From an uncultured Actinomycetota bacterium (lineage in GTDB: Bacteria; Actinomycetota; Thermoleophilia; Solirubrobacterales; Solirubrobacteraceae), in the NCBI GenBank assembly GCA_963695625.1, contig CAVOHJ010000004.1:381743-445742 (forward strand): a stretch of 64,000 nt of DNA, given 5' to 3'. Positions 1 through 64,000 of the stretch are shown one piece after another. Made by a program: the position numbers and the translations under genes. Within the stretch, counting starts at the first letter, position 1. Every line of letters begins with the position of its first letter. Under the pieces are notes generated by a model, which made no database searches, was not told where the DNA came from, and saw nothing but the letters and a program-made list of their open reading frames with translations.

Positions 1-1
1 C

Positions 2-871
2 CTCAACCCGGCGATCGAGCCCGCCGAGTCGCCGCTGGCGGTGATCGAAAGCTACGACGTGTCCTGGCGGGGGTTCGGCGGCGATCCGGTCAAGGGGTGG
101 CTGCACCTGCCGGCGGCGGGGCTGCGATCGGGCGCGCCGCTGCCGGCGGTCGTGCAGTACCAGGGCTATGGCGGCGGCCGTGGGCTCGTGTTCGAGAACG
201 TCTTCTGGGCCGCCGCGGGCTACGCGCACCTCGTGATGGACACGCGCGGGCAGGGGAGCGGCTGGTCGACCGGGCACACCCCCGACCCGGCCGGCTCCGC
301 CCCCGCACAGCCGGGGTACATGACGCGGGGCATCACCGACCCGGCGAGCTACTACTACCGGCGGGTGTACGCCGACGCGGTTCGCGCCGTGGACTTCATG
401 CGTGGGGTCGACGGGGTCGACGGGGGCGCGATCGCGGTCACGGGCGCCAGCCAGGGCGGGGGACTGTCGCTGGCGGCTGCCGCGTTGGCCGACGGCGTGC
501 GCGCGGTGATGACCGACGTGCCGTTCCTGTGTGACTTTCGCCGGGCGAGCCGGGTCGCGATGACCGATCCGTATCTGGAGATCGTCCGCTACCTCGCGGC
601 GCACCGCGACCACGAGGATGCGGCATTCGCGACGCTGTCGTATTTCGACGGGGCGGTGCTGGCGCGCCGGGCGAGCGCGCCGGCCCTGTTCTCCGTTGCG
701 CTTATGGACGAGACCTGCCCGCCCTCGACCGTCTACGCCGCCTACAACGCTTACGCCGGCCCCAAGGAGATCGTCAGCTACCCCTACAACGACCACGAGG
801 GTGGCGAGGCCTTCCATAAGAGCCGGCAGGCGGCCTGGCTGGCCGAGACCCTGTCGGCCGATTCCACGTAG
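2..871 (+). CDS. Acetyl xylan esterase / cephalosporin-C deacetylase family (CE7, AXE1) alpha/beta hydrolase; 5' end cut by window edge
   Basis: Frame is open from base 2 with no stop. GASQGGG nucleophile elbow (GxSxG). CE7-like length and C-terminal ...YPYNDHEGG region. Strong GC3 bias. Confidence 0.8.
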   Translation, partial: LNPAIEPAESPLAVIESYDVSWRGFGGDPVKGWLHLPAAGLRSGAPLPAVVQYQGYGGGRGLVFENVFWAAAGYAHLVMDTRGQGSGWSTGHTPDPAGSAPAQPGYMTRGITDPASYYYRRVYADAVRAVDFMRGVDGVDGGAIAVTGASQGGGLSLAAAALADGVRAVMTDVPFLCDFRRASRVAMTDPYLEIVRYLAAHRDHEDAAFATLSYFDGAVLARRASAPALFSVALMDETCPPSTVYAAYNAYAGPKEIVSYPYNDHEGGEAFHKSRQAAWLAETLSADST

Positions 872-962
872 GCGGAGCGCGGCGTGCGATCCACGGGTTC
901 AAGGAACGTGTCGAAATCGTCACGCAGGGGTGGAAACACGGCTTCTGCAGGCTCTTAGTTAT

Positions 963-1349
963 GTGGAGAGAGAATCCGAGCTGAGGCTGACTCCGGAGGT
1001 CACGGACTGGCTGACGACGCTTGCTCCGGAGACGCTCTGCCGTGTCGCCGCGGGCATGAATCGCGTGCAGCGGATCGGCTCGACGCTGGGGCGCCCGGAG
1101 GTCGACCGGCTCAAGGGCTCGCGGCACCACAACATGAAGGAGTTGCGGCTCGGCACCGTTCGGGTGCTGTTCATCTTCGACAGCCGCGATCCGCTCATGC
1201 TCATCGGAGGCGACAAGCGCGGCTCCTGGAACGACTGGTACCGGCGCAACGTCCCGAAGGCCGACCGACTCTGTGACCAGCACCGGCGAGACAACGGAAA
1301 GGGGGGATCATCACGTCACCGAGATCCACCAAGTCGTGGCAGGCAGTGA
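963..1349 (+). CDS. RelE/HigB-like (Gp49/DUF891-type) type II toxin
   Basis: ...RPEVDRLKGSRHHNMKELRLGTVRVLFIFDSRDPLMLIGGDKRG... matches the ELR..G..R(v/i)lf.f....vLL.g..K pattern of HigB/Gp49-like toxins. Overlaps the next gene by 4 nt (GTGA). Start uncertain (GTG 963 or GTG 930). Confidence 0.7.
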   Translation: MERESELRLTPEVTDWLTTLAPETLCRVAAGMNRVQRIGSTLGRPEVDRLKGSRHHNMKELRLGTVRVLFIFDSRDPLMLIGGDKRGSWNDWYRRNVPKADRLCDQHRRDNGKGGSSRHRDPPSRGRQ

Positions 1350-1621
1350 AGACGGAGCTACAGCTCGACGAGGAGCGGGTGGCGGCGTATGAGCTCTTGA
1401 TGAAGGCCCAGAGTCACCTCGCCACGCGTCTCACCCGCGAGGGCGCCACCGACGCTCAGATTGAGAGGGCTCTCGAGGTATCCGAGCCGGCCCATCCCGA
1501 GTTGCTGGCCCCGGAGGAGCTCTACCTCGGCACGATGGCGCGGTTCGTCAACGCGCTTGGGGGCAGCCTTGAACTGTCGGCCGCCTTCGGCCCTAAGACC
1601 GAAGACCCTCCGGCTCAGTGA
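1346..1621 (+). CDS. HigA/XRE-like antitoxin (small helical DNA-binding protein)
   Basis: 91 aa, immediately coupled to the toxin. C-terminal ...LYLGTMARFVNALGGSLELSAAF resembles the ...Y(l/v)..L..Y..ALGG.LE(i/l) tail of toxin-downstream antitoxins. Toxin-first gene order is typical of HigBA. Confidence 0.6.
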   Translation: MKTELQLDEERVAAYELLMKAQSHLATRLTREGATDAQIERALEVSEPAHPELLAPEELYLGTMARFVNALGGSLELSAAFGPKTEDPPAQ

Positions 1622-3516
1622 CTGGGCGGAACGTCGAGCGACGGGTTGCGGTCGAAGAAGCCGACGGGCTTGAGCCAGAAGGAGACGGTGTCCACCGGCA
1701 TCACCGGCCACTCCTCGGGGCGGGTGATGTGGTGGATGCCGAAGACGTACCAGAGCACGACGTCGGTGTCCTCGATGGAGCGGTTGGCGGCGGTCCACAC
1801 GGGCAGGCCGCGATCGTGGTGGCTCTGGACCACGAACTCGCCGCACGGCCAGCGCTCCTCCTCGTCAAACGGGGTCACCCACAGGGTGTGGGCGAGGACC
1901 TGGGCGCGGCGCAGGACCGGCGAGTCGGCCGCGAGCATCGCCGGGAAGCAGTCGCCGGGCACGAGCTTGTAGCCGACCGCGCCGTCCAGCCCGTTGCGTG
2001 CGCCGGGGTTGACCACCTTCCAGGCGCGCTGGACTGACCAGTCGTAGTCCTGCATCCCCTCGGCCTCGGTGCGCAGCGGGGTGTCGCGCTGCACGAGGGC
2101 CACGCCATGGGGGTTCTCGGGCCCGACCGGGAGCGCCTCGGACTCGGAGGCCACGACGGTGTTGCGCTCGCCGTCGACGTCGAGGTCGAGCCGGGCCACC
2201 AGGAAGTGCTGGTGAAACGGGGCATAGGTGCGCTCGTCCACCAGGGTCCCGTAGGGCGGCTGGCGTCCTTCGGCGAAATGCGTGGTGACCATGATCCCGG
2301 TGGCCCGCACCTCGGCCTGGATGGTGCCGTCCTGGTGAAAGCGCCAGTAGACGAGGTATTCGTAGTTGCCGACGGTGACGTGGAAGGACACCACCAGACG
2401 GCGCATCCGCCGGGTCTCGGCGCCGCTGACGTCGTCCACGTGCTTCCAGAGCACGCCGTCGTCCTCCTCGTGGATGCAGACGGCGTTGGCGATCGTGTAC
2501 GGCTCACCGGCGGTGTCGTGCAGGACCGCGTCGAGGTAGGCGATCTCGCCCAGGCAGTCGCAGCCGAGCTCCAGCGACGTGGTCATGAACCCCAGGCCCC
2601 ACTCGCCGATGTCAAACGCCGTCCGGCGGTAGTGCTCGGAGGTGGGGTCGCGGTAGGGGACCACCATCTCGGCGAACGACAGCCGGTGGGCCACCGGGCG
2701 CACCCGGCCTGCGTCCTCGTAGCCGACGGTGTGCAGGACCAGGCCCTCGCGGTAGTTGAATCCGATCCGCAGTGACCACTTCTGCCAGCGCAGCAGGTTG
2801 CCGTCCAGCACGAACGACGGCCCGGATGGCTGGGTGATCTCCAGCGCCTTGACGTCGGGGCGCAGCTGCAGCCCGGGCACCAGCCCCGGGATGTACTCGC
2901 CCATGGTCGCCGGCTCAGCGATCGCCCCGGTGTCCTCGACCTCCAGCAGCTCCATGGTGTTGAGGTCCACGACGAGGTGCAGGCCGGTGACCGGGTTGGC
3001 GTAGGGGTTGGACCCCTCCTGGGAGCGGCGCCACACGTCGGCCCAGCCCAGGCGACGATCCGAATAGGGCTCGGGCAGCAGATGGGCGCCGTACGCCCAC
3101 GCCTCAACGACCACCCGGTCCATGTCCGTGATCCCGCGCCGGGCCAGCGCCTCGATCACCCGGGGCTCGCGACGCATGGCCACATCGCACTCGTGGACCT
3201 CGTCCACGGTCATGTTCGGCTGCCCATCGGGCTGGTGGGCCCAGCTCACCACGACGTCGTCCGTGAGTGACACGAGCGCCTTATAAGCCCGGCCGTCCTC
3301 GCGGTTCCAGCACACCACAAGCGCCTCGCGCTCACCAGCCGCTCCGTCGCGCCACGCCCGCACGACCTCCTTGGCCGGCTCGCGCAGCTCGATCGAGGCG
3401 ACGCGCCAGCGCTCGCCCACGTCGCGGTCACGGCGCAGGATCGCCGTGGCCTGACGGATCTCGTCGGCGGTCAGCGGGTCGAGCGGGTGCTGGGCCATCG
3501 GCCCCGCATGCTCCAT
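1615..3516 (-). CDS. Copper-containing primary amine oxidase (topaquinone enzyme)
   Basis: TPQ precursor motif TVGNYEY (T-x-x-N-Y-E-Y). Cu-ligand HQH in APFHQHF and a later GIHHITRPEEWPVMP. About 630 aa, typical for the family. Confidence 0.93.
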   Translation of the reverse strand: MEHAGPMAQHPLDPLTADEIRQATAILRRDRDVGERWRVASIELREPAKEVVRAWRDGAAGEREALVVCWNREDGRAYKALVSLTDDVVVSWAHQPDGQPNMTVDEVHECDVAMRREPRVIEALARRGITDMDRVVVEAWAYGAHLLPEPYSDRRLGWADVWRRSQEGSNPYANPVTGLHLVVDLNTMELLEVEDTGAIAEPATMGEYIPGLVPGLQLRPDVKALEITQPSGPSFVLDGNLLRWQKWSLRIGFNYREGLVLHTVGYEDAGRVRPVAHRLSFAEMVVPYRDPTSEHYRRTAFDIGEWGLGFMTTSLELGCDCLGEIAYLDAVLHDTAGEPYTIANAVCIHEEDDGVLWKHVDDVSGAETRRMRRLVVSFHVTVGNYEYLVYWRFHQDGTIQAEVRATGIMVTTHFAEGRQPPYGTLVDERTYAPFHQHFLVARLDLDVDGERNTVVASESEALPVGPENPHGVALVQRDTPLRTEAEGMQDYDWSVQRAWKVVNPGARNGLDGAVGYKLVPGDCFPAMLAADSPVLRRAQVLAHTLWVTPFDEEERWPCGEFVVQSHHDRGLPVWTAANRSIEDTDVVLWYVFGIHHITRPEEWPVMPVDTVSFWLKPVGFFDRNPSLDVPPSH

Positions 3517-3577
3517 GATCCCCGGGTGTGAAGCAACCGCCGCAATGGCGCGAACCTCTTAAGGACCTCTCACGAAT

Positions 3578-4183
3578 GTGGCCTACCTTGACACGCGGCT
3601 CATGAGTGGACCGAAACATCTCTGGTCGGGAGATTGGGAGAACGAGTCCGAGGAGGCCACGACAGAGATCGTGCGCCGGCCCCGGCCGCGTGACCCCGAG
3701 CCCGCCGCACCAACACCCCCGTCGTCGCCGTCGCCGCGGCCCCGGCGCGTGCGTCCCTGGGTGCTGCCCGTAGCGATCGGCGTCATCGCGATCGCCGCCG
3801 CCGCGTTCGGCCTGACCAAGCTGTTCGGGTCGTCCAGCTCGGCGCCCAAGACCTCGGCCGCCGCACTGTCCCAGCTCAACAAGCCGAAGCTCATCGGTTC
3901 CACCGCGCCCATCCGCTGGCTCGGCATGGAGATCATCACTGCGCCGCAGGGCGTCCCGGTGGTGGAGACCGTGCGGCCCGGCAGCAACGGTGACAGCGCC
4001 GGACTGGAGCCAGGTGACGCCATCCTGCTCGTCAACAACCACCCCGTCGGCACCTCCGGGAGCATCGCGACGGCGATCAAGGGCCTGCACTCCGGCGATC
4101 ACGTGCCCCTGGAGATCACCAACGGCGGGGCGATGTTCCAGGTGTTCGCCACCCTGGCGGCGCCCCCCTCCCCGTACCCGTGA
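3578..4183 (+). CDS. Membrane-anchored PDZ domain protein
   Basis: Pro/Arg-rich N-terminus, one hydrophobic helix (WVLPVAIGVIAIAAAAFGL), then a PDZ-like GMEIIT...GDSAGLEPGDAILLVNNHPV segment. GTGA overlap with the next gene. Confidence 0.65.
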   Translation: MAYLDTRLMSGPKHLWSGDWENESEEATTEIVRRPRPRDPEPAAPTPPSSPSPRPRRVRPWVLPVAIGVIAIAAAAFGLTKLFGSSSSAPKTSAAALSQLNKPKLIGSTAPIRWLGMEIITAPQGVPVVETVRPGSNGDSAGLEPGDAILLVNNHPVGTSGSIATAIKGLHSGDHVPLEITNGGAMFQVFATLAAPPSPYP

Positions 4184-5139
4184 GCTTCTCCTCGCCGCTT
4201 GTCCTGGTCGGCCTGATCGCCGTCCCCGTGCTCGCCCTGTGGTACGCCGGGCAGCAGCGCCGTCGCCGGAAGGTGGCGGCCGCGTTCGCCGTGCCCATCC
4301 TGACCGAATCGGTCACTCCCCGGCGTCCCGGCTGGCGCCGCCACGCGCCGATGCTCATCTTCGCCATCGCCGTTGCCCTGCTCATCGCCGCTGCCGCGCG
4401 CCCGCAGCGCACCGTGGCCGTCCCTGTCAACAGCGCCGCGATCATGCTGGCCAACGACATCTCGAGCTCGATGAGCGCGTCTGACGTGAAGCCCTCACGG
4501 CTGGGCGCCGCGCAGAAGGCGGCGACCACGTTCGTGTCGGGCATGCCCGACAGCGTCAAGGTCGGCCTCATCCAGTTCGCCCGCCGGCCCGTCGTGGTGC
4601 AGTCACCCACCACCGATCACGCGCTCGCCAAGGCGGCGATCGCCGGCCTGCGCCCGGGCGGCGGGGGCACCGCCATCGGCGACGCGATCACCACCGCGCT
4701 GCACTCGCTCACCACGCTCCCCAAGCAGGGCGGCAAGCGGGTGCCGGCCGCGATCGTGCTCCTGTCGGACGGCAGCTCCAACGTGGGCCCCGGCCCGGCC
4801 GCGGCGGCCCAGCAGGCCAAGGCCGACCACATCCCCATCTACACCATCTCCCTGGGCACACCGAACGGGACCATCCCGATCAAACGCAACGGTCAGACGG
4901 TCAACGCACCCGTGCCCGTCAGCTCGCAGGAGCTCGCCCAGATCGCCCAGGCGTCAGGCGGCAGGGCCTACACCGCCGCCGACAGCGCCAAGGCGAAAGC
5001 CGTCTATTCCCACCTTGCCGTCCAGCTCGGCCACAAGAAGGTCAAGCGCGAACTGACCGCGGACCTGGCGGGCGGGGGACTGGTGCTGCTGCTCGCCGGC
5101 GGCGCGCTGACCCTGCTCTGGTTCCGCCGCCTTATCTAG
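4180..5139 (+). CDS. VWA domain protein, BatA-like
   Basis: N-terminal TM helices, MIDAS-like DISSSM, C-terminal TM helix. Sits in a MoxR/DUF58 operon. Confidence 0.85.
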   Translation: MSFSSPLVLVGLIAVPVLALWYAGQQRRRRKVAAAFAVPILTESVTPRRPGWRRHAPMLIFAIAVALLIAAAARPQRTVAVPVNSAAIMLANDISSSMSASDVKPSRLGAAQKAATTFVSGMPDSVKVGLIQFARRPVVVQSPTTDHALAKAAIAGLRPGGGGTAIGDAITTALHSLTTLPKQGGKRVPAAIVLLSDGSSNVGPGPAAAAQQAKADHIPIYTISLGTPNGTIPIKRNGQTVNAPVPVSSQELAQIAQASGGRAYTAADSAKAKAVYSHLAVQLGHKKVKRELTADLAGGGLVLLLAGGALTLLWFRRLI

Positions 5140-5160
5140 ACACACGTTTCCGGAGGACAT

Positions 5161-6207
5161 ATGACCGACATCGAAGAGACCACCCAGCAACGACACGAAG
5201 CCCGCGACGCCCTCCAGCAGGTGCTGCATGAGATCAAACGGGTCATCGTCGGCCAGGACGCCATGCTCGAGCGGCTGCTCGTCAGCCTGCTGGCCGGTGG
5301 CCACGTGCTGCTGGAGGGAGTCCCGGGCCTGGCCAAGACGCTGACGGTCAAGACACTGGCGGCGTCGCTGGGCGGCAGCTACGGCCGCATCCAGTTCACG
5401 CCGGACCTCGTGCCGGCGGACCTCGTCGGCACCCGAGTGTGGCGTCCGGACACGGGCTCGTTCGACACCGAGCTCGGCCCCATCTTCCATAACTTCATGC
5501 TCGCCGACGAGATCAACCGGGCTCCGGCCAAGGTCCAGTCCGCGCTGCTCGAGGTCATGCAGGAGCAGCAGGTGACGATCGGGGGCACCAGCTACGGCGT
5601 GCCGCTGCCGTTCATCGTGATGGCCACCCAGAACCCGATCGAGTCCGAGGGCACCTACCCGCTCCCCGAGGCCCAGGTCGACCGCTTCCTGATGAAGATC
5701 ATCGTCGACTACCCCAGCGTGGGCGAGGAGGCGGCCGTGGTGGGGCGCAGCATCCGCGAGACGGTCGACGTGCGCGAGTGTCTGTCGCTCGAGGACCTGC
5801 GCCGCCATGCGCAGGCGGTCAAGACGGTCATGGTGGACCGTGAGGTGATCGGCTACGCCGTCGCGCTGGCCGACGCCACCCGCCATCCTGCGCAGCACGG
5901 CCTGGACGACATGAAGGGCATGATCGAGTTCGGCTCCAGCCCGCGCGGTCCCATCGGCCTCGTCCAGGCGGCCCGCGCGCTGGCCCTGTTGCGCGGCCGC
6001 AGCTACGTCGAGGCGCAGGACATCCGTGACCTCACCCCTGACCTGCTGCGCCACCGCATCGTCCTCTCCTACGACGCGCTGTCAGAGGGCGTCACCGCCG
6101 ACGAGCTGCTCGAGCAGGTGCTGGCCACCGTGCCCGAGCCCGGCGCGCGCCGGCTCATGCGCACCGAGCGCGACGAGCGCAGCGCCGGCGGGTTGATGAG
6201 CGCGTGA
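5161..6207 (+). CDS. MoxR-family AAA+ ATPase
   Basis: Walker A GVPGLAKT, Walker B LADEINRAP, and the typical ...VMATQNPIE.EGTYPLPEAQ.DRF segment. Confidence 0.95.
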   Translation: MTDIEETTQQRHEARDALQQVLHEIKRVIVGQDAMLERLLVSLLAGGHVLLEGVPGLAKTLTVKTLAASLGGSYGRIQFTPDLVPADLVGTRVWRPDTGSFDTELGPIFHNFMLADEINRAPAKVQSALLEVMQEQQVTIGGTSYGVPLPFIVMATQNPIESEGTYPLPEAQVDRFLMKIIVDYPSVGEEAAVVGRSIRETVDVRECLSLEDLRRHAQAVKTVMVDREVIGYAVALADATRHPAQHGLDDMKGMIEFGSSPRGPIGLVQAARALALLRGRSYVEAQDIRDLTPDLLRHRIVLSYDALSEGVTADELLEQVLATVPEPGARRLMRTERDERSAGGLMSA

Positions 6208-7112
6208 GCGACGCGCTGCTCGCCCCGCCCGCCGCGCGCCAGGGCCCCGGCCCGATGGCGCAGCCGCTCGTCGAGGCGCTCGACGTCGCCGTCAATCGCC
6301 TGGTGGCCCAGACCATGCCCGGAGATCGCCGCGCCGCGGGCGTCGGGCTGGGTACCGAGCTCGCCCAGCTGCGCCCATACGAGATGGGTGACGACGTGCG
6401 CCACATCGACGCTGCCGCCACCGCCCGCACCGGGACGCCCCACGTCCGTCTGCACGTTCCCGAGCGCGCCCTGACGACATGGATCGTGCTCGACGTGTCG
6501 CCCTCGATGGCCTTCGGGACCTCGCGGCGGCTCAAGGCCGACGTCGCCGAGGGGACCGCGCTCGTGTTCGGCCGCCTCGGCGTGCGGCGCGCGGGCAGCG
6601 TCGGCCTGGTGGCGTTCGGCGCCGGGCCGGCGCGCGTGCTGCCGCCCCGCGGATCGCGGCCCGGCATGGTGGCGCTACGCCGCCGGCTGGAGGCGGGGGT
6701 GGCGCTTGACGGGCGCCAGGATGCCTCCGCGATGGCGGACGCGTTGACCCGCGTCGGGCGGCTGGCCGGCCAGCCGGGACTGGTGGTGGTCATCTCGGAC
6801 TTCCGCGACCAGCACGCGTGGGAGCGCCCCCTGGGCTCGCTGCGCATCCGCCACTCCGTGCTGGCGATCGAGGTCCTCGACCCCCGCGAGACGGAGCTGC
6901 CGGCCGTCGGCTACCTGTCGCTGGTGGACCCCGAGACCGGCGCCCACATCGAGGTCAACACCTCGCGCCGCCGCGTGCGCGAGCGCTTCGCACAGCTCGA
7001 GCGTGAGCGCCGTGACACCGTGGCGCGCGAGCTGCGCCGTTTGCGCGTGCACCACACCACCCTCTCCACCGACGAGGACTGGCTCGTCGAGCTGGGACGC
7101 CGCCTGCGATGA
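6204..7112 (+). CDS. DUF58 family protein (MoxR-associated)
   Basis: ...LRPYEMGDDVRHIDAAATARTG... matches the DUF58 R.Y..GDd.r.IdW motif. 4-nt overlap with moxR and ATGA overlap with the downstream VWA gene. Confidence 0.88.
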   Translation: MSDALLAPPAARQGPGPMAQPLVEALDVAVNRLVAQTMPGDRRAAGVGLGTELAQLRPYEMGDDVRHIDAAATARTGTPHVRLHVPERALTTWIVLDVSPSMAFGTSRRLKADVAEGTALVFGRLGVRRAGSVGLVAFGAGPARVLPPRGSRPGMVALRRRLEAGVALDGRQDASAMADALTRVGRLAGQPGLVVVISDFRDQHAWERPLGSLRIRHSVLAIEVLDPRETELPAVGYLSLVDPETGAHIEVNTSRRRVRERFAQLERERRDTVARELRRLRVHHTTLSTDEDWLVELGRRLR

Positions 7113-8053
7113 GCTTCGCCTCCCCCGTGTGGCTGCTGGCCCTGGCCGCCATCCCGGCGGCGCTGGCCGCCTACGTCTGGGCCCGGCGCCGGCCCCAGCG
7201 CTACGCCGTCCGTTTCCCCGCCGTGTCCACGGTGCGCCAGGTGGTGGCGGCGTCACCGTCGTGGGAGCGCCACGTCCCGGCGGCCCTGGCCCTGGCGGCC
7301 ATCGCGGCGCTCGCGGTGGCCATGGCCCGCCCACGGGTGGTGCAGCACATCCCCACCAACCAGGCCAACATGATGCTCGTCACCGACCATTCCGGCTCGA
7401 TGGCGGCCACCGACGTGCAGCCGACGAGGCTGGCCGCGGCGGTGGCGGCGGCCAACACCTTCATCGATCAGCTCCCCTCCACCGTCCGCGTCGGGGCGAT
7501 CGGCTTCGGCAGCTCGCCGGACGCCGTGCAGGGACCCGTGTCGAACCACGCCGTCGCGCGCTCGCTGATCGACTCGCTGTCGGCCAACGGCGGGACCGAC
7601 ACCGGCGACGCGCTCCAACTCGCCCTCCAGCTGCTGCAGGGCGGCAACGCCAAGCATCCACCTGCGGCGATCGTGCTGCTCTCCGACGGCGACGCCAACG
7701 CCGGGCCCGATCCCGCCGCCGTCGCACAGGAGGCCAAGAAGGCCCACATCCCCATCTACACCGTCGCGCTCGGGACCGCCGGCGGCGTGCTGCAAAGCCC
7801 CGATCCCTTCCAGCCCAACACGCCGGTGCCCCCCGATCCGCAGCTCATGCAGGAGATCGCCCGCGTCTCCGGTGGCCGCGCCTTCAACGCGCGCAGCTCG
7901 GACGAGCTCAGCTCGATCTACAAGAACCTCGGCAGCCAGCTGAGCACCGTCAGCCGCAAGCACGAGATCACCGCGTGGTTCGCCGCCGCCGGCGTGATCC
8001 TGCTCATCGGGGCGGGCGTGACGTCGGCGCGCTGGTCCGGCCGGCTGCCGTAG
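7109..8053 (+). CDS. VWA domain protein, BatA/BatB-like
   Basis: N-terminal TM helix, MIDAS-like DHSGSM, C-terminal TM helix. Paralogous to 4180-5139. Confidence 0.85.
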   Translation: MSFASPVWLLALAAIPAALAAYVWARRRPQRYAVRFPAVSTVRQVVAASPSWERHVPAALALAAIAALAVAMARPRVVQHIPTNQANMMLVTDHSGSMAATDVQPTRLAAAVAAANTFIDQLPSTVRVGAIGFGSSPDAVQGPVSNHAVARSLIDSLSANGGTDTGDALQLALQLLQGGNAKHPPAAIVLLSDGDANAGPDPAAVAQEAKKAHIPIYTVALGTAGGVLQSPDPFQPNTPVPPDPQLMQEIARVSGGRAFNARSSDELSSIYKNLGSQLSTVSRKHEITAWFAAAGVILLIGAGVTSARWSGRLP

Positions 8054-8444
8054 GCGCCGCCGCGGCGCCGCGCCACCCCAGCGCCCGCTGCCGCGCCCGC
8101 GACAGCTTGCTGACGACGAGGTCGTAGGAGTCCTCGACCATGTCGGCGATCATCTGCTCGGGTACGGTCCCGTCCAGCAGCACCGTGTTCCAGTGGCGCT
8201 TGTTGAGGTGGTAACCGGCCGTGATCGCGGGGTGGGCCGCCCGCAATTGTTGGGCGAGCAGCGGCTCGCATTTGACGCTGACCGACAGCGGATCGCCCGC
8301 CAGGCGCGACAGGGCGAACATCTTGCCCGCCACCTTGAACACCGAGGTCTCAAAGCCGAACGGGAACGTCTCCTCGGAGCCGCGGAAGGTCAGGCACAGG
8401 TCCCTGAGCGCGTCGCCATTCACGGGGCAAATCGTGACAGGCAC
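8004..8444 (-). CDS. MmcQ/YjbR family DNA-binding protein
   Basis: ...FPFGFETSVFKVAGKMFA... and ...GYHLNKRHWNTVLLDG... are characteristic YjbR motifs. The long C-terminal tail overlaps the convergent VWA gene by 50 nt. Confidence 0.8.
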   Translation of the reverse strand: MPVTICPVNGDALRDLCLTFRGSEETFPFGFETSVFKVAGKMFALSRLAGDPLSVSVKCEPLLAQQLRAAHPAITAGYHLNKRHWNTVLLDGTVPEQMIADMVEDSYDLVVSKLSRARQRALGWRGAAAAPTAAGRTSAPTSRPPR

Positions 8445-8596
8445 GGATCACTCCCCGGGGGGCCGTGTCGCGCGAGGGATCGCGCCGCGGGGTGCGGCCC
8501 GCGGGCTAGAATCGCTGCCGGGTTGCGTTCAGATCAACGGGAAGCGCTGTGCGTGATCGCTACTCGGACGATGGCGTACGCCGACGGGCAGGGGCT

Positions 8597-9838
8597 GTGA
8601 GCGAGCGGCTCCTGCGGGAGCTTGCACCCCAGGTCGTGTCCGCCGTCGCCCGGCGCCACGGTCGCTTCGACCTCGCTGAGGACGCCACGCAGGAGGCGCT
8701 GATCGCGGCCGCGCAGCAGTGGCCGGCTGAGGGCGTGCCGGCGAATCCGCGCGGCTGGCTGATCGCGGTCGCCAGCCGGCGACTGATCGATGCTCTTCGG
8801 GCCGAGGCATCGCGGACCCAGCGCGAGGAGACCGCGGTCGCCCAGCAGCCCCCACCCGGCGCCGACGTCGTCGACGAGGACGACGCGCTGACGCTGCTGT
8901 TCCTGTGCTGTCATCCGACGCTATCGCCGCCGTCGCAGCTGGCGCTTACTCTGAGGGCGGTCGGCGGCCTGACGACCGCGCAGATCGCCGCCGCCTTCCT
9001 GGTACCCGAGGCGACGATCGCCCAGCGCATCAGCCGCGCGAAGGCGACGATCGCGGAAGCGGGCGGGCGCTTTGAGCGGCCGCGTGAGGATGAGCGCTCC
9101 GAACGACTTCGTGTCGTTCTCCATGTGCTCTACCTGATGTTCAGTGAGGGCTATACCGCGACGTCCGGCGAGCAACTGCAGCGGCGCGAGCTCGCGGACG
9201 AGGCGATCCGCCTGACCCGGATGACGCGGGCCCTGGTGCCCGACGACGGCGAGGTCGCCGGGCTGCTGGCGCTGATGCTGCTGACCCAGGCGCGCAGCGG
9301 CGCCCGCGAGGGCCCCGACGGCATGCTCATCCCGTTGGCCGAGCAGGACCGCCGCTGCTGGGATCGCCCGTTGCTGGAGGAGGGCCTGGAGCTGATCCGG
9401 GAGACGATGTCGTCGTCGAGGCTCGGCGCCTACCAGCTCCAAGGGGCCATCGCAGCTGTCCACGCCGAAGCCCCGAGGGCAACCGACACCGACTGGCCGC
9501 AGATCCTCAAGCTCTACGACCTGCTCCAGGCGCTGGCGCCGAGCCCGGTCGTCACGCTGAACCGGGCCGTTGCAGTCGCGATGGTCGACGGCCCGCTGGC
9601 CGGGCTCTCGGAACTCGACGCGCTGTCTGGCGATCGCCGCGTGGGCGAGCACCACCGCCTCGCGTCTGTCCGGGCCCATCTGCAGGAGATGGCCGGCGAC
9701 ACGGGGGCTGCACAGGTCGGGTATGAGGCTGCCGCCCGGCGTACCACGAGCATCGCTGAGCGGCGCTACCTCCAGTCCCGAGCCGACCGGTTACGCGGCG
9801 ATGTCGAGAACGCGCCGGCGGCTCCGACCAGAGGTTGA
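8597..9838 (+). CDS. ECF-like RNA polymerase sigma factor with a large C-terminal extension
   Basis: Region 2-like AEDATQEALIAAAQQWP...NPRGWLIAVASRRLIDALR and region 4-like GGLTTAQIAAAFLVPEATIAQRISRAK, followed by an extension of about 230 aa. Start GTG 8597 preferred over 8549. Adjacent to a YCII/DGPF gene, the usual partner. Confidence 0.85.
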   Translation: MSERLLRELAPQVVSAVARRHGRFDLAEDATQEALIAAAQQWPAEGVPANPRGWLIAVASRRLIDALRAEASRTQREETAVAQQPPPGADVVDEDDALTLLFLCCHPTLSPPSQLALTLRAVGGLTTAQIAAAFLVPEATIAQRISRAKATIAEAGGRFERPREDERSERLRVVLHVLYLMFSEGYTATSGEQLQRRELADEAIRLTRMTRALVPDDGEVAGLLALMLLTQARSGAREGPDGMLIPLAEQDRRCWDRPLLEEGLELIRETMSSSRLGAYQLQGAIAAVHAEAPRATDTDWPQILKLYDLLQALAPSPVVTLNRAVAVAMVDGPLAGLSELDALSGDRRVGEHHRLASVRAHLQEMAGDTGAAQVGYEAAARRTTSIAERRYLQSRADRLRGDVENAPAAPTRG

Positions 9839-9862
9839 ACCCCAACCACGAGGAGCCTGCCG

Positions 9863-10225
9863 ATGCGCTACATCCTGCTGATCTACCAGAACCCCGAAGC
9901 CTGGAACGGCCTCTCTCAGGAGGACAAAGACGTCTTCATGCACGCCGCCGGCGACATCGTCGAGGAGCTGTCGGCGAGCGGCGAGTGGGTCGGCGGCGAA
10001 GGCCTGGCCGACACCTCACAGGCGCGGTCGACGCACGTGCGCGATGGCGTCGTCACCGTCACCGATGGGCCGTTCCTGGAGGCCAAGGAAGCGCTGGCCG
10101 GGTACTGCATCGTCGACGTCGCGACCGGGGAGCGCGCCGAGGAGATCGCCGCGCGCTGGCCGGACGCCCAGCACTGGGGCATGGAAATCCGCGCGCTGAT
10201 GCACGGTGGCGGGGAAGAGGCATGA
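9863..10225 (+). CDS. YCII-related / DGPF domain protein
   Basis: MRYILLIY... start and the VTVTDGPFLEAKEALAGY (DGPF) motif. 120 aa. Confidence 0.85.
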   Translation: MRYILLIYQNPEAWNGLSQEDKDVFMHAAGDIVEELSASGEWVGGEGLADTSQARSTHVRDGVVTVTDGPFLEAKEALAGYCIVDVATGERAEEIAARWPDAQHWGMEIRALMHGGGEEA

Positions 10226-10228
10226 CCG

Positions 10229-10858
10229 ATGCTCACCCTCTACGAGCACCCCTTCGCGCTCTACTGCCAGAAGGTCCTGATCGCGCTCAACGAGGAGGGC
10301 ATCGCCTACGACGTCCTCGAGGAGCAACGCGATTTCGACCGCGCCGAGCTTGCCCGATTGTGGCCGCCGGCATCGATCCCGGTGCTTCGCGACGGCGACA
10401 AGGTGATCGGCGAGACGTCGATCATCATCGAACACGTCGCCGGCGCGCGGTTGGTTTCGTCGCTCGAGGCGCGTAAATGGGACCGCCTGTGTGACCAGTA
10501 CGTTTCGGACGCCGTGCAGGCGATCGTCCTCGACACGGTCGAGGAGCGCTTTAACGAGCGCACGGTCGCCCGCGCGCGCAGCCGGCTCGACATGATCTAC
10601 GGCATGCTCGAGGCGCAGTTGACCCCCAACGAGTTCCTCGCGGGCGACACGTTCACGATCGCCGACTGCGCTGCCGCGCCGGGCCTGTTCTACGCCCTGG
10701 CGCTCCGCCCGTGGGACGAGGGCACGCACCCGCAGCTCACGCGGTACTACCGCGCGCTTGCTCGGCGTCCATCCGTCGCCAAGGTGATCGCCGACGCACG
10801 ACCGTACCGGCACCTGTTCCCGCTGCCATGGCCGGCCGACTTCGACCGCTACCACTGA
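10229..10858 (+). CDS. Glutathione S-transferase family protein
   Basis: Thioredoxin-like N-terminus MLTLYEHPFALYCQKV..., IPVLRDGD..., helical C-terminal domain. 209 aa. Confidence 0.7.
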   Translation: MLTLYEHPFALYCQKVLIALNEEGIAYDVLEEQRDFDRAELARLWPPASIPVLRDGDKVIGETSIIIEHVAGARLVSSLEARKWDRLCDQYVSDAVQAIVLDTVEERFNERTVARARSRLDMIYGMLEAQLTPNEFLAGDTFTIADCAAAPGLFYALALRPWDEGTHPQLTRYYRALARRPSVAKVIADARPYRHLFPLPWPADFDRYH

Positions 10859-10952
10859 CGTCCCGCGAAGAGAAGCGAGCTACCGGCACGAACCGCGATG
10901 ACAGCGCCGCCAGTGGGTTGTTTGGCTGGCGGATGGACCGGCCGGTAGCCTC

Positions 10953-12638
10953 GTGCCAATGGCGACGATCGAGGTGATTCGCAGCGAACAGTTCCCCGAT
11001 CTGGCGGACGAAGTGCTGTTCCCACGGCTGTCTGACGCCAAGCTGGCGTGGCTGAGCAAGCGTGGTCGGCGGCGGACGGTTGCCGCCGGTGAGGTCCTGT
11101 ACGAGCACGGCGTCCGCGACGCGCCGTTCTTCGTGATCGAGCGCGGGCTCGTCGAGTTCATAGACCGCAAGCCCGGCAAGGACGTGTACATCGCTCAAGC
11201 GGACGGTCGCACGTTCATCGGTGATATCGCGGTGTTCACCGGTGAGCCGACGATCAGCGCGTGCGTGGCCGTCGAGTCGACGGACGTGATCGAGTTTGAC
11301 CGGGGCAAGTTGCGTGCGATGGTGGCTCGCTGGCCGGAGTTCGGCGAGCACATCTTCGCCACGCTGCTGGAACGGCGCGCATGGCACGAGGCCAGGGGGG
11401 ACGGCGTGATGCGGCTCATCGCTCCACGAGGATCCCGTCGGGCCTTCGAAGTCCGCGATCTGCTCGAGCGCAACCTGCTGCCGGTGCGTTTCTTCGACGT
11501 CGACACTGACGAGGACAGTGCCGCGATGCTGAAGTGGCTCGACATCCCACGCTCTGAGACGCCGGTCCTGGTCCACGCGACCGAGGTGATGCGGAACCCC
11601 TCCGCGGCGCAGGTCGCGCGGTCGCTCCGCCTCCGCGCTGAGGTGGACGGTGAGCGGTTCGACATGGTTGTGCTCGGCGGCGGACCAGCGGGCCTGGCGG
11701 CCGCGGTCTACGGCGGCTCGGAGGGGCTCAGGACGTTCGTTGCGGAGGCCTGGGCGCCCGGTGGTCAGGCCGGGACCAGCACGCGGATCGAGAACTACCT
11801 TGGTTTTCCGACCGGGATCTCCGGCAGCCAGTTGACCCGCAACGCGACGCTGCAGGCCCGACGCTTCGATGCCGTGCTGTCGAGCTTTCACCGTGCCGTC
11901 GAGATGGCCGACGGACCCGACGGGTTGGTGCGTGTCGACCTCGACGACGGCCAGCACGTGATCGCCCGTTCGGTGGTTATGGCCACCGGTGCACGGTGGC
12001 GCGAGCTGGATGCCGAAGGCATCGACCGCTTCCGCGGCGCCGGCGTGTATCACGCCGCGATGGCCACCGACGCCGAGCGCTCGCGGAACGAGGATGTGAT
12101 CGTCGTCGGCGGCGGCAACTCGGCCGGGCAGGCGGCGCTGCACCTCGCGTCACGGGCGCGCAGTGTGCGCGTCGTCGTGCGAGGCAAGGCCCTGAGCGCG
12201 ACGATGTCGCGCTATCTGCTCGACCGGATCGAGCGGTCGCCTCGTATCGAGGTGATGACCGAGACCGAGGTCGTGGCCGTGCACGGCACGGCGACCGTGG
12301 AGTCCGTCGACCTCCGCGATGGCCGCACCGGCACGATCGCGCCCGTGACCGCGACGGCCGTGTTCGTCATGATCGGCGCTACCCCCTGCAATGAAGCGGC
12401 GCGCGGGGTGCTTGCCCTCGATGCCGCCGGCTACCTGTTGTGCGGAAGCGGAGCGGCGGGCTGCGACGGGCATCTGTCGTGGCCACTGAAAGACCGCGAG
12501 CCGCATCTTCTCGAGACGGTCCGTCCAGGAGTCTTCACCGCCGGTGACGTGCGCGCCGGAGCGACAAACCGGGTGGCGGGTGCGGTCGGTGACGGCGCCC
12601 TCGCCGTACGGTTCGCGCACGACGTGCTTGCGGGCTAG
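10953..12638 (+). CDS. Cyclic-nucleotide-binding domain fused to a thioredoxin-reductase-like FAD/NAD(P) oxidoreductase
   Basis: N-terminal cNMP-like beta-roll (FFVIERGLVEF...FIGDIAVFTGEP), then VVLGGGPAGLAAA (FAD) and VIVVGGGNSAGQAA (NADPH) Rossmann motifs, and C-terminal GVFTAGDVR. Confidence 0.85.
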   Translation: MPMATIEVIRSEQFPDLADEVLFPRLSDAKLAWLSKRGRRRTVAAGEVLYEHGVRDAPFFVIERGLVEFIDRKPGKDVYIAQADGRTFIGDIAVFTGEPTISACVAVESTDVIEFDRGKLRAMVARWPEFGEHIFATLLERRAWHEARGDGVMRLIAPRGSRRAFEVRDLLERNLLPVRFFDVDTDEDSAAMLKWLDIPRSETPVLVHATEVMRNPSAAQVARSLRLRAEVDGERFDMVVLGGGPAGLAAAVYGGSEGLRTFVAEAWAPGGQAGTSTRIENYLGFPTGISGSQLTRNATLQARRFDAVLSSFHRAVEMADGPDGLVRVDLDDGQHVIARSVVMATGARWRELDAEGIDRFRGAGVYHAAMATDAERSRNEDVIVVGGGNSAGQAALHLASRARSVRVVVRGKALSATMSRYLLDRIERSPRIEVMTETEVVAVHGTATVESVDLRDGRTGTIAPVTATAVFVMIGATPCNEAARGVLALDAAGYLLCGSGAAGCDGHLSWPLKDREPHLLETVRPGVFTAGDVRAGATNRVAGAVGDGALAVRFAHDVLAG

Positions 12639-13162
12639 CGCTCGCTGCACAAAGGAATCGCCCGGTTCTCGGTGGGGGTGGCGATTGCGTACAGCTGCGT
12701 GAGGAGCTCGCGTAGTTGCGCGAACTTTCGGGCTCCCAGTTGCTGTTCCCACTCGCGTTCGACGTGTTGGACGATCTCGCGGATGGCTTTGATCGCGGCG
12801 TGGCCTCTGGGGGTCAGGCGGATCCGCTTGGAGCGCTGATCCTTGTTGTCGGCTTCGCGGGTCAGGTATCCGAGCTGTTGGAGCTGGCCGAGCAGGTAGT
12901 TGAGCGCCTGTTTGGTCATACGCGTCTGGGTCGCGAGCTCCAACGGGCGCTGGTTCTCGGGGCCGGGGTACTGGAACACGTCCAGGTGCGCTGCGACCAG
13001 GTCGGTGAAGCCGCGCTCGTGCAGGCCGGCGAGCATCCGGTCGCGCACGGTCTCGAACGGGACCCGCAGGAGCGCGCCGATCAGCGGCGGCGGGGCGGCG
13101 TCGTCTGCAAGACCGTGGGTAAAGTCACTTGACAAACTCATGGCGGCCAGTATATTGGTCAA
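12635..13162 (-). CDS. MarR family transcriptional regulator
   Basis: Winged-helix ...LATQTRMTKQALNYLLGQLQQLGYLTRE.D..DQRSKRIRLTPRG. Divergent from a cupin gene. Confidence 0.9.
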   Translation of the reverse strand: MTNILAAMSLSSDFTHGLADDAAPPPLIGALLRVPFETVRDRMLAGLHERGFTDLVAAHLDVFQYPGPENQRPLELATQTRMTKQALNYLLGQLQQLGYLTREADNKDQRSKRIRLTPRGHAAIKAIREIVQHVEREWEQQLGARKFAQLRELLTQLYAIATPTENRAIPLCSER

Positions 13163-13172
13163 GTCACTTTAC
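13119..13172 (+). promoter_or_regulatory. Sigma70-like promoter (TTGACA-N16-TATATT) bracketed by a 15-bp inverted repeat; probable MarR operator
   Basis: GTAAAGTCACTTGAC (13119-13133) and GTCAAGTCACTTTAC (13158-13172) are reverse complements except for the central base. TTGACA at 13129-13134 and TATATT at 13151-13156. AAAGGAG RBS lies before ATG 13203. Confidence 0.6.
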
Positions 13173-13202
13173 TCGTGTGCGCTTTGCCCGAAAGGAGCCA
13201 TC

Positions 13203-13658
13203 ATGTACGAGACCATCAGCAACGACATGATCACCGTCGGTGCGCTCGGCGTCCGCTTCATGGTCGAGCCCGCAGACTCGAACGGGAGCGCGTCAGTGTT
13301 CGAGTGCTACGTCCCCATGAACTCGCGGATGCCGGCACCGCACAGCCACGACGGGTTCGAGGAAACCATCTACGGAGTCGAGGGCACCACGACCTGGACG
13401 ATCGACGGCGACACGATCGAGGTCGGACCTGGCGACGCGGTGTGCGTGCAGCGCGGTCAGGTCCACGGGTTTGAGAACCACGGCGACGTCGACGCGACCT
13501 TCCTGGCGATCGCGACCCCGGCCCTGTTCGGGCCGGCCTATTTCCGCGAGATCGGCGAGGTCCTCGCCGCGAGCGCCGGCGGGCCGCCGGACCTCGCCGG
13601 GATCGGCGAGGTGATGCGCCGCCACGGCCTCACCCCGGTGCCGCCCCGCGCCGCCTGA
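13203..13658 (+). CDS. Cupin domain protein
   Basis: Cupin metal motifs PAPHSHDGFEETIYGVEGT and GQVHGFENHG. RBS AAAGGAG lies 6 nt upstream of the ATG. Confidence 0.85.
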   Translation: MYETISNDMITVGALGVRFMVEPADSNGSASVFECYVPMNSRMPAPHSHDGFEETIYGVEGTTTWTIDGDTIEVGPGDAVCVQRGQVHGFENHGDVDATFLAIATPALFGPAYFREIGEVLAASAGGPPDLAGIGEVMRRHGLTPVPPRAA

Positions 13659-13747
13659 CCCCGCTATCCGAGCGTCCGCTGGCAAACGCTTCAGACCCCG
13701 CAAGCGGATGCCCCTGCCGTCTGCACTCTCACGGCTAGGCTCCTGTT

Positions 13748-14329
13748 GTGCCCAAGGGACGGCTGGAGGCGTTCAGCGATGGCGTGATCGCGATCCTGAT
13801 CACGATCATGGTGCTCGAGTTGCGCATCCCGGTGGGCACCTCGTGGCATGCGTTGGGGCATGAGCTTCCGGTGCTCCTCGCCTACGCGCTCAGCTTCGTG
13901 TACCTCGGGATCTACTGGAACAACCATCACCACATGCTGGCGGCCGTCTCGCGGGTGACCGGCGGAGCGATGTGGGCCAACCTGCACCTGCTCTTCTGGC
14001 TGTCCTTGATCCCGTTCAGTACCGCGTGGATGAGCGAGCACCGGTTTCCATCGGTCCCGACCGCCGTCTACGGCATCGTCCTGCTCTGCGCCGCGATCGC
14101 CTACTACCTCCTGCAGACGATGCTGCTCCGTGCCGAGGGCGCGCGATCGGTGCTGCGCACTGCCCTCGGTTCCGACGTGAAGGGCAAGATCTCGCCGCTC
14201 CTGTACTGCCTCGGGATCGGGCTGTCGTTTGCCGATCGCTGGCTCGCCCTCGCCGTGTACGTCGGCGTGGCGCTCATGTGGCTCGTGCCCGACCGACGCG
14301 TCGAACGCCACGTGAGCAGCGTTCCGTGA
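13748..14329 (+). CDS. TMEM175/DUF1211 family potassium channel-like membrane protein
   Basis: Signature RLEAFSDGVIAILITIMVLEL at the N-terminus, about 6 TM helices, 193 aa. Confidence 0.85.
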   Translation: MPKGRLEAFSDGVIAILITIMVLELRIPVGTSWHALGHELPVLLAYALSFVYLGIYWNNHHHMLAAVSRVTGGAMWANLHLLFWLSLIPFSTAWMSEHRFPSVPTAVYGIVLLCAAIAYYLLQTMLLRAEGARSVLRTALGSDVKGKISPLLYCLGIGLSFADRWLALAVYVGVALMWLVPDRRVERHVSSVP

Positions 14330-14347
14330 AGCCACGGGAATAGGCCT

Positions 14348-14666
14348 TCACGCACTCTCGCGGATCGGCTGGGCGAGCCCGATGAGGTTGCCCTCGCCGT
14401 CGTAGAAGAACGTGCCGAGCTCGCTGGCCATCTGGGTCGATGCTCCCGACGCCGCCCGCGCCGAGTTGAAGAGATGGAACTCCGTCGGCCCGCACACGTA
14501 GCGCAGGCCACCGGTGCGCTCCTCGACCGGCTCGAGCCCGAGCTTGTCGCCGGTAGAAGGCACGCGCCCGCTCAAGGTCCTGGGCGGGGAGCTTGGTGAC
14601 GGTGGGCGTTGCCGAGCGGTCCGGACATGGGCGCTCTCCTTTGATGATCTCAGGGGATGAGGACAA
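14348..14666 (-). pseudogene. VOC (glyoxalase/bleomycin-resistance) family gene interrupted by one or two frameshifts
   Basis: N-terminal ...TVTKLPAQDLERARAFYR is in one frame and DKLGLEPVEERTGGLRYVCGPTEFHLF...FFYDGEGNLIGLAQP in another. The junction is at TACCGGCGACAAG (about 14535-14545). A good RBS+ATG (AGGAGAGCGCCCATG, ATG at 14626-14628) is in a third frame, which suggests a second indel. Confidence 0.7.
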
Positions 14667-14795
14667 GATCTCACGAGGGCCGCGAACTCATCGCTGTCGT
14701 GTACCACGACAGCAGACACGCGAAGGCTCGCCCGAACCGCTCGTCCAGCTCCACGGCCGCAGCCAACGCGAGGCTGCGCGTGCGAGACTGGATCG

Positions 14796-15626
14796 ATGCC
14801 GTGGTTTCAGGAGTTCTCGCTCGGCCAGGCGCTCGCTCACGCCAGCCCTGATCGGCGTCGCCTCGGGTTCTTTGAGGGGATTGAGGCTCGGAGTGCGAAC
14901 GAGCTGTGTACCTCGTTTCGAGCGATTCCGCTCATCGACGATCCGCGCTATGGACGCATCGACAGCCAGGATGCGTTTCGCGCATATATCGCTGACATGA
15001 AGGAATGGGTCGCTGAGCAACGCGGCGTTGACCCCGTCGCGCTGACCGAGAGCGGAATGCGGACCGTCGAGGAGGTCTCGGTCAAGCTGCCCGGCCCGCA
15101 CCCCGAGCTTCCCGTCGCGGTCGTCACCCAGCTCGCAACGGACAGGCGAATCGCTTGGGTACGCGTCTATCACAGCCTGTGGCCCCTGACGGGCGAGCAC
15201 CGGGTTCGGCCGCCCCTGCTCGAGCCGGACGCGAGCATCGTGCTGGACGGAGCACCGGCCGAGTATCAGCGTGCGCTGGCCGCCGGGGACGCCGATGCGA
15301 TCATCGCGGCGTTCGAGCCCGACGGCATCGTGCGCGAGCCCGCGGGAGGGCCGTACAGCTATGGCGGCGCCGCGCACCGGGCCATCTACGAGACGATGTT
15401 CGCGAATGGGGGCGGCATCCCGCTGCAGTTCTGCACCGTGACCGACGACGGGACGCGGTGCGCGATCGAGTACAACTGCGTGCGCTGGGGCAAGGACGCG
15501 ATGCCGCCTCACGCGGGTATCGCCGTGTACGAGCGGGGCGCCAGCGGCCGTCTCGCGGCCGCCCGCATCTACGACGACGTGACGCCTCCTGCCGCCAGCG
15601 ACTCAACCACACGACTCGAGCATTAG
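14796..15626 (+). CDS. NTF2-like (SnoaL-type) tandem-domain protein
   Basis: C-terminal half ...ALAAGDADAIIAAFEPDGIVREPAG...YDDV resembles the SnoaL/NTF2 fold. 276 aa. Start not well defined. Confidence 0.55.
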   Translation: MPWFQEFSLGQALAHASPDRRRLGFFEGIEARSANELCTSFRAIPLIDDPRYGRIDSQDAFRAYIADMKEWVAEQRGVDPVALTESGMRTVEEVSVKLPGPHPELPVAVVTQLATDRRIAWVRVYHSLWPLTGEHRVRPPLLEPDASIVLDGAPAEYQRALAAGDADAIIAAFEPDGIVREPAGGPYSYGGAAHRAIYETMFANGGGIPLQFCTVTDDGTRCAIEYNCVRWGKDAMPPHAGIAVYERGASGRLAAARIYDDVTPPAASDSTTRLEH

Positions 15627-15667
15627 CTCGGCGGCTCGCGGGTAACGGTCCGCGCTACCGCGCGTGC

Positions 15668-16699
15668 TCAACCCAGGACCACCTCGAGCACCCGGTCGAC
15701 ATCGCGCTCATCGTTGTAGACGTGCCAGGACGTCCGCAGGCGCCCGCCTCGCATGGCGGCCACGATCCCGGCTCGCTCGAGCCGCGCAGCCGCGTCGGGC
15801 ACGTCGGCGGAGACGATCGCGCTGTTGGCGGCCTCCATGCCCAGCCCGTCACGAAACCGGTTGGCCAGCGCGACGTCGTGGTCGTGAATCGCCCGGACGC
15901 CGATCTGCTCGATCAGCTCGAGGGCCGGCGCCGTGCCCACCCAACAGAACCACGCAGGAGACAGGTCCAAGCGCCGCGCCGAGCGGGCGAGGCGCAGCGG
16001 GGGCCCGAAGTAGCTGGCGTGCACGTCCTCGCCCGCGTACCAGCCGGCGCTCTGGGGAACCGCCGACTCCAGCATCCGGTCAGACACCGTGAGAAAGGCG
16101 GTGCCCCGCGGGGACATCAGCCACTTGTAGGCCCCGCAGACGACCGCGTCAAAGCGGCCGGCGTCGATGGGCAGCCAGCTCACCGCCTGGGTTGCGTCGC
16201 AGATCGTGACGGCGTCGACAGCCGACGCGGCCTCGAGGATCGCATCCACGTCGGCGACCTCGCCCGTGCTCATCTGGACCGCGCTGAAGGCGACGGCACC
16301 GGCGCCGTCGGCGACCGCGTCCGCCACCGCCGCGACCGGCACCGTTCGTACGTCGAGCCGGCTCTGGACCAGGTAGGGAAAGAGGTTGGAGGTGAACTCG
16401 ATGTCGGGAACGATCACCCGAGTTCCCGCCGGGAGCGCCGTGACCACAGAGCCCACGAGCTCTGACACTGTCGATCCCACCGCGACGCGCGCAACCTCGA
16501 CGCCGACGATCCGCGCAAACGCCGCCCGCGCGGCCTCGGTGCTCTCGCCCCAGTGCTCCCAGCTCGTGCGCCCGCCCCGCCAGTCGGCGAGCACCGCCTG
16601 CAGGGCGTCCCAGGCCGGACGCGGCGGGAGCCCGTAGGTGGCCGTATTGCAGTACACGCCGGCCGGTGACCACAGCTCCCGCACCTCGGCGATCCTCAT
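15668..16699 (-). CDS. Aminotransferase class V-fold PLP-dependent enzyme
   Basis: Fold-type I pattern with the putative PLP lysine in CGAYKWLMSPRGTAFL. 343 aa. Confidence 0.75.
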   Translation of the reverse strand: MRIAEVRELWSPAGVYCNTATYGLPPRPAWDALQAVLADWRGGRTSWEHWGESTEAARAAFARIVGVEVARVAVGSTVSELVGSVVTALPAGTRVIVPDIEFTSNLFPYLVQSRLDVRTVPVAAVADAVADGAGAVAFSAVQMSTGEVADVDAILEAASAVDAVTICDATQAVSWLPIDAGRFDAVVCGAYKWLMSPRGTAFLTVSDRMLESAVPQSAGWYAGEDVHASYFGPPLRLARSARRLDLSPAWFCWVGTAPALELIEQIGVRAIHDHDVALANRFRDGLGMEAANSAIVSADVPDAAARLERAGIVAAMRGGRLRTSWHVYNDERDVDRVLEVVLG

Positions 16700-16740
16700 G
16701 CCGACACGCTACCGTCGGCGGCGCGAGCGCGCCAACTCAG

Positions 16741-17781
16741 CTACAGCGCGCGCACGATCGCGTCGGCCACCTCGTCAGTGGTGGCACGTCCGCCCACGTC
16801 AGGCGTGAGGATCCCCGCCGTGCAGGCCGATGCCACGGCGCTGTGGACGCGGCGGGCGCTCTCGCCGCGCCCGAGGTCCTCGAGCATCATCGCGGCGGAC
16901 AGGACCGTCCCGATCGGGTTGGCCAGTCCCCTGCCGACGAGGTCGAACGCCGAGCCGTGGACGGGCTCGTACATCGACGGGCGCGACCGGTCGAGGCTGA
17001 GGTTGGCGCTCGGCGCCATGCCGAGGCTGCCCGCGAGGGCCCCGGTGAGATCCGACAGGATGTCGCCGTGCAGGTTGGAGGCCACGATCACGTCGAACTC
17101 CTGGGGCGCCAGGACGAGCCGCGCCGCCGCTGCGTCAACGAGGACCGGTTCCCAGTGCACGTCGGGGTAGCCCGCTGCGACCTCGGCGACGACCTCGTCC
17201 CACAGGACGCTGGCGTGCGGGCTGGCGTTGGACTTGGTGACGCTCGTGAGGTGCCGGGCCGGCCGCGTGCGGGCGAGATCGAAGGCGAAGCGCGCGGTGC
17301 GGGCGATGGCGTCATGGGAGTAGACGGTGGTCTGGACCGCGACCTCGCCCGGCAGGCCCCGGCGGGTGAAGCCGCCGATGCCGGAGTACTCGCCTTCGGT
17401 GTTCTCGCGCACCACCACGAGGTCGACGTCGTCCGGCCCGCGGTCCGCCAGCGGCCCGCGGATCCCGGGCAGCAGCCGGGCCGGTCGCAGGCTGACGCCG
17501 AGATCGAACCCCTGGACGATGGCGAGCCGCAGGCCCCACAGGGTCACGTGATCGGGCACCTCGCGCGACCCGACGGCGCCGAACAGGATGGCGTCGAACG
17601 CGGCCAGAGTCTCCAGCGCGCCGCCGGGCAGCATCCGCCCGGTCCTGAGGTAGTGGTCCGAGCCCCACGGGAATGTCTCGGTCGCAAGCTCCGCGCCCTC
17701 GAGCTCGGCGAGCACCCGGACCGCCACCGCACACACCTCAGGTCCGATCCCGTCGCCCGGGATGATCGCGATCCGGCTCAC
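16741..17781 (-). CDS. Isopropylmalate/tartrate dehydrogenase family (isocitrate/isopropylmalate dehydrogenase superfamily)
   Basis: MSRIAIIPGDGIGPEV N-terminus, ...NLHGDILSDL..., ...GSLGMAPSANL..., EPVHGSAFD. 346 aa. Confidence 0.88.
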   Translation of the reverse strand: MSRIAIIPGDGIGPEVCAVAVRVLAELEGAELATETFPWGSDHYLRTGRMLPGGALETLAAFDAILFGAVGSREVPDHVTLWGLRLAIVQGFDLGVSLRPARLLPGIRGPLADRGPDDVDLVVVRENTEGEYSGIGGFTRRGLPGEVAVQTTVYSHDAIARTARFAFDLARTRPARHLTSVTKSNASPHASVLWDEVVAEVAAGYPDVHWEPVLVDAAAARLVLAPQEFDVIVASNLHGDILSDLTGALAGSLGMAPSANLSLDRSRPSMYEPVHGSAFDLVGRGLANPIGTVLSAAMMLEDLGRGESARRVHSAVASACTAGILTPDVGGRATTDEVADAIVRAL

Positions 17782-17822
17782 GCGGGAATTGTCGCGCGAG
17801 ACCCGGTGACGAGCGGGAGTCC

Positions 17823-18011
17823 CTAATCGGGCTCGGACACCGGTGCCCGCGTCGCCACAGGTTCACCGGGAGCTGCGAACGCCGCTCGAGCCCCGGCGAG
17901 GACCCCCTGTGGAACTGGGTCGAGCGCGCTCGCGAGCGCGCTCAGCCGATCGATCAGGAGGTCGTTGGCGTCCCGACCGCCTCCCCAGGCGCCGGATCCA
18001 AATGGTTGCAC
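17823..18011 (-). CDS. Small hypothetical protein (62 aa) at the end of the ECF sigma operon
   Basis: High-GC3 ORF with a plausible sequence (...DANDLLIDRLSALASALDPVPQGVLAGARAAF...). GTG start. No family recognised. Confidence 0.3.
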   Translation of the reverse strand: MQPFGSGAWGGGRDANDLLIDRLSALASALDPVPQGVLAGARAAFAAPGEPVATRAPVSEPD

Positions 18012-18053
18012 TGCCTATGAGAGCCGTTTGCGCATGGTCCTGATACAGAGCCG

Positions 18054-18366
18054 TCAGTGGATGGCGTTCTGCATGCGCTGCACGAGCGTCAGGGCCCTCG
18101 GCTCGCTCGCCTGCCACACCCGCTCCAGGTGCCGGGCCGCCGACTCCTCCCGGTTGAGCGCAGCGAGATAGGAGCAGTAGGCGATGTCGTCGTCGCCGCC
18201 CGGTGCGCCAGGCGCGCAGCGCACGCTCGCATTCGCTCTCGGCGATGAACCACGCGAGGTGGGCGTCGTCGAGTCTGCCGACGCGCATCTCGGCGATCGC
18301 GGCCTCGGTGGCGTCAGTCGTGCCGGCGGTGCCGGCGGTGTCGATGGTGTTGGTGGGCTTGGTCAT
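18054..18366 (-). pseudogene. Small helical protein downstream of the ECF sigma (possible anti-sigma/partner), split by one frameshift
   Basis: Frame A reads MTKPTNTID...RLDDAHLAWFIAESECERALRAWRTG. Frame B continues GDDDIAYCSYLAALNREESAARHLERVWQASEPRALTLVQRMQNAIH*. Both frames have coding-like GC3. The junction is near 18195-18205. The gene starts 14 nt after the sigma stop. Confidence 0.5.
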
Positions 18367-18379
18367 CGTGGCGCCTCCT

Positions 18380-18994
18380 TTAGGCGGTCATGAGGGTGAG
18401 GGTTCCCTGGTCGTCCAGTTCGCGCCGCAGACGCGCGAGGGCGCGCTGTCGCGTGGGTCCGATGCTTCCGATGGGGATGTCCAGCGCCGCCGCGATCTCC
18501 TCGTAGGGGAGGCGCGGGTCGGCCATCAGCAGGCGCAGCAGCGCCTGGTCGGAGGGCCGCAGGCGTGCGAAGCTGCGCCACAGCGCGGCGTCGCGCTCGC
18601 TGATGAGCAGCGCCTCTGCCGGAGGCATATCCGGCGACTCGTACTCGGGCGCCTCGGCGCCGTAGAGGACGCTGCGGTCGCTGTCGCGGATGACCCGCAG
18701 GCACTCACGACGGGCCGTCGTGGCCAGCCACGCTCCGACCCGAGCCGGGTCGTTGAGTCGCGTCAGGTGCTCGAAGAGTCGCAGCCACGTCGCCTGCGCC
18801 ACGTCGGCGGCGTTGGCGTCATGGAGGCGATGCGCCCGGGCGATGGCCCAGATCATCGCGCCGAACTCGCGGACGAGCGCGTCCCAGGCGCGCTGGTCAC
18901 CGCCGGCGGCGGCGTGGACCAGCCGCGCCAGACGGTGTCCGGGCAGGCGGTGGCGCGCCGTGCGGGTGTGGGAGTGAGTGAAGGTGACGGCCAT
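18380..18994 (-). CDS. ECF-family RNA polymerase sigma factor
   Basis: Region 2 ...AADVAQATWLRLFEHL...VGAWLATTARRECLRV and region 4 ...LPYEEIAAALDIPIGSIGPTRQRALARLR. ATG at 18994 gives 204 aa; the longer ORF-track extension looks non-coding. Confidence 0.9.
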   Translation of the reverse strand: MAVTFTHSHTRTARHRLPGHRLARLVHAAAGGDQRAWDALVREFGAMIWAIARAHRLHDANAADVAQATWLRLFEHLTRLNDPARVGAWLATTARRECLRVIRDSDRSVLYGAEAPEYESPDMPPAEALLISERDAALWRSFARLRPSDQALLRLLMADPRLPYEEIAAALDIPIGSIGPTRQRALARLRRELDDQGTLTLMTA

Positions 18995-19044
18995 CAGTTC
19001 GGTTCCTTCTGCCTGACCGGGCAGGACGGTCCCGGGCAGAGCGG

Positions 19045-19218
19045 TCATGAGGGGCTCGGCGAGATCGGCTTGATCGCCCGGCGGCGAGTGAGCGCGAAGC
19101 GGCGCACGCGCGAGGGCCTGGGCCAGGGCGCGGCGGCGCGGTGCCCGCCCGACGCACGGTGGAAGTCGGCGATGCGCTCGTTGATCAGCAGCTGTGAGAT
19201 GTGGTGGTTGGCGACCAT
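19045..19218 (-). CDS. Small hypothetical protein (57 aa) upstream of the ECF sigma gene
   Basis: ATG ORF MVANHHISQLLINERIADFHRASGGHRAAAPWPRPSRVRRFALTRRRAIKPISPSPS. The helical N-terminus plus basic tail resembles small actinobacterial proteins of unknown function. Too short to appear in the ORF track. Confidence 0.3.
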   Translation of the reverse strand: MVANHHISQLLINERIADFHRASGGHRAAAPWPRPSRVRRFALTRRRAIKPISPSPS

Positions 19219-19320
19219 GGCTCCGGTGGGGGTTGGGGAAGCGATGGCCGCAACGATCGGGGGCGGCGGTCACCGGCTGGTCACCAGCGATCACCAATTG
19301 CTCACCGACCATTGAGCGGC

Positions 19321-19338
19321 GCTGTTACCGCTGTTACC
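19321..19338. repeat. Perfect tandem duplication GCTGTTACC x2 in the divergent sigma/SARP intergenic region
   Basis: gctgttaccgctgttacc read directly, 9 nt upstream of the proposed GTG start (19348) of the SARP-type regulator. Confidence 0.9.
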
Positions 19339-19347
19339 GTTCAGCCC

Positions 19348-22300
19348 GTGGGGGGCTCTCTGGAGTTGGGGATCCTCGGGCCGCTTCAGGTGCGGATCGG
19401 TGGCGACGACCCGGTCGCCCTCGGAGGCGTTCGCCAGCGGGCGGTCCTCGCCGTCCTCGCGCTCAACGCCGGGCAGGTCGTGTCCACCGATCGTCTCGTG
19501 GACGAGTTGTGGGGCGAGAGCCCGCCCGCCAGCGCCGTCCACACTGTCCAGGTGTTCGTGTCACGGCTGCGCACGCAGCTGGCCGCGGCGAGCGAGCGCC
19601 TCATTACCCGGCCTCCCGGCTACGTGCTGGAGCTGGGCGTCGACGAGATCGACGCGCTGCGCTGTGAGCGGCTCTATGACGGCGCGCGCAGCGCCCTCGC
19701 CGCCGGCGACGCCGGGCGGGCGGCCGCGATGCTGGCGGACGCCCGGGGTCTGTGGCGCGGTCCGCCCCTGGCCGATTTCACCTACGAGCCCTTTGCCCAG
19801 GCGAGCATCGCGCGGCTTGAGGAGCTGCGCCTCAGCTGCCGCGAGGAGCTGATCGACTCTCAGCTCGCTCTGGGGCGCCATGCCGAGGTGATCGCCGACC
19901 TCGAGGCCCTGGTGCGCGAGCAGCCCTTCCGCGAGCGGCCGCGGGGCCAGCTCATGCTCGCGCTGTACCGCTGCGGGCGCCAGGCCGACGCCCTGGAGGC
20001 CTTCCAGGAGGCGCGGCGCGCGCTCGTGGAGGAGCTCGCCGTCGAGCCTGGCAATCCGCTGCGCGAGCTCGAGCAGCGCATCTTGCGCCAGGACCCATCG
20101 CTCATGCTCCCGGCGCCGGACCACGCCGCGCCCGGCGCCCCTCCGGACGGCGATGGGGCCCCCGCGGCGAGGGAGCCGGTCGAGGCGTCACCGGCGGCAG
20201 TGGCCGAGCCGGCGCCCGGGATTGTGCGCAAGAGCGCGACCGTGCTCGTCGCGGAGCTGACCACGACCGCCCAGGCCGATCCGGAGATGACCCGCAATGC
20301 GGTCGCCGCGGCGCGGGCGCGCGCCCAGGAGATCGTGACGCGGCACGGCGGGTCGTTCGTCGCGGGGTTGGGTGGCGAACTTGTCTGGGTGTTCGGTGTG
20401 CCGCTCATCAACGAGGACGACGCGCTGCGGGCGCTGCGCGCCTCGCTGGAGCTGGGCGGCGCCTTTGCGTCGCCAAGACAGGACGAGGTCGCGGTGCGGG
20501 TCGGAGTGGCGTCGGGCGAGGTCGTGCTCGAGAGCGCCACCGATCTGTTCGGTGAGCCGCTCTCCCGTGGGATCGCCCTGGCCCAGGCGGCCGAGAACGG
20601 AGCCATCCTGCTCAGCGAGGTGACGCGCCGGCTGGTCTCCGGTGCCGCGCGGGTCGCGCCCGCGCTTGACGGCGACGCCTGGCGGCTCGACGGGCTGGTG
20701 GAAGACGCGCCGGCTTCACTGATGGCTCATCCGGTCGTCGACCGCGTCGACGAGCTGGCGCTGGCCGGCGCGGCCTTCCGACGGGCGGTTCGAGGCAGTG
20801 AGGCCCACCTGCTGACCGTCGTGGGGGAGCCCGGCATCGGCAAGTCGCGCCTCGGCCAAGAGTCGGCGAGCCGGCTTGCGGGTCAGGCCACTCTCCTCAC
20901 CGGCCACTGCCTGTCCTACGGCGATGGCGTCGCCTTCTGGCCGTTGCGTGAGGCGCTCACCCAGTTCGCCGGCGGCGACTCGCCGGAGGCGATCCGCGGT
21001 CTTATCGAGGACGCCGAGGACGCCGACCTCATCTCCGAGATCGTGGCCGCCTCAGTCGGCCTCACGGACTCAGAGATCCGCCGCGAACAGGTGCCGTGGG
21101 CGTTTCGGCGGCTCCTGGAGCTCGTGGCGCGCGAACGGCCGCTCGAGCTGGTGATTGAGGACACTCACTGGGCGGCGCCGGAGCTACTCGATCTCATTGA
21201 CTATCTCGTGGACTGGGTCAAGGCGCCGGTGCTCATGCTCAACACCGCCCGCCCCGAGCTGCTCGAGGAGCGCCCCGCGTGGGGCGGAGGTCATCCCCGG
21301 GTGAGCTCGATCGTCCTGGGGCCGCTGAGCCGCGACGACGCCGGGACCCTGCTCGACCACCGTCTCGGGGAGCGCCGGCTCAGCGTCGCCGAGCGGGCCG
21401 TCATCCTCGAGACGGCCGAAGGCAATCCGCTTTTCGTCGAGCAGCTGCTGGCGATGAGCGCCGAGAACCCGTGGTGGGACCGCGAGCGGGAGATCCCCGG
21501 CACGCTGCGCAGCCTGCTGGCCGCGCGCATCGACCGGCTCGGCCCCGGCGAGCGCGCCTATATCGAGCGGGCGGCGATCATCGGCCGGGAGTTCTGGCCC
21601 ACCGCGGTGGTGGCGCTCCTCCCCGAAGAGGCGCGCTCCACCGCCGATCAGCACCTCCGCGCCCTCGTCCGGCGCGGGTTCGTGGAGCCCGGAAGCGCGC
21701 CGCTCGCCGGCGAGGAGCAGCTGAGCTTCCATCACATCCTCATCCGCGACGTCGCCTACCGAGGCACCCCCAAGGTTCTGCGCAGTGAGCTGCACGAGCG
21801 CTTCGCCGACTGGCTGGCCCCGCGCGGCGAAGCCTACGAGGAGTTCATCGGGTATCACCTCGAGCGCGCCTTTCGCAACCTGACGGAGGCGGGGCAGGGC
21901 GGCGAGACCGCCGTGGCGCTCGCCGGCCGGGCCGCCGAGAGCCTGTCCAGCGCCGGCCGCCGCGCCCTGTCGCGCGGGAACCCCAACGCCGCGGTCCAGC
22001 TCCTACGCCGCGCCGCCGAGGTATGTGACGCGGTCGAGCGCAAACGCCCCGACATCCTGCTCGATCTCGGCTACGCGCTGAGCGAGAGCGGCGACTACAC
22101 GGAGGCGGAGGAGGTGCTTCACGCGGCCCTCGAGCAGGCCCGGATCACCGGCGCGGAGGCGGTGAGCTCGCGGGCGCTGATCGAGCTTTCCTATCAGCGC
22201 TCGCACGTGGACGCAAGCCTCGGCGCTGCCGAAATGCGGACCGTCGCCGAGCAGGCGATCGCTGTGTTTGAGCGACTGGCTGACGAGGGGGGCCTGTCGC

Positions 22301-23175
22301 GCGCATGGCTTCACATCGCGCTGGTGGAATGGATTCGATCGGACTCCGTCGCCATGGAGGAGGCCCTGCAGCGGGCGCTGACCCATGCCGAGCGCGCGGG
22401 AGAGCGCCGGGACCAGTCGCGGATCCTGATCGATCTGGCCCGGACCACGGTGGTCGGCCCCCGGCCGGCTCGCGACGGCATCCGGCGCTGTCACGAGCTC
22501 CTCAGCCGCGCCGAGGCCGACGTTGCTGCCACCGCGTTCATCGGGGCGATGCTCGCGGTGCTGGAGGCGATGGACGGCCAGTTCGACGGCGCGCGGGCGC
22601 GGTGGCGGCGCAGCAAGCGCCGGCTGGCCGAGGTCGGGCTGAACGTGTCGGTGGCGGTGATCCAGATGTACTACGGCTACATCGAGCTGCTCGCCGACCG
22701 CCCCGAGAACGCCGAGCCGGAGCTCGCCGGGGCATGCGCCGCGTTCGAGCAGCTCGGAACCCGCGGCCATCTCAGCTCCGCCGCCGGGCTCGCCGCCCGG
22801 GTGCACTACGCCCACGGGTCGTACGACGAGAGCGCGCGCTACTGCCGGATGAGCGAGGAGGCCGCATCCGATGACGACGCCGTCTCGCAGGTGCTGTGGC
22901 GCTCGACGAAGGCCAAGCTGCTGGCCCGCGCCGGGGAAGGCCAGCCAGCCGAGGCTTTGGCCGGCGACGCGGTCCGGCTCGCCGACGGGACGGACTTCCT
23001 CATGATGCGCGGCGACGCTCTGACCGATCGCGCCGAGGTGCTGGCGATCCTCGGCCACGTGGCGCCGGCGGGCGCGGATCTCGAGGCGGCGAGCGTGCTC
23101 TACGAGCGCAAGGGGATCGGCGCGACGGCCAATCTCGCCCGTCGCGCGCTGGCGGTGACCGGCGGGGGCGCCTGA
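19348..23175 (+). CDS. Multidomain regulator: SARP (OmpR-type wHTH + BTAD), class III cyclase-homology domain (degenerate), P-loop NTPase, TPR/helical repeats
   Basis: LGILGPLQV...RQRAVLAVLAL...LVDELWGE (wHTH), BTAD helices (...LMLALYRCGRQADALEAFQEARRALVEELAVEPG), cyclase-like KSATVLVAELTTT...GGELVWVFG, and Walker A GEPGIGKSRL. Then a long helical C-terminus. The first 49 codons of the ORF-track model are rejected. Confidence 0.85.
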   Translation: MGGSLELGILGPLQVRIGGDDPVALGGVRQRAVLAVLALNAGQVVSTDRLVDELWGESPPASAVHTVQVFVSRLRTQLAAASERLITRPPGYVLELGVDEIDALRCERLYDGARSALAAGDAGRAAAMLADARGLWRGPPLADFTYEPFAQASIARLEELRLSCREELIDSQLALGRHAEVIADLEALVREQPFRERPRGQLMLALYRCGRQADALEAFQEARRALVEELAVEPGNPLRELEQRILRQDPSLMLPAPDHAAPGAPPDGDGAPAAREPVEASPAAVAEPAPGIVRKSATVLVAELTTTAQADPEMTRNAVAAARARAQEIVTRHGGSFVAGLGGELVWVFGVPLINEDDALRALRASLELGGAFASPRQDEVAVRVGVASGEVVLESATDLFGEPLSRGIALAQAAENGAILLSEVTRRLVSGAARVAPALDGDAWRLDGLVEDAPASLMAHPVVDRVDELALAGAAFRRAVRGSEAHLLTVVGEPGIGKSRLGQESASRLAGQATLLTGHCLSYGDGVAFWPLREALTQFAGGDSPEAIRGLIEDAEDADLISEIVAASVGLTDSEIRREQVPWAFRRLLELVARERPLELVIEDTHWAAPELLDLIDYLVDWVKAPVLMLNTARPELLEERPAWGGGHPRVSSIVLGPLSRDDAGTLLDHRLGERRLSVAERAVILETAEGNPLFVEQLLAMSAENPWWDREREIPGTLRSLLAARIDRLGPGERAYIERAAIIGREFWPTAVVALLPEEARSTADQHLRALVRRGFVEPGSAPLAGEEQLSFHHILIRDVAYRGTPKVLRSELHERFADWLAPRGEAYEEFIGYHLERAFRNLTEAGQGGETAVALAGRAAESLSSAGRRALSRGNPNAAVQLLRRAAEVCDAVERKRPDILLDLGYALSESGDYTEAEEVLHAALEQARITGAEAVSSRALIELSYQRSHVDASLGAAEMRTVAEQAIAVFERLADEGGLSRAWLHIALVEWIRSDSVAMEEALQRALTHAERAGERRDQSRILIDLARTTVVGPRPARDGIRRCHELLSRAEADVAATAFIGAMLAVLEAMDGQFDGARARWRRSKRRLAEVGLNVSVAVIQMYYGYIELLADRPENAEPELAGACAAFEQLGTRGHLSSAAGLAARVHYAHGSYDESARYCRMSEEAASDDDAVSQVLWRSTKAKLLARAGEGQPAEALAGDAVRLADGTDFLMMRGDALTDRAEVLAILGHVAPAGADLEAASVLYERKGIGATANLARRALAVTGGGA

Positions 23176-23178
23176 GGC

Positions 23179-24369
23179 TCAGGGCGGAGGCGGCTCGTCT
23201 GAGAACGCCAGGTCAAGGGGGGACCCGTCCGGTGCGCGCGGGCCACAGCCCGCCATGGCAAGCACCCCCTCGGTGACGCCGTCAAGGCTCAGCCGCTGCT
23301 CGATGTCGCGGCCGTTGATCGCGATGGTGACAAACGCCCCCAGGCCGAGGTCCGCGCTGACGAGGTACAGCGTCTGGCTGAGGTGCGCGGCGTCCATGAG
23401 CATCCCGGCGTAGGCCCGGTCGTGGCCGCGATACTTCCAGTGGTTGCGGGCAAAGCGCGCGGTGAGCACGAATGACACGTGCGCCGCGCCGAAGAAGCTC
23501 TGGCCGGCCATGAACGCGGTGGCGGCATCGCGGCTCGCAGCCGCGTCGAGGTCGGCCAGTCGGATCAGCGCGTGGTCGCGCGCGTTGTAGTGGTAGATCC
23601 CGGGCTCGACGCCGCTCACGTTGCTGATGACCGGATAGGCCTCCACCGGGTGTAGTGCGCCGCCCGACGGGCTCGTGCGCTTGATGCACAGCACGCCGGC
23701 GGCGTTGCGCGCGTAGCCGTGACACCCGAAGACATAGCGCAGCACGGTGTCGAGTTGCTCGAGCGTCATCGGCGTGTCAGGGTCGAAGGCCCGCGTCGTG
23801 CGCCTGGCCATCAGGACGTCGTACAGCTGCCCGTCACGCTCGATGCCGGGGAGGGCGAGCGCCGCGCCCGGGCGCTCGGTCGCGAACTCCGGCGGCGGCG
23901 GGCCGTGGCGCTCGAGCAACGCCTGCGCGGCGCTCTCGACGTTCGCCCGCAGCAGTGCCAGGTCCTCCTCGCCCTCGGCACCCTCCACGCCGCTCCATTG
24001 AGTCATGTAGTGGTACGTCGCGGCGAACACGTTCCACTGGGCACCGAACAGCGCCTCGTCGCGGTTGCGTAGTTCCGCCGGCCGTCCGTCCGGCGCGTCG
24101 CTGAGGAGGAGGCCCTTGTCGGTCAGTGAGCTCACTGCGGCCGGGGACAGTTCGCGATCGTTGATCCACTGTCCCGCAGGCACTTGCGCCACGGCCTCGA
24201 ACTCGGTCGGCGTGAGCCGGTGGCGCTCCCCGGTCAAAAGCGCCAGCGCCCGCACCCGCGCCCGGCCGGGTGCAGAGGGCAGCTCGCCCCGCAGCAGCGC
24301 TGCGGGGTCGAGCCGAAGGTCGTCCTCGAGGTAGTAGAAGGCGAAGAGGGTCCGCCGGACCCGCGCCAT
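23179..24369 (-). CDS. SagB/ThcOx-type FMN-dependent dehydrogenase (nitroreductase superfamily) with an N-terminal extension of about 180 aa
   Basis: RRTTRAF (FMN-phosphate R-x-T-x-R) and the SagB hallmark KRTSPSGGALHPVEAYPV. A nitroreductase-like C-terminal half. RBS GGCGGAG and a 15-nt gap after the upstream gene. Confidence 0.85.
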   Translation of the reverse strand: MARVRRTLFAFYYLEDDLRLDPAALLRGELPSAPGRARVRALALLTGERHRLTPTEFEAVAQVPAGQWINDRELSPAAVSSLTDKGLLLSDAPDGRPAELRNRDEALFGAQWNVFAATYHYMTQWSGVEGAEGEEDLALLRANVESAAQALLERHGPPPPEFATERPGAALALPGIERDGQLYDVLMARRTTRAFDPDTPMTLEQLDTVLRYVFGCHGYARNAAGVLCIKRTSPSGGALHPVEAYPVISNVSGVEPGIYHYNARDHALIRLADLDAAASRDAATAFMAGQSFFGAAHVSFVLTARFARNHWKYRGHDRAYAGMLMDAAHLSQTLYLVSADLGLGAFVTIAINGRDIEQRLSLDGVTEGVLAMAGCGPRAPDGSPLDLAFSDEPPPP

Positions 24370-24384
24370 GGCCGGCCGCTCCGC

Positions 24385-25650
24385 CTACGGCATCAGGCGG
24401 CAGAGCCAGCTGGCCAGGTCGGGGTCCGACGCGTTGGAGTCCAGGATGTTCGAGATTCTCTCCTGTCGCTCGAGCAACGCGAGGATCGCGCCCAGATCAC
24501 CCGGCTTATCGTGCGTCCTCACGCGGTTCGTGTCGGGGATCTTGTACTTGTCGAGCAGGTCCTGCGGGTCGCGCCGGCTGTCGCGCGCGTCTCTGAGCAA
24601 CGTGATGATGTCATGCAACGTCGGAGGTGGCGGGGCATTGAGGTACTTGATGACGTCGCCGACGTCGCGCCGGAAGCGCTCTCCGTAGTCCGACCACGCC
24701 TTATTGGGGATCGTCACCGCCGCCCCGGTCGCGCGTGCTCTCCGCGACCTCAGCGCCACCTGGTCACGCGAGAACCGCGAGACGAAGTCGTCGGGGAGCG
24801 GAGGCGCCCCCGCCTCGTCCGCGTCCCCGGCGCCGGGTGGCGGCGGGGCGCCAGGCCCGTCGCCCTTGAGCGGTCCGATCGAGAGGTGAGAAGCCGCGGT
24901 CCCGCAGACGAGCGGTGGTTCGCTGGAGCCGGTTTCGGCCGTGGGGCCCGTGGGCGCGGCGGCAGACGCCTGCCACACCGAGTTGGGAGGATCGTAACTG
25001 CGCCAGCTCAGGTATCCCCCGTCGGCGATTTCGAGGGGGTTGCTCACCGTGCCGAGGAATGAGCACCGGCGTGGGTGGCCTCCAGTGACCTGATAGTAGT
25101 GCTGTGTCACAAAGTCGGACACGGTGACACCGTCGATGGTGTAGCTGGCGCCCTCAACGGGGTCGCACGGCTCGACGAGGTAGTCGACTGTGCCCTGCTC
25201 GGCATACTGGCCACCTCCGGTGCCGCCTGCCGCTGCGTTGACGGGGTCCTGTCCCGTCGCTCGGTGATACTCGTCACGCAGGGACGGCCCGCTGACGGTG
25301 AGGAGCCCACTCGGATCGAGCACCATCTCCATCAGTTCGTGGCTCGCCGAGAGCGACCAACCGCCGTCCTCGTGAACGAGGGCAAACGGCCGGCCGTCAG
25401 CCGCCACGTGGAAGCCGTGATGATCGCCCGGCAGGTCGTCCGGCGTGACGATCACCGGGAGGTATTGAGGCGGTAGGTCCTCGAGGCAGAGGAACGGCGT
25501 GACGACCGCCGAGACCCCCCAGGCCGGACCGAAGTCACGGCTGAGCTGGGTCTGCAGCGCCGACGCGACCAGCACCAGCTCTCGTTGGAACAGTTGGCTG
25601 GTCTCCTTCAAACCCCGATGGGGGACCAACGCAACCTGTGTGGTGAACAT
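24385..25650 (-). CDS. Hypothetical protein (421 aa), no recognisable family; operon partner of the SagB-type dehydrogenase
   Basis: Strong GC3 coding signal. GGAG lies 9 nt upstream of ATG 25650 (alternative TTG at 25659). N-terminal globular part has GDHHGFHV and SASHELMEMVLDP. A Pro/Gly/Ala-rich linker follows, then a helical C-terminal domain ending ...DPDLASWLCRLMP. Confidence 0.8.
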   Translation of the reverse strand: MFTTQVALVPHRGLKETSQLFQRELVLVASALQTQLSRDFGPAWGVSAVVTPFLCLEDLPPQYLPVIVTPDDLPGDHHGFHVAADGRPFALVHEDGGWSLSASHELMEMVLDPSGLLTVSGPSLRDEYHRATGQDPVNAAAGGTGGGQYAEQGTVDYLVEPCDPVEGASYTIDGVTVSDFVTQHYYQVTGGHPRRCSFLGTVSNPLEIADGGYLSWRSYDPPNSVWQASAAAPTGPTAETGSSEPPLVCGTAASHLSIGPLKGDGPGAPPPPGAGDADEAGAPPLPDDFVSRFSRDQVALRSRRARATGAAVTIPNKAWSDYGERFRRDVGDVIKYLNAPPPPTLHDIITLLRDARDSRRDPQDLLDKYKIPDTNRVRTHDKPGDLGAILALLERQERISNILDSNASDPDLASWLCRLMP

Positions 25651-25757
25651 ACGCGTCAACTCCGATCCGCCGGATCCAGTAACAGTCCGGGTTCACGTTG
25701 CGCCCCGCCGACCGACGAGAGCGCTCGGATCCCTCGGTCCTACCGTCGTCACACCGA

Positions 25758-25819
25758 CATAGTGTGTGTTTGACACCGCGCCCCAGTGTTACGGAACCGG
25801 CCCCGATTCCCACACTATG
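25758..25819 (-). promoter_or_regulatory. Nested inverted repeats in the low-GC leader of the 421-aa/SagB operon (RNA structure or operator)
   Basis: CATAGTGTG (25758-25766) is the exact reverse complement of CACACTATG (25811-25819). An inner pair GGAACCGG / CCGATTCC (25793-25810) pairs fully in RNA with one G-U. Confidence 0.5.
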
Positions 25820-25830
25820 GGAGTAGCTAC

Positions 25831-25920
25831 TCATATCGGACACTCCAAGTCAAGCGATCGAGGTGGACAGGGGGGTATCGCGGCGCAGGAAGTGAACAAA
25901 AGCTCCTCATTGCTCACCAT
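25831..25920 (-). CDS. Candidate 29-aa Cys/Pro-rich peptide ORF (possible precursor peptide; speculative)
   Basis: ATG preceded by GAGG at a 7-nt spacing. Translates to MVSNEELLFTSCAAIPPCPPRSLDLECPI. Lies in a low-GC leader on the operon strand. GC3 is only about 60%, so coding status is uncertain. Confidence 0.22.
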   Translation of the reverse strand: MVSNEELLFTSCAAIPPCPPRSLDLECPI

Positions 25921-26006
25921 GACGTGGCCTCGGCCGGTTGGGCGTGTGACCCGCTCGGGAGTTCCCCGATGCTCCCTCGCGGGCCACACGCGCCATCGTC
26001 GGTGAT

Positions 26007-26165
26007 CTAACCGGTCGCCCCACCGGCCGCCGCAATGATCACCAGCGCCCCCACAAGTGCGACGGCGAAGACGCCGAGAGCGATGAGGACGATGCCGGCG
26101 ACCGCATGCCTCGCGGCCGCCGTGATCGCCCGGCAGCTTGGTCTGATCCATCGGTCTCGTGTCAC
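26007..26165 (-). CDS. Small single-pass membrane protein (52 aa)
   Basis: GTG start with GAGGAAG 8 nt upstream. Translates to VTRDRWIRPSCRAITAAARHAVAGIVLIALGVFAVALVGALVIIAAAGGATG. Very high GC3 through the TM segment. Below the ORF-track length cutoff. Confidence 0.5.
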   Translation of the reverse strand: MTRDRWIRPSCRAITAAARHAVAGIVLIALGVFAVALVGALVIIAAAGGATG

Positions 26166-26263
26166 GCAACACTCTTCCTCGCTGGGTCATGGATGTCTGG
26201 TAGGCGAGAGGCGCGAGGGGGCCTGGCTGATACACGGCGCCCCCGGCGATCCGCTAGATCTGT

Positions 26264-28066
26264 GTGATCGCCGCGCGCAACCTCGTCAACCTCAAGTCGG
26301 TCGCCAAGGGCTACGGCAGCCGCTCGGTGCTGCGCGACGTGACCCTGGGCGTCAACGAGGGCGAGCGCATCGGGGTGGTGGGAGACAACGGGGCCGGCAA
26401 GTCGACCCTGCTGCGTCTGCTCGCCGGCGCCGAGGCGCCCGACGCCGGGATCGCCACGCTCACCACCGGGCTGCACGCGGTCCTCATCGCCCAGGGCGTG
26501 GACCTCGATCCGGACGGCACGGTGCGCGCGGAGCTGATCGGCCACCGGCCGGACCACGAATGGGCGCGCGATGCCGCCCTCCGCGAGGTCCTCGACGGCC
26601 TCCTCGGCGGCGTGGCCGTGACGCGGTTTCCACACGGTCTGGAGACGCCCACGCGGCAGCTGTCCGGCGGCGAGCAGCGCCGCGTCATGCTCGCCCGCGC
26701 CCTGCTGGAGGCTCCGGAGCTGCTGCTGCTCGACGAGCCCACCAACCATCTCGACATCGAAGGGATCGCGTGGCTGGCCTCATTCCTGGCCGGCCATCGC
26801 GGCACGCTCGCGGTCATCACCCACGACCGGTGGTTCCTGGACGCGGTCTGCGACCGGACCTGGGAGGTCGCCGGTGGCGGCGTCTACCAATACGACGGCG
26901 GCTATTCGGCGTACGTGCTCGCGCGCGCCGAGCGCGACCGGCAGGCTGCGGCGCGCGAGGACAGGCGCCGCCAGCTGGTGCGCAAGGAGCTGGCGTGGCT
27001 GCGCCGGGGGCCGCCCGCGCGCACGTCCAAGCCGAAGTTCCGCATCGACGCGGCCAATGCGCTCATCGCCGACGAGCCGCCGGCGCGCGACACGGTGGAG
27101 CTCCTGCGCTTCGCCACCGCGCGGCTCGGAGACCGGGTGCTCGACGCGGTCGACGTGTCGGTGGCCTACGGCGAACGCCGGCTGCTCTCCCACGTCACCT
27201 GGCGGCTGGGGCCGGGGCAGAGGGCGGCGGTGGTCGGCGCCAACGGCTCGGGCAAGACGACGCTCCTCCGTCTCCTGGCAGGCGATCGGGCGCCGGACGC
27301 GGGCGAGGTGCAGCGCGGCGCCACGGTCAAGCTGGCCGAGCTCTCGCAGGACACCGCCGAGCTCCCGCCCGGCCTGCGCGTCGTCGAGGCGCTGGCCGAG
27401 GTCCGCGGCCGGGCGACCACGAGCGGCGGCGAGGAGCTCACTCCGGGCACGCTGGCGGAGCGGTTCGGCTTTCGCGGCGAGCGCCTGAGCACCCGCACCA
27501 GCGACCTGTCAGGCGGCGAGCGCCGCCGCCTCCAGCTCATGCGGCTGCTCCTCACCGAGCCCAACGTGCTGTTGCTCGACGAGCCCACCAACGACCTGGA
27601 CATCGACACGCTCAGGGCGCTGGAGGATCTGCTCGACGGCTGGCCGGGCACGCTGATCGTCGTCACCCATGACCGCTACTTCGCCGAGCGCGTATGTGAC
27701 GACGTGTTCGCGCTCATGGGCGACGGGGGGCTGCGCCACCTCCCGGGAGGCGTCGATCAGTACCTCGAGCTCCGGGCCGAGGCGACCGCGGTGCCGGCTG
27801 CCTCCAGCTCCGAGCGGTCGCCCCGCCGTCCGGGCGCACCGAGCCCGGGCGCCCAGCGCCGGGCGGCGCAGAAGGAGCTCGCTCGGGTGGAGCGCGAGCT
27901 CGAGCGCGCCGAGCGCCGCGACGCGGAGCTCCAGGCGGAGATGGTCGCGGCGGCCACCGATGCCGCGCGCCTGGACGAGCTCACGCGCGAGCTCGGCGCG
28001 GTGGCCTCGGACCGCGAGCGGCTGGAGGCATCGTGGCTCGAGCTGTCCGAGAGCCTCGAAGGCTGA
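26264..28066 (+). CDS. ABC-F family ATPase (two ABC cassettes, no TM domain)
   Basis: Walker A GDNGAGKST and GANGSGKTT, signatures LSGGEQRR and LSGGERRR, inter-domain linker, coiled-coil C-terminal tail. Confidence 0.92.
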   Translation: MIAARNLVNLKSVAKGYGSRSVLRDVTLGVNEGERIGVVGDNGAGKSTLLRLLAGAEAPDAGIATLTTGLHAVLIAQGVDLDPDGTVRAELIGHRPDHEWARDAALREVLDGLLGGVAVTRFPHGLETPTRQLSGGEQRRVMLARALLEAPELLLLDEPTNHLDIEGIAWLASFLAGHRGTLAVITHDRWFLDAVCDRTWEVAGGGVYQYDGGYSAYVLARAERDRQAAAREDRRRQLVRKELAWLRRGPPARTSKPKFRIDAANALIADEPPARDTVELLRFATARLGDRVLDAVDVSVAYGERRLLSHVTWRLGPGQRAAVVGANGSGKTTLLRLLAGDRAPDAGEVQRGATVKLAELSQDTAELPPGLRVVEALAEVRGRATTSGGEELTPGTLAERFGFRGERLSTRTSDLSGGERRRLQLMRLLLTEPNVLLLDEPTNDLDIDTLRALEDLLDGWPGTLIVVTHDRYFAERVCDDVFALMGDGGLRHLPGGVDQYLELRAEATAVPAASSSERSPRRPGAPSPGAQRRAAQKELARVERELERAERRDAELQAEMVAAATDAARLDELTRELGAVASDRERLEASWLELSESLEG

Positions 28067-28095
28067 CGCAAGTGTGCGATGCTCGGGCGCAGGCC

Positions 28096-29151
28096 ATGAG
28101 GTCACGCGTCACCAGCCCGCTGCTCCTCGTCGGCAGCCTGCCCGCCGAGTCCACCGATGCGGCCCTGCGGGCCGGCGCCAACCTGTTCGGCGACCTCGTG
28201 TTCGCGCTGCCCGACGGCGAGACCGGTGCCCGGGCGGCGTGGGTGAGCTACGAGCGCGAACAGCTGGCTCGGCCCAACCCCGACGTCGTGGTGGTGCACG
28301 AGACCGAGTCCCCCACCGGCCGTCCCCGCCACGCCTACGAGACACCGGTGTTCGGGATCCGCCCCGGGGTCAGCGAGCTGCATTTCGACTCCTGGCCCCG
28401 GATCGATGACGCCATCGCCTCCTACCAGGAGTTCAAGGCGCTCAAGGAGGACGGCGTCATCCCCGCGGGGCTTCGCTTTCAGGTGGGCCTGCCCTTCCCG
28501 TCCAGCGCGCTGAACGCGTTCAAGGCCGACTTCGCCGGCGATTACCCGGTCGCCGAGCGGGGCTTCGAGAAGCTCGTGGCCCGCGAGATCGTCCGCCTGA
28601 CGGATGCCATCCCGTCGCAGGAACTGGCCATCCAATGGGACCTCGCCTACGAGACCCAGGACATCGAAGGCGTGCTGGCCTGGACCGCCGAGGGTGCGTG
28701 GGAGCGATTCGCCCGGCCGGTCACCACGCTCACCCCGCTCATCCCCGACGAGGTGCTGGTCGGCTACCACCTCTGCTACGGCACCTTCCCCGAGTGGCCT
28801 ATGTACGAGGCCCGCGACTACGGGGTGCTCGTCCGCATGGCGAATTTCGCGGTGGCCAACTCGGGCCGCGTCGTCGACTGGCTGCATCTGGCCGGTCCGC
28901 GCTACCTGCGCAGCGAGGACCGCAGCTTCTTCCGCCCGCTCGTGGACCTCGAGCCCGGGCCGGCGCGCGTGTTCCTGGGCATCGTGCTCCCGCTGGACGG
29001 CGTCCCGGGCCTCGAGCGCCGGCATGCCACGGCGTCGCGCTACATCTCAGACTTCGGCGTGGCCATGTACTGCGGGTTCGGCCGCCAGCCGGGTGAGGAC
29101 GGGATGGAGACCATGCGCGAGCACAGCCGCGTCGTCCGCTCCCTGGGCTGA
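28096..29151 (+). CDS. Hypothetical protein (351 aa), possibly MetE/UROD-like TIM-barrel fold
   Basis: Clear coding signal. ...LLLVGSLPAES... start and ...VGYHLCYGTF... suggest cobalamin-independent methionine-synthase-like proteins, but I cannot confirm the family. Confidence 0.6.
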   Translation: MRSRVTSPLLLVGSLPAESTDAALRAGANLFGDLVFALPDGETGARAAWVSYEREQLARPNPDVVVVHETESPTGRPRHAYETPVFGIRPGVSELHFDSWPRIDDAIASYQEFKALKEDGVIPAGLRFQVGLPFPSSALNAFKADFAGDYPVAERGFEKLVAREIVRLTDAIPSQELAIQWDLAYETQDIEGVLAWTAEGAWERFARPVTTLTPLIPDEVLVGYHLCYGTFPEWPMYEARDYGVLVRMANFAVANSGRVVDWLHLAGPRYLRSEDRSFFRPLVDLEPGPARVFLGIVLPLDGVPGLERRHATASRYISDFGVAMYCGFGRQPGEDGMETMREHSRVVRSLG

Positions 29152-31143
29152 CCCACCATCGCGCGAGGCGGACGGGTCGAGCCTCGCGCACAACGCGGCG
29201 ATGACCTCGGGGTCGAACTGCGTCCCGGCGCAGCGGCGCAGCTCGGCCAGGGCGTCGGGCACGGTACGCGCGGTCTGGTAGCAGCGATCCGAGGTCATGG
29301 CGTCGAACGCATCGCAGGCGGCGATGATCCGCGCTCCCAGAGGGATGGAGGCGCCGGCGAGCCCGTCGGGGTAGCCGCCACCGTCCCAGCGCTCGTGGCT
29401 GGCCCTGACCAGGCGCGCCACCGGCTGAAGCACGGGGTCCGCGTTGAGGATCCGCTCGCCGATGGCGGAGTGCTGGCGCATGAGGCGCCACTCGTCTTCG
29501 TCAAGGGGGCCCCGCTTGTCGAGGATGGCGTCGGGGATGCCCAGCTTGCCCACGTCGTGCAGCTCGGCGGCGCGCAGCAGCTCGTCGAGCTGGTCGCCAT
29601 CCAGGCCGAAGTCGGCGCCGAGGTCGCGGACGAGCTGGCCCACGCCATGGACGTGATAATGCAGATCCGGGGTGCGCTCGGTGAGCACCTGCATGAGTAC
29701 CTCGTGGGTGCGCGGCGGGGTGCTGCGGCTGGTGCGGATCTTGGCCGCGTACATGCGCTGGTCGGCCAGCTGCAGGGCGGCGGTAGTGGTGGCCGCCTCG
29801 TCAGGGATGGTGGCCAGGCCGTGCGCGGCGCTGACGCTGAACGTGCTGCCCTCCTCCCTGAGCGCGGTCGTCGCGGCTTTGATCAGCGCGTCATCGCGGG
29901 CCACGCGGCCATTGAGGAGCAGGCAGAACTCGTCGCCGCCCAGTCGGTAGGCCTCTCCGTGAGCGCCGATGGCGTCGCGCAACGCCGCGCCCAGCCGGGC
30001 GAGGAGCGCGTCGCCCGCGGCATGGCCGAAGGTGTCGTTGTAGCGCTTGAAGCCGTTGAGGTCGAAGAACACGAGCGTGCGCGGGTGGCCCTCGTCAGCG
30101 ACCGCGACAGCCTCCTCGAGATCGCGCAGCAGTCGCCGCCGGTTGCCCAGTCCGCTGAGCCCGTCGGTGACGGCGTCCTCGGCACTGCGGCGCAGCATCC
30201 GCACGTTCTCCATGTAGGTCATGAGCGCCCGGGCGACTCCGAGCAGGATCGTGGCCGCCGCCAGCGCGACCGCGACGGGGGTGACGTGCGCGAAGGCGGC
30301 GTCGACGAGCAACCCGAGCACGGCGGTCACCGACAGGAGCGGGAGAACGATCGACTGGAAGGCGACGTTGCGCGTGGCGGTGCGACGCTTCATCGGCTGC
30401 CAGGCGGCCACGGCAAACATGGCCATGGCCGCGGGCCATGTGGTGTCCAGGATGCCCCCCGCGACGTAGGTCCCCTTGGCCGCCTGGTAGGTGAAGACGA
30501 GGTCGGCGACGGACTCCAGGACCAGCGCGAGCCCCAGCCACGCCCACACGCGATCGGGGCGCCAGGACGACAGGCCGAAGGCCACGGCGACGAACACCAG
30601 CAGCGTCACGTCGCCCAGGGGGTAGGCGAGGTTGACGGCGTCCTCGATGGTGCGCCCGTGGCTGACCGCCAGCACGGTCGGCAGGATGAGTCCTGTTCCG
30701 ACGGCGGCGAGCGCGAGCGCCACGACGCCGCCGTCGAGCCACTGCTCGGCTGCGACATGCCCGCGGTGTGAGCGGATCAGCAGCATCAGCGCCGCGTACG
30801 TCGACGGGTACATGGCCAGGTACAGCCAGTCGGCGATCGACGGAACCGGCGGATCGGCGAGGTTGTTGAGCCACAGCGTCCACACCAGGTCTCCGGCCGT
30901 CCAGGTGAGCAGCCCGACGGCGATGAGCCCCCACGCCCAGCGGTCCTCGCGGCGACGCCACACCCGCGCGGCGCAGATGGCCACGGCGAGGATCTCGGCG
31001 GCGGTGTAGATCCAGTTCTTGGCGAACGCCTCCATGCCGACGCCCCCGAAACCCAGCAGGGCGTGCGCCGCGTGGAAGCCGACGGCCAGCCACATCGCGG
31101 CAAACGCGAGGGTCAGGAGCGGGTGTCGAGGTGATGTGCGCAT
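29047..31143 (-). CDS. Integral-membrane sensor with GGDEF diguanylate cyclase and HD-GYP phosphodiesterase domains
   Basis: About 8-9 N-terminal TM helices. GLGNRR...FFDLNGFKRYND...YRLGGDEFCLLL (GGDEF). HDVGKLGIPD and HERWDGGGYPDGL (HD-GYP). The 3' tail overlaps the convergent gene by 105 nt. Confidence 0.9.
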   Translation of the reverse strand: MRTSPRHPLLTLAFAAMWLAVGFHAAHALLGFGGVGMEAFAKNWIYTAAEILAVAICAARVWRRREDRWAWGLIAVGLLTWTAGDLVWTLWLNNLADPPVPSIADWLYLAMYPSTYAALMLLIRSHRGHVAAEQWLDGGVVALALAAVGTGLILPTVLAVSHGRTIEDAVNLAYPLGDVTLLVFVAVAFGLSSWRPDRVWAWLGLALVLESVADLVFTYQAAKGTYVAGGILDTTWPAAMAMFAVAAWQPMKRRTATRNVAFQSIVLPLLSVTAVLGLLVDAAFAHVTPVAVALAAATILLGVARALMTYMENVRMLRRSAEDAVTDGLSGLGNRRRLLRDLEEAVAVADEGHPRTLVFFDLNGFKRYNDTFGHAAGDALLARLGAALRDAIGAHGEAYRLGGDEFCLLLNGRVARDDALIKAATTALREEGSTFSVSAAHGLATIPDEAATTTAALQLADQRMYAAKIRTSRSTPPRTHEVLMQVLTERTPDLHYHVHGVGQLVRDLGADFGLDGDQLDELLRAAELHDVGKLGIPDAILDKRGPLDEDEWRLMRQHSAIGERILNADPVLQPVARLVRASHERWDGGGYPDGLAGASIPLGARIIAACDAFDAMTSDRCYQTARTVPDALAELRRCAGTQFDPEVIAALCARLDPSASRDGGSAQGADDAAVLAHGLHPVLTRLAAEPAVHGHAEV

Positions 31144-31362
31144 GAACCCGTGCCGCCCCGGGGCACGGACCATCGGGCGCGACCCACAATGTATCGGCGC
31201 CGCAACGGCGCAACTCAAACGCCTCGCCCGCGAGCCGTCCACAGGCGCAGAGATGACGGACGGCGTGTGCCGCCCGTCATCGCGCCGGGCCCCGTTGTCC
31301 GGCGGCCTGGCACCGCCCCCAAAAGAGGGGAAACGGGGGCGGTCCAGGGCCAGGGAAGCCCG

Positions 31363-32001
31363 TCAGCCGTGGTTGAACGGCGCCACCATCGGGTTGGTGC
31401 CGGTGTAGATCCCGGTGTAGTTCGGGTACCAGACCCAGAAGTGGAGCGTGATCAGGCGCGGGTGCCAGAAGTTGAACTTCGCGCCCGACCCCGGCGCCGT
31501 CGTGGCGCACTTGGACTGGGAGTCCGCGAACACGACGGTGCCGTCGTCGTAGTGGCAGGCCGCGCCGAAGACGCCGTACTTGGCGCCGGGCAGGGGCGCC
31601 TTGGCCGGCATCGAGGTGAACACCCACTCCAACGCTCCCAGCTGCCAGCCGTGGGCCGTGTGCTCGTAAACCAGGATCGGCGGCTTGCGCACGTCAAAGC
31701 CGGTGATCTTGGGGTTGATGAAGTGGTAGCCCATGTTGGGGATCATCTTGGTGAGGATGCCGTAGCCGTCGGCCTTGGCCCGCGCCAGGTTGGTGGCGTA
31801 CTTGGCGGTCGCCATCCGGGCCGCGACGAGGTTCGCGGTCACCGCCGACCCGCTCGCGGGGACCGCGGCCGGCACCGGCGCGGGCGCTGTCTGCGGCGCG
31901 ACGGCGCTGGTGTTCGGCCGGCCCGATGCCGAGGCGGCCATTCCGATCGCCACGCTCGCCACCGCAGCGGCCAGCATGGCTCCGATCAACATGCGACGCA
32001 T
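31363..32001 (-). CDS. Secreted hypothetical protein (212 aa)
   Basis: AAGGAG RBS, signal peptide MRRMLIGAMLAAAVASVAIGMAASASG, Pro/Ala linker, then an aromatic-rich domain (WHPRLITLHFWVWYPNYTG). No family recognised. Confidence 0.7.
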   Translation of the reverse strand: MRRMLIGAMLAAAVASVAIGMAASASGRPNTSAVAPQTAPAPVPAAVPASGSAVTANLVAARMATAKYATNLARAKADGYGILTKMIPNMGYHFINPKITGFDVRKPPILVYEHTAHGWQLGALEWVFTSMPAKAPLPGAKYGVFGAACHYDDGTVVFADSQSKCATTAPGSGAKFNFWHPRLITLHFWVWYPNYTGIYTGTNPMVAPFNHG

Positions 32002-32258
32002 GAGGTGCTCCTTGCTTGAGGGAGGTGCGGATGGGCCGACCGACCCCGCGGCCCATTCGTTCTGTCGCATGTCAACCTAAGAACCGCCGCCGCTGGGCGC
32101 ATCGGGAGGACTCCCTATGTTGGGCGGGAGCCCTCCCTATCTTGCGCTGGGCCCGGTTTCAGCCGGTCAGCGTGGCGGCGACCTGTCAACGCCGCGCCAG
32201 CAGACGGGAATCCGGCCATTTGGGCGCGGTCGGCTCAACATGCGCGCGGTCGCGGTCG

Positions 32259-34187
32259 ATGCCTGGCTCTGTGATCGACGGCATGCTCACCCCACCCACG
32301 ACCGACCCGACGGCGGCCCTGGCGTGCGACGAGACTGCGCGCCTGCGCCGGCTCGTGGCCTCGCACAACCGGCTGCACGAGCTGATCGCGCGCGACGCGC
32401 AGTTGGGCGATGTGCTCGCCGAGCTGGTGGAGGGGATCGAGGAGTACGAGCCGTCGGTGCTGGCGTGCGTCGTCCTCCTGGACCGGGAGACGAGCACCCT
32501 GCATCCGGGCGCCGGACCGTCTCTGCCGCCGCACTGGCTGGAGGCGATCGACGGCGTGGTCATCGGCCCCAACATCGGCAGCTGCGGGTCGGCGGCGTGG
32601 TCCGGCGAGCTCGCCATCAGCGCCGACATGAGGACGGATCCCAAGTGGGCGCCCGTCCGCGACTTCGCGGCCAGCTGCAACCTGCGCCACTGTTGGTCGA
32701 TGCCCATCAAGGGCGCGGACGGGCTGGTGCTGGGCACGTTCGCGCTATACGGCTCGCAACCCCGGTCGCCGCAACCCGAGCACATCACGCTCATGCAGGA
32801 CGGCGCCCGCCTGGCGGGGATCGCCATCGAGCGCCACCGCACGATGGAGCGCCTGATCCAGGACGCGCGCTATGACGGCCTCACCGGCCTGCCCAACCGC
32901 CGCGCCATCTTCGAGCGCCTCGAGCTGGCGCTGAGCCGCGCCGGCGCGAAGACCAAGGTGGCCACGCTGTTCGTCGACCTGGACGGCCTCAAGGCGCTCA
33001 ACGACAGCCTCGGCCACGACCGCGCCGACGACATGATCCGCGAGATCGCCCAGCGGCTGCGCCCGGTGCTGCGCGTGGACGATTTCGTCGGCCGCTTCGG
33101 AGGCGACGAGTTCATCGCCGTCGCCGAGGCGATCGGCGACCCCGACCAGGCGGCGGCGCTGGCGGCGCGGTTGCTCGAGGCCACCTCGGCGCCGCTGCGC
33201 GGACTCGACGGCACCGTCGTGACGGCCAGCATCGGGATCGCGCTGGTGGAGGGCGACACCGACGCCGCTGAGGCGATCCGGCGCGCCGACGCCGCCATGT
33301 ACCGCGCCAAGAATGCCGGACGCGATCGCTACGCCTTCTTCGCGGCCACCGATGCGGCGCTGCCCGAGCGCCGCCGCGCCGCGCTCACCCGCGAGCTGCG
33401 GCGGGCCGCGACCCACCACGAGCTGACACTGGCCTTCCAGCCGGTGTTCGATCTCCCCACCGGCGAGATCGTCGCCGTCGAGGCGCTCAGCCGCTGGACC
33501 TCGGCGGCCCTCGGCGAGGTGTCCCCGCGGGAGTTCATCCCCATCGCCGAGAACTGCGCGATGATCGCGCCGCTCGGTGCCTGGGCGCTGCGCGAGGCCT
33601 GCGAGACCGGGGCGCGCGTGACCGAGCTCACCGGGCGTGCGCTCGAGCTCGCCGTCAACGTGTCCGGGCACCAGCTGGCCAGGCCCGGATTCGCGCAGTC
33701 GGTCCACCAGACGCTGGCCCACGCCGGATTCCCGGCTGACCTGCTCACCCTCGAGGTGGCCGAGAGCGCCCTGATGCAGAGGGACGAGGTGACCGCCCGG
33801 ACGCTCGACGAGCTGCGGTCGCTCGGCGTCCGCCTCACGGTCGACGACTTCGGCGCCGGCGGCGCGTCGCTGACGAGCTTCGGCCGCCGTCCGGTCGACG
33901 GGATCAAGCTCGACCGCCAGTTCCTGGCCGGCCTCCCCGATGATGACGTCAGCTTCGCGGTCGTTTCCGCCATCAGCGGCATGGGCACGGCGCTCGGCAC
34001 CACCGTCACGGCCAAGGGCGTCGAGACCGAGGCCCAGCTCGTGTCGCTGCGCGCCATGGGGTGCGCGCGCGTCCAGGGGTTCCTCCTAGCCGAGCCGATG
34101 CGGGCCCGCGACCTGATCAGCCGTCTTCGCAGTGTCAGATATTCAAGTTTTGATCGTGTTCAATCGGGGGCGATCGGCCGCTCGTAG
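32259..34187 (+). CDS. GAF-GGDEF-EAL c-di-GMP turnover protein
   Basis: GAF-like N-terminus, GLPNRR...FGGDEFIAV (GGDEF), VEALSRW...DDFGAGGASL...KLDRQF (EAL). Start uncertain (ATG 32259 or 32283). Confidence 0.9.
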   Translation: MPGSVIDGMLTPPTTDPTAALACDETARLRRLVASHNRLHELIARDAQLGDVLAELVEGIEEYEPSVLACVVLLDRETSTLHPGAGPSLPPHWLEAIDGVVIGPNIGSCGSAAWSGELAISADMRTDPKWAPVRDFAASCNLRHCWSMPIKGADGLVLGTFALYGSQPRSPQPEHITLMQDGARLAGIAIERHRTMERLIQDARYDGLTGLPNRRAIFERLELALSRAGAKTKVATLFVDLDGLKALNDSLGHDRADDMIREIAQRLRPVLRVDDFVGRFGGDEFIAVAEAIGDPDQAAALAARLLEATSAPLRGLDGTVVTASIGIALVEGDTDAAEAIRRADAAMYRAKNAGRDRYAFFAATDAALPERRRAALTRELRRAATHHELTLAFQPVFDLPTGEIVAVEALSRWTSAALGEVSPREFIPIAENCAMIAPLGAWALREACETGARVTELTGRALELAVNVSGHQLARPGFAQSVHQTLAHAGFPADLLTLEVAESALMQRDEVTARTLDELRSLGVRLTVDDFGAGGASLTSFGRRPVDGIKLDRQFLAGLPDDDVSFAVVSAISGMGTALGTTVTAKGVETEAQLVSLRAMGCARVQGFLLAEPMRARDLISRLRSVRYSSFDRVQSGAIGRS

Positions 34188-35053
34188 ACGTCGAAGCGGA
34201 AGCGCGGCGCCATTCCGGCGGCCTCGTAGACGCGCAGCGCGCGCGGGTTATCCGAGGCCACGACGAGTTGGGCCTGCACGAGGCCGGCGGCGGCGAAGGC
34301 GGCGAAGCCACGGGTCAGCAGGGCCGTGCCGACGCCGCGCCGCTGATGGCCGGGCGACACCGCGAGCAGGTCGATATAGCCCGAGCCCTCGTGCTCCCAC
34401 CGGCGGGCGAGGAGGAAGCCGACGATCCGCTCCCCGTCATGCGCGACCAGGCTGAGGCTGGGCGCGACGTCATGGGCGCGGAGGTGGCTCTGGACGAACA
34501 GCTCGTAAGACTGGGGCACGTAGTCCGGTACGGATCCGAACGCGTCGGCGTCCAGCGCGTGCAGCGCCCGGGCGTCGCCGTCGAGGTCGATCTCCCGGAG
34601 AGTGAAGCCGGCGGGCAGGTCCGCGGCGATGACCCTCCGGTCAAGCGGCCGCGCCATGCGCCAGTAGCTACGCACCTGGACGTAGCCGGCGCGCTGGAGC
34701 AGGTCACGGGCGCGTGCGTTGGTGGAGGCGGCGATCTGCCGATGGGCGTCGCTGCCGCGCTCGCGCTCGCTCCGCTGCGCCCATGCAAGCAGGTGGGCTC
34801 CGACTCCCCGCCGCTCGTAGGCCGGGGCGACCACGGCGAACGTGCCCGGGCCGTGCACGATCGCGTAGCCGGCGATCGCGCCGTCGATCTCGACGAGGAT
34901 CGCGTCCCGCTGCAGGTCAACGTCGGGCGCGCGCCACTCCTCCTCGACCTCCTCCAGCCGGAACAGGGGCAGGCCCAGGTCGGCGGTGTGGCGCGCCACG
35001 AGCACGGCGAGCACGGCCTCAGCGTCGTGCCAGTCCGGTGCCCGAGTGCGCAC
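34160..35053 (-). CDS. Tandem GNAT N-acetyltransferase (MshD-like architecture)
   Basis: Two acetyl-CoA motifs, YERRGVGAHLL and HQRRGVGTALL. GTG start at 35053, immediately after the MocR stop. The Arg/Pro-rich upstream extension of the ORF-track model is rejected. Confidence 0.8.
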   Translation of the reverse strand: MRTRAPDWHDAEAVLAVLVARHTADLGLPLFRLEEVEEEWRAPDVDLQRDAILVEIDGAIAGYAIVHGPGTFAVVAPAYERRGVGAHLLAWAQRSERERGSDAHRQIAASTNARARDLLQRAGYVQVRSYWRMARPLDRRVIAADLPAGFTLREIDLDGDARALHALDADAFGSVPDYVPQSYELFVQSHLRAHDVAPSLSLVAHDGERIVGFLLARRWEHEGSGYIDLLAVSPGHQRRGVGTALLTRGFAAFAAAGLVQAQLVVASDNPRALRVYEAAGMAPRFRFDVYERPIAPD

Positions 35054-35058
35054 CTGAG

Positions 35059-36507
35059 TCAGGCTACCCAGCGCACGTCCGGCGAACCGGCCGGCGCGCG
35101 GGCGCCCAGTGCGCGGTCGGCGGCGGCGAGCCGGTGCACCGCCTCGGCCAGGCGCTCGGGCGGTTGGGTGAACGGCAGACGCAGCCGCTGCTCGAAGCCG
35201 CCGTCCACGCCGAACCGGGGCCCGGGGGCGACCCTGACGCCGTGGGCCACGCCGCGGGCGGCGAGCGCCGAGGCCGTCGTGCCCGCGGGTAGCTCCACCC
35301 AGAGCGCCATGCCCCCCGCCGGCCGGCTCACCCGCCACTGCGGGCGCTCGCTCGCCACCGCGCCCATCAGCGCGTCGCGGCGGTCGCGCAGCCACTCGCG
35401 GCGTGCCGGCAGCAGGGTGTCCAAGCGCCGCAGCACCTCGACGGCCATGAGCTGGTCGAGGATCGGGCTGCCGACGTCCTGGCCGGCGCGGGCCAGCGCC
35501 AGGCGGCGCACGAGCTGCGGCTCGCCCCGCAGCCAACCGGTGCGCAGGCCGCCCCAGACCGGCTTGGACAGCGAGCCGACGGCCAACACCCGGGTGCCGG
35601 AGTCCCCGTCAGCCAGCGACGGCGGCCGTTCGCCGGACGGGTGGCGCTCGAGGACCAGCTCCGCCAGGCTCTCGTCGCTGACCAGCAGCGTGCCGGCCGC
35701 GCGCGCCGCCCGGGCTACGGCCGCCCGCTCGCCGGCTGATGCCCAGAACCCCGTCGGGTTCTGGAAATCCGGGATGACGTAGCCGAGCACCGGTCGCGCG
35801 TCGCGGAGCGCCGCGCGCAGCAGCGCGAGGTCCCAGCCGTCCTCGCCCACCGGAACGCCGATGGGGACGCAGCCGTGGGCCCGCACCGCGTCCAGCGCCC
35901 CGGGGTAGGTGGGGGTCTCCAGCAGCACCCGGTCCCCGGGGCGCGCGAACGTGCGCAGCGCGAGGTCCCAGGCGTGCAGGGCTCCCTGGGTGACGAGCAC
36001 CTGGGCGGGGTCGGTGGCCAGGCCGCGGCCGCTGAGGTAGGCGGCGATGGCGGCCCGTACAGGCGGCAGTCCAAACGGCTCGTAGCCGTGTCCGCCGAGC
36101 TCCTGGGCGAGGCCCTGCGCCGCTTGGACCGCCAGCTCGGCGAGGTCGGGCGGCGCCGGCAGGTTGGCCAACGTCAGGTCGATCATGTCGCCGCTGGCAG
36201 GCCCGGGCTCGTCGGGCCGATCCTCGGGGAGGGGAGGCGAGGTGATCCAGCTGCCCCGGCCGCGGCGGGACGCCAGGTACCGCTGCCCGCGCAGGACGTC
36301 AAGCGCGGCGGTGACCGTGTTGCGCGAGAGCCCGAGGGCGGTGGCGAGCTCCCGCTCGGAGGGCAGCCGGGTGTAGGGCGGCAGCCGGCCCTCCACGATG
36401 AGGCCGCGTAGCGCCGCCGCGAGCGCCGGGTAGGCCACGCCGCCGCCGCGCCATTCGCCGAGCAGCCGGGTGAGATGGGGCGTCGCCAGGCGGCGGAGCG
36501 CCACCAC
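35059..36507 (-). CDS. MocR/PdxR-type regulator (GntR wHTH fused to an aminotransferase-like domain)
   Basis: wHTH ...LPSERELATALGLSRNTVTAALDVLRGQRYL..., then a fold-type I aminotransferase-like domain (...SLSKPVWGGLRTGW...). Start uncertain (GTG 36507/36504, or ATG 36591 which would overlap the divergent gene). Confidence 0.85.
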   Translation of the reverse strand: MVALRRLATPHLTRLLGEWRGGGVAYPALAAALRGLIVEGRLPPYTRLPSERELATALGLSRNTVTAALDVLRGQRYLASRRGRGSWITSPPLPEDRPDEPGPASGDMIDLTLANLPAPPDLAELAVQAAQGLAQELGGHGYEPFGLPPVRAAIAAYLSGRGLATDPAQVLVTQGALHAWDLALRTFARPGDRVLLETPTYPGALDAVRAHGCVPIGVPVGEDGWDLALLRAALRDARPVLGYVIPDFQNPTGFWASAGERAAVARAARAAGTLLVSDESLAELVLERHPSGERPPSLADGDSGTRVLAVGSLSKPVWGGLRTGWLRGEPQLVRRLALARAGQDVGSPILDQLMAVEVLRRLDTLLPARREWLRDRRDALMGAVASERPQWRVSRPAGGMALWVELPAGTTASALAARGVAHGVRVAPGPRFGVDGGFEQRLRLPFTQPPERLAEAVHRLAAADRALGARAPAGSPDVRWVA

Positions 36508-36568
36508 GGTGCCATCATCGTCAAATTGGCCCTGTTCGGAGGGTGCCAAGTCTGGCAGTCTAACTGTG

Positions 36569-37249
36569 ATGCCCCGTCTCGTCGCCCCCATCCCGCCCGA
36601 TCGGCGCGTGCGCCGTTTCGCGCAGCTAGGCACCGGCCTCGTGCTCTACGGCGCGACGGCCTCGATGCTGGTACTCGCGGATCTGGGGCTCGACCCGTGG
36701 GATGTGTTTCACCAGGGCATGTCGCGCACATTCGGGCTGGGGATCGGCACATGGGCGATCATCGCCAGCGTGCTCGTCCTGGTGTGCGGCTGGGTGCCGC
36801 TGCACCAGCGGCCCGGCATCGGCACGATCACCAACGCCGTCGTGGTGGGTCTGGTGATGGACGTCATCCTCGCGGTGGTCCACCCGCCCCATGCGCTGTG
36901 GGCGCGCATCGCGCTGCTTGTCGGCGGCGTCATCGGCAACGGCTTTGCCACCGGCTTCTACATCGGCGCCGGCCTGGGCCCCGGCCCCCGTGACGGTCTC
37001 AGCACCGGCATCGCGGGGCGCGGCCACTCGATGCGCGTGGTGCGCACCACGATCGAGGGGTCGGTGCTCATCATCGGCTTCCTGCTCGGCGGCAGGGTGG
37101 GGGTGGGGACGGTCTTCTACGCGGTGGCCATCGGGCCGATCACCCACCACACGATCCCCGCGCTGGCGATCGGCCGCCGCAGGCCGCGCTCCCCGGCAGC
37201 GGAACCGGTGCCGGGGCGCTCGCTGGCATCGGCGCCGGCGCCCGAGTGA
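36569..37249 (+). CDS. YczE/YitT-like polytopic membrane protein, divergent from the MocR regulator
   Basis: About 5-6 TM helices. ...LGLDPWDVFHQG... and ...GPGPRDGL... motifs, typical of small membrane proteins paired with MocR regulators. Confidence 0.6.
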   Translation: MPRLVAPIPPDRRVRRFAQLGTGLVLYGATASMLVLADLGLDPWDVFHQGMSRTFGLGIGTWAIIASVLVLVCGWVPLHQRPGIGTITNAVVVGLVMDVILAVVHPPHALWARIALLVGGVIGNGFATGFYIGAGLGPGPRDGLSTGIAGRGHSMRVVRTTIEGSVLIIGFLLGGRVGVGTVFYAVAIGPITHHTIPALAIGRRRPRSPAAEPVPGRSLASAPAPE

Positions 37250-37318
37250 CACTCGCAGTGCTTCTGTGACACTGGCAGCCGACGCTGTCACTGACACCCG
37301 CCGCGCTACAACTGTCAG
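37246..37318 (+). promoter_or_regulatory. Phased GTGACA/TGTCA repeats upstream of rtcB
   Basis: GTGACACT at 37246-37253 and again at 37266-37273 (20-nt period). Palindromic TGTCACTGACA at 37286-37296. CTGTCAG at 37312-37318, just before ATG 37321. Confidence 0.45.
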
Positions 37319-37320
37319 CG

Positions 37321-38617
37321 ATGACGATCAAGACGTTCGGCCCGGTTGACGAGCGCAGCCTCCAGCAGCTCGAGCGGTGCATGGCCGCGGGCGACGCCGG
37401 TTACGGCGGCTCTGCGCCGACCACCACCCGGGCTACAGCCAGCCGATCGGCGGCGCGATCGCTACGAGGGCCACGTGTCACCGTCGGGCGTCGGATTTGA
37501 CATCGGGTGCGGCAATAAGGCCGTGCAGACCGCATTGACGCGCGCCGACCTCGAGGATCTTGGTGGCGTCGGAGCGATCATGCACGAGATCACCCGGCGC
37601 ATCTCGTTCGGGATGGGGGTGCCGGCGCGCGAGCGCGTGGACCACCCGGTGCTGGAGGGGATCCGCCACGCCGAGTTTGCGCCCCAGCGCAAGCTGGCCG
37701 GGCTCGCGGAGTCCCAGCTCGGGACGGTGGGGTCGGGCAACCACTACGTGAACCTCATGGAGGATGAGGAGGGCCGCGTGTGGGTTGGCGTGCACTTCGG
37801 CTCGCGCGGATTCGGGCACAAGACGGCCTCGGGCTTCCTGGCCCTGGCCCAGGGCCTGGCCTTCGACGGCCGCGCCCACGAGGGCGAGATGGACTCGCCG
37901 CCGGTCCTGCTGGAGCTGGGCACCGAGCTCGGCGACGCCTACATCGCGGCGATGCAGCTGGCCGGCGAGTACGCCTACGCCGGCCGTGACGTGGTGGTGG
38001 CCAAGGTGCTCGAGATCCTGTCGGCCGAGGCGGTCCACGAGGTGCACAACCACCACAACTTCGCCTGGCGCGAGGAGCATGGCGGGCGCGACTACTGGGT
38101 CGTCCGCAAGGGCTGCACACCGGCACAGCCGGGTCAGGAGGGCTTCGTCGGCGGCTCGATGGGTGACGACTCGGTGATCCTCGCGGGCGTCGCCTCCGAC
38201 GAGGCAACGGACGCGCTCTTCTCCACCGTGCATGGCGCCGGCCGGGTGATGAGCCGGACGCAGGCGGCGGGCCGCGTGCGGCGTCGCAAGCGATGGGCGT
38301 GCAGCAACCGCGACTGTCACCGGCGGTTCGAGTCAGCGGACGCTCGGTGTCCCGACCACCCCGGCTCGCGGATGATGAAGACGTGGGTGGCCGAGCAGCT
38401 CAAACCGGGTCTCGTCGACTGGCCCGCCGTTCAGGCGCGCCTGCGCGGCGAGGGGATCGTCCTGGTGGGCGGGGGCGCCGACGAGGCGCCCGAGGTCTAC
38501 AAGCGCCTGCCCGATGTGCTTGCGGCCCACGCCGGGTCGATCCGGGTGACCCGCACGCTGGGGCCGCTCGGGGTCGCCATGGCGGGCCGGGACGTGCACG
38601 ATCCCTACAAGGACTGA
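37321..38617 (+). pseudogene. rtcB: RtcB RNA ligase with two frameshifts in the first ~70 codons
   Basis: Frame 1 from ATG 37321 reads MTIKTFGPVDERSLQQLERCMAAGDAGYG. Frame 2 reads LCADHHPGYSQPIGGAIA. Frame 3 (ORF-track 37346 frame) reads YEGHVSPSGVGFDIGCGNK...GSGNHY...HNHHNF...HGAGR to the stop. Junctions are near 37405-37412 and 37458-37464. Confidence 0.8.
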
Positions 38618-38726
38618 GGGCTCGGCTCGCGGCATGGATGTGTGCCCCTTCTCACAGCACGCTTCGCCAGGTAAAGTGAAGATGCTGCACCGAGGGCAGC
38701 AGCAGCGAGGAAGAGAAGGGGGCGAC

Positions 38727-39173
38727 GTGTCGACGTGGACGACGCAAACGACGTGCAGTGGAACGCCGGACGACGTACTGGACCTGCTCACCGAGCCGGG
38801 GGCGATCGCGCGCTGGTCGCCGGTGCCGTTCACGCTCGTCGATCTCGAGCGGGAGCGGCTGAGCGCCGGTGACCGCGTGCGGGTTCGTGGCGAGCTCGCG
38901 GGCCGCGGCGTCGAGTTCCTGGTCGACGTGGCCAAGGCCGAGGATGGCCATCTCGCGCTGACGGCGACCGGGCCGATCCGGATCGACGTTGACTATCGCG
39001 TCGTCGGAGGTTCGCGCGGCAGCAGCCTGCGCGCCCGCATCGGGGTGGCCGGTAGCGGCCTGTTCGGCCGCGTCCTGGCCGGTGCCACCGATGCGCTGCT
39101 GGCGGCAGGCGCGCTGCGCATGGCGGTGGACCGCATCGCCGAAGAGCTGGAGCCGGCCGCGCTGGCGGCCTGA
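38727..39173 (+). CDS. SRPBCC (polyketide cyclase/START-like) family protein
   Basis: 148 aa from GTG 38727 with an AAGGGGG RBS. ...PDDVLDLLTEPGAIARWSP... has an SRPBCC-like N-terminus and there is a C-terminal long helix. Confidence 0.55.
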   Translation: MSTWTTQTTCSGTPDDVLDLLTEPGAIARWSPVPFTLVDLERERLSAGDRVRVRGELAGRGVEFLVDVAKAEDGHLALTATGPIRIDVDYRVVGGSRGSSLRARIGVAGSGLFGRVLAGATDALLAAGALRMAVDRIAEELEPAALAA

Positions 39174-39218
39174 CCGCCTCAGACAGGTCGCCGGCCGGCC
39201 GGCCCAGGACTCTCAAGC

Positions 39219-41168
39219 TCAGTCGCGATCCTCGTAGCCCTCCTTGGGCGGGCGACGCACGTCCATGACGTAGAGGACCTCCAGCCACCGGATCGTCCTC
39301 GCCGGCCGTCCCTCGGCTTCGGGATAGTGCGCGCCGACGTCCACGAGGAAGGCCTCGCCCACCTTCGCGTCGTCCGGGATGCGACCGCGGACCCTGAAGC
39401 TGGCCGGGTGCTCGTGGCTCGTGCGCAGCTCGTGATGCCGGCCCTCCTCCAAGCGCTCGAACTCCTCCTTCTCGGGCACGGAGATCGAGATCTCCAGCTC
39501 GGGCGCGGGCTTGAGCACGGAGCGAAGGCGGGGCGCCAGGAACAGCGGCAGGTGCGGCTCCGCCCCCAGGAACTGCAGCTCCTCACGTAGCTTTGCGGCC
39601 TCGCCCGTCTCCTCGAAGCGCAACGGGACCTTGGCCGTGATCACGTCGATGTGCACCGGCAGTTCCTCCCGGAACCACGGGAACACCGTGAACGGCAGGT
39701 GCCAGATGTGGCCCGGGCCGACGCCCATCGAGTCGGTGTTGCGCCACGCCGAGGCGTAGTGACTGGATCCCCCGGGCTGGGGGACCGTCGGGTCGGGCAC
39801 CTGGGCCGCGGTCGGCGCGTCGACGTTGATGAACGGCGCCGCTGCGTCGGAGAGGCTGACCACGGCGCATTGGTGGGTGCCGGCCGGGCCGGTGGGGAAA
39901 AGAACCGGTGACGACACCGTTGTGCCTCCGGGCTGGATCGTGGAGGGAACCTCGGCCAGAAGCGTCCCCGCGGTGCCGACGCCGCCCGGGAACGACCAGA
40001 ACCGCACGATGGTGTTGTACGCGCTGGTGCTCGCAGGCGGGTCGTTGTGGATGAAGGCCTTCATCGTGTAGTGACTGCTGGGCGTGAGCAGCGTGTCCCA
40101 GACACCCGGCGCGCCGCCGGGGAATATCTCGGTGCCGTTCATGTCAAAGAGGTGGATGTCGGGGCTCTGGTAGGTGCCGTTGCCGATGTACGGCTGCGGC
40201 TGCACGATGGCCGTGGGGAACACTTCGGCGTATTGGATCGCCAGGCCCGTCTCGTTAGCGGTCTGATTACCGCCGACGGCATACAGGCGTCCATCGGGAC
40301 CGAGCGCTGCCGCGAGGCTCGCCGTGGGTGTGGGGGTGGTGCTGGTGCCGGTGCTCAGCGACGTTGGCGATGTTGCCCAGCCCGTGGGCGAGGACCCGTC
40401 CCAGATGTACACGTCAGACGCCGGCGCGCCGCTGGCGTCGAGGCCGCCGATCGCGTAGATGAGCCCGCCGGGACCGACCGACGCGGCCAGCCAGGTCCGG
40501 CCGAGCGGCAGCGACTGGCCCGTCGTCCAGGTCCCGGAAACGGTGCTGAATACCTCGACGGTGTTGAGCGCGAGGCTGCCGGTGTTTTGTCCGCCGATCA
40601 CGTAGATGTAGTCGCCCAGAATGCAAGCCGCCAGGCCCTGGCGTGCCGTCGTCATCGGAGCCACCCCGCCCCACGTGTCGGTGGCCGGGTTGTAGCGCTC
40701 TACGCTGTTTGTCACCGACCCGCTCGTATCTACGACGCCTCCGATCGCGTAGATGTGGCCGTCCGCGGCGGCCACCGCGGCGTGGCCCGCCCGCGGCGTG
40801 CCGAGGTCGTGGCCGGCACTCCATGAGGTGGTGGCCGGGTTGTAGATGTTGTGGGTCGGGACCGGCACGACCACCGCACCGCCGCGGGTGCCGCCGATCA
40901 CGTGTACCTGGCCGGCGAGCGTCGCGGCAGCAAGCTTCGTCAGCGGCTGGCCCTGCAAAGTCGGCCCGTTCGCCCATGCCCCGGGCGCCGGAGCCGGCGT
41001 GAACACCTCCACCTGTCCGATCGCGGCACCGTTCTGCCCCGGGTCCCCGCCGATTGCATACAGCACCAGTCCGCTGCCGGGCGCCGGCGCGGGAGCAGTC
41101 ACCAGCGCCAGACTCTGACGGGCGCCGTTTGGCCCCGCCGGAAGAGGTGCTACCGCCGTCCACGTCAT
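39219..41168 (-). CDS. Kelch-repeat beta-propeller protein with a ~330-aa C-terminal region of unknown family
   Basis: Repeated ...Y(A/V)IGG... blades (LYAIGG, VHVIGG, IYAIGG, IYVIGG, IYAIGG, LYAVGG). ATG at 41168 (MTWTAVAPLP). The upstream part of the ORF-track model is rejected. Confidence 0.8.
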   Translation of the reverse strand: MTWTAVAPLPAGPNGARQSLALVTAPAPAPGSGLVLYAIGGDPGQNGAAIGQVEVFTPAPAPGAWANGPTLQGQPLTKLAAATLAGQVHVIGGTRGGAVVVPVPTHNIYNPATTSWSAGHDLGTPRAGHAAVAAADGHIYAIGGVVDTSGSVTNSVERYNPATDTWGGVAPMTTARQGLAACILGDYIYVIGGQNTGSLALNTVEVFSTVSGTWTTGQSLPLGRTWLAASVGPGGLIYAIGGLDASGAPASDVYIWDGSSPTGWATSPTSLSTGTSTTPTPTASLAAALGPDGRLYAVGGNQTANETGLAIQYAEVFPTAIVQPQPYIGNGTYQSPDIHLFDMNGTEIFPGGAPGVWDTLLTPSSHYTMKAFIHNDPPASTSAYNTIVRFWSFPGGVGTAGTLLAEVPSTIQPGGTTVSSPVLFPTGPAGTHQCAVVSLSDAAAPFINVDAPTAAQVPDPTVPQPGGSSHYASAWRNTDSMGVGPGHIWHLPFTVFPWFREELPVHIDVITAKVPLRFEETGEAAKLREELQFLGAEPHLPLFLAPRLRSVLKPAPELEISISVPEKEEFERLEEGRHHELRTSHEHPASFRVRGRIPDDAKVGEAFLVDVGAHYPEAEGRPARTIRWLEVLYVMDVRRPPKEGYEDRD

Positions 41169-41381
41169 GACATTCCCCCGGTCTTGAGAACGCGCGGTGC
41201 CATGCCCCAGACGGAGCCGCCATGGTGCTGGGTCCCCCGCGCTCGTCGCTGGCCCCGCGCGCCGATCGTATCCCACGTCCACGGAGGTGTGGACGATTTC
41301 ACCCCAGGGGGGATGGATTTGTGACACATCGGGTGCCAAGGTTGAATGGGACACGACGCCGGGGGATAACAGGTGGGGACC

Positions 41382-44204
41382 ATGAGCATTGTGGGCGCGC
41401 GCGTCACGCGTGCCCTTGTCTGTGTGGGTGCGGCCTGGGCGCTGGCGTGGGTCGTGCTGCTGCATCTCGTCGGGCCGCCGGCCATCAGCGGCCCGTCCAC
41501 TTTGACCGCGCCGGCGCCGCCGCTCGGCCCGCACGCGGTGCAGTCGCTGCCGCCGGCGGCGCAGTCGCTGATATCGGCCACGCTCGGCGCGTCCGACGGC
41601 CGGTTCAACGCGCGGCACTCCGCGGCCGGCTGGCGACTGCAGGGCGGGGGTGTGAGCGCCACGTTTGGCGGCGGCCCCGCGCGACTGCGCACCGCCGGCG
41701 GCACGCTGTCGCTCTCGCTGGCCGGCCCGCCGGTGACATCGATGACCGCGCGCGGGAACCGGGTCACACTGGAGCGCTCCGGCCTCCGGGAGTGGTACGT
41801 CGCCGGCCCGATGGGCATCGAGCAGGGCTTCACGCTGGCCCATCGTCCCGCCGGGACGCGGGACCATGAGCTGACGCTGTCAGTCGCGGTCGGCGGCTCA
41901 CTGCGCCCGCGGTCTGACGCATCCGAGATCGCCTTCCAGGGATCGGGTCACGAGATCGTGGCTCGATATGGGGCTCTGACCGCGGTCGACGCCGCCGGGC
42001 ATCGGCTGCCGGCCGCGCTGCGCGTGAGCGGCGGGCACGTGCTCATCGCCGTCGACGATCGCGGCGCGCGCTACCCGCTCACGATCGATCCGCTTGTCCA
42101 GCAGGGCGCCAAGCTCACCGGCGGCAACGAGAGCGGCCCCGGGTCCTTTGGCGCGAGCGTCGCCCTGTCGGCCGACGGCAACACCGCGTTGGTCGGCGGC
42201 AATACCGATCATGGCGCTAACGGCGCCGCCTGGGTGTTCACGCGGTCGGGCGGGACCTGGAGCCAGCAGGGCCCAAAGCTGACCGGCGGCGGCACCGCAG
42301 CGGGGTTCGGCTCAAGCGTGGCCCTGTCCGCGGATGGCAACACCGCCCTGATCGGCGCCAGCTTCGACGGCACCTCGGGCTCGGCATGGGTGTTCACGCG
42401 CTCGGGGTCGACATGGACGCCGCAGGGCGGCGCGTTGACCGGGGCCGGCGCCACGTCCGGTGCCGGGTTCGGCTCCAGCGTGGCCCTGTCGTCGAACGGC
42501 AGCACCGCCCTCGTGGGCGCGCCGTTCGACGGCTCGGGCAACGCCGGCGCCGCGTGGGCGTTCACGCGCAACAACGGCACATGGGCTCCGCTGGGGTCGG
42601 CGCTGACCGGCGACCCCGCCGCGGGATTCGGCGCCAGCGTGGCGCTGTCGCAGGACGGCGTGACGGCGCTGATCGGCGGCAGCAGTGACGCCAGCGGCAA
42701 GGGTGCGGCGTGGGTCTTCACCTCCAATGGCAGCGCCTTCGCCCAGCAGGCGAGGCTCACTGCTGCCGCTGACGAGGCAGGCAACGGTGCCTTCGGCTCC
42801 AGCGTGGCGCTGTCGGCCGACGGCAACACGGCGCTGATCGGGGGACCGAGCGACAACATCAACCAACTGGGCCAGGGCGCGGCGTGGGTCTTCACGCGCT
42901 TGAATTCCATCTGGGGCGAGCAGGCCAAGTTCACCGGTAGCGACGCCGGGATGAGCAGCAACTTCGGCTCCGGGGTGGCGCTGTCCTCGGACGGCAACCT
43001 CGCGCTCGTGGGCGGCCAGGCGGACGGCGGGGGGACCGGCGCCGCGTGGACCTTCGCGCGGTCGGGATCGACCTGGGCGCAGCAGGGATCCAAGCTCACC
43101 GGCCAGGGCGAGAACCTGGCGGGCCGGTTCGGGCACAGCGTGGCGCTGGCCGCCGACGGTCAGACGGCCATGATCGGCGGCAACAACGATGGCGCGACCG
43201 CCGCAACTGGGGCCGCGTGGGTGTTCGCGCCGCCGGCGCCCACTTGCGCACCCACCTCGGCGACGGCGCCGGCCGGTGGGGGAGCGGTCGCACTGTCGCT
43301 GCCGTGCAGCGGTCCGGGGGGCGCTGGGCTCAGCTACGCCATCGTGTCCGGTTCGGCCCACGGAAGCCTGGGCGCCGTCGGGGCGGACGGCCGGGTCACC
43401 TACACCTCACAGCCAGGGTACGTGGGCGGCGACACCTTCAGCTACCGCGTCAGCGACACGTGGGGCGTGTCCAACACCGGGACCGCCACGATCACCGTGC
43501 CGCCATTCGCGGCGCCGACGTGCTCCAACGTCAGTGCCCACGGCCCCAAGGGCGGAACCCGCGTGACCGTCACTCTGTCGTGCGGCGCTCCGGCCGGCGT
43601 CCGGATGTCCTACGTCATCGTGACCGCCCCCGGCGACGGCAAGCTCGGCAAGATCGACGAGACCAGCGGCCGCGTCACCTACATCGCGCCCGTGGGCTTC
43701 AGTGGAACGGACCGGTTCATCTACCGCGCCACGGACGTCGGCGGACGATCGGCCACGGCCACCGCGACGATCGTCCTGCCCAAGCTTGACCGCATCACCG
43801 CGACTATGAACTGGGACTTCGACCCGACGCTCGCGACGCACACCGTGGTCAACTCGATGATCGTCAAGGGCGTGCCGGGCGGCGCGAAGGTGCTCTTGTC
43901 GTGTAAGGGCAAGGGCGAATGCCCGATCGCGAAGCACACGGTGTCGGTCCCCAAGCAGCGGGTCTGCACGGGCAAGGGCAAGAAGCGCCGGTGCCGGAGG
44001 GTTGCGCCGAAGGTGGGCAACGTCGACCTGACGTCGTTGGTCCGCCACAAGCGCGTGAAGGTGGGCGCTCAGATCGTCGTGGCGATGGCGCAGCCGGGAT
44101 GGATCGGCAAGGAGTACGTGTTCACGATCGTGAAGAGCCACCAGCCGTCGAACCGGATCCTGTCGCTGGCGCCCGGCAGCACCGCTCCCTGCCCCGGCTG
44201 CTGA
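41382..44204 (+). CDS. Secreted/membrane-anchored FG-GAP-type repeat protein with Ig-like domains and a Cys-rich basic C-terminal domain
   Basis: N-terminal hydrophobic helix. About 10 repeats of FG.SVALS.DGNTAL(I/V)GG...GAAWVF(T)RSG.TW.QQ..KLTG. Two DTFSYRV/DRFIYRA Ig-like modules. C-terminal ...CTGKGKKRRCRR...APCPGC. Confidence 0.85.
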   Translation: MSIVGARVTRALVCVGAAWALAWVVLLHLVGPPAISGPSTLTAPAPPLGPHAVQSLPPAAQSLISATLGASDGRFNARHSAAGWRLQGGGVSATFGGGPARLRTAGGTLSLSLAGPPVTSMTARGNRVTLERSGLREWYVAGPMGIEQGFTLAHRPAGTRDHELTLSVAVGGSLRPRSDASEIAFQGSGHEIVARYGALTAVDAAGHRLPAALRVSGGHVLIAVDDRGARYPLTIDPLVQQGAKLTGGNESGPGSFGASVALSADGNTALVGGNTDHGANGAAWVFTRSGGTWSQQGPKLTGGGTAAGFGSSVALSADGNTALIGASFDGTSGSAWVFTRSGSTWTPQGGALTGAGATSGAGFGSSVALSSNGSTALVGAPFDGSGNAGAAWAFTRNNGTWAPLGSALTGDPAAGFGASVALSQDGVTALIGGSSDASGKGAAWVFTSNGSAFAQQARLTAAADEAGNGAFGSSVALSADGNTALIGGPSDNINQLGQGAAWVFTRLNSIWGEQAKFTGSDAGMSSNFGSGVALSSDGNLALVGGQADGGGTGAAWTFARSGSTWAQQGSKLTGQGENLAGRFGHSVALAADGQTAMIGGNNDGATAATGAAWVFAPPAPTCAPTSATAPAGGGAVALSLPCSGPGGAGLSYAIVSGSAHGSLGAVGADGRVTYTSQPGYVGGDTFSYRVSDTWGVSNTGTATITVPPFAAPTCSNVSAHGPKGGTRVTVTLSCGAPAGVRMSYVIVTAPGDGKLGKIDETSGRVTYIAPVGFSGTDRFIYRATDVGGRSATATATIVLPKLDRITATMNWDFDPTLATHTVVNSMIVKGVPGGAKVLLSCKGKGECPIAKHTVSVPKQRVCTGKGKKRRCRRVAPKVGNVDLTSLVRHKRVKVGAQIVVAMAQPGWIGKEYVFTIVKSHQPSNRILSLAPGSTAPCPGC

Positions 44205-44238
44205 GCCGCGCGCGCCGCAGCACGACCGGCTTCTCCGC

Positions 44239-45432
44239 CTACGTGAAGGCTGAGAGGCCGGTCAGATCCCGGCCGAGGATGAGGGACTGGACGCTGTCGG
44301 TGCCCTCGTAGGTCTCGACGATCTCCAGGTCGGTGAGGTGGCGGGCGACATGGTAATCCAGCAACAGTCCGTTGCCGCCCAGGATGTCCCGCGCCTCCGA
44401 GCACACGAGCTTGGCCTTGCGGGCGTTGTGCAGCTTGGCCAGCGACGCCATCGGGCCGGTCATCGCGTCCTGCTCCTGGAGCCGGGCGAGCTGGACGCAG
44501 ATCAGCTGCATGGCCGTGGTCTCGGCCACCATCGTCGCCAGCTTGGCCTGGACCAGTTGAAAGCCGGCGATCGGCTTTCCGAATTGCGTGCGCTCCGCGG
44601 CATAGGCCACGGCCGCCTCGAGGCCCGCCATCGCATGTCCCACGCACTCCCAGGCTGCGCCGCCACGTGTCTGGTCCAGGACGCGCGTCGCGTCCTCGAA
44701 CGTGTCCGCGTCCGCGAGCCTGTTCTCCGCCGGGACGCGCACGTCGCTCAGCGCGATCTCGGCCTGCCACACCGCGCGCTTGCCCATCTTGCCGGTGATG
44801 ACGGTGGAGGCGTCAAAGCCCGCGGTGCCCTTCTCCACCACGTAGGCGCCGACATCGCCCTCGTCGTCGCGCGCCCAGACGATCACGAGGTCGGCGAACG
44901 AGGCGTTGCCGATCCATCGCTTGGCGCCGTTGAGGACGTAGGCGTTCCCGTGGCGGCGCGCCGTGGTCTCGAGGGAGACGGAATCCGAGCCGTGCTGGGG
45001 CTCGGTCAGCGCGAAGGCCCCGATCAGCTCGAGCCGCGCCATCGGCGGCAGCCATCGGGACCGTTGCTCGTCGGAGCCCAGCAGCGCGATCGAGCCCATG
45101 GCCAGACCGGAGTGCACGGCGAAGAACGTGTTCAGGCTGCCGTCGGCGCGGGCCAACTCGCGCGACACGATCCCCGCGGCCAGCCGCGACATTCCCGGAC
45201 ACCCGTAGCCGTCGATCGTCGTGCCGGCTACTCCGAGCTCCGCGAGCTTGGGGACGAGCTCGAAGGGAAACGCGGCTCGCTCCCAGTAGTCGTTGATGAC
45301 GGGGAGAACCTCGTGTTCGCCAAACGCGCGGATCCGGTCGCGGATCGCGCGCTCGGCGTCGGTCAGCTGTTCATCGAGGCGGTAGTAGTCGGCGGCGCGG
45401 GTGGCTCGGTGCTGGTCAGCGTCGGCGGTCAT
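44239..45432 (-). CDS. Acyl-CoA dehydrogenase (glutaryl-CoA dehydrogenase-like)
   Basis: ...FALTEPQHGSD..., ...KRWIGNA..., ...ERTQFGKPIAGFQLVQ..., ...TYEGT... ACAD motifs. ATG at 45432. Confidence 0.9.
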   Translation of the reverse strand: MTADADQHRATRAADYYRLDEQLTDAERAIRDRIRAFGEHEVLPVINDYWERAAFPFELVPKLAELGVAGTTIDGYGCPGMSRLAAGIVSRELARADGSLNTFFAVHSGLAMGSIALLGSDEQRSRWLPPMARLELIGAFALTEPQHGSDSVSLETTARRHGNAYVLNGAKRWIGNASFADLVIVWARDDEGDVGAYVVEKGTAGFDASTVITGKMGKRAVWQAEIALSDVRVPAENRLADADTFEDATRVLDQTRGGAAWECVGHAMAGLEAAVAYAAERTQFGKPIAGFQLVQAKLATMVAETTAMQLICVQLARLQEQDAMTGPMASLAKLHNARKAKLVCSEARDILGGNGLLLDYHVARHLTDLEIVETYEGTDSVQSLILGRDLTGLSAFT

Positions 45433-45493
45433 CAGGCGTGGTCTTACCCGCTGTAGGCTGCCGCTCACGTCAATTGCGTTGGGAGGAACCACG

Positions 45494-46507
45494 ATGGATG
45501 CCGTCAACCGCCAGGTCCGTCTCGCCGCGCGCCCGGTCGGGCTGCCCAAGCCCACTGACTGGGACCACACGGAGGAGCCCGTGGGCGAGCCTGGCGAGGG
45601 CGAGGTGCTGGTCAAGGTCAAGTACCTGTCGCTGGATCCGGCGATGCGGGGGTGGATGAACGAGGGCCGCTCCTACATCCCTCCGGTCGGCATCGGCGAG
45701 GTCATGCGCGCGGGCGGGTGCGGCGAGGTGATCGAGTCGCGGCATCCCGGGTTTGCGCCCGGCGACCACGTCACCGGGATCACCGGGATCCAGGAGCACG
45801 CCGTGCTTGCCGGCGATGGGGTGATCAAGGTCGACCCGGGGCTCGCCCCGCTGCCGGTCTACCTGGGCACCCTCGGCATGCCGGGCTTGACCGCCTACTT
45901 CGGGCTCCTGGACATCGGCAAGCCAAAGGAGGGCGACACGGTCGTCGTCTCGGGCGCGGCGGGGGCCGTCGGCAGCGTCGTGGGCCAGATCGCCAAGATC
46001 AAGGGCTGCCGCGCCGTCGGGATCGCCGGGGGCGAGGAGAAGTGCCGCCACATCGTGGATGAGCTCGGGTTCGACGCGGCGATCGACTACAAGTCCGAGA
46101 GCGTCCTCGCGGGGCTGCGTCGGGAGTGCCCTCACGGGATCGACGTCTACTTCGACAACGTCGGCGGCGAGATCCTGGACGCCGCGCTGGCCTGCCTCGC
46201 CCGCGGCGCTCGGGTGCCGCTGTGCGGCGCGATCTCGCAGTACAACGCTGAGGGCGGGATGCGTGGGCCGTCCAACTACATGTCGCTGCTGGTCAATCGC
46301 GCCACCATGACCGGCTTCCTCGTCTTCGACTTCGCCGCGCGCTATGGCGAGGCGGCGCAGGAGATGGCCGGCTGGATGAAGGAGGGCCGGCTGAAGTCCT
46401 TCGAGGACGTCGCGACCGGCGGCGTGGAGCACTTCCCCGACACCCTGCTGCGCCTGTTCCGCGGCGAGAACCTGGGCAAGCTCGTCCTCGAGGTCAGCCC
46501 GGACTGA
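45494..46507 (+). CDS. NADP-dependent oxidoreductase, medium-chain dehydrogenase/reductase (YncB/PTGR-like)
   Basis: GGGAGGA RBS. ...VKYLSLDPAMRGWM..., GAAGAVGSVVGQIAK (Rossmann), ...GENLGKLVLEV end. Confidence 0.88.
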   Translation: MDAVNRQVRLAARPVGLPKPTDWDHTEEPVGEPGEGEVLVKVKYLSLDPAMRGWMNEGRSYIPPVGIGEVMRAGGCGEVIESRHPGFAPGDHVTGITGIQEHAVLAGDGVIKVDPGLAPLPVYLGTLGMPGLTAYFGLLDIGKPKEGDTVVVSGAAGAVGSVVGQIAKIKGCRAVGIAGGEEKCRHIVDELGFDAAIDYKSESVLAGLRRECPHGIDVYFDNVGGEILDAALACLARGARVPLCGAISQYNAEGGMRGPSNYMSLLVNRATMTGFLVFDFAARYGEAAQEMAGWMKEGRLKSFEDVATGGVEHFPDTLLRLFRGENLGKLVLEVSPD

Positions 46508-46537
46508 CAGCAGGCCGCGGCGCGGCGGGCCGCCCCG

Positions 46538-46558
46538 CCCCGCCGCGGCGCGGCGGGG
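46538..46558 (+). terminator. GC-rich hairpin downstream of the oxidoreductase gene (possible intrinsic terminator, no U-tract)
   Basis: CCCCGCCGCGGCGCGGCGGGG is self-complementary (CCCCGCCG...CGGCGGGG). Located 31 nt after the stop codon. Confidence 0.3.
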
Positions 46559-46574
46559 CCGTTCACGGGGACCT

Positions 46575-46613
46575 CTGGGAGATGTTTCCAATGACGTTGG
46601 AAACATCTCCCAG
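46575..46613. repeat. Perfect 17-bp inverted repeat with a 5-nt loop
   Basis: CTGGGAGATGTTTCCAA-TGACG-TTGGAAACATCTCCCAG read directly. Noticeably AT-richer than its surroundings. A related GGAAATTTTCC palindrome lies at 46695-46705. Confidence 0.9.
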
Positions 46614-46757
46614 AACCTTCGCGCACGTCGCAGGTCACGCCCTATGATGCGCACCGCAACCCGGCGGGGTGTGGCGGGTTAGCACCATGGGGGCTGGAAA
46701 TTTTCCGCGTCCCCTGCAAGGATCAAAAAAGAGGACCGCAACGACCGGGGGACTGGG

Positions 46758-49645
46758 ATGCCGGGGATCAGGCTGGTGGACGTGCGCGCTGCGCTCGCAG
46801 CGCTCGGATTGGCGGGGCTCGCCGCGCTTGCGGTGGCCATCACGACGCACCTTCCGATGCCCGCGCCCAGCGGGCCCGCGACGCACACGAGCAGCGCGGG
46901 CCTCAGCCGGCTCCAGTCGCTGCCCCTCCAGGCGCAGTCGCTCATCTCCTCGACCATCGCCGCCGACAGTCGCGCGTTCACCGCGCGGCGCACCGCCTCC
47001 GGGTGGGGCCTCAGCGGTGGCGGCGTGCGCGCCGACTTCCGCTCCGGCGCGCCGGTGATGCGCACCGCCGCCGGCACGCTGTCGCTGTCGCTCGCGGGCG
47101 TCCCCGCGCCGACCTCGGTCACCGCGCACGGCAACCGGGTCACGCTCACGCGGCCCGGCATCCGCGAGTGGTACGCCGCGGGCCCGCTCGGCATCGAGCA
47201 GGGGTTCACGCTCGCCCACCGTCCCGGCGGGACGCCGCGGCGCATGAGGTCACGCTCGCGCTCGCGGTGGGCGGCTCGCTGCGCGCGCAGGCGGCCGGTT
47301 CCGCCGTGAACTTCGTGGGATCGCGCGGCGACGATCGCGGCGCGGTACGGGGGCCTGACCGCGTTCGACGCCGCCGGGCACCGCGCGCTGCCCAGCGCGC
47401 TGCGCGTCAAGGACGGGCGCGTGCTCATCGCGGTCAACGACCGCGGCGCGCGCTACCCGATCACGATCGACCCGCTCGTCCAGCAGGGCGGCAAGCTGGT
47501 TCCCAACGACGTGACGCCGGGCAGTTCGGGCAGCCAGTTCGGCGACGCCGTCGCGATCTCGACCGACGGGAACACCGCTCTCATCGGCGCCCAGATCGAC
47601 AACTCGCAGCATGGGCGCGGCCTGGGTCTTCACGCGCTCAGGCGGGGTGTGGAGCCAGCTGGGCCGAAGATCGCTCCCCAGTGACGAGACCGGCGACGCG
47701 CGAATTCGGCACCAGCGTCGCGCTGTCGGCGGACGGCAACACCGCGCTGATCGGAGGCGAGCTGGACACGCCAACGCCTCCGGAACGGCGCTGCGTGGGT
47801 CTTCGTCCGGTCGGGGTCGACCTACACCGAGCAGGCACGAAGCTGACCGCCGACCGGCGCCACCGGCGCGGGTCGGATCAGTTCGGCGCACAGCGTCGCC
47901 CTGTCGTCCAACGGCAACACGGCGCTTGTCGGCGGCCCGAACAACCCGGTGCCGGCGCCGGCAATACGGGGGCGCGGCCTGGGTGTTCACGCGCACCGGG
48001 TCGACTTGGAGCATGCTGGGCGGCAAGATCGACCCCGACCGTCGCCCCCGGCGCAACAACCCAGCCACTTCGGCGACGGCGGTCGCGCTGTCGGCCGATG
48101 GCAGCACCGCGCTCATCGGCGGCCCGGGCGACAACGCCGGGGACGGGCGCCGTCTGGGTGTACACCCGCAGCGGCTCGACCTTCGTCGCCCCGCCGGCAC
48201 CGCTCCCTGCGACCGGACGAGATCCGTGCCACTCTGCGGTTCGGCAGCGTCGGTCGCCTCGTCGGCGGACGGCACCACGGCGTCTTGGTCGGACGCGAAC
48301 GACAACAACGCCATGGGCGGGGCGCGGCCTGGGTGTTCACCGGCTCCGGCGCCACCTGGACCCAGCAGGCGAAGCTCGTCCCGAACGACGCGAGCGCGAC
48401 CGGCTGACTTCGGCACCAGCGTCGCGATCTCGTCAGACGGCAACACCGCTCTGATCGGCGCCGACCGATGACTCGAACATGATCGGCGCGGCGTATCTCT
48501 TCACGCGTTCGGCGGGCGTGTGGAGCGCGAGCAGCAGAGGCTGCACCGGCTCCGGGGAGGTCGGGTTCGGGTTCTTCGGCACCAGCGTCGCTCTGTCGTC
48601 CGACGGCCAGACCGCGATGATCGGCGCCCCGGGCGACACGTCCGAAACGGGAGCGGCGTTCGTCTTCGCACCGCCGACGCCGGTCTGCAACAGCGTCGCG
48701 GCGACCGCGCCCGCAGGGCGGCGGCGCGGTGGCCGTCTCGCTCTCGTGCACGCTGCCGTTCGGCGCCCATCCCGAACTTCTCGATCCTGGGCGGACCGAG
48801 CAACGGACACGTCACCGGGTTCAACGCGGCGACCGGCCAGCTCACCTACACGCTCGGCGGCGTTCTTCTCAGGTCAGGACTCGTTCACCTACCGCGTGAG
48901 CGACCAGTGGGGCATCTCGAACATCGCCACGGCGACGCTGACGACCCCGTTCCTGCCCGTCCCGACGTGCTCCAACGTGACGGCCAGGGGCAAGAAGGGC
49001 GCGACCAAGGTGACGGTCACGCTCAAGTGCAAGGGCCCCGCCGGCCACCCGTTCACCTACGGGATCGTGAGCAAGCCGAGCAGCGGCAAGCTCGGCAAGA
49101 TCAACCAATCAAACGGCAAGGTCACGTACACGACGCACGTGGGCTTCAGCGGCGCAGACCGATTCGTGTACAACGCGACGAACTCCGGGGGCTCCTCGAA
49201 GGCGGCCACAGCGACGATCGTGCTGCCGAAGCTGGGCCGGATCACCTCAACATCGAGCTTTGACTCCACTCCAGGGGGGACGAGCACGGTGTTCCAGGAC
49301 ATGTTCGTCAAGACCGTGCCCGGCGGCGCGAAGGTCCTGCTGTCATGCCCCGCCAAGGGATGCCCCATCAAGCACCAGACGGCGACAGTGCCCAAGCACC
49401 GGACCTGCACCGGCAAGGGGAAGAAGCGTAAGTGCCGTCTCGTCGAGCCGAGGACGGGCACCGTGGACCTGACGCGATTCGTCGCCGGGAAGCGTGTCAA
49501 GGTCGGCGCCCAGATCATCGTCGCCGTCATCGAGAAGGGCTGGATCGGCAAGCAGTTCCAGTTCCGGATCGTCCCCAGCCACCAGCCAACGGAGAAGATC
49601 CAGACGCTGGCGCCGGGCAGCACCAAGCTCTGCCCGAGCTGCTAG
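46758..49645 (+). pseudogene. Paralog of the 41382-44204 FG-GAP/Ig-like protein, disrupted by more than ten frameshifts
   Basis: The N-terminal ~155 codons (46758 to about 47235) and C-terminal ~270 codons (about 48850-49645) align in single frames with the intact paralog. Between them the FG.SVA(L/I)S.DGNTALIGG / GAAWVFTR.G motifs hop among all three frames every 30-150 nt (for example at about 47240, 47325, 47612, 47660, 47675, 47700, 47780, 47795, 47840). Confidence 0.85.
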
Positions 49646-49976
49646 CGCAGCGCCACCTCGCGGCGCTGGTGGATCGGCGGGTTACGCCCCGCGTCCAACT
49701 GACGCCGCGAATGGTTTCGGCATCCAGCTTGCGGCGTGTGACTGCCGGTTTCCGACAGGTACACGCCACGAATCCCCAGGGCCGGTGGTTTCGGGTCTGG
49801 AATCCCCGGGCTCGCGGCGCCGCGCGGCGCGGGGCCGGCACGGCACCGCGCTGATCGGTCTAGAAATTGGGGTCACCGTGGTCTCGGGCTGATCACAGGC
49901 CGAGGATCGCCTCTGGTTAAAGTGAAGACGCAGGCGTTAGGCGCAGTTCCGGATCGAGACCAGGGGAGTCGTTCAG

Positions 49977-52190
49977 ATGGTGAGACTGAGTCGCTGGTGC
50001 ATCGCTCATCGACGTTGGGTGATCGGGGGGTGGGTGCTCATCGCGGTGCTCACGACCGTGATCGCCGGAGCCGTGGGCCGCCAGTACGCCACCGACTTCA
50101 GCCTTCCGGGGACCGAGGCCCAGCACGTCGTCGACCTACTCGGCAAGGAGTTCAAGTCCCAGAGCGGGGACGTGGACACGATCGTGTTCCACAACGCCCG
50201 CGGCACGGTCCACGACCCCGCCGTGCGCAAGGCGATCACTCCACTGCTGTCCAAGGTGGAGCAGATGCCGCACGTGGTCAGCGTCATCAGCCCCTACAGC
50301 CAGCAAGGCGCCGTTGAGGTCTCCAAGGACGGCGCCACCGCCTTCGCCACGATCAACTACGACAAGCGCGCCAACCTCCTGGCCAACAAGACCGGGCAGC
50401 CGGTGCTCGACGCCGTCGGCGCGGTCAAGGTGCCGGGGCTCAAGCTCGCCGCCGGCGGCCAGGTGATCGAGAACGCCCAGGGCTTCAACATCGGCCCGGC
50501 CACGACCGTGGGCGTGATCGCAGCGCTCATCATCCTGCTGCTCACGTTTGGCTCCCTCAGCGCCGCCGGGATGCCGCTGGTGACCGCCGGGTTCGGCCTC
50601 GTCACGGGCCTCGCGCTCGTTGGGATCGGCACCCACGTCACGAGCATGTCCAACGTCTCGCCGGAGCTGGCGGTGATGATCGGGCTCGGGGTCGGCATCG
50701 ACTACGCGCTGTTCATCGTCACGCGCTTCAAGGAGAGCTACGGGCACACCAAGGACGTGCAGAGGTCGATCGTGCAGGCGATGGACACCTCCGGGCGCGC
50801 GATCCTGCTCGCCGGCACGACGGTGGTGATCGCCCTGCTGGGCATGTTCGCCACCGGCGTGACCTTCATGTACGGGCTGTCGATCGCCTCCGTGCTTGCG
50901 GTCCTGCTCGTGCTCGCGGCCTCGCTCACGGTCCTGCCGGCCCTGCTGGCGTCCTGGGGGCACCGGGTCGTGCGGCCCACGCGCCGGGCGCGGCGCCGCA
51001 TCGAGCGCGGGGATCCCCCCCGCGAATCGACGTGGCGGCGCTGGAGCCTGCTCGTCCAAAAGCGGCCATGGCCGCTCGCCGTGGCGTCAACCGCGCTGAT
51101 GCTCGTCTTCCTCATCCCCGTGCTGGGGCTGCGGCTGGACTCAAGCGACGCCGGAAACGACCCATCCAGCACGAGCACCTATCGCGCCTACCACCTCCTG
51201 GCCGGCGGCTTCGGCCCCGGCTTCAACGGCCCGCTGCAGATCGCGGTGCAGATGTCCGATCCGGCGCAGCAATCGCAGCTCGCGGCGGTGCACAGCGCCG
51301 TGGCCGGCACGCCTGACGTCGTGGCCGTGACCGCGCCGCGGCTGTCGCCATCGGGCAGGGTCGCGGTGATGGAGGCCTATCCGGCCTCGGCGCCCCAGGC
51401 CCAGGCGACGACCGACCTCGTCAACCACCTGCGCGACGACGTCCTGCCGCCCTTCAAGAAGAACTTCGGCGCGCGGCCGCTCGTCGGCGGCTTCACCGCG
51501 GGCTCGATCGACTTCTCTCACGTGCTAGCCGGGAAGCTGCCGCTGTTCATCGGCATTGTGGTCGTGCTCTCGGCCCTGCTGTTGTTCGTCATCTTCCGCT
51601 CGCTGGTCATCCCGGTGCAGGCGGCGCTGATGAACCTCCTGAGCATCGGCGGCGCGCTGGGCGTCACGGTCGTCGTCTTCCAGAACGGGTTCCTCGCCGG
51701 TGCGCTGGGCGTTACCCCGGGACCGGTCGAACCATGGATACCCGTGCTCATGTTCGCGGTGGTGTTCGGCCTCTCCATGGACTACGAGGTGTTCCTCATC
51801 TCCCGCGTGCGCGAGGAGTGGGTGCGCCGGCGCGATGCCAGCCGCGCGGTGGCCGACGGCATCGCCTACACCGGGAAGGTGATCAGCGCCGCGGCGGCGA
51901 TCATGGTCTGCGTGTTCCTGTCGTTCATGCTGGGGGACCAGCGGTCGATCAAGGAGTTCGGCTTCGGGCTTGCCGCCGCCGTGTTCCTCGACGCCATCGT
52001 GGTCCGGTGCGTGCTGCTGCCGGCGGTGCTCGAGATCCTCGGCCCGCGCACGTGGTGGCTGCCGGCGTGGATCGACCGGCGGCTGCCGCGGATCCGGATC
52101 GAGGGCCATGCGGCCGAGGAGGACGCGCTGGACGAGCAGCTCTCACGCGACGAGGCGCCGTTCCCGGACCCCACGCCGTTCCGGAGCTGA
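49977..52190 (+). CDS. MMPL family (RND superfamily) membrane transporter
   Basis: 737 aa. Two 6-TM bundles with intervening soluble loops. ...GIDYALFIVTRF... and ...LSMDYEVFLISRVREE... are MMPL signatures. Confidence 0.92.
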   Translation: MVRLSRWCIAHRRWVIGGWVLIAVLTTVIAGAVGRQYATDFSLPGTEAQHVVDLLGKEFKSQSGDVDTIVFHNARGTVHDPAVRKAITPLLSKVEQMPHVVSVISPYSQQGAVEVSKDGATAFATINYDKRANLLANKTGQPVLDAVGAVKVPGLKLAAGGQVIENAQGFNIGPATTVGVIAALIILLLTFGSLSAAGMPLVTAGFGLVTGLALVGIGTHVTSMSNVSPELAVMIGLGVGIDYALFIVTRFKESYGHTKDVQRSIVQAMDTSGRAILLAGTTVVIALLGMFATGVTFMYGLSIASVLAVLLVLAASLTVLPALLASWGHRVVRPTRRARRRIERGDPPRESTWRRWSLLVQKRPWPLAVASTALMLVFLIPVLGLRLDSSDAGNDPSSTSTYRAYHLLAGGFGPGFNGPLQIAVQMSDPAQQSQLAAVHSAVAGTPDVVAVTAPRLSPSGRVAVMEAYPASAPQAQATTDLVNHLRDDVLPPFKKNFGARPLVGGFTAGSIDFSHVLAGKLPLFIGIVVVLSALLLFVIFRSLVIPVQAALMNLLSIGGALGVTVVVFQNGFLAGALGVTPGPVEPWIPVLMFAVVFGLSMDYEVFLISRVREEWVRRRDASRAVADGIAYTGKVISAAAAIMVCVFLSFMLGDQRSIKEFGFGLAAAVFLDAIVVRCVLLPAVLEILGPRTWWLPAWIDRRLPRIRIEGHAAEEDALDEQLSRDEAPFPDPTPFRS

Positions 52191-52198
52191 ACGGAGGC

Positions 52199-52807
52199 TC
52201 AGACCGCGGCGCGCGAGCCCCGCAGGAAGTGCGCGATGGAGTCGGTCAGGAGCTCGTCAAGCTGCTCGGGGGCCACCATGCCGCTCGTCAGCAATGACGC
52301 GATCCCTTGGATCGTCGCGAACAGGACGAACCCCACCCGCTCGGGGTCGCCGGGCTCGAGCCGCCCGTCCGCCTGGCCCTGCACGATCAGCTCCAGCATG
52401 ACGGCGAAGGCGCGCTCGGCCGCCTCCTGGAGACCCTCCGCGCCGTCACGGTGCTTGCCGGCGAACATGAGCTCCAGCAGCGCCGGGTCCCGAGTGGCGA
52501 ACCGGATGTAGGCCGCGCCGGTCTCGCGCAGGCGCGTCTCGAAGTCCTCGCCGGCATCGCGGGCGGCCGCGTTCAGCTCGCGGCGCAGCCGTTCGAAGCC
52601 GTTCTCGGCCAGGGCGTCGAGGAGGGCCTGCCGGTCGGCGAAGTGGCGCCGCGGGGCGCCGTGGCTGACGCCGACCTCGCGGGCGAGCTCGCGCAGCGAC
52701 AGCTCCTGGACGCCGCGCTCGCGCATCGTGCGCTCCGCCGCGTCCAGCAGGGCGCTGCGCAGGTTGCCGTGGTGGTAGGGGCGCTCGGGCATGGGCGGGC
52801 GAGACAT
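52199..52807 (-). CDS. TetR family transcriptional regulator
   Basis: HTH ...LSLRELAREVGVSHGAPRRHF. 202 aa. Divergent from an SDR gene. Confidence 0.92.
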   Translation of the reverse strand: MSRPPMPERPYHHGNLRSALLDAAERTMRERGVQELSLRELAREVGVSHGAPRRHFADRQALLDALAENGFERLRRELNAAARDAGEDFETRLRETGAAYIRFATRDPALLELMFAGKHRDGAEGLQEAAERAFAVMLELIVQGQADGRLEPGDPERVGFVLFATIQGIASLLTSGMVAPEQLDELLTDSIAHFLRGSRAAV

Positions 52808-52825
52808 TAGCGGACGAAGTTGCTC

Positions 52826-52860
52826 TTGACAACATTGTGGTCACCGTCTACATTGTTGTC
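52826..52860 (+). promoter_or_regulatory. Sigma70-like promoter TTGACA-N16-TACATT overlapping an inverted repeat (probable TetR operator); predicts a leaderless or near-leaderless SDR mRNA
   Basis: TTGACA at 52826-52831 and TACATT at 52848-52853. GACAACATTGT (52828-52838) versus ACATTGTTGTC (52850-52860) form an imperfect palindrome. The SDR ATG is at 52862. Confidence 0.55.
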
Positions 52861-52861
52861 C

Positions 52862-53803
52862 ATGACAGCTTTCTCCTCCTCAAGCATCCCCGACATGACG
52901 GGCACCACCGTCATCGTCACCGGCGCCAACAGCGGCATCGGCCGTGCCGCCGCGACCGCGCTGGCCGCCGCCGGCGCCCACGTGGTCCTCGCCGTGCGCA
53001 ACCTGGACAAGGGCCGCGAGGCCGCCGCGCAGATGCCCGGCAGCACCGAGGTCCGCCGGCTGGACCTCGCGAGCCTGGACTCGGTGCGCGCGTTCGCAGC
53101 CGACTGGGACGGCCCCATCGACGTCCTCATCAACAACGCCGGGATCATGATCCCGCCGCTGTCACAGACCGCGGACGGGTTCGAGATGCAGTTCGGGACC
53201 AACCACCTCGGCCACTTCGCCCTCACCAACCTGCTGCTGCCCCACATCACCGGCCGCGTGGTCACGGTCGCGTCGGGGGCGCATCGCGCCGGCCGGATCG
53301 ACTTCGACGACCTCAACTGGGAGCGCAAGCCCTACCGGGCGTGGCGCGCCTACGGACAGTCCAAGGTCGCCAACCTCCTGTTCACCGCCGAGCTGCAGCG
53401 GCGCTTGGACGCGGTGGGCTCCCCGGTGAAGGCGACCGCCGCCCATCCCGGCTACGCCGCCACCAACCTCCAGTTCCACAGCGGGAGCCGGTTCATGGAT
53501 CTGCTGTCGGCGGTCGGCAACCGGATCATCGCGCAGGATGACAAGGGCGGGTCGCTGCCGACGCTATACGCGACCGTGGCCGACATCCCGGGCAACAGCT
53601 ATGCCGGCCCGAGCGGGTTCATGGAGGGGCGGGGGGCGCCGAAGCTCGTGGGACGCTCGAGCACCGCGCAGGACATGGACGTGGCCAGGCGCCTGTGGGA
53701 CGTCTCCGAGCGGCTCACCGGTGTCAGCTTCCCGCTGACCCGGTCCCCCGAAGCTCAGGAGCGCAGCTTCTCGGGGTCCCAGCCGAGGCAGACGCAGCCG
53801 TAG
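52862..53803 (+). CDS. Short-chain dehydrogenase/reductase (SDR)
   Basis: [12 protein letters not shown] cofactor motif, NNAG, catalytic YGQSKVAN (YxxxK). Confidence 0.92.
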
Positions 53804-55404
53804 CGCTCGCCCTTGACGTACAGCGGGACCGACAGGGTGGTCAGCACCGCGCCGGTATCGCGCGCGTAGGTCTGGAGCAGGAAGGGGCGGGAGGCGTGGC
53901 GCGGCTGGGTCAGCCGGGCCCCGGCACTGCGGATCTGCGCGCGCGTGAGCGCCTCTCCGGGCAGCTGCACGCCGAGCTCCATCCGCGACGCACGCGTCAG
54001 CGCGGCCGAATCCAGGAAGAAGCGCTTGGTGCGGTTGCCCACGAGGTCGCGCGCTGGGTCCCCGATGATGTCCTGGGAGAACACGGTGTTGTGCGCGGGC
54101 GCGTACGCGTTGAGATCGAAGGGCAGCGCGAACGTCAGCGCGGGCTCGGTCGCCAGCATCGCGTCCATGCGCTCCATCATCTGGCGGTCGACCAGAGCGT
54201 CATACGCCGTGTGGAACTTAGCCGGGGAGAAGCCCGCCGGGTCGGCCGCCGACACGTCGAACAGCCGAGCGAAGCGCGGGATCTCCTTGCCCCGCGCCTC
54301 GGTGTAGCGGAGCTCGAGAACGTCGTGGAGCGTTACGCGGCGGGAGTCGACTGCGCCCTCCAGGATCTCCTGCAGGTCGGCGGCGAGTCCCTCGCAGCGG
54401 GCGCGCAGACGGCTGAGCAGGCCGCCGGTGTCATAGCGTCCGATCAGCGTGCTCGCCCGCTCGGTCGCCGCCGAGAAGTCGAGCTGCGCCCGCGCGACGG
54501 ATCCCGCGTGGGCCTCGATCTCGGCGCTCCCCTCCATGATCGTCTGCATGCTGGCGTCAATGGCGTTGACGTCGGCGAGCTGCTGGCGGGCGAGCGCGGC
54601 GATCTGGCGGGCACGCTGGTCAGACTGACCGGCCAAACCGCCGATGCGTTCCAGCGCCTCCCGGCCGGCGCCGGCGCCGGCCGCGCTCTCGGTTGACTGG
54701 TCCCGCGCGGTCGCCGCGGCGCTGACCACGTGGTGCATCTGGGCCTGCGTGCTCGAGACGGTCTCGCGGATCTGCGCCGTCTGCGCGGCGGTCTCGGCGG
54801 CGAGCCGCTTGACCTCCTCGGCCACGACGGCAAAGCCGCGTCCGTGCTCGCCCGCGCGCGCCGCCTCGATCGCGGCGTTGAGGGCCAACAGCTTGGTCTG
54901 ACCGGCGATGCGTTCGATGATCGCGGAGAACTGCCCGATGCGGGTCAGCTCGTTGGCGGCGAGGTTCTCGACCATCTCGTGCATGCGCACGGCGTGCTCG
55001 CTGATCTCGGCGAAGGCATCGATCAGCGGGCCGATCACCTCCAGGCCGCGCGTGCTCTGGAGTGAGAGCTGCTCGCCCAGGTCCGCCGCGTCCGCGGCCG
55101 AGGCGGCGGCCTCGTCAGATGACGCCCGCAACGAGCCGGTGCGGTCGGCGACCTCCTTGAGATCGCCGCGCAGGCGCACGATCTCGTCGCCGATCTGCGA
55201 CACGGCGTTGGCGCTGCGGGCCGAGCCGCACGAGAAGTCGGCCGTGATCTGGGCCAGCTCGTCAAGCGTGCCGGCAACGTCGCGGCTCAGGTGGCCCAGT
55301 TCGTCGTCGCGCGCGGCCAGCTCGCTCAGCGGCCAGCTGCCGTCGCAGTCCACGGGCACATCAGGGTCGATGCGGTCTTCGATCGCCATCTCTGCCCCGG
55401 TCAT
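53755..55404 (-). CDS. Soluble methyl-accepting chemotaxis protein-like signalling protein with an uncharacterised C-terminal domain
   Basis: Highly conserved MCP hairpin tip ...[34 protein letters not shown]. No TM helices seen. The C-terminal ~220 aa (...RTKRFFLDS...[10 protein letters not shown]...[17 protein letters not shown]) is not a domain I can name. Confidence 0.8.
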
Positions 55405-55676
55405 CGGCGGGCGGACGGCGGCGCTTTACCACCGCGCCGGTCATCTCACAAACATCTAACCGAGCCGCCGACGCAAGAAGGTCAGCTGGCGATGCGGGCG
55501 CCCAGCGTAAGGCCGGCGTGCCGAAGTTACGCCCGACCGGGCGCCCGCCTACCAGCCACCACCTGCTCCCTCCCTGCACGATGTGCCCCGGCCAGGATCA
55601 CCACCCGCGTGCCCGCGCACAGATGGACCGTTCAGCCTCACCGCCCGGACAATACACTATTAGATGGTTTGTTGAG

Positions 55677-58600
55677 CTATGGCACGGAAACGCCCTGCAG
55701 CTGCACCGGTCCGTTGAGCGGGTTGAGCTCGGTCGCCTGCGACACCCCGCTCGGGGTGATGGTGTCCATCACCTTGGGGACCGTGCCCGGAGCCACCGAG
55801 CAGATCGGGTCCGTCCCGCCGGGGGCGCAGACGCCGAAGTTGAACGGCTGCGGCGTCGCTGCCCAGGCGCGCGCCTGGTCGGGGCTGAAGCCGTCCTGGC
55901 CGGTGAGGGCGATGGTGAACACCCACCCCGATGCCGGGTCGCCGAACGCGGCGCGCGGCAGCACGAGCGTGGCCGTGTGGCTGGGCAGATCGGTAATCAG
56001 CTGGGCGGTGCCGAGCGCGGTGCCCCGCCGCATCGACCCACACCGGCGCGCGCGAAGCCCTGCGCCTCGATCCGCTCGCGTCCAGGCGTCGGCCGAGGCG
56101 ATCGCGTAGTTGCGCTGCGGGAACGCCGCGGCCGTCGACGTCGGAGTGGCCGACGGGTTGCGGACGTAGATGTCGAGCATCTGGGCGCCGAAGTCGTTGC
56201 CGAACGTGTTGACGAGGTTGCGCAGCGCCGTCTGGATGTACACGTCAGTCGCGGTCTCCGTGACGCGGAAGCCCGTCAGGTCGAACACTCCTGGCGGGAA
56301 CGAGGCGTCGGTCGGGTACTGGTACGTTCCCGGCCCGTTGTCGTCCTCGGCCGGGTCCGTCGCGGTCAGCACGTCGGTGCCCGGCAGTCCGGCGTCAACG
56401 CGGGCTCCTGCGCGTAGCCGGTGCTGTTGCCCTTGGTCGCGGTCACGGTGATCGTCGGCGAGCCGAACCCGTGGGGGTGAGCGTCAGCGACCAATGGCCG
56501 GAGCCGTCGGCCATGGCGGATGCGGTCGCCGCGGCACCGCCGGCCGGCGTGTCGGCCTCGGCGTCGACGAGCGCGTGCGGCGCGGTCGTACCGGTGACCG
56601 TGATCGACGGGGTGGTGATCGTTGTCCCCGGCGCCGGCGAGGTGATCGTCACGGGCAGCACACCCGGCATCCCGTGGGCGACATAGCGGTCGGAGACGAT
56701 GTCGGGCGTCTCGAGGTTGCGCCCGGCGCCGAGGTCGAGCGTCAGCCGGGCCACCGTGGCCTGCGCCCAGGTCAGCGGGCTGGCCGAGCCGACCGGCTTG
56801 CCGTTGGTGAAGCCGATCGACGCGGTGGATGGATCGGTGCCGAACGGCGAGGCCGCCAGGTCCGGGTCCTCCCACACCTGCTCGGGCTCGAGGCCCTGCC
56901 CGGAGGTCATGTTCCGCATCGCCGTCAGCAGCGCGCGCAGCCGACGACCCCTGCCCGGAGGCGATGTCGTACTCGCCGCGCTCGCCGCTGAGCACCGGCC
57001 ACAGGTGGCCCGAGCCGACGTTGTTGCCCTCCGACGGCCACGGCGCGCCGTTGACCGTGCAACTGGTCTGATCCGGCACGAAGCAGTCGCCGTAGCCGTC
57101 CTCGGAGCCCGGGAGTGCTCGTCCCATACCGGTACCAGCCGGGCCCGCTGTTGGTCTGGCGCTCGATCGTGTTGTCGATGACCGTGAGCGAGTTGCGGAT
57201 GTCGGAGTCGCGGGCCGGCAGGATCCCGAGCCGCACGAGCTCGAGGAAGCCGGCGTCGACGATCGAGCGCTGGTCGGCGGTGATGCTGCCGTTACCGAGG
57301 TTGTAGGAGATCGCGGCGTTGGGATCGCCGGTCTTGGAGACGCGGATGAAGTAGCGCGGCGCGTAGGGACCGGTCGTGGTAACCGTCCACGCCTTGATGT
57401 TGCGCGCGAAGTCGTCGGCGGTGGCCTGGTAGAGGCGCGCGTGCGCCGGATCGTGGTTGACCGTGGCTATCTTGGCCGCCGCGGTGAGGCCGGCGATCTC
57501 GGCCGAGATCGTCGACGGCGAGAACCCGGACTGCTCCTCCCAGCGCTCCGCGCCGTCGGAGGGCCCATGGCCGACGAGGAAGTCGGCGGCCGGGATGACG
57601 TGGTTGCGATACAGCGAGCCGTCATGGGCCAGGCCCGACTGCCAGTCCATCAGGATCGGATAGGACGTCTCGTCGAGCTGGAGGCCGCCGGTGTCCGGCG
57701 CGGGCTTGCCGTTCTCCAGCGAGTTGCGGGGCATCGAGCCGTCGGGCTGCTGCTGGCGCTCGAACAGGAACGTCGTGGCGTCCTGGGCGGTCTGGACGTC
57801 CCCGGCGACGAGCAGGCCGGTGAAGGCCTCGTACAGGTCGCGCGAGAACACCTCGCGGTAGGAGCCGAAGTACGTGGGCTGACCGTTGGTGAGCGTTGCC
57901 CGCGGGCACAGACTGACCCCAGGGCGAGTCGAGGCCGGCGGCGATGGCGCCGGGGAACTGCTTGTCCTCGGAGGCCTTGACCACGTTGACCGAGGCGTAG
58001 TACTCCTGGGTGGTGGAGCGCCCCAGCCACCCGGCTGGCCGGCGCAGCTGGGAGTCATAGCGCTCCCACTGCGCCTCGTAGGCGCGCCAGACCGGCTTGA
58101 AGCGCTGGTCCACGGCGGCGCCCGCCACCGCGACGGCCTGGTCCTGCGTCTGGCCGAAGCCGAGCGCCAGGTTGGCGGAGCGGCCGTGGCGCAGGTTGAG
58201 CTGGGCGGTGAGCGTGACGTGGCCGTTCGGGGCGGAGTCATACGGCGTCAGCTGATGCGCGGTGTCGAGCATCTGCACGCCATCGCTGGCGCTGCCCGCG
58301 TAGCCGACGCTCTCGGCGCCGAAGCCGCGGCTTGACTGGAGCGCCTCGAACGTGGGGACCGCGTAGTCACGGTTGGACGCGTTGGTGACGGTGTTGGTGT
58401 TGGCGTCCACCGGGACCGAGCCCACCAGGGAGGCGCTGTTGCCGCCGGCGTTCTGCGTGCCCCCGCCGCCGGTCCCGCCGGCCAGCGGATCCAGGGTCAC
58501 GTAGACCTGGTCGCCCGACGGGCCGTGGAAGCGCGTGCGCATGAGCACGGCATCGCGCGCAGGGTCGGCGATGTAGGTGGTGGTGATGGAGTAGTGATGG

Positions 58601-58962
58601 GCGTTGCTGGAGGCGATGATCGTGCAGGACATGCCCGTCGGGTCGGGCACCACGCGGTAGGTCATGTCCCGCGTCTGCAGATCGGTGAACGTGCTGCCGT
58701 CGGTCACGACGTACTGGAGCGTGTGAACGTTGGTGGCGTCCACGTTGGGCCAGTAGGTGTCCGACAGGACGCCGTCGGCCACCGTGAACCAGACCCGGGA
58801 GGTCGTGTTGCGGGCGGTGCCGACGCAGTCCTTGCGCGCGAGGTCGAAGTAGCTCTGCGCGCCGGGCGCGCCGGGCGCCGTGGCGGCAGCCGCGGTCGTC
58901 GCCATCCCTCCGGCGCACAGCGCGCCAACTACCACGGTCACGGCCAGAATCCCGCGCTTCAC
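55677..58962 (-). pseudogene. GH15 glucoamylase/glucodextranase-type secreted glycoside hydrolase, disrupted by roughly eight frameshifts
   Basis: RBS GGAGAGAGGGGA + GTG 58962 and a signal peptide VKRGILAVTVVVGALCAGG. The N-terminal beta-sandwich domain is in frame A. The catalytic (alpha/alpha)6 part (...YREVFSRDLYE...ERWEEQSGFSPSTIS...) is in frame B. Later segments lie in other frames (ORF-track pieces 56925-58241, 56366-57127, 56443-56919, 55677-56372), with three more shifts near 56030-56080. Confidence 0.8.
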
Positions 58963-59096
58963 GGCAATCCCCTCTCTCCTGTTTCCCTGCCGGCTGCGCG
59001 CCACGCCAGCGTGACGGCGCCGCCGCAGTTTACGCCTCCTCGCCGGTCCGGCCAAGGGCCAACGCGCGCGGTCATTAGTCTCAGAGGCGAACCTCC

Positions 59097-60023
59097 ATGT
59101 CCTCGGCCGCCGACATCCCCGCCCTGCCCCCGTTCACCGGGATGGCGCTGGACCGGGCCTCGGCGGAGCGCAAGGACGCCGAGTGGATCAGCGGCCGCGC
59201 GCGCGACCCCGGGTCTCGGGCGATCGCGGCCGGCCACGAGGGTGTGCTCGTTGGACACCGAGACGGGGATGGCGACGCTCCGGCGCTCGCGCGCGTGGCG
59301 ATCCCCGAGGCCCAGCGCACCGACCCGGTGCTCCTGGGGCTCGACGCGGGCACGGCGCACTTCGCCGTCGACCTCGACACCCTGCCGGCCGCCGAGCGCG
59401 AGCGCCTCATCGACGGGCGCCGGGTCATGGGACTGCGCGAGGCCGGAGCGCTGCTGGCGCCCGCCGAGGCGGGGCTGGCGGCCTACGTGATGGCGCTGCT
59501 CAACTGGCACCGCCGCCACGGCTTCTGCGCCAACTGCGGGCACCCCACCGACGTGGCCGAGGCCGGGTACTCGCGGCACTGCCCGCACTGCGGCGCCAGC
59601 CACTTCCCCCGCACCGATCCGGTGGTCATCATGACCGTCGAACACGAGGACCGGCTGCTGCTCGGCCGACGCGCAGGCTGGCCCCCCGGGCGCGTGTCCG
59701 TGCTCGCCGGGTTTGTCTCGCCCGGCGAGTCCGCCGAGGAGGCGGTGGTCCGCGAGGTGCAGGAGGAGTCGGGCATCATCGCCCGCGACCCGGTGTTCGT
59801 CGCCTCACAGCCGTGGCCGTTCCCGGCCTCGCTCATGCTGGGCTTCCACGCCGAGTCCGATGGCGGCGAGCCACAAGCCATCGATGGGGAGCTCGAGGAG
59901 GTGCACTGGCTGAGCCGGGAGGCGATCGAAGAGGCGTCGCGGGGCGGCGAGCCGGGGTTCCAGCTGCCCCCGGCGGTCTCGATCGCGCGCTTCTTGATCG
60001 ACCGCTGGATCTCAGAGCGATAG
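59097..60023 (+). CDS. nudC: NAD+ diphosphatase (NADH pyrophosphatase), Nudix family with zinc ribbon
   Basis: Zinc ribbon CANCGHPT...HCPHCG. Nudix box GFVSPGESAEEAVVREVQEESGI. SQPWPFP motif. Confidence 0.9.
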   Translation: MSSAADIPALPPFTGMALDRASAERKDAEWISGRARDPGSRAIAAGHEGVLVGHRDGDGDAPALARVAIPEAQRTDPVLLGLDAGTAHFAVDLDTLPAAERERLIDGRRVMGLREAGALLAPAEAGLAAYVMALLNWHRRHGFCANCGHPTDVAEAGYSRHCPHCGASHFPRTDPVVIMTVEHEDRLLLGRRAGWPPGRVSVLAGFVSPGESAEEAVVREVQEESGIIARDPVFVASQPWPFPASLMLGFHAESDGGEPQAIDGELEEVHWLSREAIEEASRGGEPGFQLPPAVSIARFLIDRWISER

Positions 60024-61571
60024 GAGCGCTCGGGCCGCGTTGTGGCCCGGGATGCCGCTCACCGCGCCGCCCCGCCGCGCGCCCGCCCCGCACAGCCAGA
60101 CGCGGGGCCGCGCCGTCTCGACGCCCCAGGCGCCGATGTCGGAGTCATTCTCGGCGAACGGCCACGCCAGGTCGCGGTGGAAGATGTGTCCGCCGGGCAT
60201 GCCCAGCTCGGCCTCGAGCTCGACCGGCGTGTGCGCCTCCAGGCACGGCGCGCCGTCGGGCGTATGCAGCAGACAGTCCTCGATCGGCTCGGCCAGTACG
60301 GCGTTGATCGAGGCCAAGGTGGCCGCCACCGCCGCCTCGCGCGCGGCGTCGTGATCGGCGCGAAACAGCCGCGCCGGCATGTGGAGCCCGAACACGGTGA
60401 GCGTCTGCACGCCGGCATCCTGAAGCTCGGGGGAGAGGATCGTGGGGTCGGTGAGCGAGTGGCAATAGGCCTCGCAGGGCGGCAGCCGCGGGATCTCGCC
60501 GCCGGCGGCCTGCGCGTGCGCGCGCTGGAGCTGTGCGTAGCCCTCGTTGACGTGGAAGGTGCCGGCGAACGCCTCCTGCGGTGTGACGGCCGCATCGCGG
60601 AGCCGCGGCAGGCGCGCCAGCAGCAGGTTGAGCTTGAGCTGTGAGCCCTCCGGCGGCGGCCCGGGCGCTGGGTCGCCCATCAGCTCGGCCAGGATCGCGG
60701 GGGCGACGTTGGCCAGCACGTGGCGGCCCTCCCAGACCTGGCCGTCGGCGGCGTGCACGGCGACGCCGGAGTCGGTGGCCTCGATGCGCGTCACCGGCGT
60801 GTCGACGCGGATCTCGGCGCCGGCCCGCGCGGCCGCGTCGCCCAGCGCGCCGGTGAGGGTGCCCATGCCGCCGACGGGGATGTCCCAGTGCCCGGTGCCG
60901 TTGCCGATCACGTGGTACAGGAAGCAGCGGTTCTGCACGAGCCCCGGGTCATCGAGCGCGGCGAAGGTCCCGATGAGCGCGTCGGTGGCCACGATCCCGC
61001 GCACGAGGTCGGAGTCAAACGATGACTCCAGAAGCTCCGACAGCGGCCGCTCGTACAGGGCATTCCACGCCGCATCGTCGGCGACGTGGCGCCGCAGCGC
61101 GTCGCGCGAGCGCAGCGGCTCGGTCAGGGTGGGAAAGACGCGCTTGGCGACCCCGGTGGTCATCGCGCCGAGCCGCGCGAGCGCGTCCGCCGAGCGGTCG
61201 CCGGCGCCGAGCGTCCGCGCGATCGACTCGCGCGTGCGGCGCTCGTCGTCGCAGATGAGGATGCCCGTGTCGCCGTGCGGGGTGTAGGAGCTGACGCGCC
61301 GGCGGCGCAGCTGCACCTCGAGCCCCAGTTCGCGCAGCAGCGCGCGCGGGAACAGGCTGACGAGGTAGGAGTAGCGCGAGACACGCGCATCCACGCCGGG
61401 GAACGGGCGCGCTGACACGGCCGCGCCGCCGACGTGGCCGGCGGACTCCAGCACCACGACCCGGTGCCCGGAGCCCGCCAGCAGGGTCGCCGCCACCAGA
61501 CCGTTGTGGCCGGCGCCGACGATGATGACGTCAGATGTGACTGTGGGCACTCCTCCCAGTGTGCCGCCCAT
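60012..61571 (-). CDS. Phytoene desaturase-family (CrtI-like) FAD-dependent oxidoreductase
   Basis: N-terminal DVIIVGAGHNGLVAATLLAGSG dinucleotide-binding motif. About 510 aa. C-terminal ...GAGARRGGAVSGIPGHNAA. Exact start uncertain (ATG 61571 overlaps the upstream gene). Confidence 0.85.
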   Translation of the reverse strand: MGGTLGGVPTVTSDVIIVGAGHNGLVAATLLAGSGHRVVVLESAGHVGGAAVSARPFPGVDARVSRYSYLVSLFPRALLRELGLEVQLRRRRVSSYTPHGDTGILICDDERRTRESIARTLGAGDRSADALARLGAMTTGVAKRVFPTLTEPLRSRDALRRHVADDAAWNALYERPLSELLESSFDSDLVRGIVATDALIGTFAALDDPGLVQNRCFLYHVIGNGTGHWDIPVGGMGTLTGALGDAAARAGAEIRVDTPVTRIEATDSGVAVHAADGQVWEGRHVLANVAPAILAELMGDPAPGPPPEGSQLKLNLLLARLPRLRDAAVTPQEAFAGTFHVNEGYAQLQRAHAQAAGGEIPRLPPCEAYCHSLTDPTILSPELQDAGVQTLTVFGLHMPARLFRADHDAAREAAVAATLASINAVLAEPIEDCLLHTPDGAPCLEAHTPVELEAELGMPGGHIFHRDLAWPFAENDSDIGAWGVETARPRVWLCGAGARRGGAVSGIPGHNAARALLSL

Positions 61572-63318
61572 CCGAGCCCGAGGGGGCGTCGACGGGCTGG
61601 TAGAAGAGGTCGTTGCCGATCCACTGCGAGTAGTCGTGGGCGTGCGGCGAGACCACCGGGTGGAAGCTCGACGCCTCGTTCGTGGGCCCGCTGCCGTTGT
61701 ACTCGGGCACCAGCGGGTACGGATACACCGGCCGCGTCAGCGTCTGCGAGTTGACCGTGTCGGTGGCCGTGATCTGGCTCGGCGCGCTGCCGCCCTCCAC
61801 CCACTGGACCATCGGGTAGACGAGGTCGAAGCTGCTGGCGGCGTAGCCACCGCCGCAATGTGCGACCGTCGGGAACAGGAACATCCGGGCGAACTGCTGG
61901 GTCGAGCTGAGCCCGCCCATGCGGCTGGCCAGCGTGTCGTAGTAATCGATCGTCCCGAACACGGGGATCGCCTGGTCGGCCCACCCCTGCCAGATGATCA
62001 GCTTGCCGCCGTGGCGACGGAACGCGCTGAGGTTCGTGTCCATCGCGTCATAGGTGTTGGCCACCGGGAACAGCGAGCGGAACGTCCGATCGCTGAAGCT
62101 CCACTGGTCGGGGTCGGGCCCGAGCTGGCCGGGCGGGAGGTACTGGTAGCGCAGGTATGGCAGAGACAGACCGCCGTAGACGAGCGCTGTCTTGGACGAC
62201 ACCGTGGCCCCGAACGCGGCCGCGGGGATCTGGAAGCCGCCCCACGAGCCCTCCGAGCCCAGCGCGAACCCGCCGGGATAGAGGTGGCGGCCCTGCGGGT
62301 CGACCGGCCCCTGGTAGAGGTCGTCGGCCACCGTCACCTGCGCCGGCGTCAGGCAGTTGGCGCTGTCGGTGCCCGCCGGGCACTGGATGCTCGTGACGTC
62401 GAACTGGCAGTTGCGCGGGTCGGTGATGATCCCGTCGCCGGGCACGCCGTCATCGCCGGCACACGCGGCGATGACCGCGTTGTGCAGCGCCGTCAGCTTC
62501 GCCGAGGTGAGGATCGCGTTGCCGTTGGCGTCGGTGTTGACCCGGTAGTCCCAGGTCTGCAGTTCGGCGTTGAGCGGCCCGGCGATGTTCTCGAGCGCCC
62601 CGGCGATGATCCCGTTGAAGTCGGTGGGATAGCGCTCGGCCACCTCCATCGCCTCGCGGCCGCCGTCCGAGCAGCCGTCGAAGTAGGCGTAGTTGGGCGA
62701 TTGACCGTAGTAGTCGCCGATGATCGTCTTGGCCACGACCGCGAGCGCGTGCTCTGACTCATAGCCGTACTCGTTGCGCAGTTTCTGGCTGTTGAAGGCG
62801 AACAACCCGGCGCCGCCGAGGCCGCTGGAGGTCGTGTGGCCCTCGTCATCGGTGGCCATCGCGAAGTCACCGCCGAGTTGCGCGTCGCAGGCCGGGAACG
62901 TCTGGTTGGAGACCGTCCCGCAGTAGCCCCCGCACCCGTTCTGCAGGTAGCGGCCCTGCCACGTGGTCACCGGCAGCTTCATCTCGAAGTGGGTCTGGGG
63001 CGCGATCATCCCCTTGACGTCGCAGTACTCCGGGTTTCCGCTCGCCGCGGCCACGTCCGTGGTCGAGTCGATGCTCGTGGGGAAGTGCGGGATGGTGACC
63101 AGGCTCGGCAGCGACTTCAGCGTCGAGCAGTCCACCTTGGCCACGATGGTCGGGCTGGTCGTGGCCAGCCGTCTTGAGTCGTTGACCAGCACACGACTGG
63201 TATGGGCACTGGCCACGCCACCGCTCGAGGCCAGAAGGGCGACGGCGACGGTCATAACGGCTGCGGCTCCTGCCAGGCACAGGTACGCACGCAGCGAACG
63301 CGGGCGAAATGCTTGCAT
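61531..63318 (-). CDS. Tannase/feruloyl esterase family alpha/beta hydrolase (secreted)
   Basis: Signal peptide. GCSDGGREAM (G-C-S-x-G-G nucleophile motif). Multiple conserved Cys. 595 aa. Confidence 0.88.
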   Translation of the reverse strand: MQAFRPRSLRAYLCLAGAAAVMTVAVALLASSGGVASAHTSRVLVNDSRRLATTSPTIVAKVDCSTLKSLPSLVTIPHFPTSIDSTTDVAAASGNPEYCDVKGMIAPQTHFEMKLPVTTWQGRYLQNGCGGYCGTVSNQTFPACDAQLGGDFAMATDDEGHTTSSGLGGAGLFAFNSQKLRNEYGYESEHALAVVAKTIIGDYYGQSPNYAYFDGCSDGGREAMEVAERYPTDFNGIIAGALENIAGPLNAELQTWDYRVNTDANGNAILTSAKLTALHNAVIAACAGDDGVPGDGIITDPRNCQFDVTSIQCPAGTDSANCLTPAQVTVADDLYQGPVDPQGRHLYPGGFALGSEGSWGGFQIPAAAFGATVSSKTALVYGGLSLPYLRYQYLPPGQLGPDPDQWSFSDRTFRSLFPVANTYDAMDTNLSAFRRHGGKLIIWQGWADQAIPVFGTIDYYDTLASRMGGLSSTQQFARMFLFPTVAHCGGGYAASSFDLVYPMVQWVEGGSAPSQITATDTVNSQTLTRPVYPYPLVPEYNGSGPTNEASSFHPVVSPHAHDYSQWIGNDLFYQPVDAPSGSDGRHTGRSAHSHI

Positions 63319-63434
63319 GTGTGAAATCCCCTTCCTCTCAGGCCGGCCCGGCCCGGCATTCTCGTCCGCGCGCGGGCGCTGTCAACCGCCCCGGCGTCAG
63401 TTGGCGAACACCCCTGCGCGGGGGGACAAATATC

Positions 63435-63452
63435 AGGATTCCGTAGGATTCC
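63435..63452. repeat. Direct repeat AGGATTCC-GT-AGGATTCC just upstream of the regulator start
   Basis: Read directly in a locally AT-rich patch. The second copy supplies an AGGA RBS 9 nt before GTG 63457. Confidence 0.85.
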
Positions 63453-63456
63453 TGGC

Positions 63457-64000
63457 GTGGGCGAGTCGCACCGGGACGGCGGCGCGCTGCTGGAGCGCGG
63501 CGCGGAGCTCGCGGGCATCCATGGCCTGCTGGCGGCCGCATGCGATGGCCGCGGCGCGCTGGTGGTGGTCGAGGGGCCGGCCGGGATCGGCAAGAGCGCG
63601 CTGCTCGCGGCCTGCGCGCAGCGGGCCGGCGAGCTCGGGATGGAGACGCTGCGGGCGCGCGGCGACGACGTCTCGATGGAATCGTCGTTCGCCGCCATGC
63701 GCGAGCTGCTGGCGCCGGTGGTGGGCCCCGGCGTCTTCAGCGGCTCGGCGGAGCTCGCCGCACCAGTGTTCCTGGGCGCGGGGGACGCCGCGTCGGAGGC
63801 CGACCGCGCCGTGGCCGTGCTCCACGGCCTCTACTGGCTGATCGCCGACCGCACCGACCGCGGTCCGCTGGCGCTCCTGGTCGACGACGCCCACTGGCTC
63901 GACCAGGCCTCCGCGCGATTCCTCGTCTACCTGGCGCGGCGGATCGAGAGCCTGCCGGCGCTGCTGGTCGTGGCGGTGCGGCGCGGCGCCGTCGCCGGGC
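63457..64000 (+). CDS. Large ATP-binding regulator (AAA/STAND N-terminus, LuxR/MalT-like class); 3' end beyond the window
   Basis: Open frame from GTG 63457 to the window end. Walker A GPAGIGKSAL and Walker B-like LLVDDAHWLD. Absent from the ORF track because no stop is reached. Confidence 0.75.
   Translation, partial: MGESHRDGGALLERGAELAGIHGLLAAACDGRGALVVVEGPAGIGKSALLAACAQRAGELGMETLRARGDDVSMESSFAAMRELLAPVVGPGVFSGSAELAAPVFLGAGDAASEADRAVAVLHGLYWLIADRTDRGPLALLVDDAHWLDQASARFLVYLARRIESLPALLVVAVRRGAVAG

Follow-up and report, generated by a model that had tools for sequence, protein, structure and literature searches.

The locus considered here raises the question of what a SagB-related dehydrogenase acts on when no YcaO is encoded nearby and its closest partner is a 421-aa protein that the initial annotation could assign to no family. 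The window, that is, the whole 64,000-nucleotide stretch that was analysed, comes from a soil actinobacterium. Three large genes make up the locus, all with the GC3 bias typical of coding DNA (0.83–0.89):

23179-24369, minus strand: dehydrogenase gene, 396 aa, from the ORF and its translation
24385-25650, minus strand: precursor-like gene, 421 aa from ATG (mechanical ORF start, TTG at 25659)
19201-23175, plus strand: STAND/SARP regulator gene, ORF of 1324 aa, true start probably near 19335

A conserved cassette around a SagB-type dehydrogenase

The three large genes are real genes and together form a conserved cassette. The ORF coordinates agree with the initial annotation in that 15 nt separate the 421-aa gene from the dehydrogenase gene and that the dehydrogenase and regulator genes are convergent, with their stops 3 nt apart. 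The adjacency proposed for the 421-aa/dehydrogenase pair also recurs in related genomes: the 421-aa gene is kept directly upstream of the dehydrogenase gene across loci, and the convergent regulator gene is present in all variant loci. Because the same trio is found in ~20 species-level genomes and several metagenome contigs with differing flanks, its adjacency is far beyond chance. The carriers of this variant, with a fused precursor and a SARP regulator, are ~20 Solirubrobacterales/Thermoleophilia genomes.

The dehydrogenase consists of an N-terminal extension (aa 1–~185) and a nitroreductase-fold domain, and its translation contains the previously reported motifs RRTTRAF and KRTSPSGGALHPVEAY. 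Its proposed identity as the "putative peptide maturation dehydrogenase" TIGR04511 was borne out by a score of 317 bits against the curated cut-off of 240, which rules out a generic nitroreductase; TIGR03605 gave 116 bits against a cut-off of 78. Judged by these profiles, the enzyme is a SagB-type FMN enzyme of the TIGR04511 family. In a Foldseek search with its AF2 model, the best match was ThcOx (8pz5/5lq4; E = 1.6e-15, ~410 columns), and BmdC and McbC were further matches. The Lys-Tyr motif is kept (HWKYRGH); its WKY, which lines up with that of ThcOx/CyaGox, does not vary among 43 dehydrogenase homologs. The N-terminal extension evolves at a rate equal to or above that of the catalytic domain.

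The three-gene cassette named in the initial annotation does exist. Of 80 metagenome loci, at least 40 encode, in this order, an apparently intact cyclase+NTPase+TPR protein, a ~100-aa NHLP-related peptide and a TIGR04511 dehydrogenase; TIGR04510 was never among the reported matches, canonical cyclase proteins included. This TIGR04509/TIGR04511 cassette is experimentally uncharacterised and defined by comparative genomics only, with no modification, cleavage or binding reported in the literature for any member. The locus in the window resembles it in having a TIGR04511 dehydrogenase and a third gene homologous to the cyclase+NTPase+TPR protein, whereas the STAND gene is co-directional and upstream in canonical cassettes and convergent and downstream in the window. 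An intermediate is provided by locus L024, in which a fused precursor and a dehydrogenase face a convergent, intact cyclase without a SARP domain. The idea that a generic nitroreductase lies by chance beside unrelated genes has one point in its favour, the missing Pfam match of the 421-aa protein; it is refuted by the TIGR04511 score, by the conservation of the trio with different flanks and by the canonical cassette found elsewhere, and its probability is practically nil.

Pfam scans of the flanks (~10 kb) upheld the initial statement that no YcaO, E1-like, LanB/C, radical-SAM, protease or exporter gene is present, and the neighbouring ABC protein has an ABC-F architecture, not that of a transporter. 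YcaO/cyclodehydratase genes are absent within 10 kb and from every related locus. The window enzyme shares the nitroreductase fold, the Lys-Tyr motif and a ThcOx-like N-terminal extension with the TOMM/cyanobactin azoline oxidases SagB, McbC and ThcOx and with the NRPS oxidase BmdC. In contrast to the azoline oxidases, it is accompanied by no YcaO/cyclodehydratase and few Cys, Ser or Thr residues occur in its candidate cores, so that its substrate cannot be an azoline; azoline-to-azole oxidation is likewise excluded for the cassette because a cyclodehydratase is missing and Cys, Ser and Thr are often absent from canonical tails.

Domain composition of the 421-aa protein

The 421-aa protein matches no Pfam or NCBIfam model, and none of its 59 homologs carries a Pfam domain. 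To this extent the earlier remark that it has no recognisable family stands, but its C-terminal domain is matched by family profiles. The AF2 model (pLDDT 75, pTM 0.74), the family alignment and profile comparisons point to the following parts:

24871-25650, minus strand: N-terminal domain (aa 1–~260), alpha/beta, from conservation and Foldseek
24706-24864, minus strand: linker (aa 263–315), Pro/Gly/Ala-rich, of variable length
24388-24705, minus strand: C-terminal helical domain (aa 316–421) with TIGR04509-type homology
24388-24429, minus strand: C-terminal tail SDPDLASWLCRLMP, best-conserved stretch of the C-domain and candidate modification site

The linker, residues 263–315, is predicted to be disordered (pLDDT < 50 in AF2) and corresponds to the indel-rich region of the family alignment. 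In the N-terminal domain, W44, H81, S103-H104-E105, E108, D112, D163-P164 and D179-F180 are invariant among 61 sequences from many phyla, and E160 and C162 are nearly so. The resulting H/HExxE/D/ExCD constellation is metal-site-like, its motif being HExxE and not HExxH. All top Foldseek matches of this domain are ADAM/adamalysin/MMP catalytic domains, the best with E = 5.5e-3, probability 0.99 and TMt 0.38 and none at E <= 0.001, so the predicted fold is weakly zincin/metzincin-like.

The C-terminal domain accounts for the small NHLP-like peptide that the initial annotation had found not evident. Of 16 C-termini from the family, 7 match TIGR04509 (best E = 9.7e-8) and 3 match NF038399, the Os1348 model of the NHLP clan, whereas the window's own segment alone reaches no NHLP model. 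The hhalign probability was 93.8% against a genuine TIGR04509 peptide of S. meliloti and 96.1% (E = 3e-9) against 12 canonical peptides. These family profiles indicate homology between the last ~120 aa of the protein and the ~100-aa NHLP-related peptides (TIGR04509), which extends to the leader-like helices and the tail motif. The canonical peptide is a stand-alone product of ~95–118 aa, whereas in the window it is fused behind the ~260-aa zincin-like domain. The tail follows the family consensus FGPDLxDPDLAxWLCxLxx, with Trp in 30 of 32 and Cys in 23 of 32 members; a similar C-terminal motif occurs in canonical peptides (for example ADPFAFWLFVILLAA and SPFGFAVAFVVMSGS), in which the tail is long and hydrophobic, whereas it is short and amphipathic in the window. 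AF2 confidence in the tail is low. Taken together, the 421-aa protein is a putative precursor composed of a zincin-like N-domain, a disordered linker and an NHLP-related C-domain.

The N-terminal domain has a wider distribution of its own. Its family counts 4749 representatives at E <= 1e-3, has no Pfam model and occurs either stand-alone or N-terminal to Metallophos, Lipase_3, KAP NTPase and PNP_UDP_1 domains. Short homologs with only this domain never adjoin a dehydrogenase gene, and therefore the C-domain is the part that goes with the enzyme. Fusion to lipase, phosphoesterase, nucleoside-phosphorylase-like and KAP NTPase domains is a pattern typical of effector shuffling, and it fits an intracellular conflict or stress-response module. 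In such a module the STAND protein would respond to another cue and the zincin-like domain of the 421-aa protein, here an effector or pro-protein, would release or activate a payload, with the dehydrogenase in an accessory role. STAND NTPases are common in defence, the block described below is polymorphic, and the cassette of locus L008 adjoins Trypco1, CHAT and cyclase genes. However, the payload is a homolog of RiPP-type leader peptides, its strictly linked partner is a peptide dehydrogenase and the output is a SARP DNA-binding domain; PADLOC found no match for the window trio, and canonical cyclases match PycC only as generic class III cyclase homologs. We regard this explanation as quite unlikely.

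Very unlikely, in our estimate, is the proposal that the 421-aa protein is an enzyme or scaffold and not a substrate, its NHLP-like domain docking the dehydrogenase and the pair acting on a peptide or small molecule encoded elsewhere. The invariant N-domain residues are enzyme-like, the window C-domain diverges from TIGR04509, and the pTM of the model is compatible with packing of the N- and C-domains, although inter-domain error is not part of that estimate. Against this, the cassette comes with no further conserved small ORF, canonical cassettes offer no candidate substrate other than the homologous ~100-aa peptide, and the extreme C-terminal tail is the best-conserved stretch, as in precursors of a fixed product.

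The proposed maturation system also has a parallel in Pseudomonas sp. Os17, where a SagB-type dehydrogenase functions jointly with an NHLP-clan protein and a gluzincin-like protein and no YcaO takes part; genetic evidence ties the small protein and the dehydrogenase to a common function (PMC7726476). The Os17 cluster OS3 (Os1348-Os1351) resembles the window in combining an NHLP-clan small protein, a predicted zincin-type peptidase and a SagB-type dehydrogenase, and it is to the Os1348 model that some C-domains of the 421-aa family match. It differs in that its dehydrogenase has 650 aa and is not a TIGR04511 member, its peptidase is encoded by a separate gene with a true HEXXH motif (gluzincin/HEXXH), and it carries a GNAT gene, an adjacent RND efflux system and Gac/Rsm control (PMC7726476). 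Unlike the window, OS3 has no STAND, cyclase or SARP partner (PMC7726476).

The STAND regulator and the exchanged block

The 1324-aa protein contains Pfam domains Trans_reg_C, BTAD, a sub-threshold cyclase, AAA_16 and TPR, and its SARP part matches AfsR and EmbR structures (E = 1e-39 to 1e-44). By these matches, it is an AfsR-like STAND regulator with SARP, degenerate cyclase, P-loop NTPase and TPR parts, and phmmer comparison with canonical cyclase+NTPase+TPR proteins (E down to 1e-187) identifies it as the homologous third member of the cassette. It shares the architecture of AfsR-type large SARPs (SARP, NB-ARC-like NTPase and TPR; 8hvr, 8jke, 8k60), with a SARP/BTAD match of E = 1e-42 to 1e-44, but a cyclase-homology domain is inserted between BTAD and NTPase, the AfsR equivalog score is 200 bits against a cut-off of 1430, and the sensor part belongs by ancestry to the peptide cassette. 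The cyclase-NTPase-TPR region also aligns with TIGR03903, the "TOMM system kinase/cyclase fusion protein", at 160 bits (canonical cassette cyclases, 168–226 bits), all far under the 706-bit cut-off and with no kinase domain here; both TIGR03903 and the cassette cyclase proteins are associated with NHLP-type peptide systems.

20233-20700, plus strand: cyclase-homology domain (aa ~345–500), from alignments to 2w01 and 3mr7
~20200-25750, no strand assigned: exchanged block with the sensor part of the regulator, the dehydrogenase and the precursor
25824-25855, minus strand: promoter-like motif CTTGACTTG-N10-GATATGAGTAGCTA, ~170 nt upstream of the 421-aa start codon

Read from alignments with the class III cyclases 2w01 and 3mr7 and with canonical cassette cyclases, the cyclase-homology domain has lost both metal-binding Asp residues, the transition-state Asn and Arg and the KGK hairpin, whereas canonical cassette cyclases keep FxDVxGST, FIGDAVMAVFG, GDAVNxAxRLE and VKGK. 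The domain in the window is probably catalytically dead, and these residues are lost in all SARP-fused versions. The early suggestion that a cyclase-domain neighbour fits the cassette thus holds for its homology to the canonical third member but not for cyclase catalysis; compared with the canonical protein, catalytic residues have been lost and a SARP DNA-binding domain gained at the N-terminus.

Upstream of the 421-aa gene, the elements first proposed as parts of the unit are not conserved components of the cassette. The 29-aa ORF (25831-25920) shows no coding bias (GC3 0.60) and overlies the conserved promoter-like motif, the 52-aa ORF (26007-26165) is kept only in the closest relatives sharing flanking synteny, and the supposedly structured leader shows no folding advantage over shuffled sequence (z = -0.47) and has no Rfam match. 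Of 23 variant loci, 17 have the promoter-like motif at a comparable position, among them loci with a 421-aa protein of only 33–45% identity, and the window contains exactly one copy of GATRTGARTAGCTA, as does each matching locus; a generic sigma-70 scan did not call it. Autoregulation is not indicated because this putative conserved promoter has a good -35 hexamer, which SARP-dependent promoters typically lack.

Nucleotide identity between the window and locus L002 is 97–100% in the flanks and 46–86% inside the block, and dS is 0.02 in the SARP/BTAD part versus 0.84–1.4 inside the block. The breakpoints lie at the BTAD/cyclase junction and in the 5' leader, and the closest allele of the block is that of L010, whose flanks are more distant. 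On these comparisons, the block has been replaced as a unit by a divergent allele between the window and L002; support comes from this one clear pair and one weaker pair (L022/L028), and all compared sequences are metagenome-assembled, so that chimeric assembly is a possible source of the mosaic. Joint exchange with a constant DNA-binding module and promoter suggests co-adapted specificity groups like those of peptide-pheromone loci. Staphylococcal agr and Bacillus comQXP are polymorphic loci of this type, in which a precursor, a modifying enzyme and the sensor part of the receptor likewise vary while the DNA-binding output and flanks are conserved; this analogy draws on one or two allele pairs of the cassette so far. 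In contrast to agr and comQXP, the window cassette involves unrelated protein families and has no exporter, and the missing exporter counts against an extracellular signal because such a signal would need export.

SARP regulators classically activate actinomycete antibiotic clusters. A secreted, bacteriocin-like antimicrobial RiPP under a pathway-specific SARP activator, with the allelic diversity arising from an arms race and not from signal-receptor matching, is accordingly to be weighed, and we consider it unlikely. The precursor does evolve fast, the C-domain having the highest dN/dS (0.44–0.53, with values < 1 everywhere), and antibiotic activity in Os17 drops when either the NHLP-clan protein or the SagB-type dehydrogenase is lost (PMC7726476). 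However, the cassette and its surroundings contain neither an exporter nor an immunity gene nor a leader-cleaving ABC transporter, conservation in the C-domain centres on the tail, which is not a hypervariable core, and the precursor is exchanged jointly with the regulator's sensor part. An antibiotic pathway would also leave unexplained that the canonical peptide pairs with a nucleotide cyclase and not with a transcription factor.

Possible mechanism and biological meaning

On balance, we lean, with limited confidence, towards a lineage-specific (Solirubrobacterales/Thermoleophilia) derivative of the cassette that links a peptide-maturation module to a STAND sensor-regulator and may serve signalling. 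The dehydrogenase may use its ThcOx-like N-terminal extension to dock on the NHLP-like domain and then oxidise a site in the conserved C-terminal tail, DPxLAxWLCxL, in an FMN-dependent reaction, and the zincin-like domain could be an integral peptidase that sets the product free. The modified peptide or the precursor-enzyme complex may then be detected by the NTPase-TPR part of the STAND protein. In canonical cassettes the signal would be converted to a cyclic nucleotide, whereas in this lineage it would lead directly to SARP-dependent transcription. The combination of a precursor peptide fused to a protease-like domain with a sensor turned DNA-binding regulator suggests a peptide-signalling module.

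Layout, neighbours and spread of the trio

The three large ORFs lie where the initial annotation had placed them, with the gaps that it claimed (15 nt between the 421-aa gene and the dehydrogenase gene, and 3 nt between the dehydrogenase and regulator genes) and with the motifs that it quoted. Their third-position G+C is 0.83–0.89, as in real genes, and the G+C content of the window is about 72%.

Genes of the trio (window coordinates)
19201–23175, plus strand: regulator, 1324-aa ORF
23179–24369, minus strand: dehydrogenase, 396-aa ORF
24385–25650, minus strand: 421-aa protein, ORF from ATG; homologs all start M[FL]TTQVALVP

According to Pfam, the upstream and downstream genes encode an ECF sigma factor, an Iso_dh (isocitrate/isopropylmalate dehydrogenase-family) enzyme, an aminotransferase, a SnoaL-like protein, a TMEM175 channel, a cupin, a MarR regulator, a cNMP-binding oxidoreductase, an ABC-F protein, a GGDEF/HD-GYP protein, a GAF-GGDEF-EAL protein and a GntR-aminotransferase. 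The same scan found no YcaO, E1-like, LanB/C, radical-SAM, protease or exporter gene in about 10 kb of flanking genes, which bears out the absence claimed from the sequence alone, and PADLOC gave no match for the trio. Overall, the finding is real, and the initial interpretation as a candidate peptide or protein maturation system holds. Second-messenger genes are abundant nearby, with a cNMP-binding pyridine-nucleotide-disulphide oxidoreductase at 10953–12638 (+) and the GGDEF-HD-GYP and GAF-GGDEF-EAL proteins at 29047–31242 (−) and 32016–34187 (+). A ~57-aa ORF, an ECF sigma factor gene (Sigma70_r2) and a ~100-aa gene at 17863–19215 (−) are divergent from the regulator gene; this set also adjoins the regulator gene in four of the other loci compared (L001, L002, L008 and L093), and an M50-like (site-2 protease) gene takes its place in L003. 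The regulator may control the ECF sigma operon.

A word-indexed search of 5.8 billion proteins returned 59 homologs of the 421-aa protein, none of them named. On every contig read, full-length homologs are followed directly by a nitroreductase-family gene and then by a convergent gene for a ~1300-aa SARP/AAA_16 protein, an order kept even at 33% identity of the 421-aa homologs and among unrelated flanks. The scan of 185,579 species genomes yielded 234 relatives, about 20 of them with the trio, and the trio-bearing genomes are all Solirubrobacterales, Thermoleophilia or unclassified Actinomycetota MAGs; a dehydrogenase search (1191 homologs at E ≤ 1e-20) added three more contigs with the trio. 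Homologs of 240–290 aa represent the N-terminal half alone, occur in many phyla and are never located beside a dehydrogenase. A match on a Streptomyces plasmid (H2) was rejected as a cassette, its SagB context being a different one (radical-SAM enzyme, methyltransferase and MFS transporter). At 4981–5953 of L092, one of these three contigs from the dehydrogenase search, a frameshift splits the N-terminal part of the 421-aa-type gene across two reading frames; the gene is a pseudogene or else carries an error of long-read assembly. In L008 (3960–7456), the cassette is directly preceded by genes of types often found in conflict systems, namely Trypco1, CHAT-domain and stand-alone cyclase genes.

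The dehydrogenase and the fused peptide

The dehydrogenase scores 317 bits on TIGR04511 (SagB_rel_DH_2; E = 1.7e-94, profile positions 2–371 of 380), above the curated cut-off of 240 bits scored on the whole protein, and 115.8 bits on TIGR03605 (cut-off 78.4). The HMM run agrees with the TIGR04511 identity suggested in the initial annotation, and the enzyme can be assigned by its profile score to this family as a putative peptide maturation dehydrogenase. The Lys-Tyr motif is retained in the nitroreductase domain (HWKYRGH), and W311-K312-Y313, invariant across 43 homologs, aligns with the WKY of ThcOx/CyaGox. ThcOx is the best structural match of the AlphaFold2 model (pLDDT 71), with E = 1.6e-15 over ~410 columns including the N-terminal extension; BmdC and McbC come next, and further down are the cyclodipeptide oxidases AlbAB, which share the nitroreductase fold and dehydrogenate Cα–Cβ bonds.

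Scanning metagenomes with the dehydrogenase alignment yielded 80 loci, at least 40 of which share one gene order: a ~1000–1130-aa protein homologous to the cyclase-like, NTPase and TPR parts of the regulator is encoded upstream on the same strand, a 300–400-nt gap then encodes a 95–118-aa NHLP-like peptide, and the dehydrogenase gene follows. Two peptides of these canonical cassettes score above the TIGR04509 cut-off, and the three-gene cassette of cyclase protein, peptide and dehydrogenase that the initial annotation described does exist.

The 421-aa protein has no Pfam or NCBIfam match, and no solved relative of its family was found by sequence profile. The family alignment and the AlphaFold2 model (pLDDT 75, pTM 0.74) divide it as follows.

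Parts of the 421-aa protein (residues)
1 to ~260: N-domain, alpha/beta, confident
263–315: linker, disordered, Pro/Gly/Ala-rich
316 to ~402: C-domain, helical, followed by a conserved tail

Of 16 family members whose last ~140 aa were scanned singly, seven matched TIGR04509, the NHLP-related RiPP peptide model (best E = 9.7e-8), three matched the Os1348 NHLP-clan model and two matched TIGR03793. The C-terminal 139 aa of the window protein itself gave no match even at E ≤ 10 (TIGR04509 cut-off 34 bits); genuine peptides score 38.5, 41.9 and 37.7 bits, and the TIGR04509/TIGR04511 gene pair on S. meliloti pSymA, used as the reference, scores 38.5 and 270 bits. In profile comparisons, the family C-domain matched the S. 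meliloti peptide with 93.8% probability, and hhalign of the family alignment A2 against 12 canonical peptides gave 96.1% probability and E = 3e-9 over 67 columns. The tails are also alike, with SDPDLASWLCRLMP in the window, the family consensus FGPDLxDPDLAxWLCxL, and canonical ends such as ADPFAFWLFVILLAA and SPFGFAVAFVVMSGS. From the profile-profile match and this likeness, the NHLP-like peptide that the initial annotation could not see is the C-terminal domain of the 421-aa protein, a divergent, fused homolog of the TIGR04509 peptides. Those peptides are stand-alone products of ~90–120 aa, whereas the window domain follows a 260-aa domain and a linker within one protein and, as the C-terminus of that protein, ends 15 nt before the dehydrogenase start. 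A search of the 5.8-billion-protein set with the C-domain profile recovered a single fragment, and the C-domain and canonical-peptide profiles gave only marginal matches to nitrile hydratase alpha.

To our knowledge, SagB-type dehydrogenases are known solely as azoline oxidases acting downstream of a YcaO cyclodehydratase. A TOMM system comprises such a cyclodehydratase and a Cys/Ser/Thr-rich core, whereas the window cassette has neither. YcaO with an E1-like or Ocin-ThiF partner is absent within about 10 kb and from the related loci compared; the window tail contains a single Cys, and canonical tails contain 0–4 Cys/Ser/Thr among the last 20 residues. With no cyclodehydratase in related loci and with tails so poor in these residues, azoline oxidation is ruled out as the dehydrogenase reaction. 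Throughout the TIGR04511 family (>1000 close homologs), YcaO is always missing and the tails have few or no Cys/Ser/Thr, so that the family must catalyse something other than azoline oxidation.

The N-domain has no PDB or Pfam match at the sequence level. Its best structural matches are all metzincin-type catalytic domains (ADAM-8, adamalysins, ADAMTS and MMPs), although the Foldseek matches are weak (best E = 5.5e-3, none ≤ 0.001; prob 0.99, TMt 0.38, rmsd about 5 Å). Across 61 N-domain sequences from many phyla, W44, H81, P88, S103-H104-E105, E108, D112, D163-P164, D179-F180 and G212 are invariant, and E160 and C162 are nearly so. The HEXXH zinc-binding motif is absent; instead, H104-E105-L-M-E108 and D112 form an HExxE...D pattern invariant in the 61 sequences, and the residue set looks like a metal-dependent active site. 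An exhaustive profile search recovered 4749 representatives (E ≤ 1e-3), some 60 clusters among them covering both domains. Elsewhere, the N-domain precedes PNP_UDP_1, Metallophos, Lipase_3 and KAP-family NTPase domains (P0050, P0236, P0253, P0275 and P0294), a distribution that fits an N-terminal processing or regulatory module joined to varied payloads. Clustering of the neighbours of stand-alone N-domain genes gave no universal partner. A kinase-STAND gene lies 1.4–2.7 kb from a stand-alone N-domain gene in 6–8 related Thermoleophilia loci, and in Miltoncostaeaceae and other Thermoleophilia (L032, L035, L037, L039, L054 and L062) the N-domain gene is downstream of a giant Ser/Thr-kinase+STAND gene; this proximity may reflect a functional link or plain shared synteny.

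The regulator, the upstream region and the allelic block

The regulator has the AfsR/SARP-type STAND layout, in which an OmpR-type winged helix and BTAD are followed by a P-loop NTPase and TPR (Pfam bits: Trans_reg_C 44.5, BTAD 152.3, AAA_16 63.2, TPR_19 26.7; the cyclase domain is sub-threshold). Its SARP part resembles AfsR/EmbR (E = 1e-39 to 1e-44) and matches AfsR structures at 1e-42 to 1e-44. On the AfsR equivalog NF053617, it scores 200 bits, through the SARP part alone, against a cut-off of 1430 bits. In phmmer comparisons with the canonical proteins, the NTPase-TPR part gave E values of 1e-143 to 1e-187 and the cyclase part 1e-10 to 1e-17, and the window protein is a derived homolog of the canonical cyclase protein. 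TIGR04510 (putative peptide modification system cyclase) came up neither for the window protein at E ≤ 10 nor for the canonical cyclases, and the NCBIfam copy scanned apparently lacks this model. The canonical proteins, several of which carry an N-terminal zinc ribbon, retain the class III cyclase motifs FxDVxGST, KFIGDAVMAVFG, GDAVNxAxRLE and VKGK. In the alignment, both metal-binding Asp residues, the Asn, the Arg and the KGK hairpin are gone from the cyclase domain of the window protein and of every SARP-fused version. An intermediate form is present in L024, a Solirubrobacterales MAG, where a fused precursor and a dehydrogenase are convergent with a Zn-ribbon+intact cyclase+NTPase+TPR protein lacking SARP (2452–8061). 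The lost cyclase residues and this intermediate together imply that the NTPase+TPR sensor core stayed with the peptide/dehydrogenase pair and that the output module was switched from nucleotide cyclase to DNA binding.

Several further arrangements were observed. In L029, an N-domain gene adjoins a Zn-ribbon/cyclase/NTPase/TPR protein of the L024 type, and there is no dehydrogenase. L157 has two tandem NHLP-like peptide genes between cyclase and dehydrogenase (5250–5934), and L155 has an NTPase-TPR gene upstream plus a convergent SARP-containing gene downstream. The TIGR04511 loci L100, L102 and L090 (S. meliloti pSymA) lack a cyclase/STAND gene within about 6 kb. The neighbour of the pSymA peptide/dehydrogenase pair is an S8 subtilisin-like protease, and a second NHLP/Nif11-like peptide, accompanied by a tetrapyrrole-methylase-like gene, is encoded nearby.

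In the upstream region, a cross-locus comparison showed that 17 of 23 variant loci share a motif 100–240 nt 5′ of the start codon.

Upstream motif (window coordinates)
25824–25855: CTTGACTTG-N10-GATRTGAGTAGCTA, single occurrence in the window

This motif is probably a promoter; a generic promoter/terminator scan found nothing. In the closest relatives, the entire 600-nt intergenic region is conserved, including a 9-bp inverted repeat and a small TM ORF. The repeat, CATAGTGTG ... CACACTATG, is perfect, lies at the 5′ end of the leader (25758–25818, −), is invariant in the five closest loci and absent from distant ones, and may form an RNA hairpin or serve as a protein operator. The initial annotation had counted a structured leader and two small ORFs as parts of the unit, and none of these was retained. 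The leader has no Rfam match and folds no better than shuffled sequence (z = −0.47), and the consensus fold of five near-identical leaders showed no informative covariation. The 29-aa Cys/Pro-rich ORF, a candidate precursor, is without coding bias and overlaps the promoter motif. The 52-aa single-TM ORF is confined to close relatives, is missing from distant cassette loci and has no meaningful NCBIfam match. As an ORF of 44–52 aa (MDQT...VGALVIIAA(A/T)GGATG; 26007–26165, −), it is conserved in L001, L002, L010 and L011; its frame is kept in L010 despite an 81-nt deletion, and the window differs from L002 by a 1-nt indel, the frame being kept solely from a GTG start 13 nt upstream. Shortly before the probable true start of the regulator (19321–19338, +), GCTGTTACC is repeated directly in tandem (×2), and a similar CTGTTAC occurs in the leader of the 421-aa gene, beside a CCGGA...TCCGG hairpin before the ribosome-binding site (about 25665–25690).

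Comparison of the window with L002 showed 97–100% nucleotide identity at ~25750–32250 and ~16650–20200 and 46–86% in between. Synonymous divergence is 0.02 in the SARP/BTAD part; for the 421-aa gene, the dehydrogenase and the other regulator parts (cyclase-like, NTPase and TPR) it is 0.84–1.4. One breakpoint coincides with the junction of the BTAD and cyclase-like parts (residue ~333), and the other falls within the 5′ leader, ~100 nt ahead of the start codon. The tail differs between the alleles, with DPDLASWLCRLMP in the window and DPDFACWTCYLMP in L002. The nearest allele of the window block is that of L010 (amino acid identity of 97% in the sensor part, 93% in the dehydrogenase and 85% in the precursor), whose flanks are 92–94% identical to those of the window. 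In a second pair, L022/L028, the flanks are 94–96% identical and the precursors 69%. The precursor is the fastest-evolving gene in every comparison, and dN/dS is highest in the C-domain, at 0.44–0.53, still <1. Block exchange is drawn from very few pairs, all MAG assemblies, of which window/L002 is clear and L022/L028 partial. Co-adapted ligand, enzyme and receptor would produce such a pattern of modular exchange. In polymorphic peptide-pheromone (pherotype) loci, the precursor, modifying enzyme and sensor co-vary within conserved flanks, a pattern that window/L002 may share, on few MAG pairs; the Pfam scan found no exporter in the window cassette.

Proposed mechanism and meaning

No paper on TIGR04509 or TIGR04511 was found in the literature. 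Among systems studied by experiment, cluster OS3 of Pseudomonas sp. Os17 comes closest; it encodes an 85-aa NHLP-clan protein (PDB 6LK7), a GNAT, a gluzincin/HEXXH-like protein and a 650-aa SagB-type dehydrogenase (PMC7726476). OS3 contains no YcaO, and antibiotic activity drops when either the small protein or the dehydrogenase is deleted (PMC7726476). Like the window cassette with its weakly zincin-like N-domain, OS3 combines NHLP-like, zincin-type and SagB-type proteins; in contrast to the window, they are encoded by separate genes, belong to other families and have no STAND partner.

The window contains a new architectural variant of the HMM-defined cassette: the precursor is fused, the output of the sensor is rewired, and alleles are apparently exchanged as a block. 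Its identity as such a cassette, taken alone, is highly probable. In the proposed mechanism, a ribosomal peptide would be oxidised by a YcaO-independent SagB-type flavoenzyme through new chemistry on the Trp/Phe-containing tail. The fused zincin-like domain could then free the peptide, and the TPR-NTPase sensor of the STAND protein may read the released product. The ancestral output would have been a cyclic nucleotide, rewired in Thermoleophilia to direct SARP-dependent transcription, and specificity groups would be set by co-adapted precursor, enzyme and sensor alleles. The composite explanation by tail oxidation, self-release and STAND sensing, whose mechanism is inferred, is slightly favoured. 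That oxidation through new chemistry, zincin release, STAND sensing, rewired output and allele specificity groups together define a previously unrecognised class of peptide signalling is a tentative proposal and rather unlikely.

The cassette, until now defined through HMMs alone, ties RiPP-like maturation to signalling by STAND proteins and cyclic nucleotides, and it has brought to light thousands of putatively zincin-like proteins, a family without a Pfam model. The variant also offers three experimental handles on the system: the putative substrate is physically joined to its candidate releasing peptidase, the output of the sensor partner can be read, since a promoter should be the target of its SARP domain, and natural allele swaps predict which parts must match.
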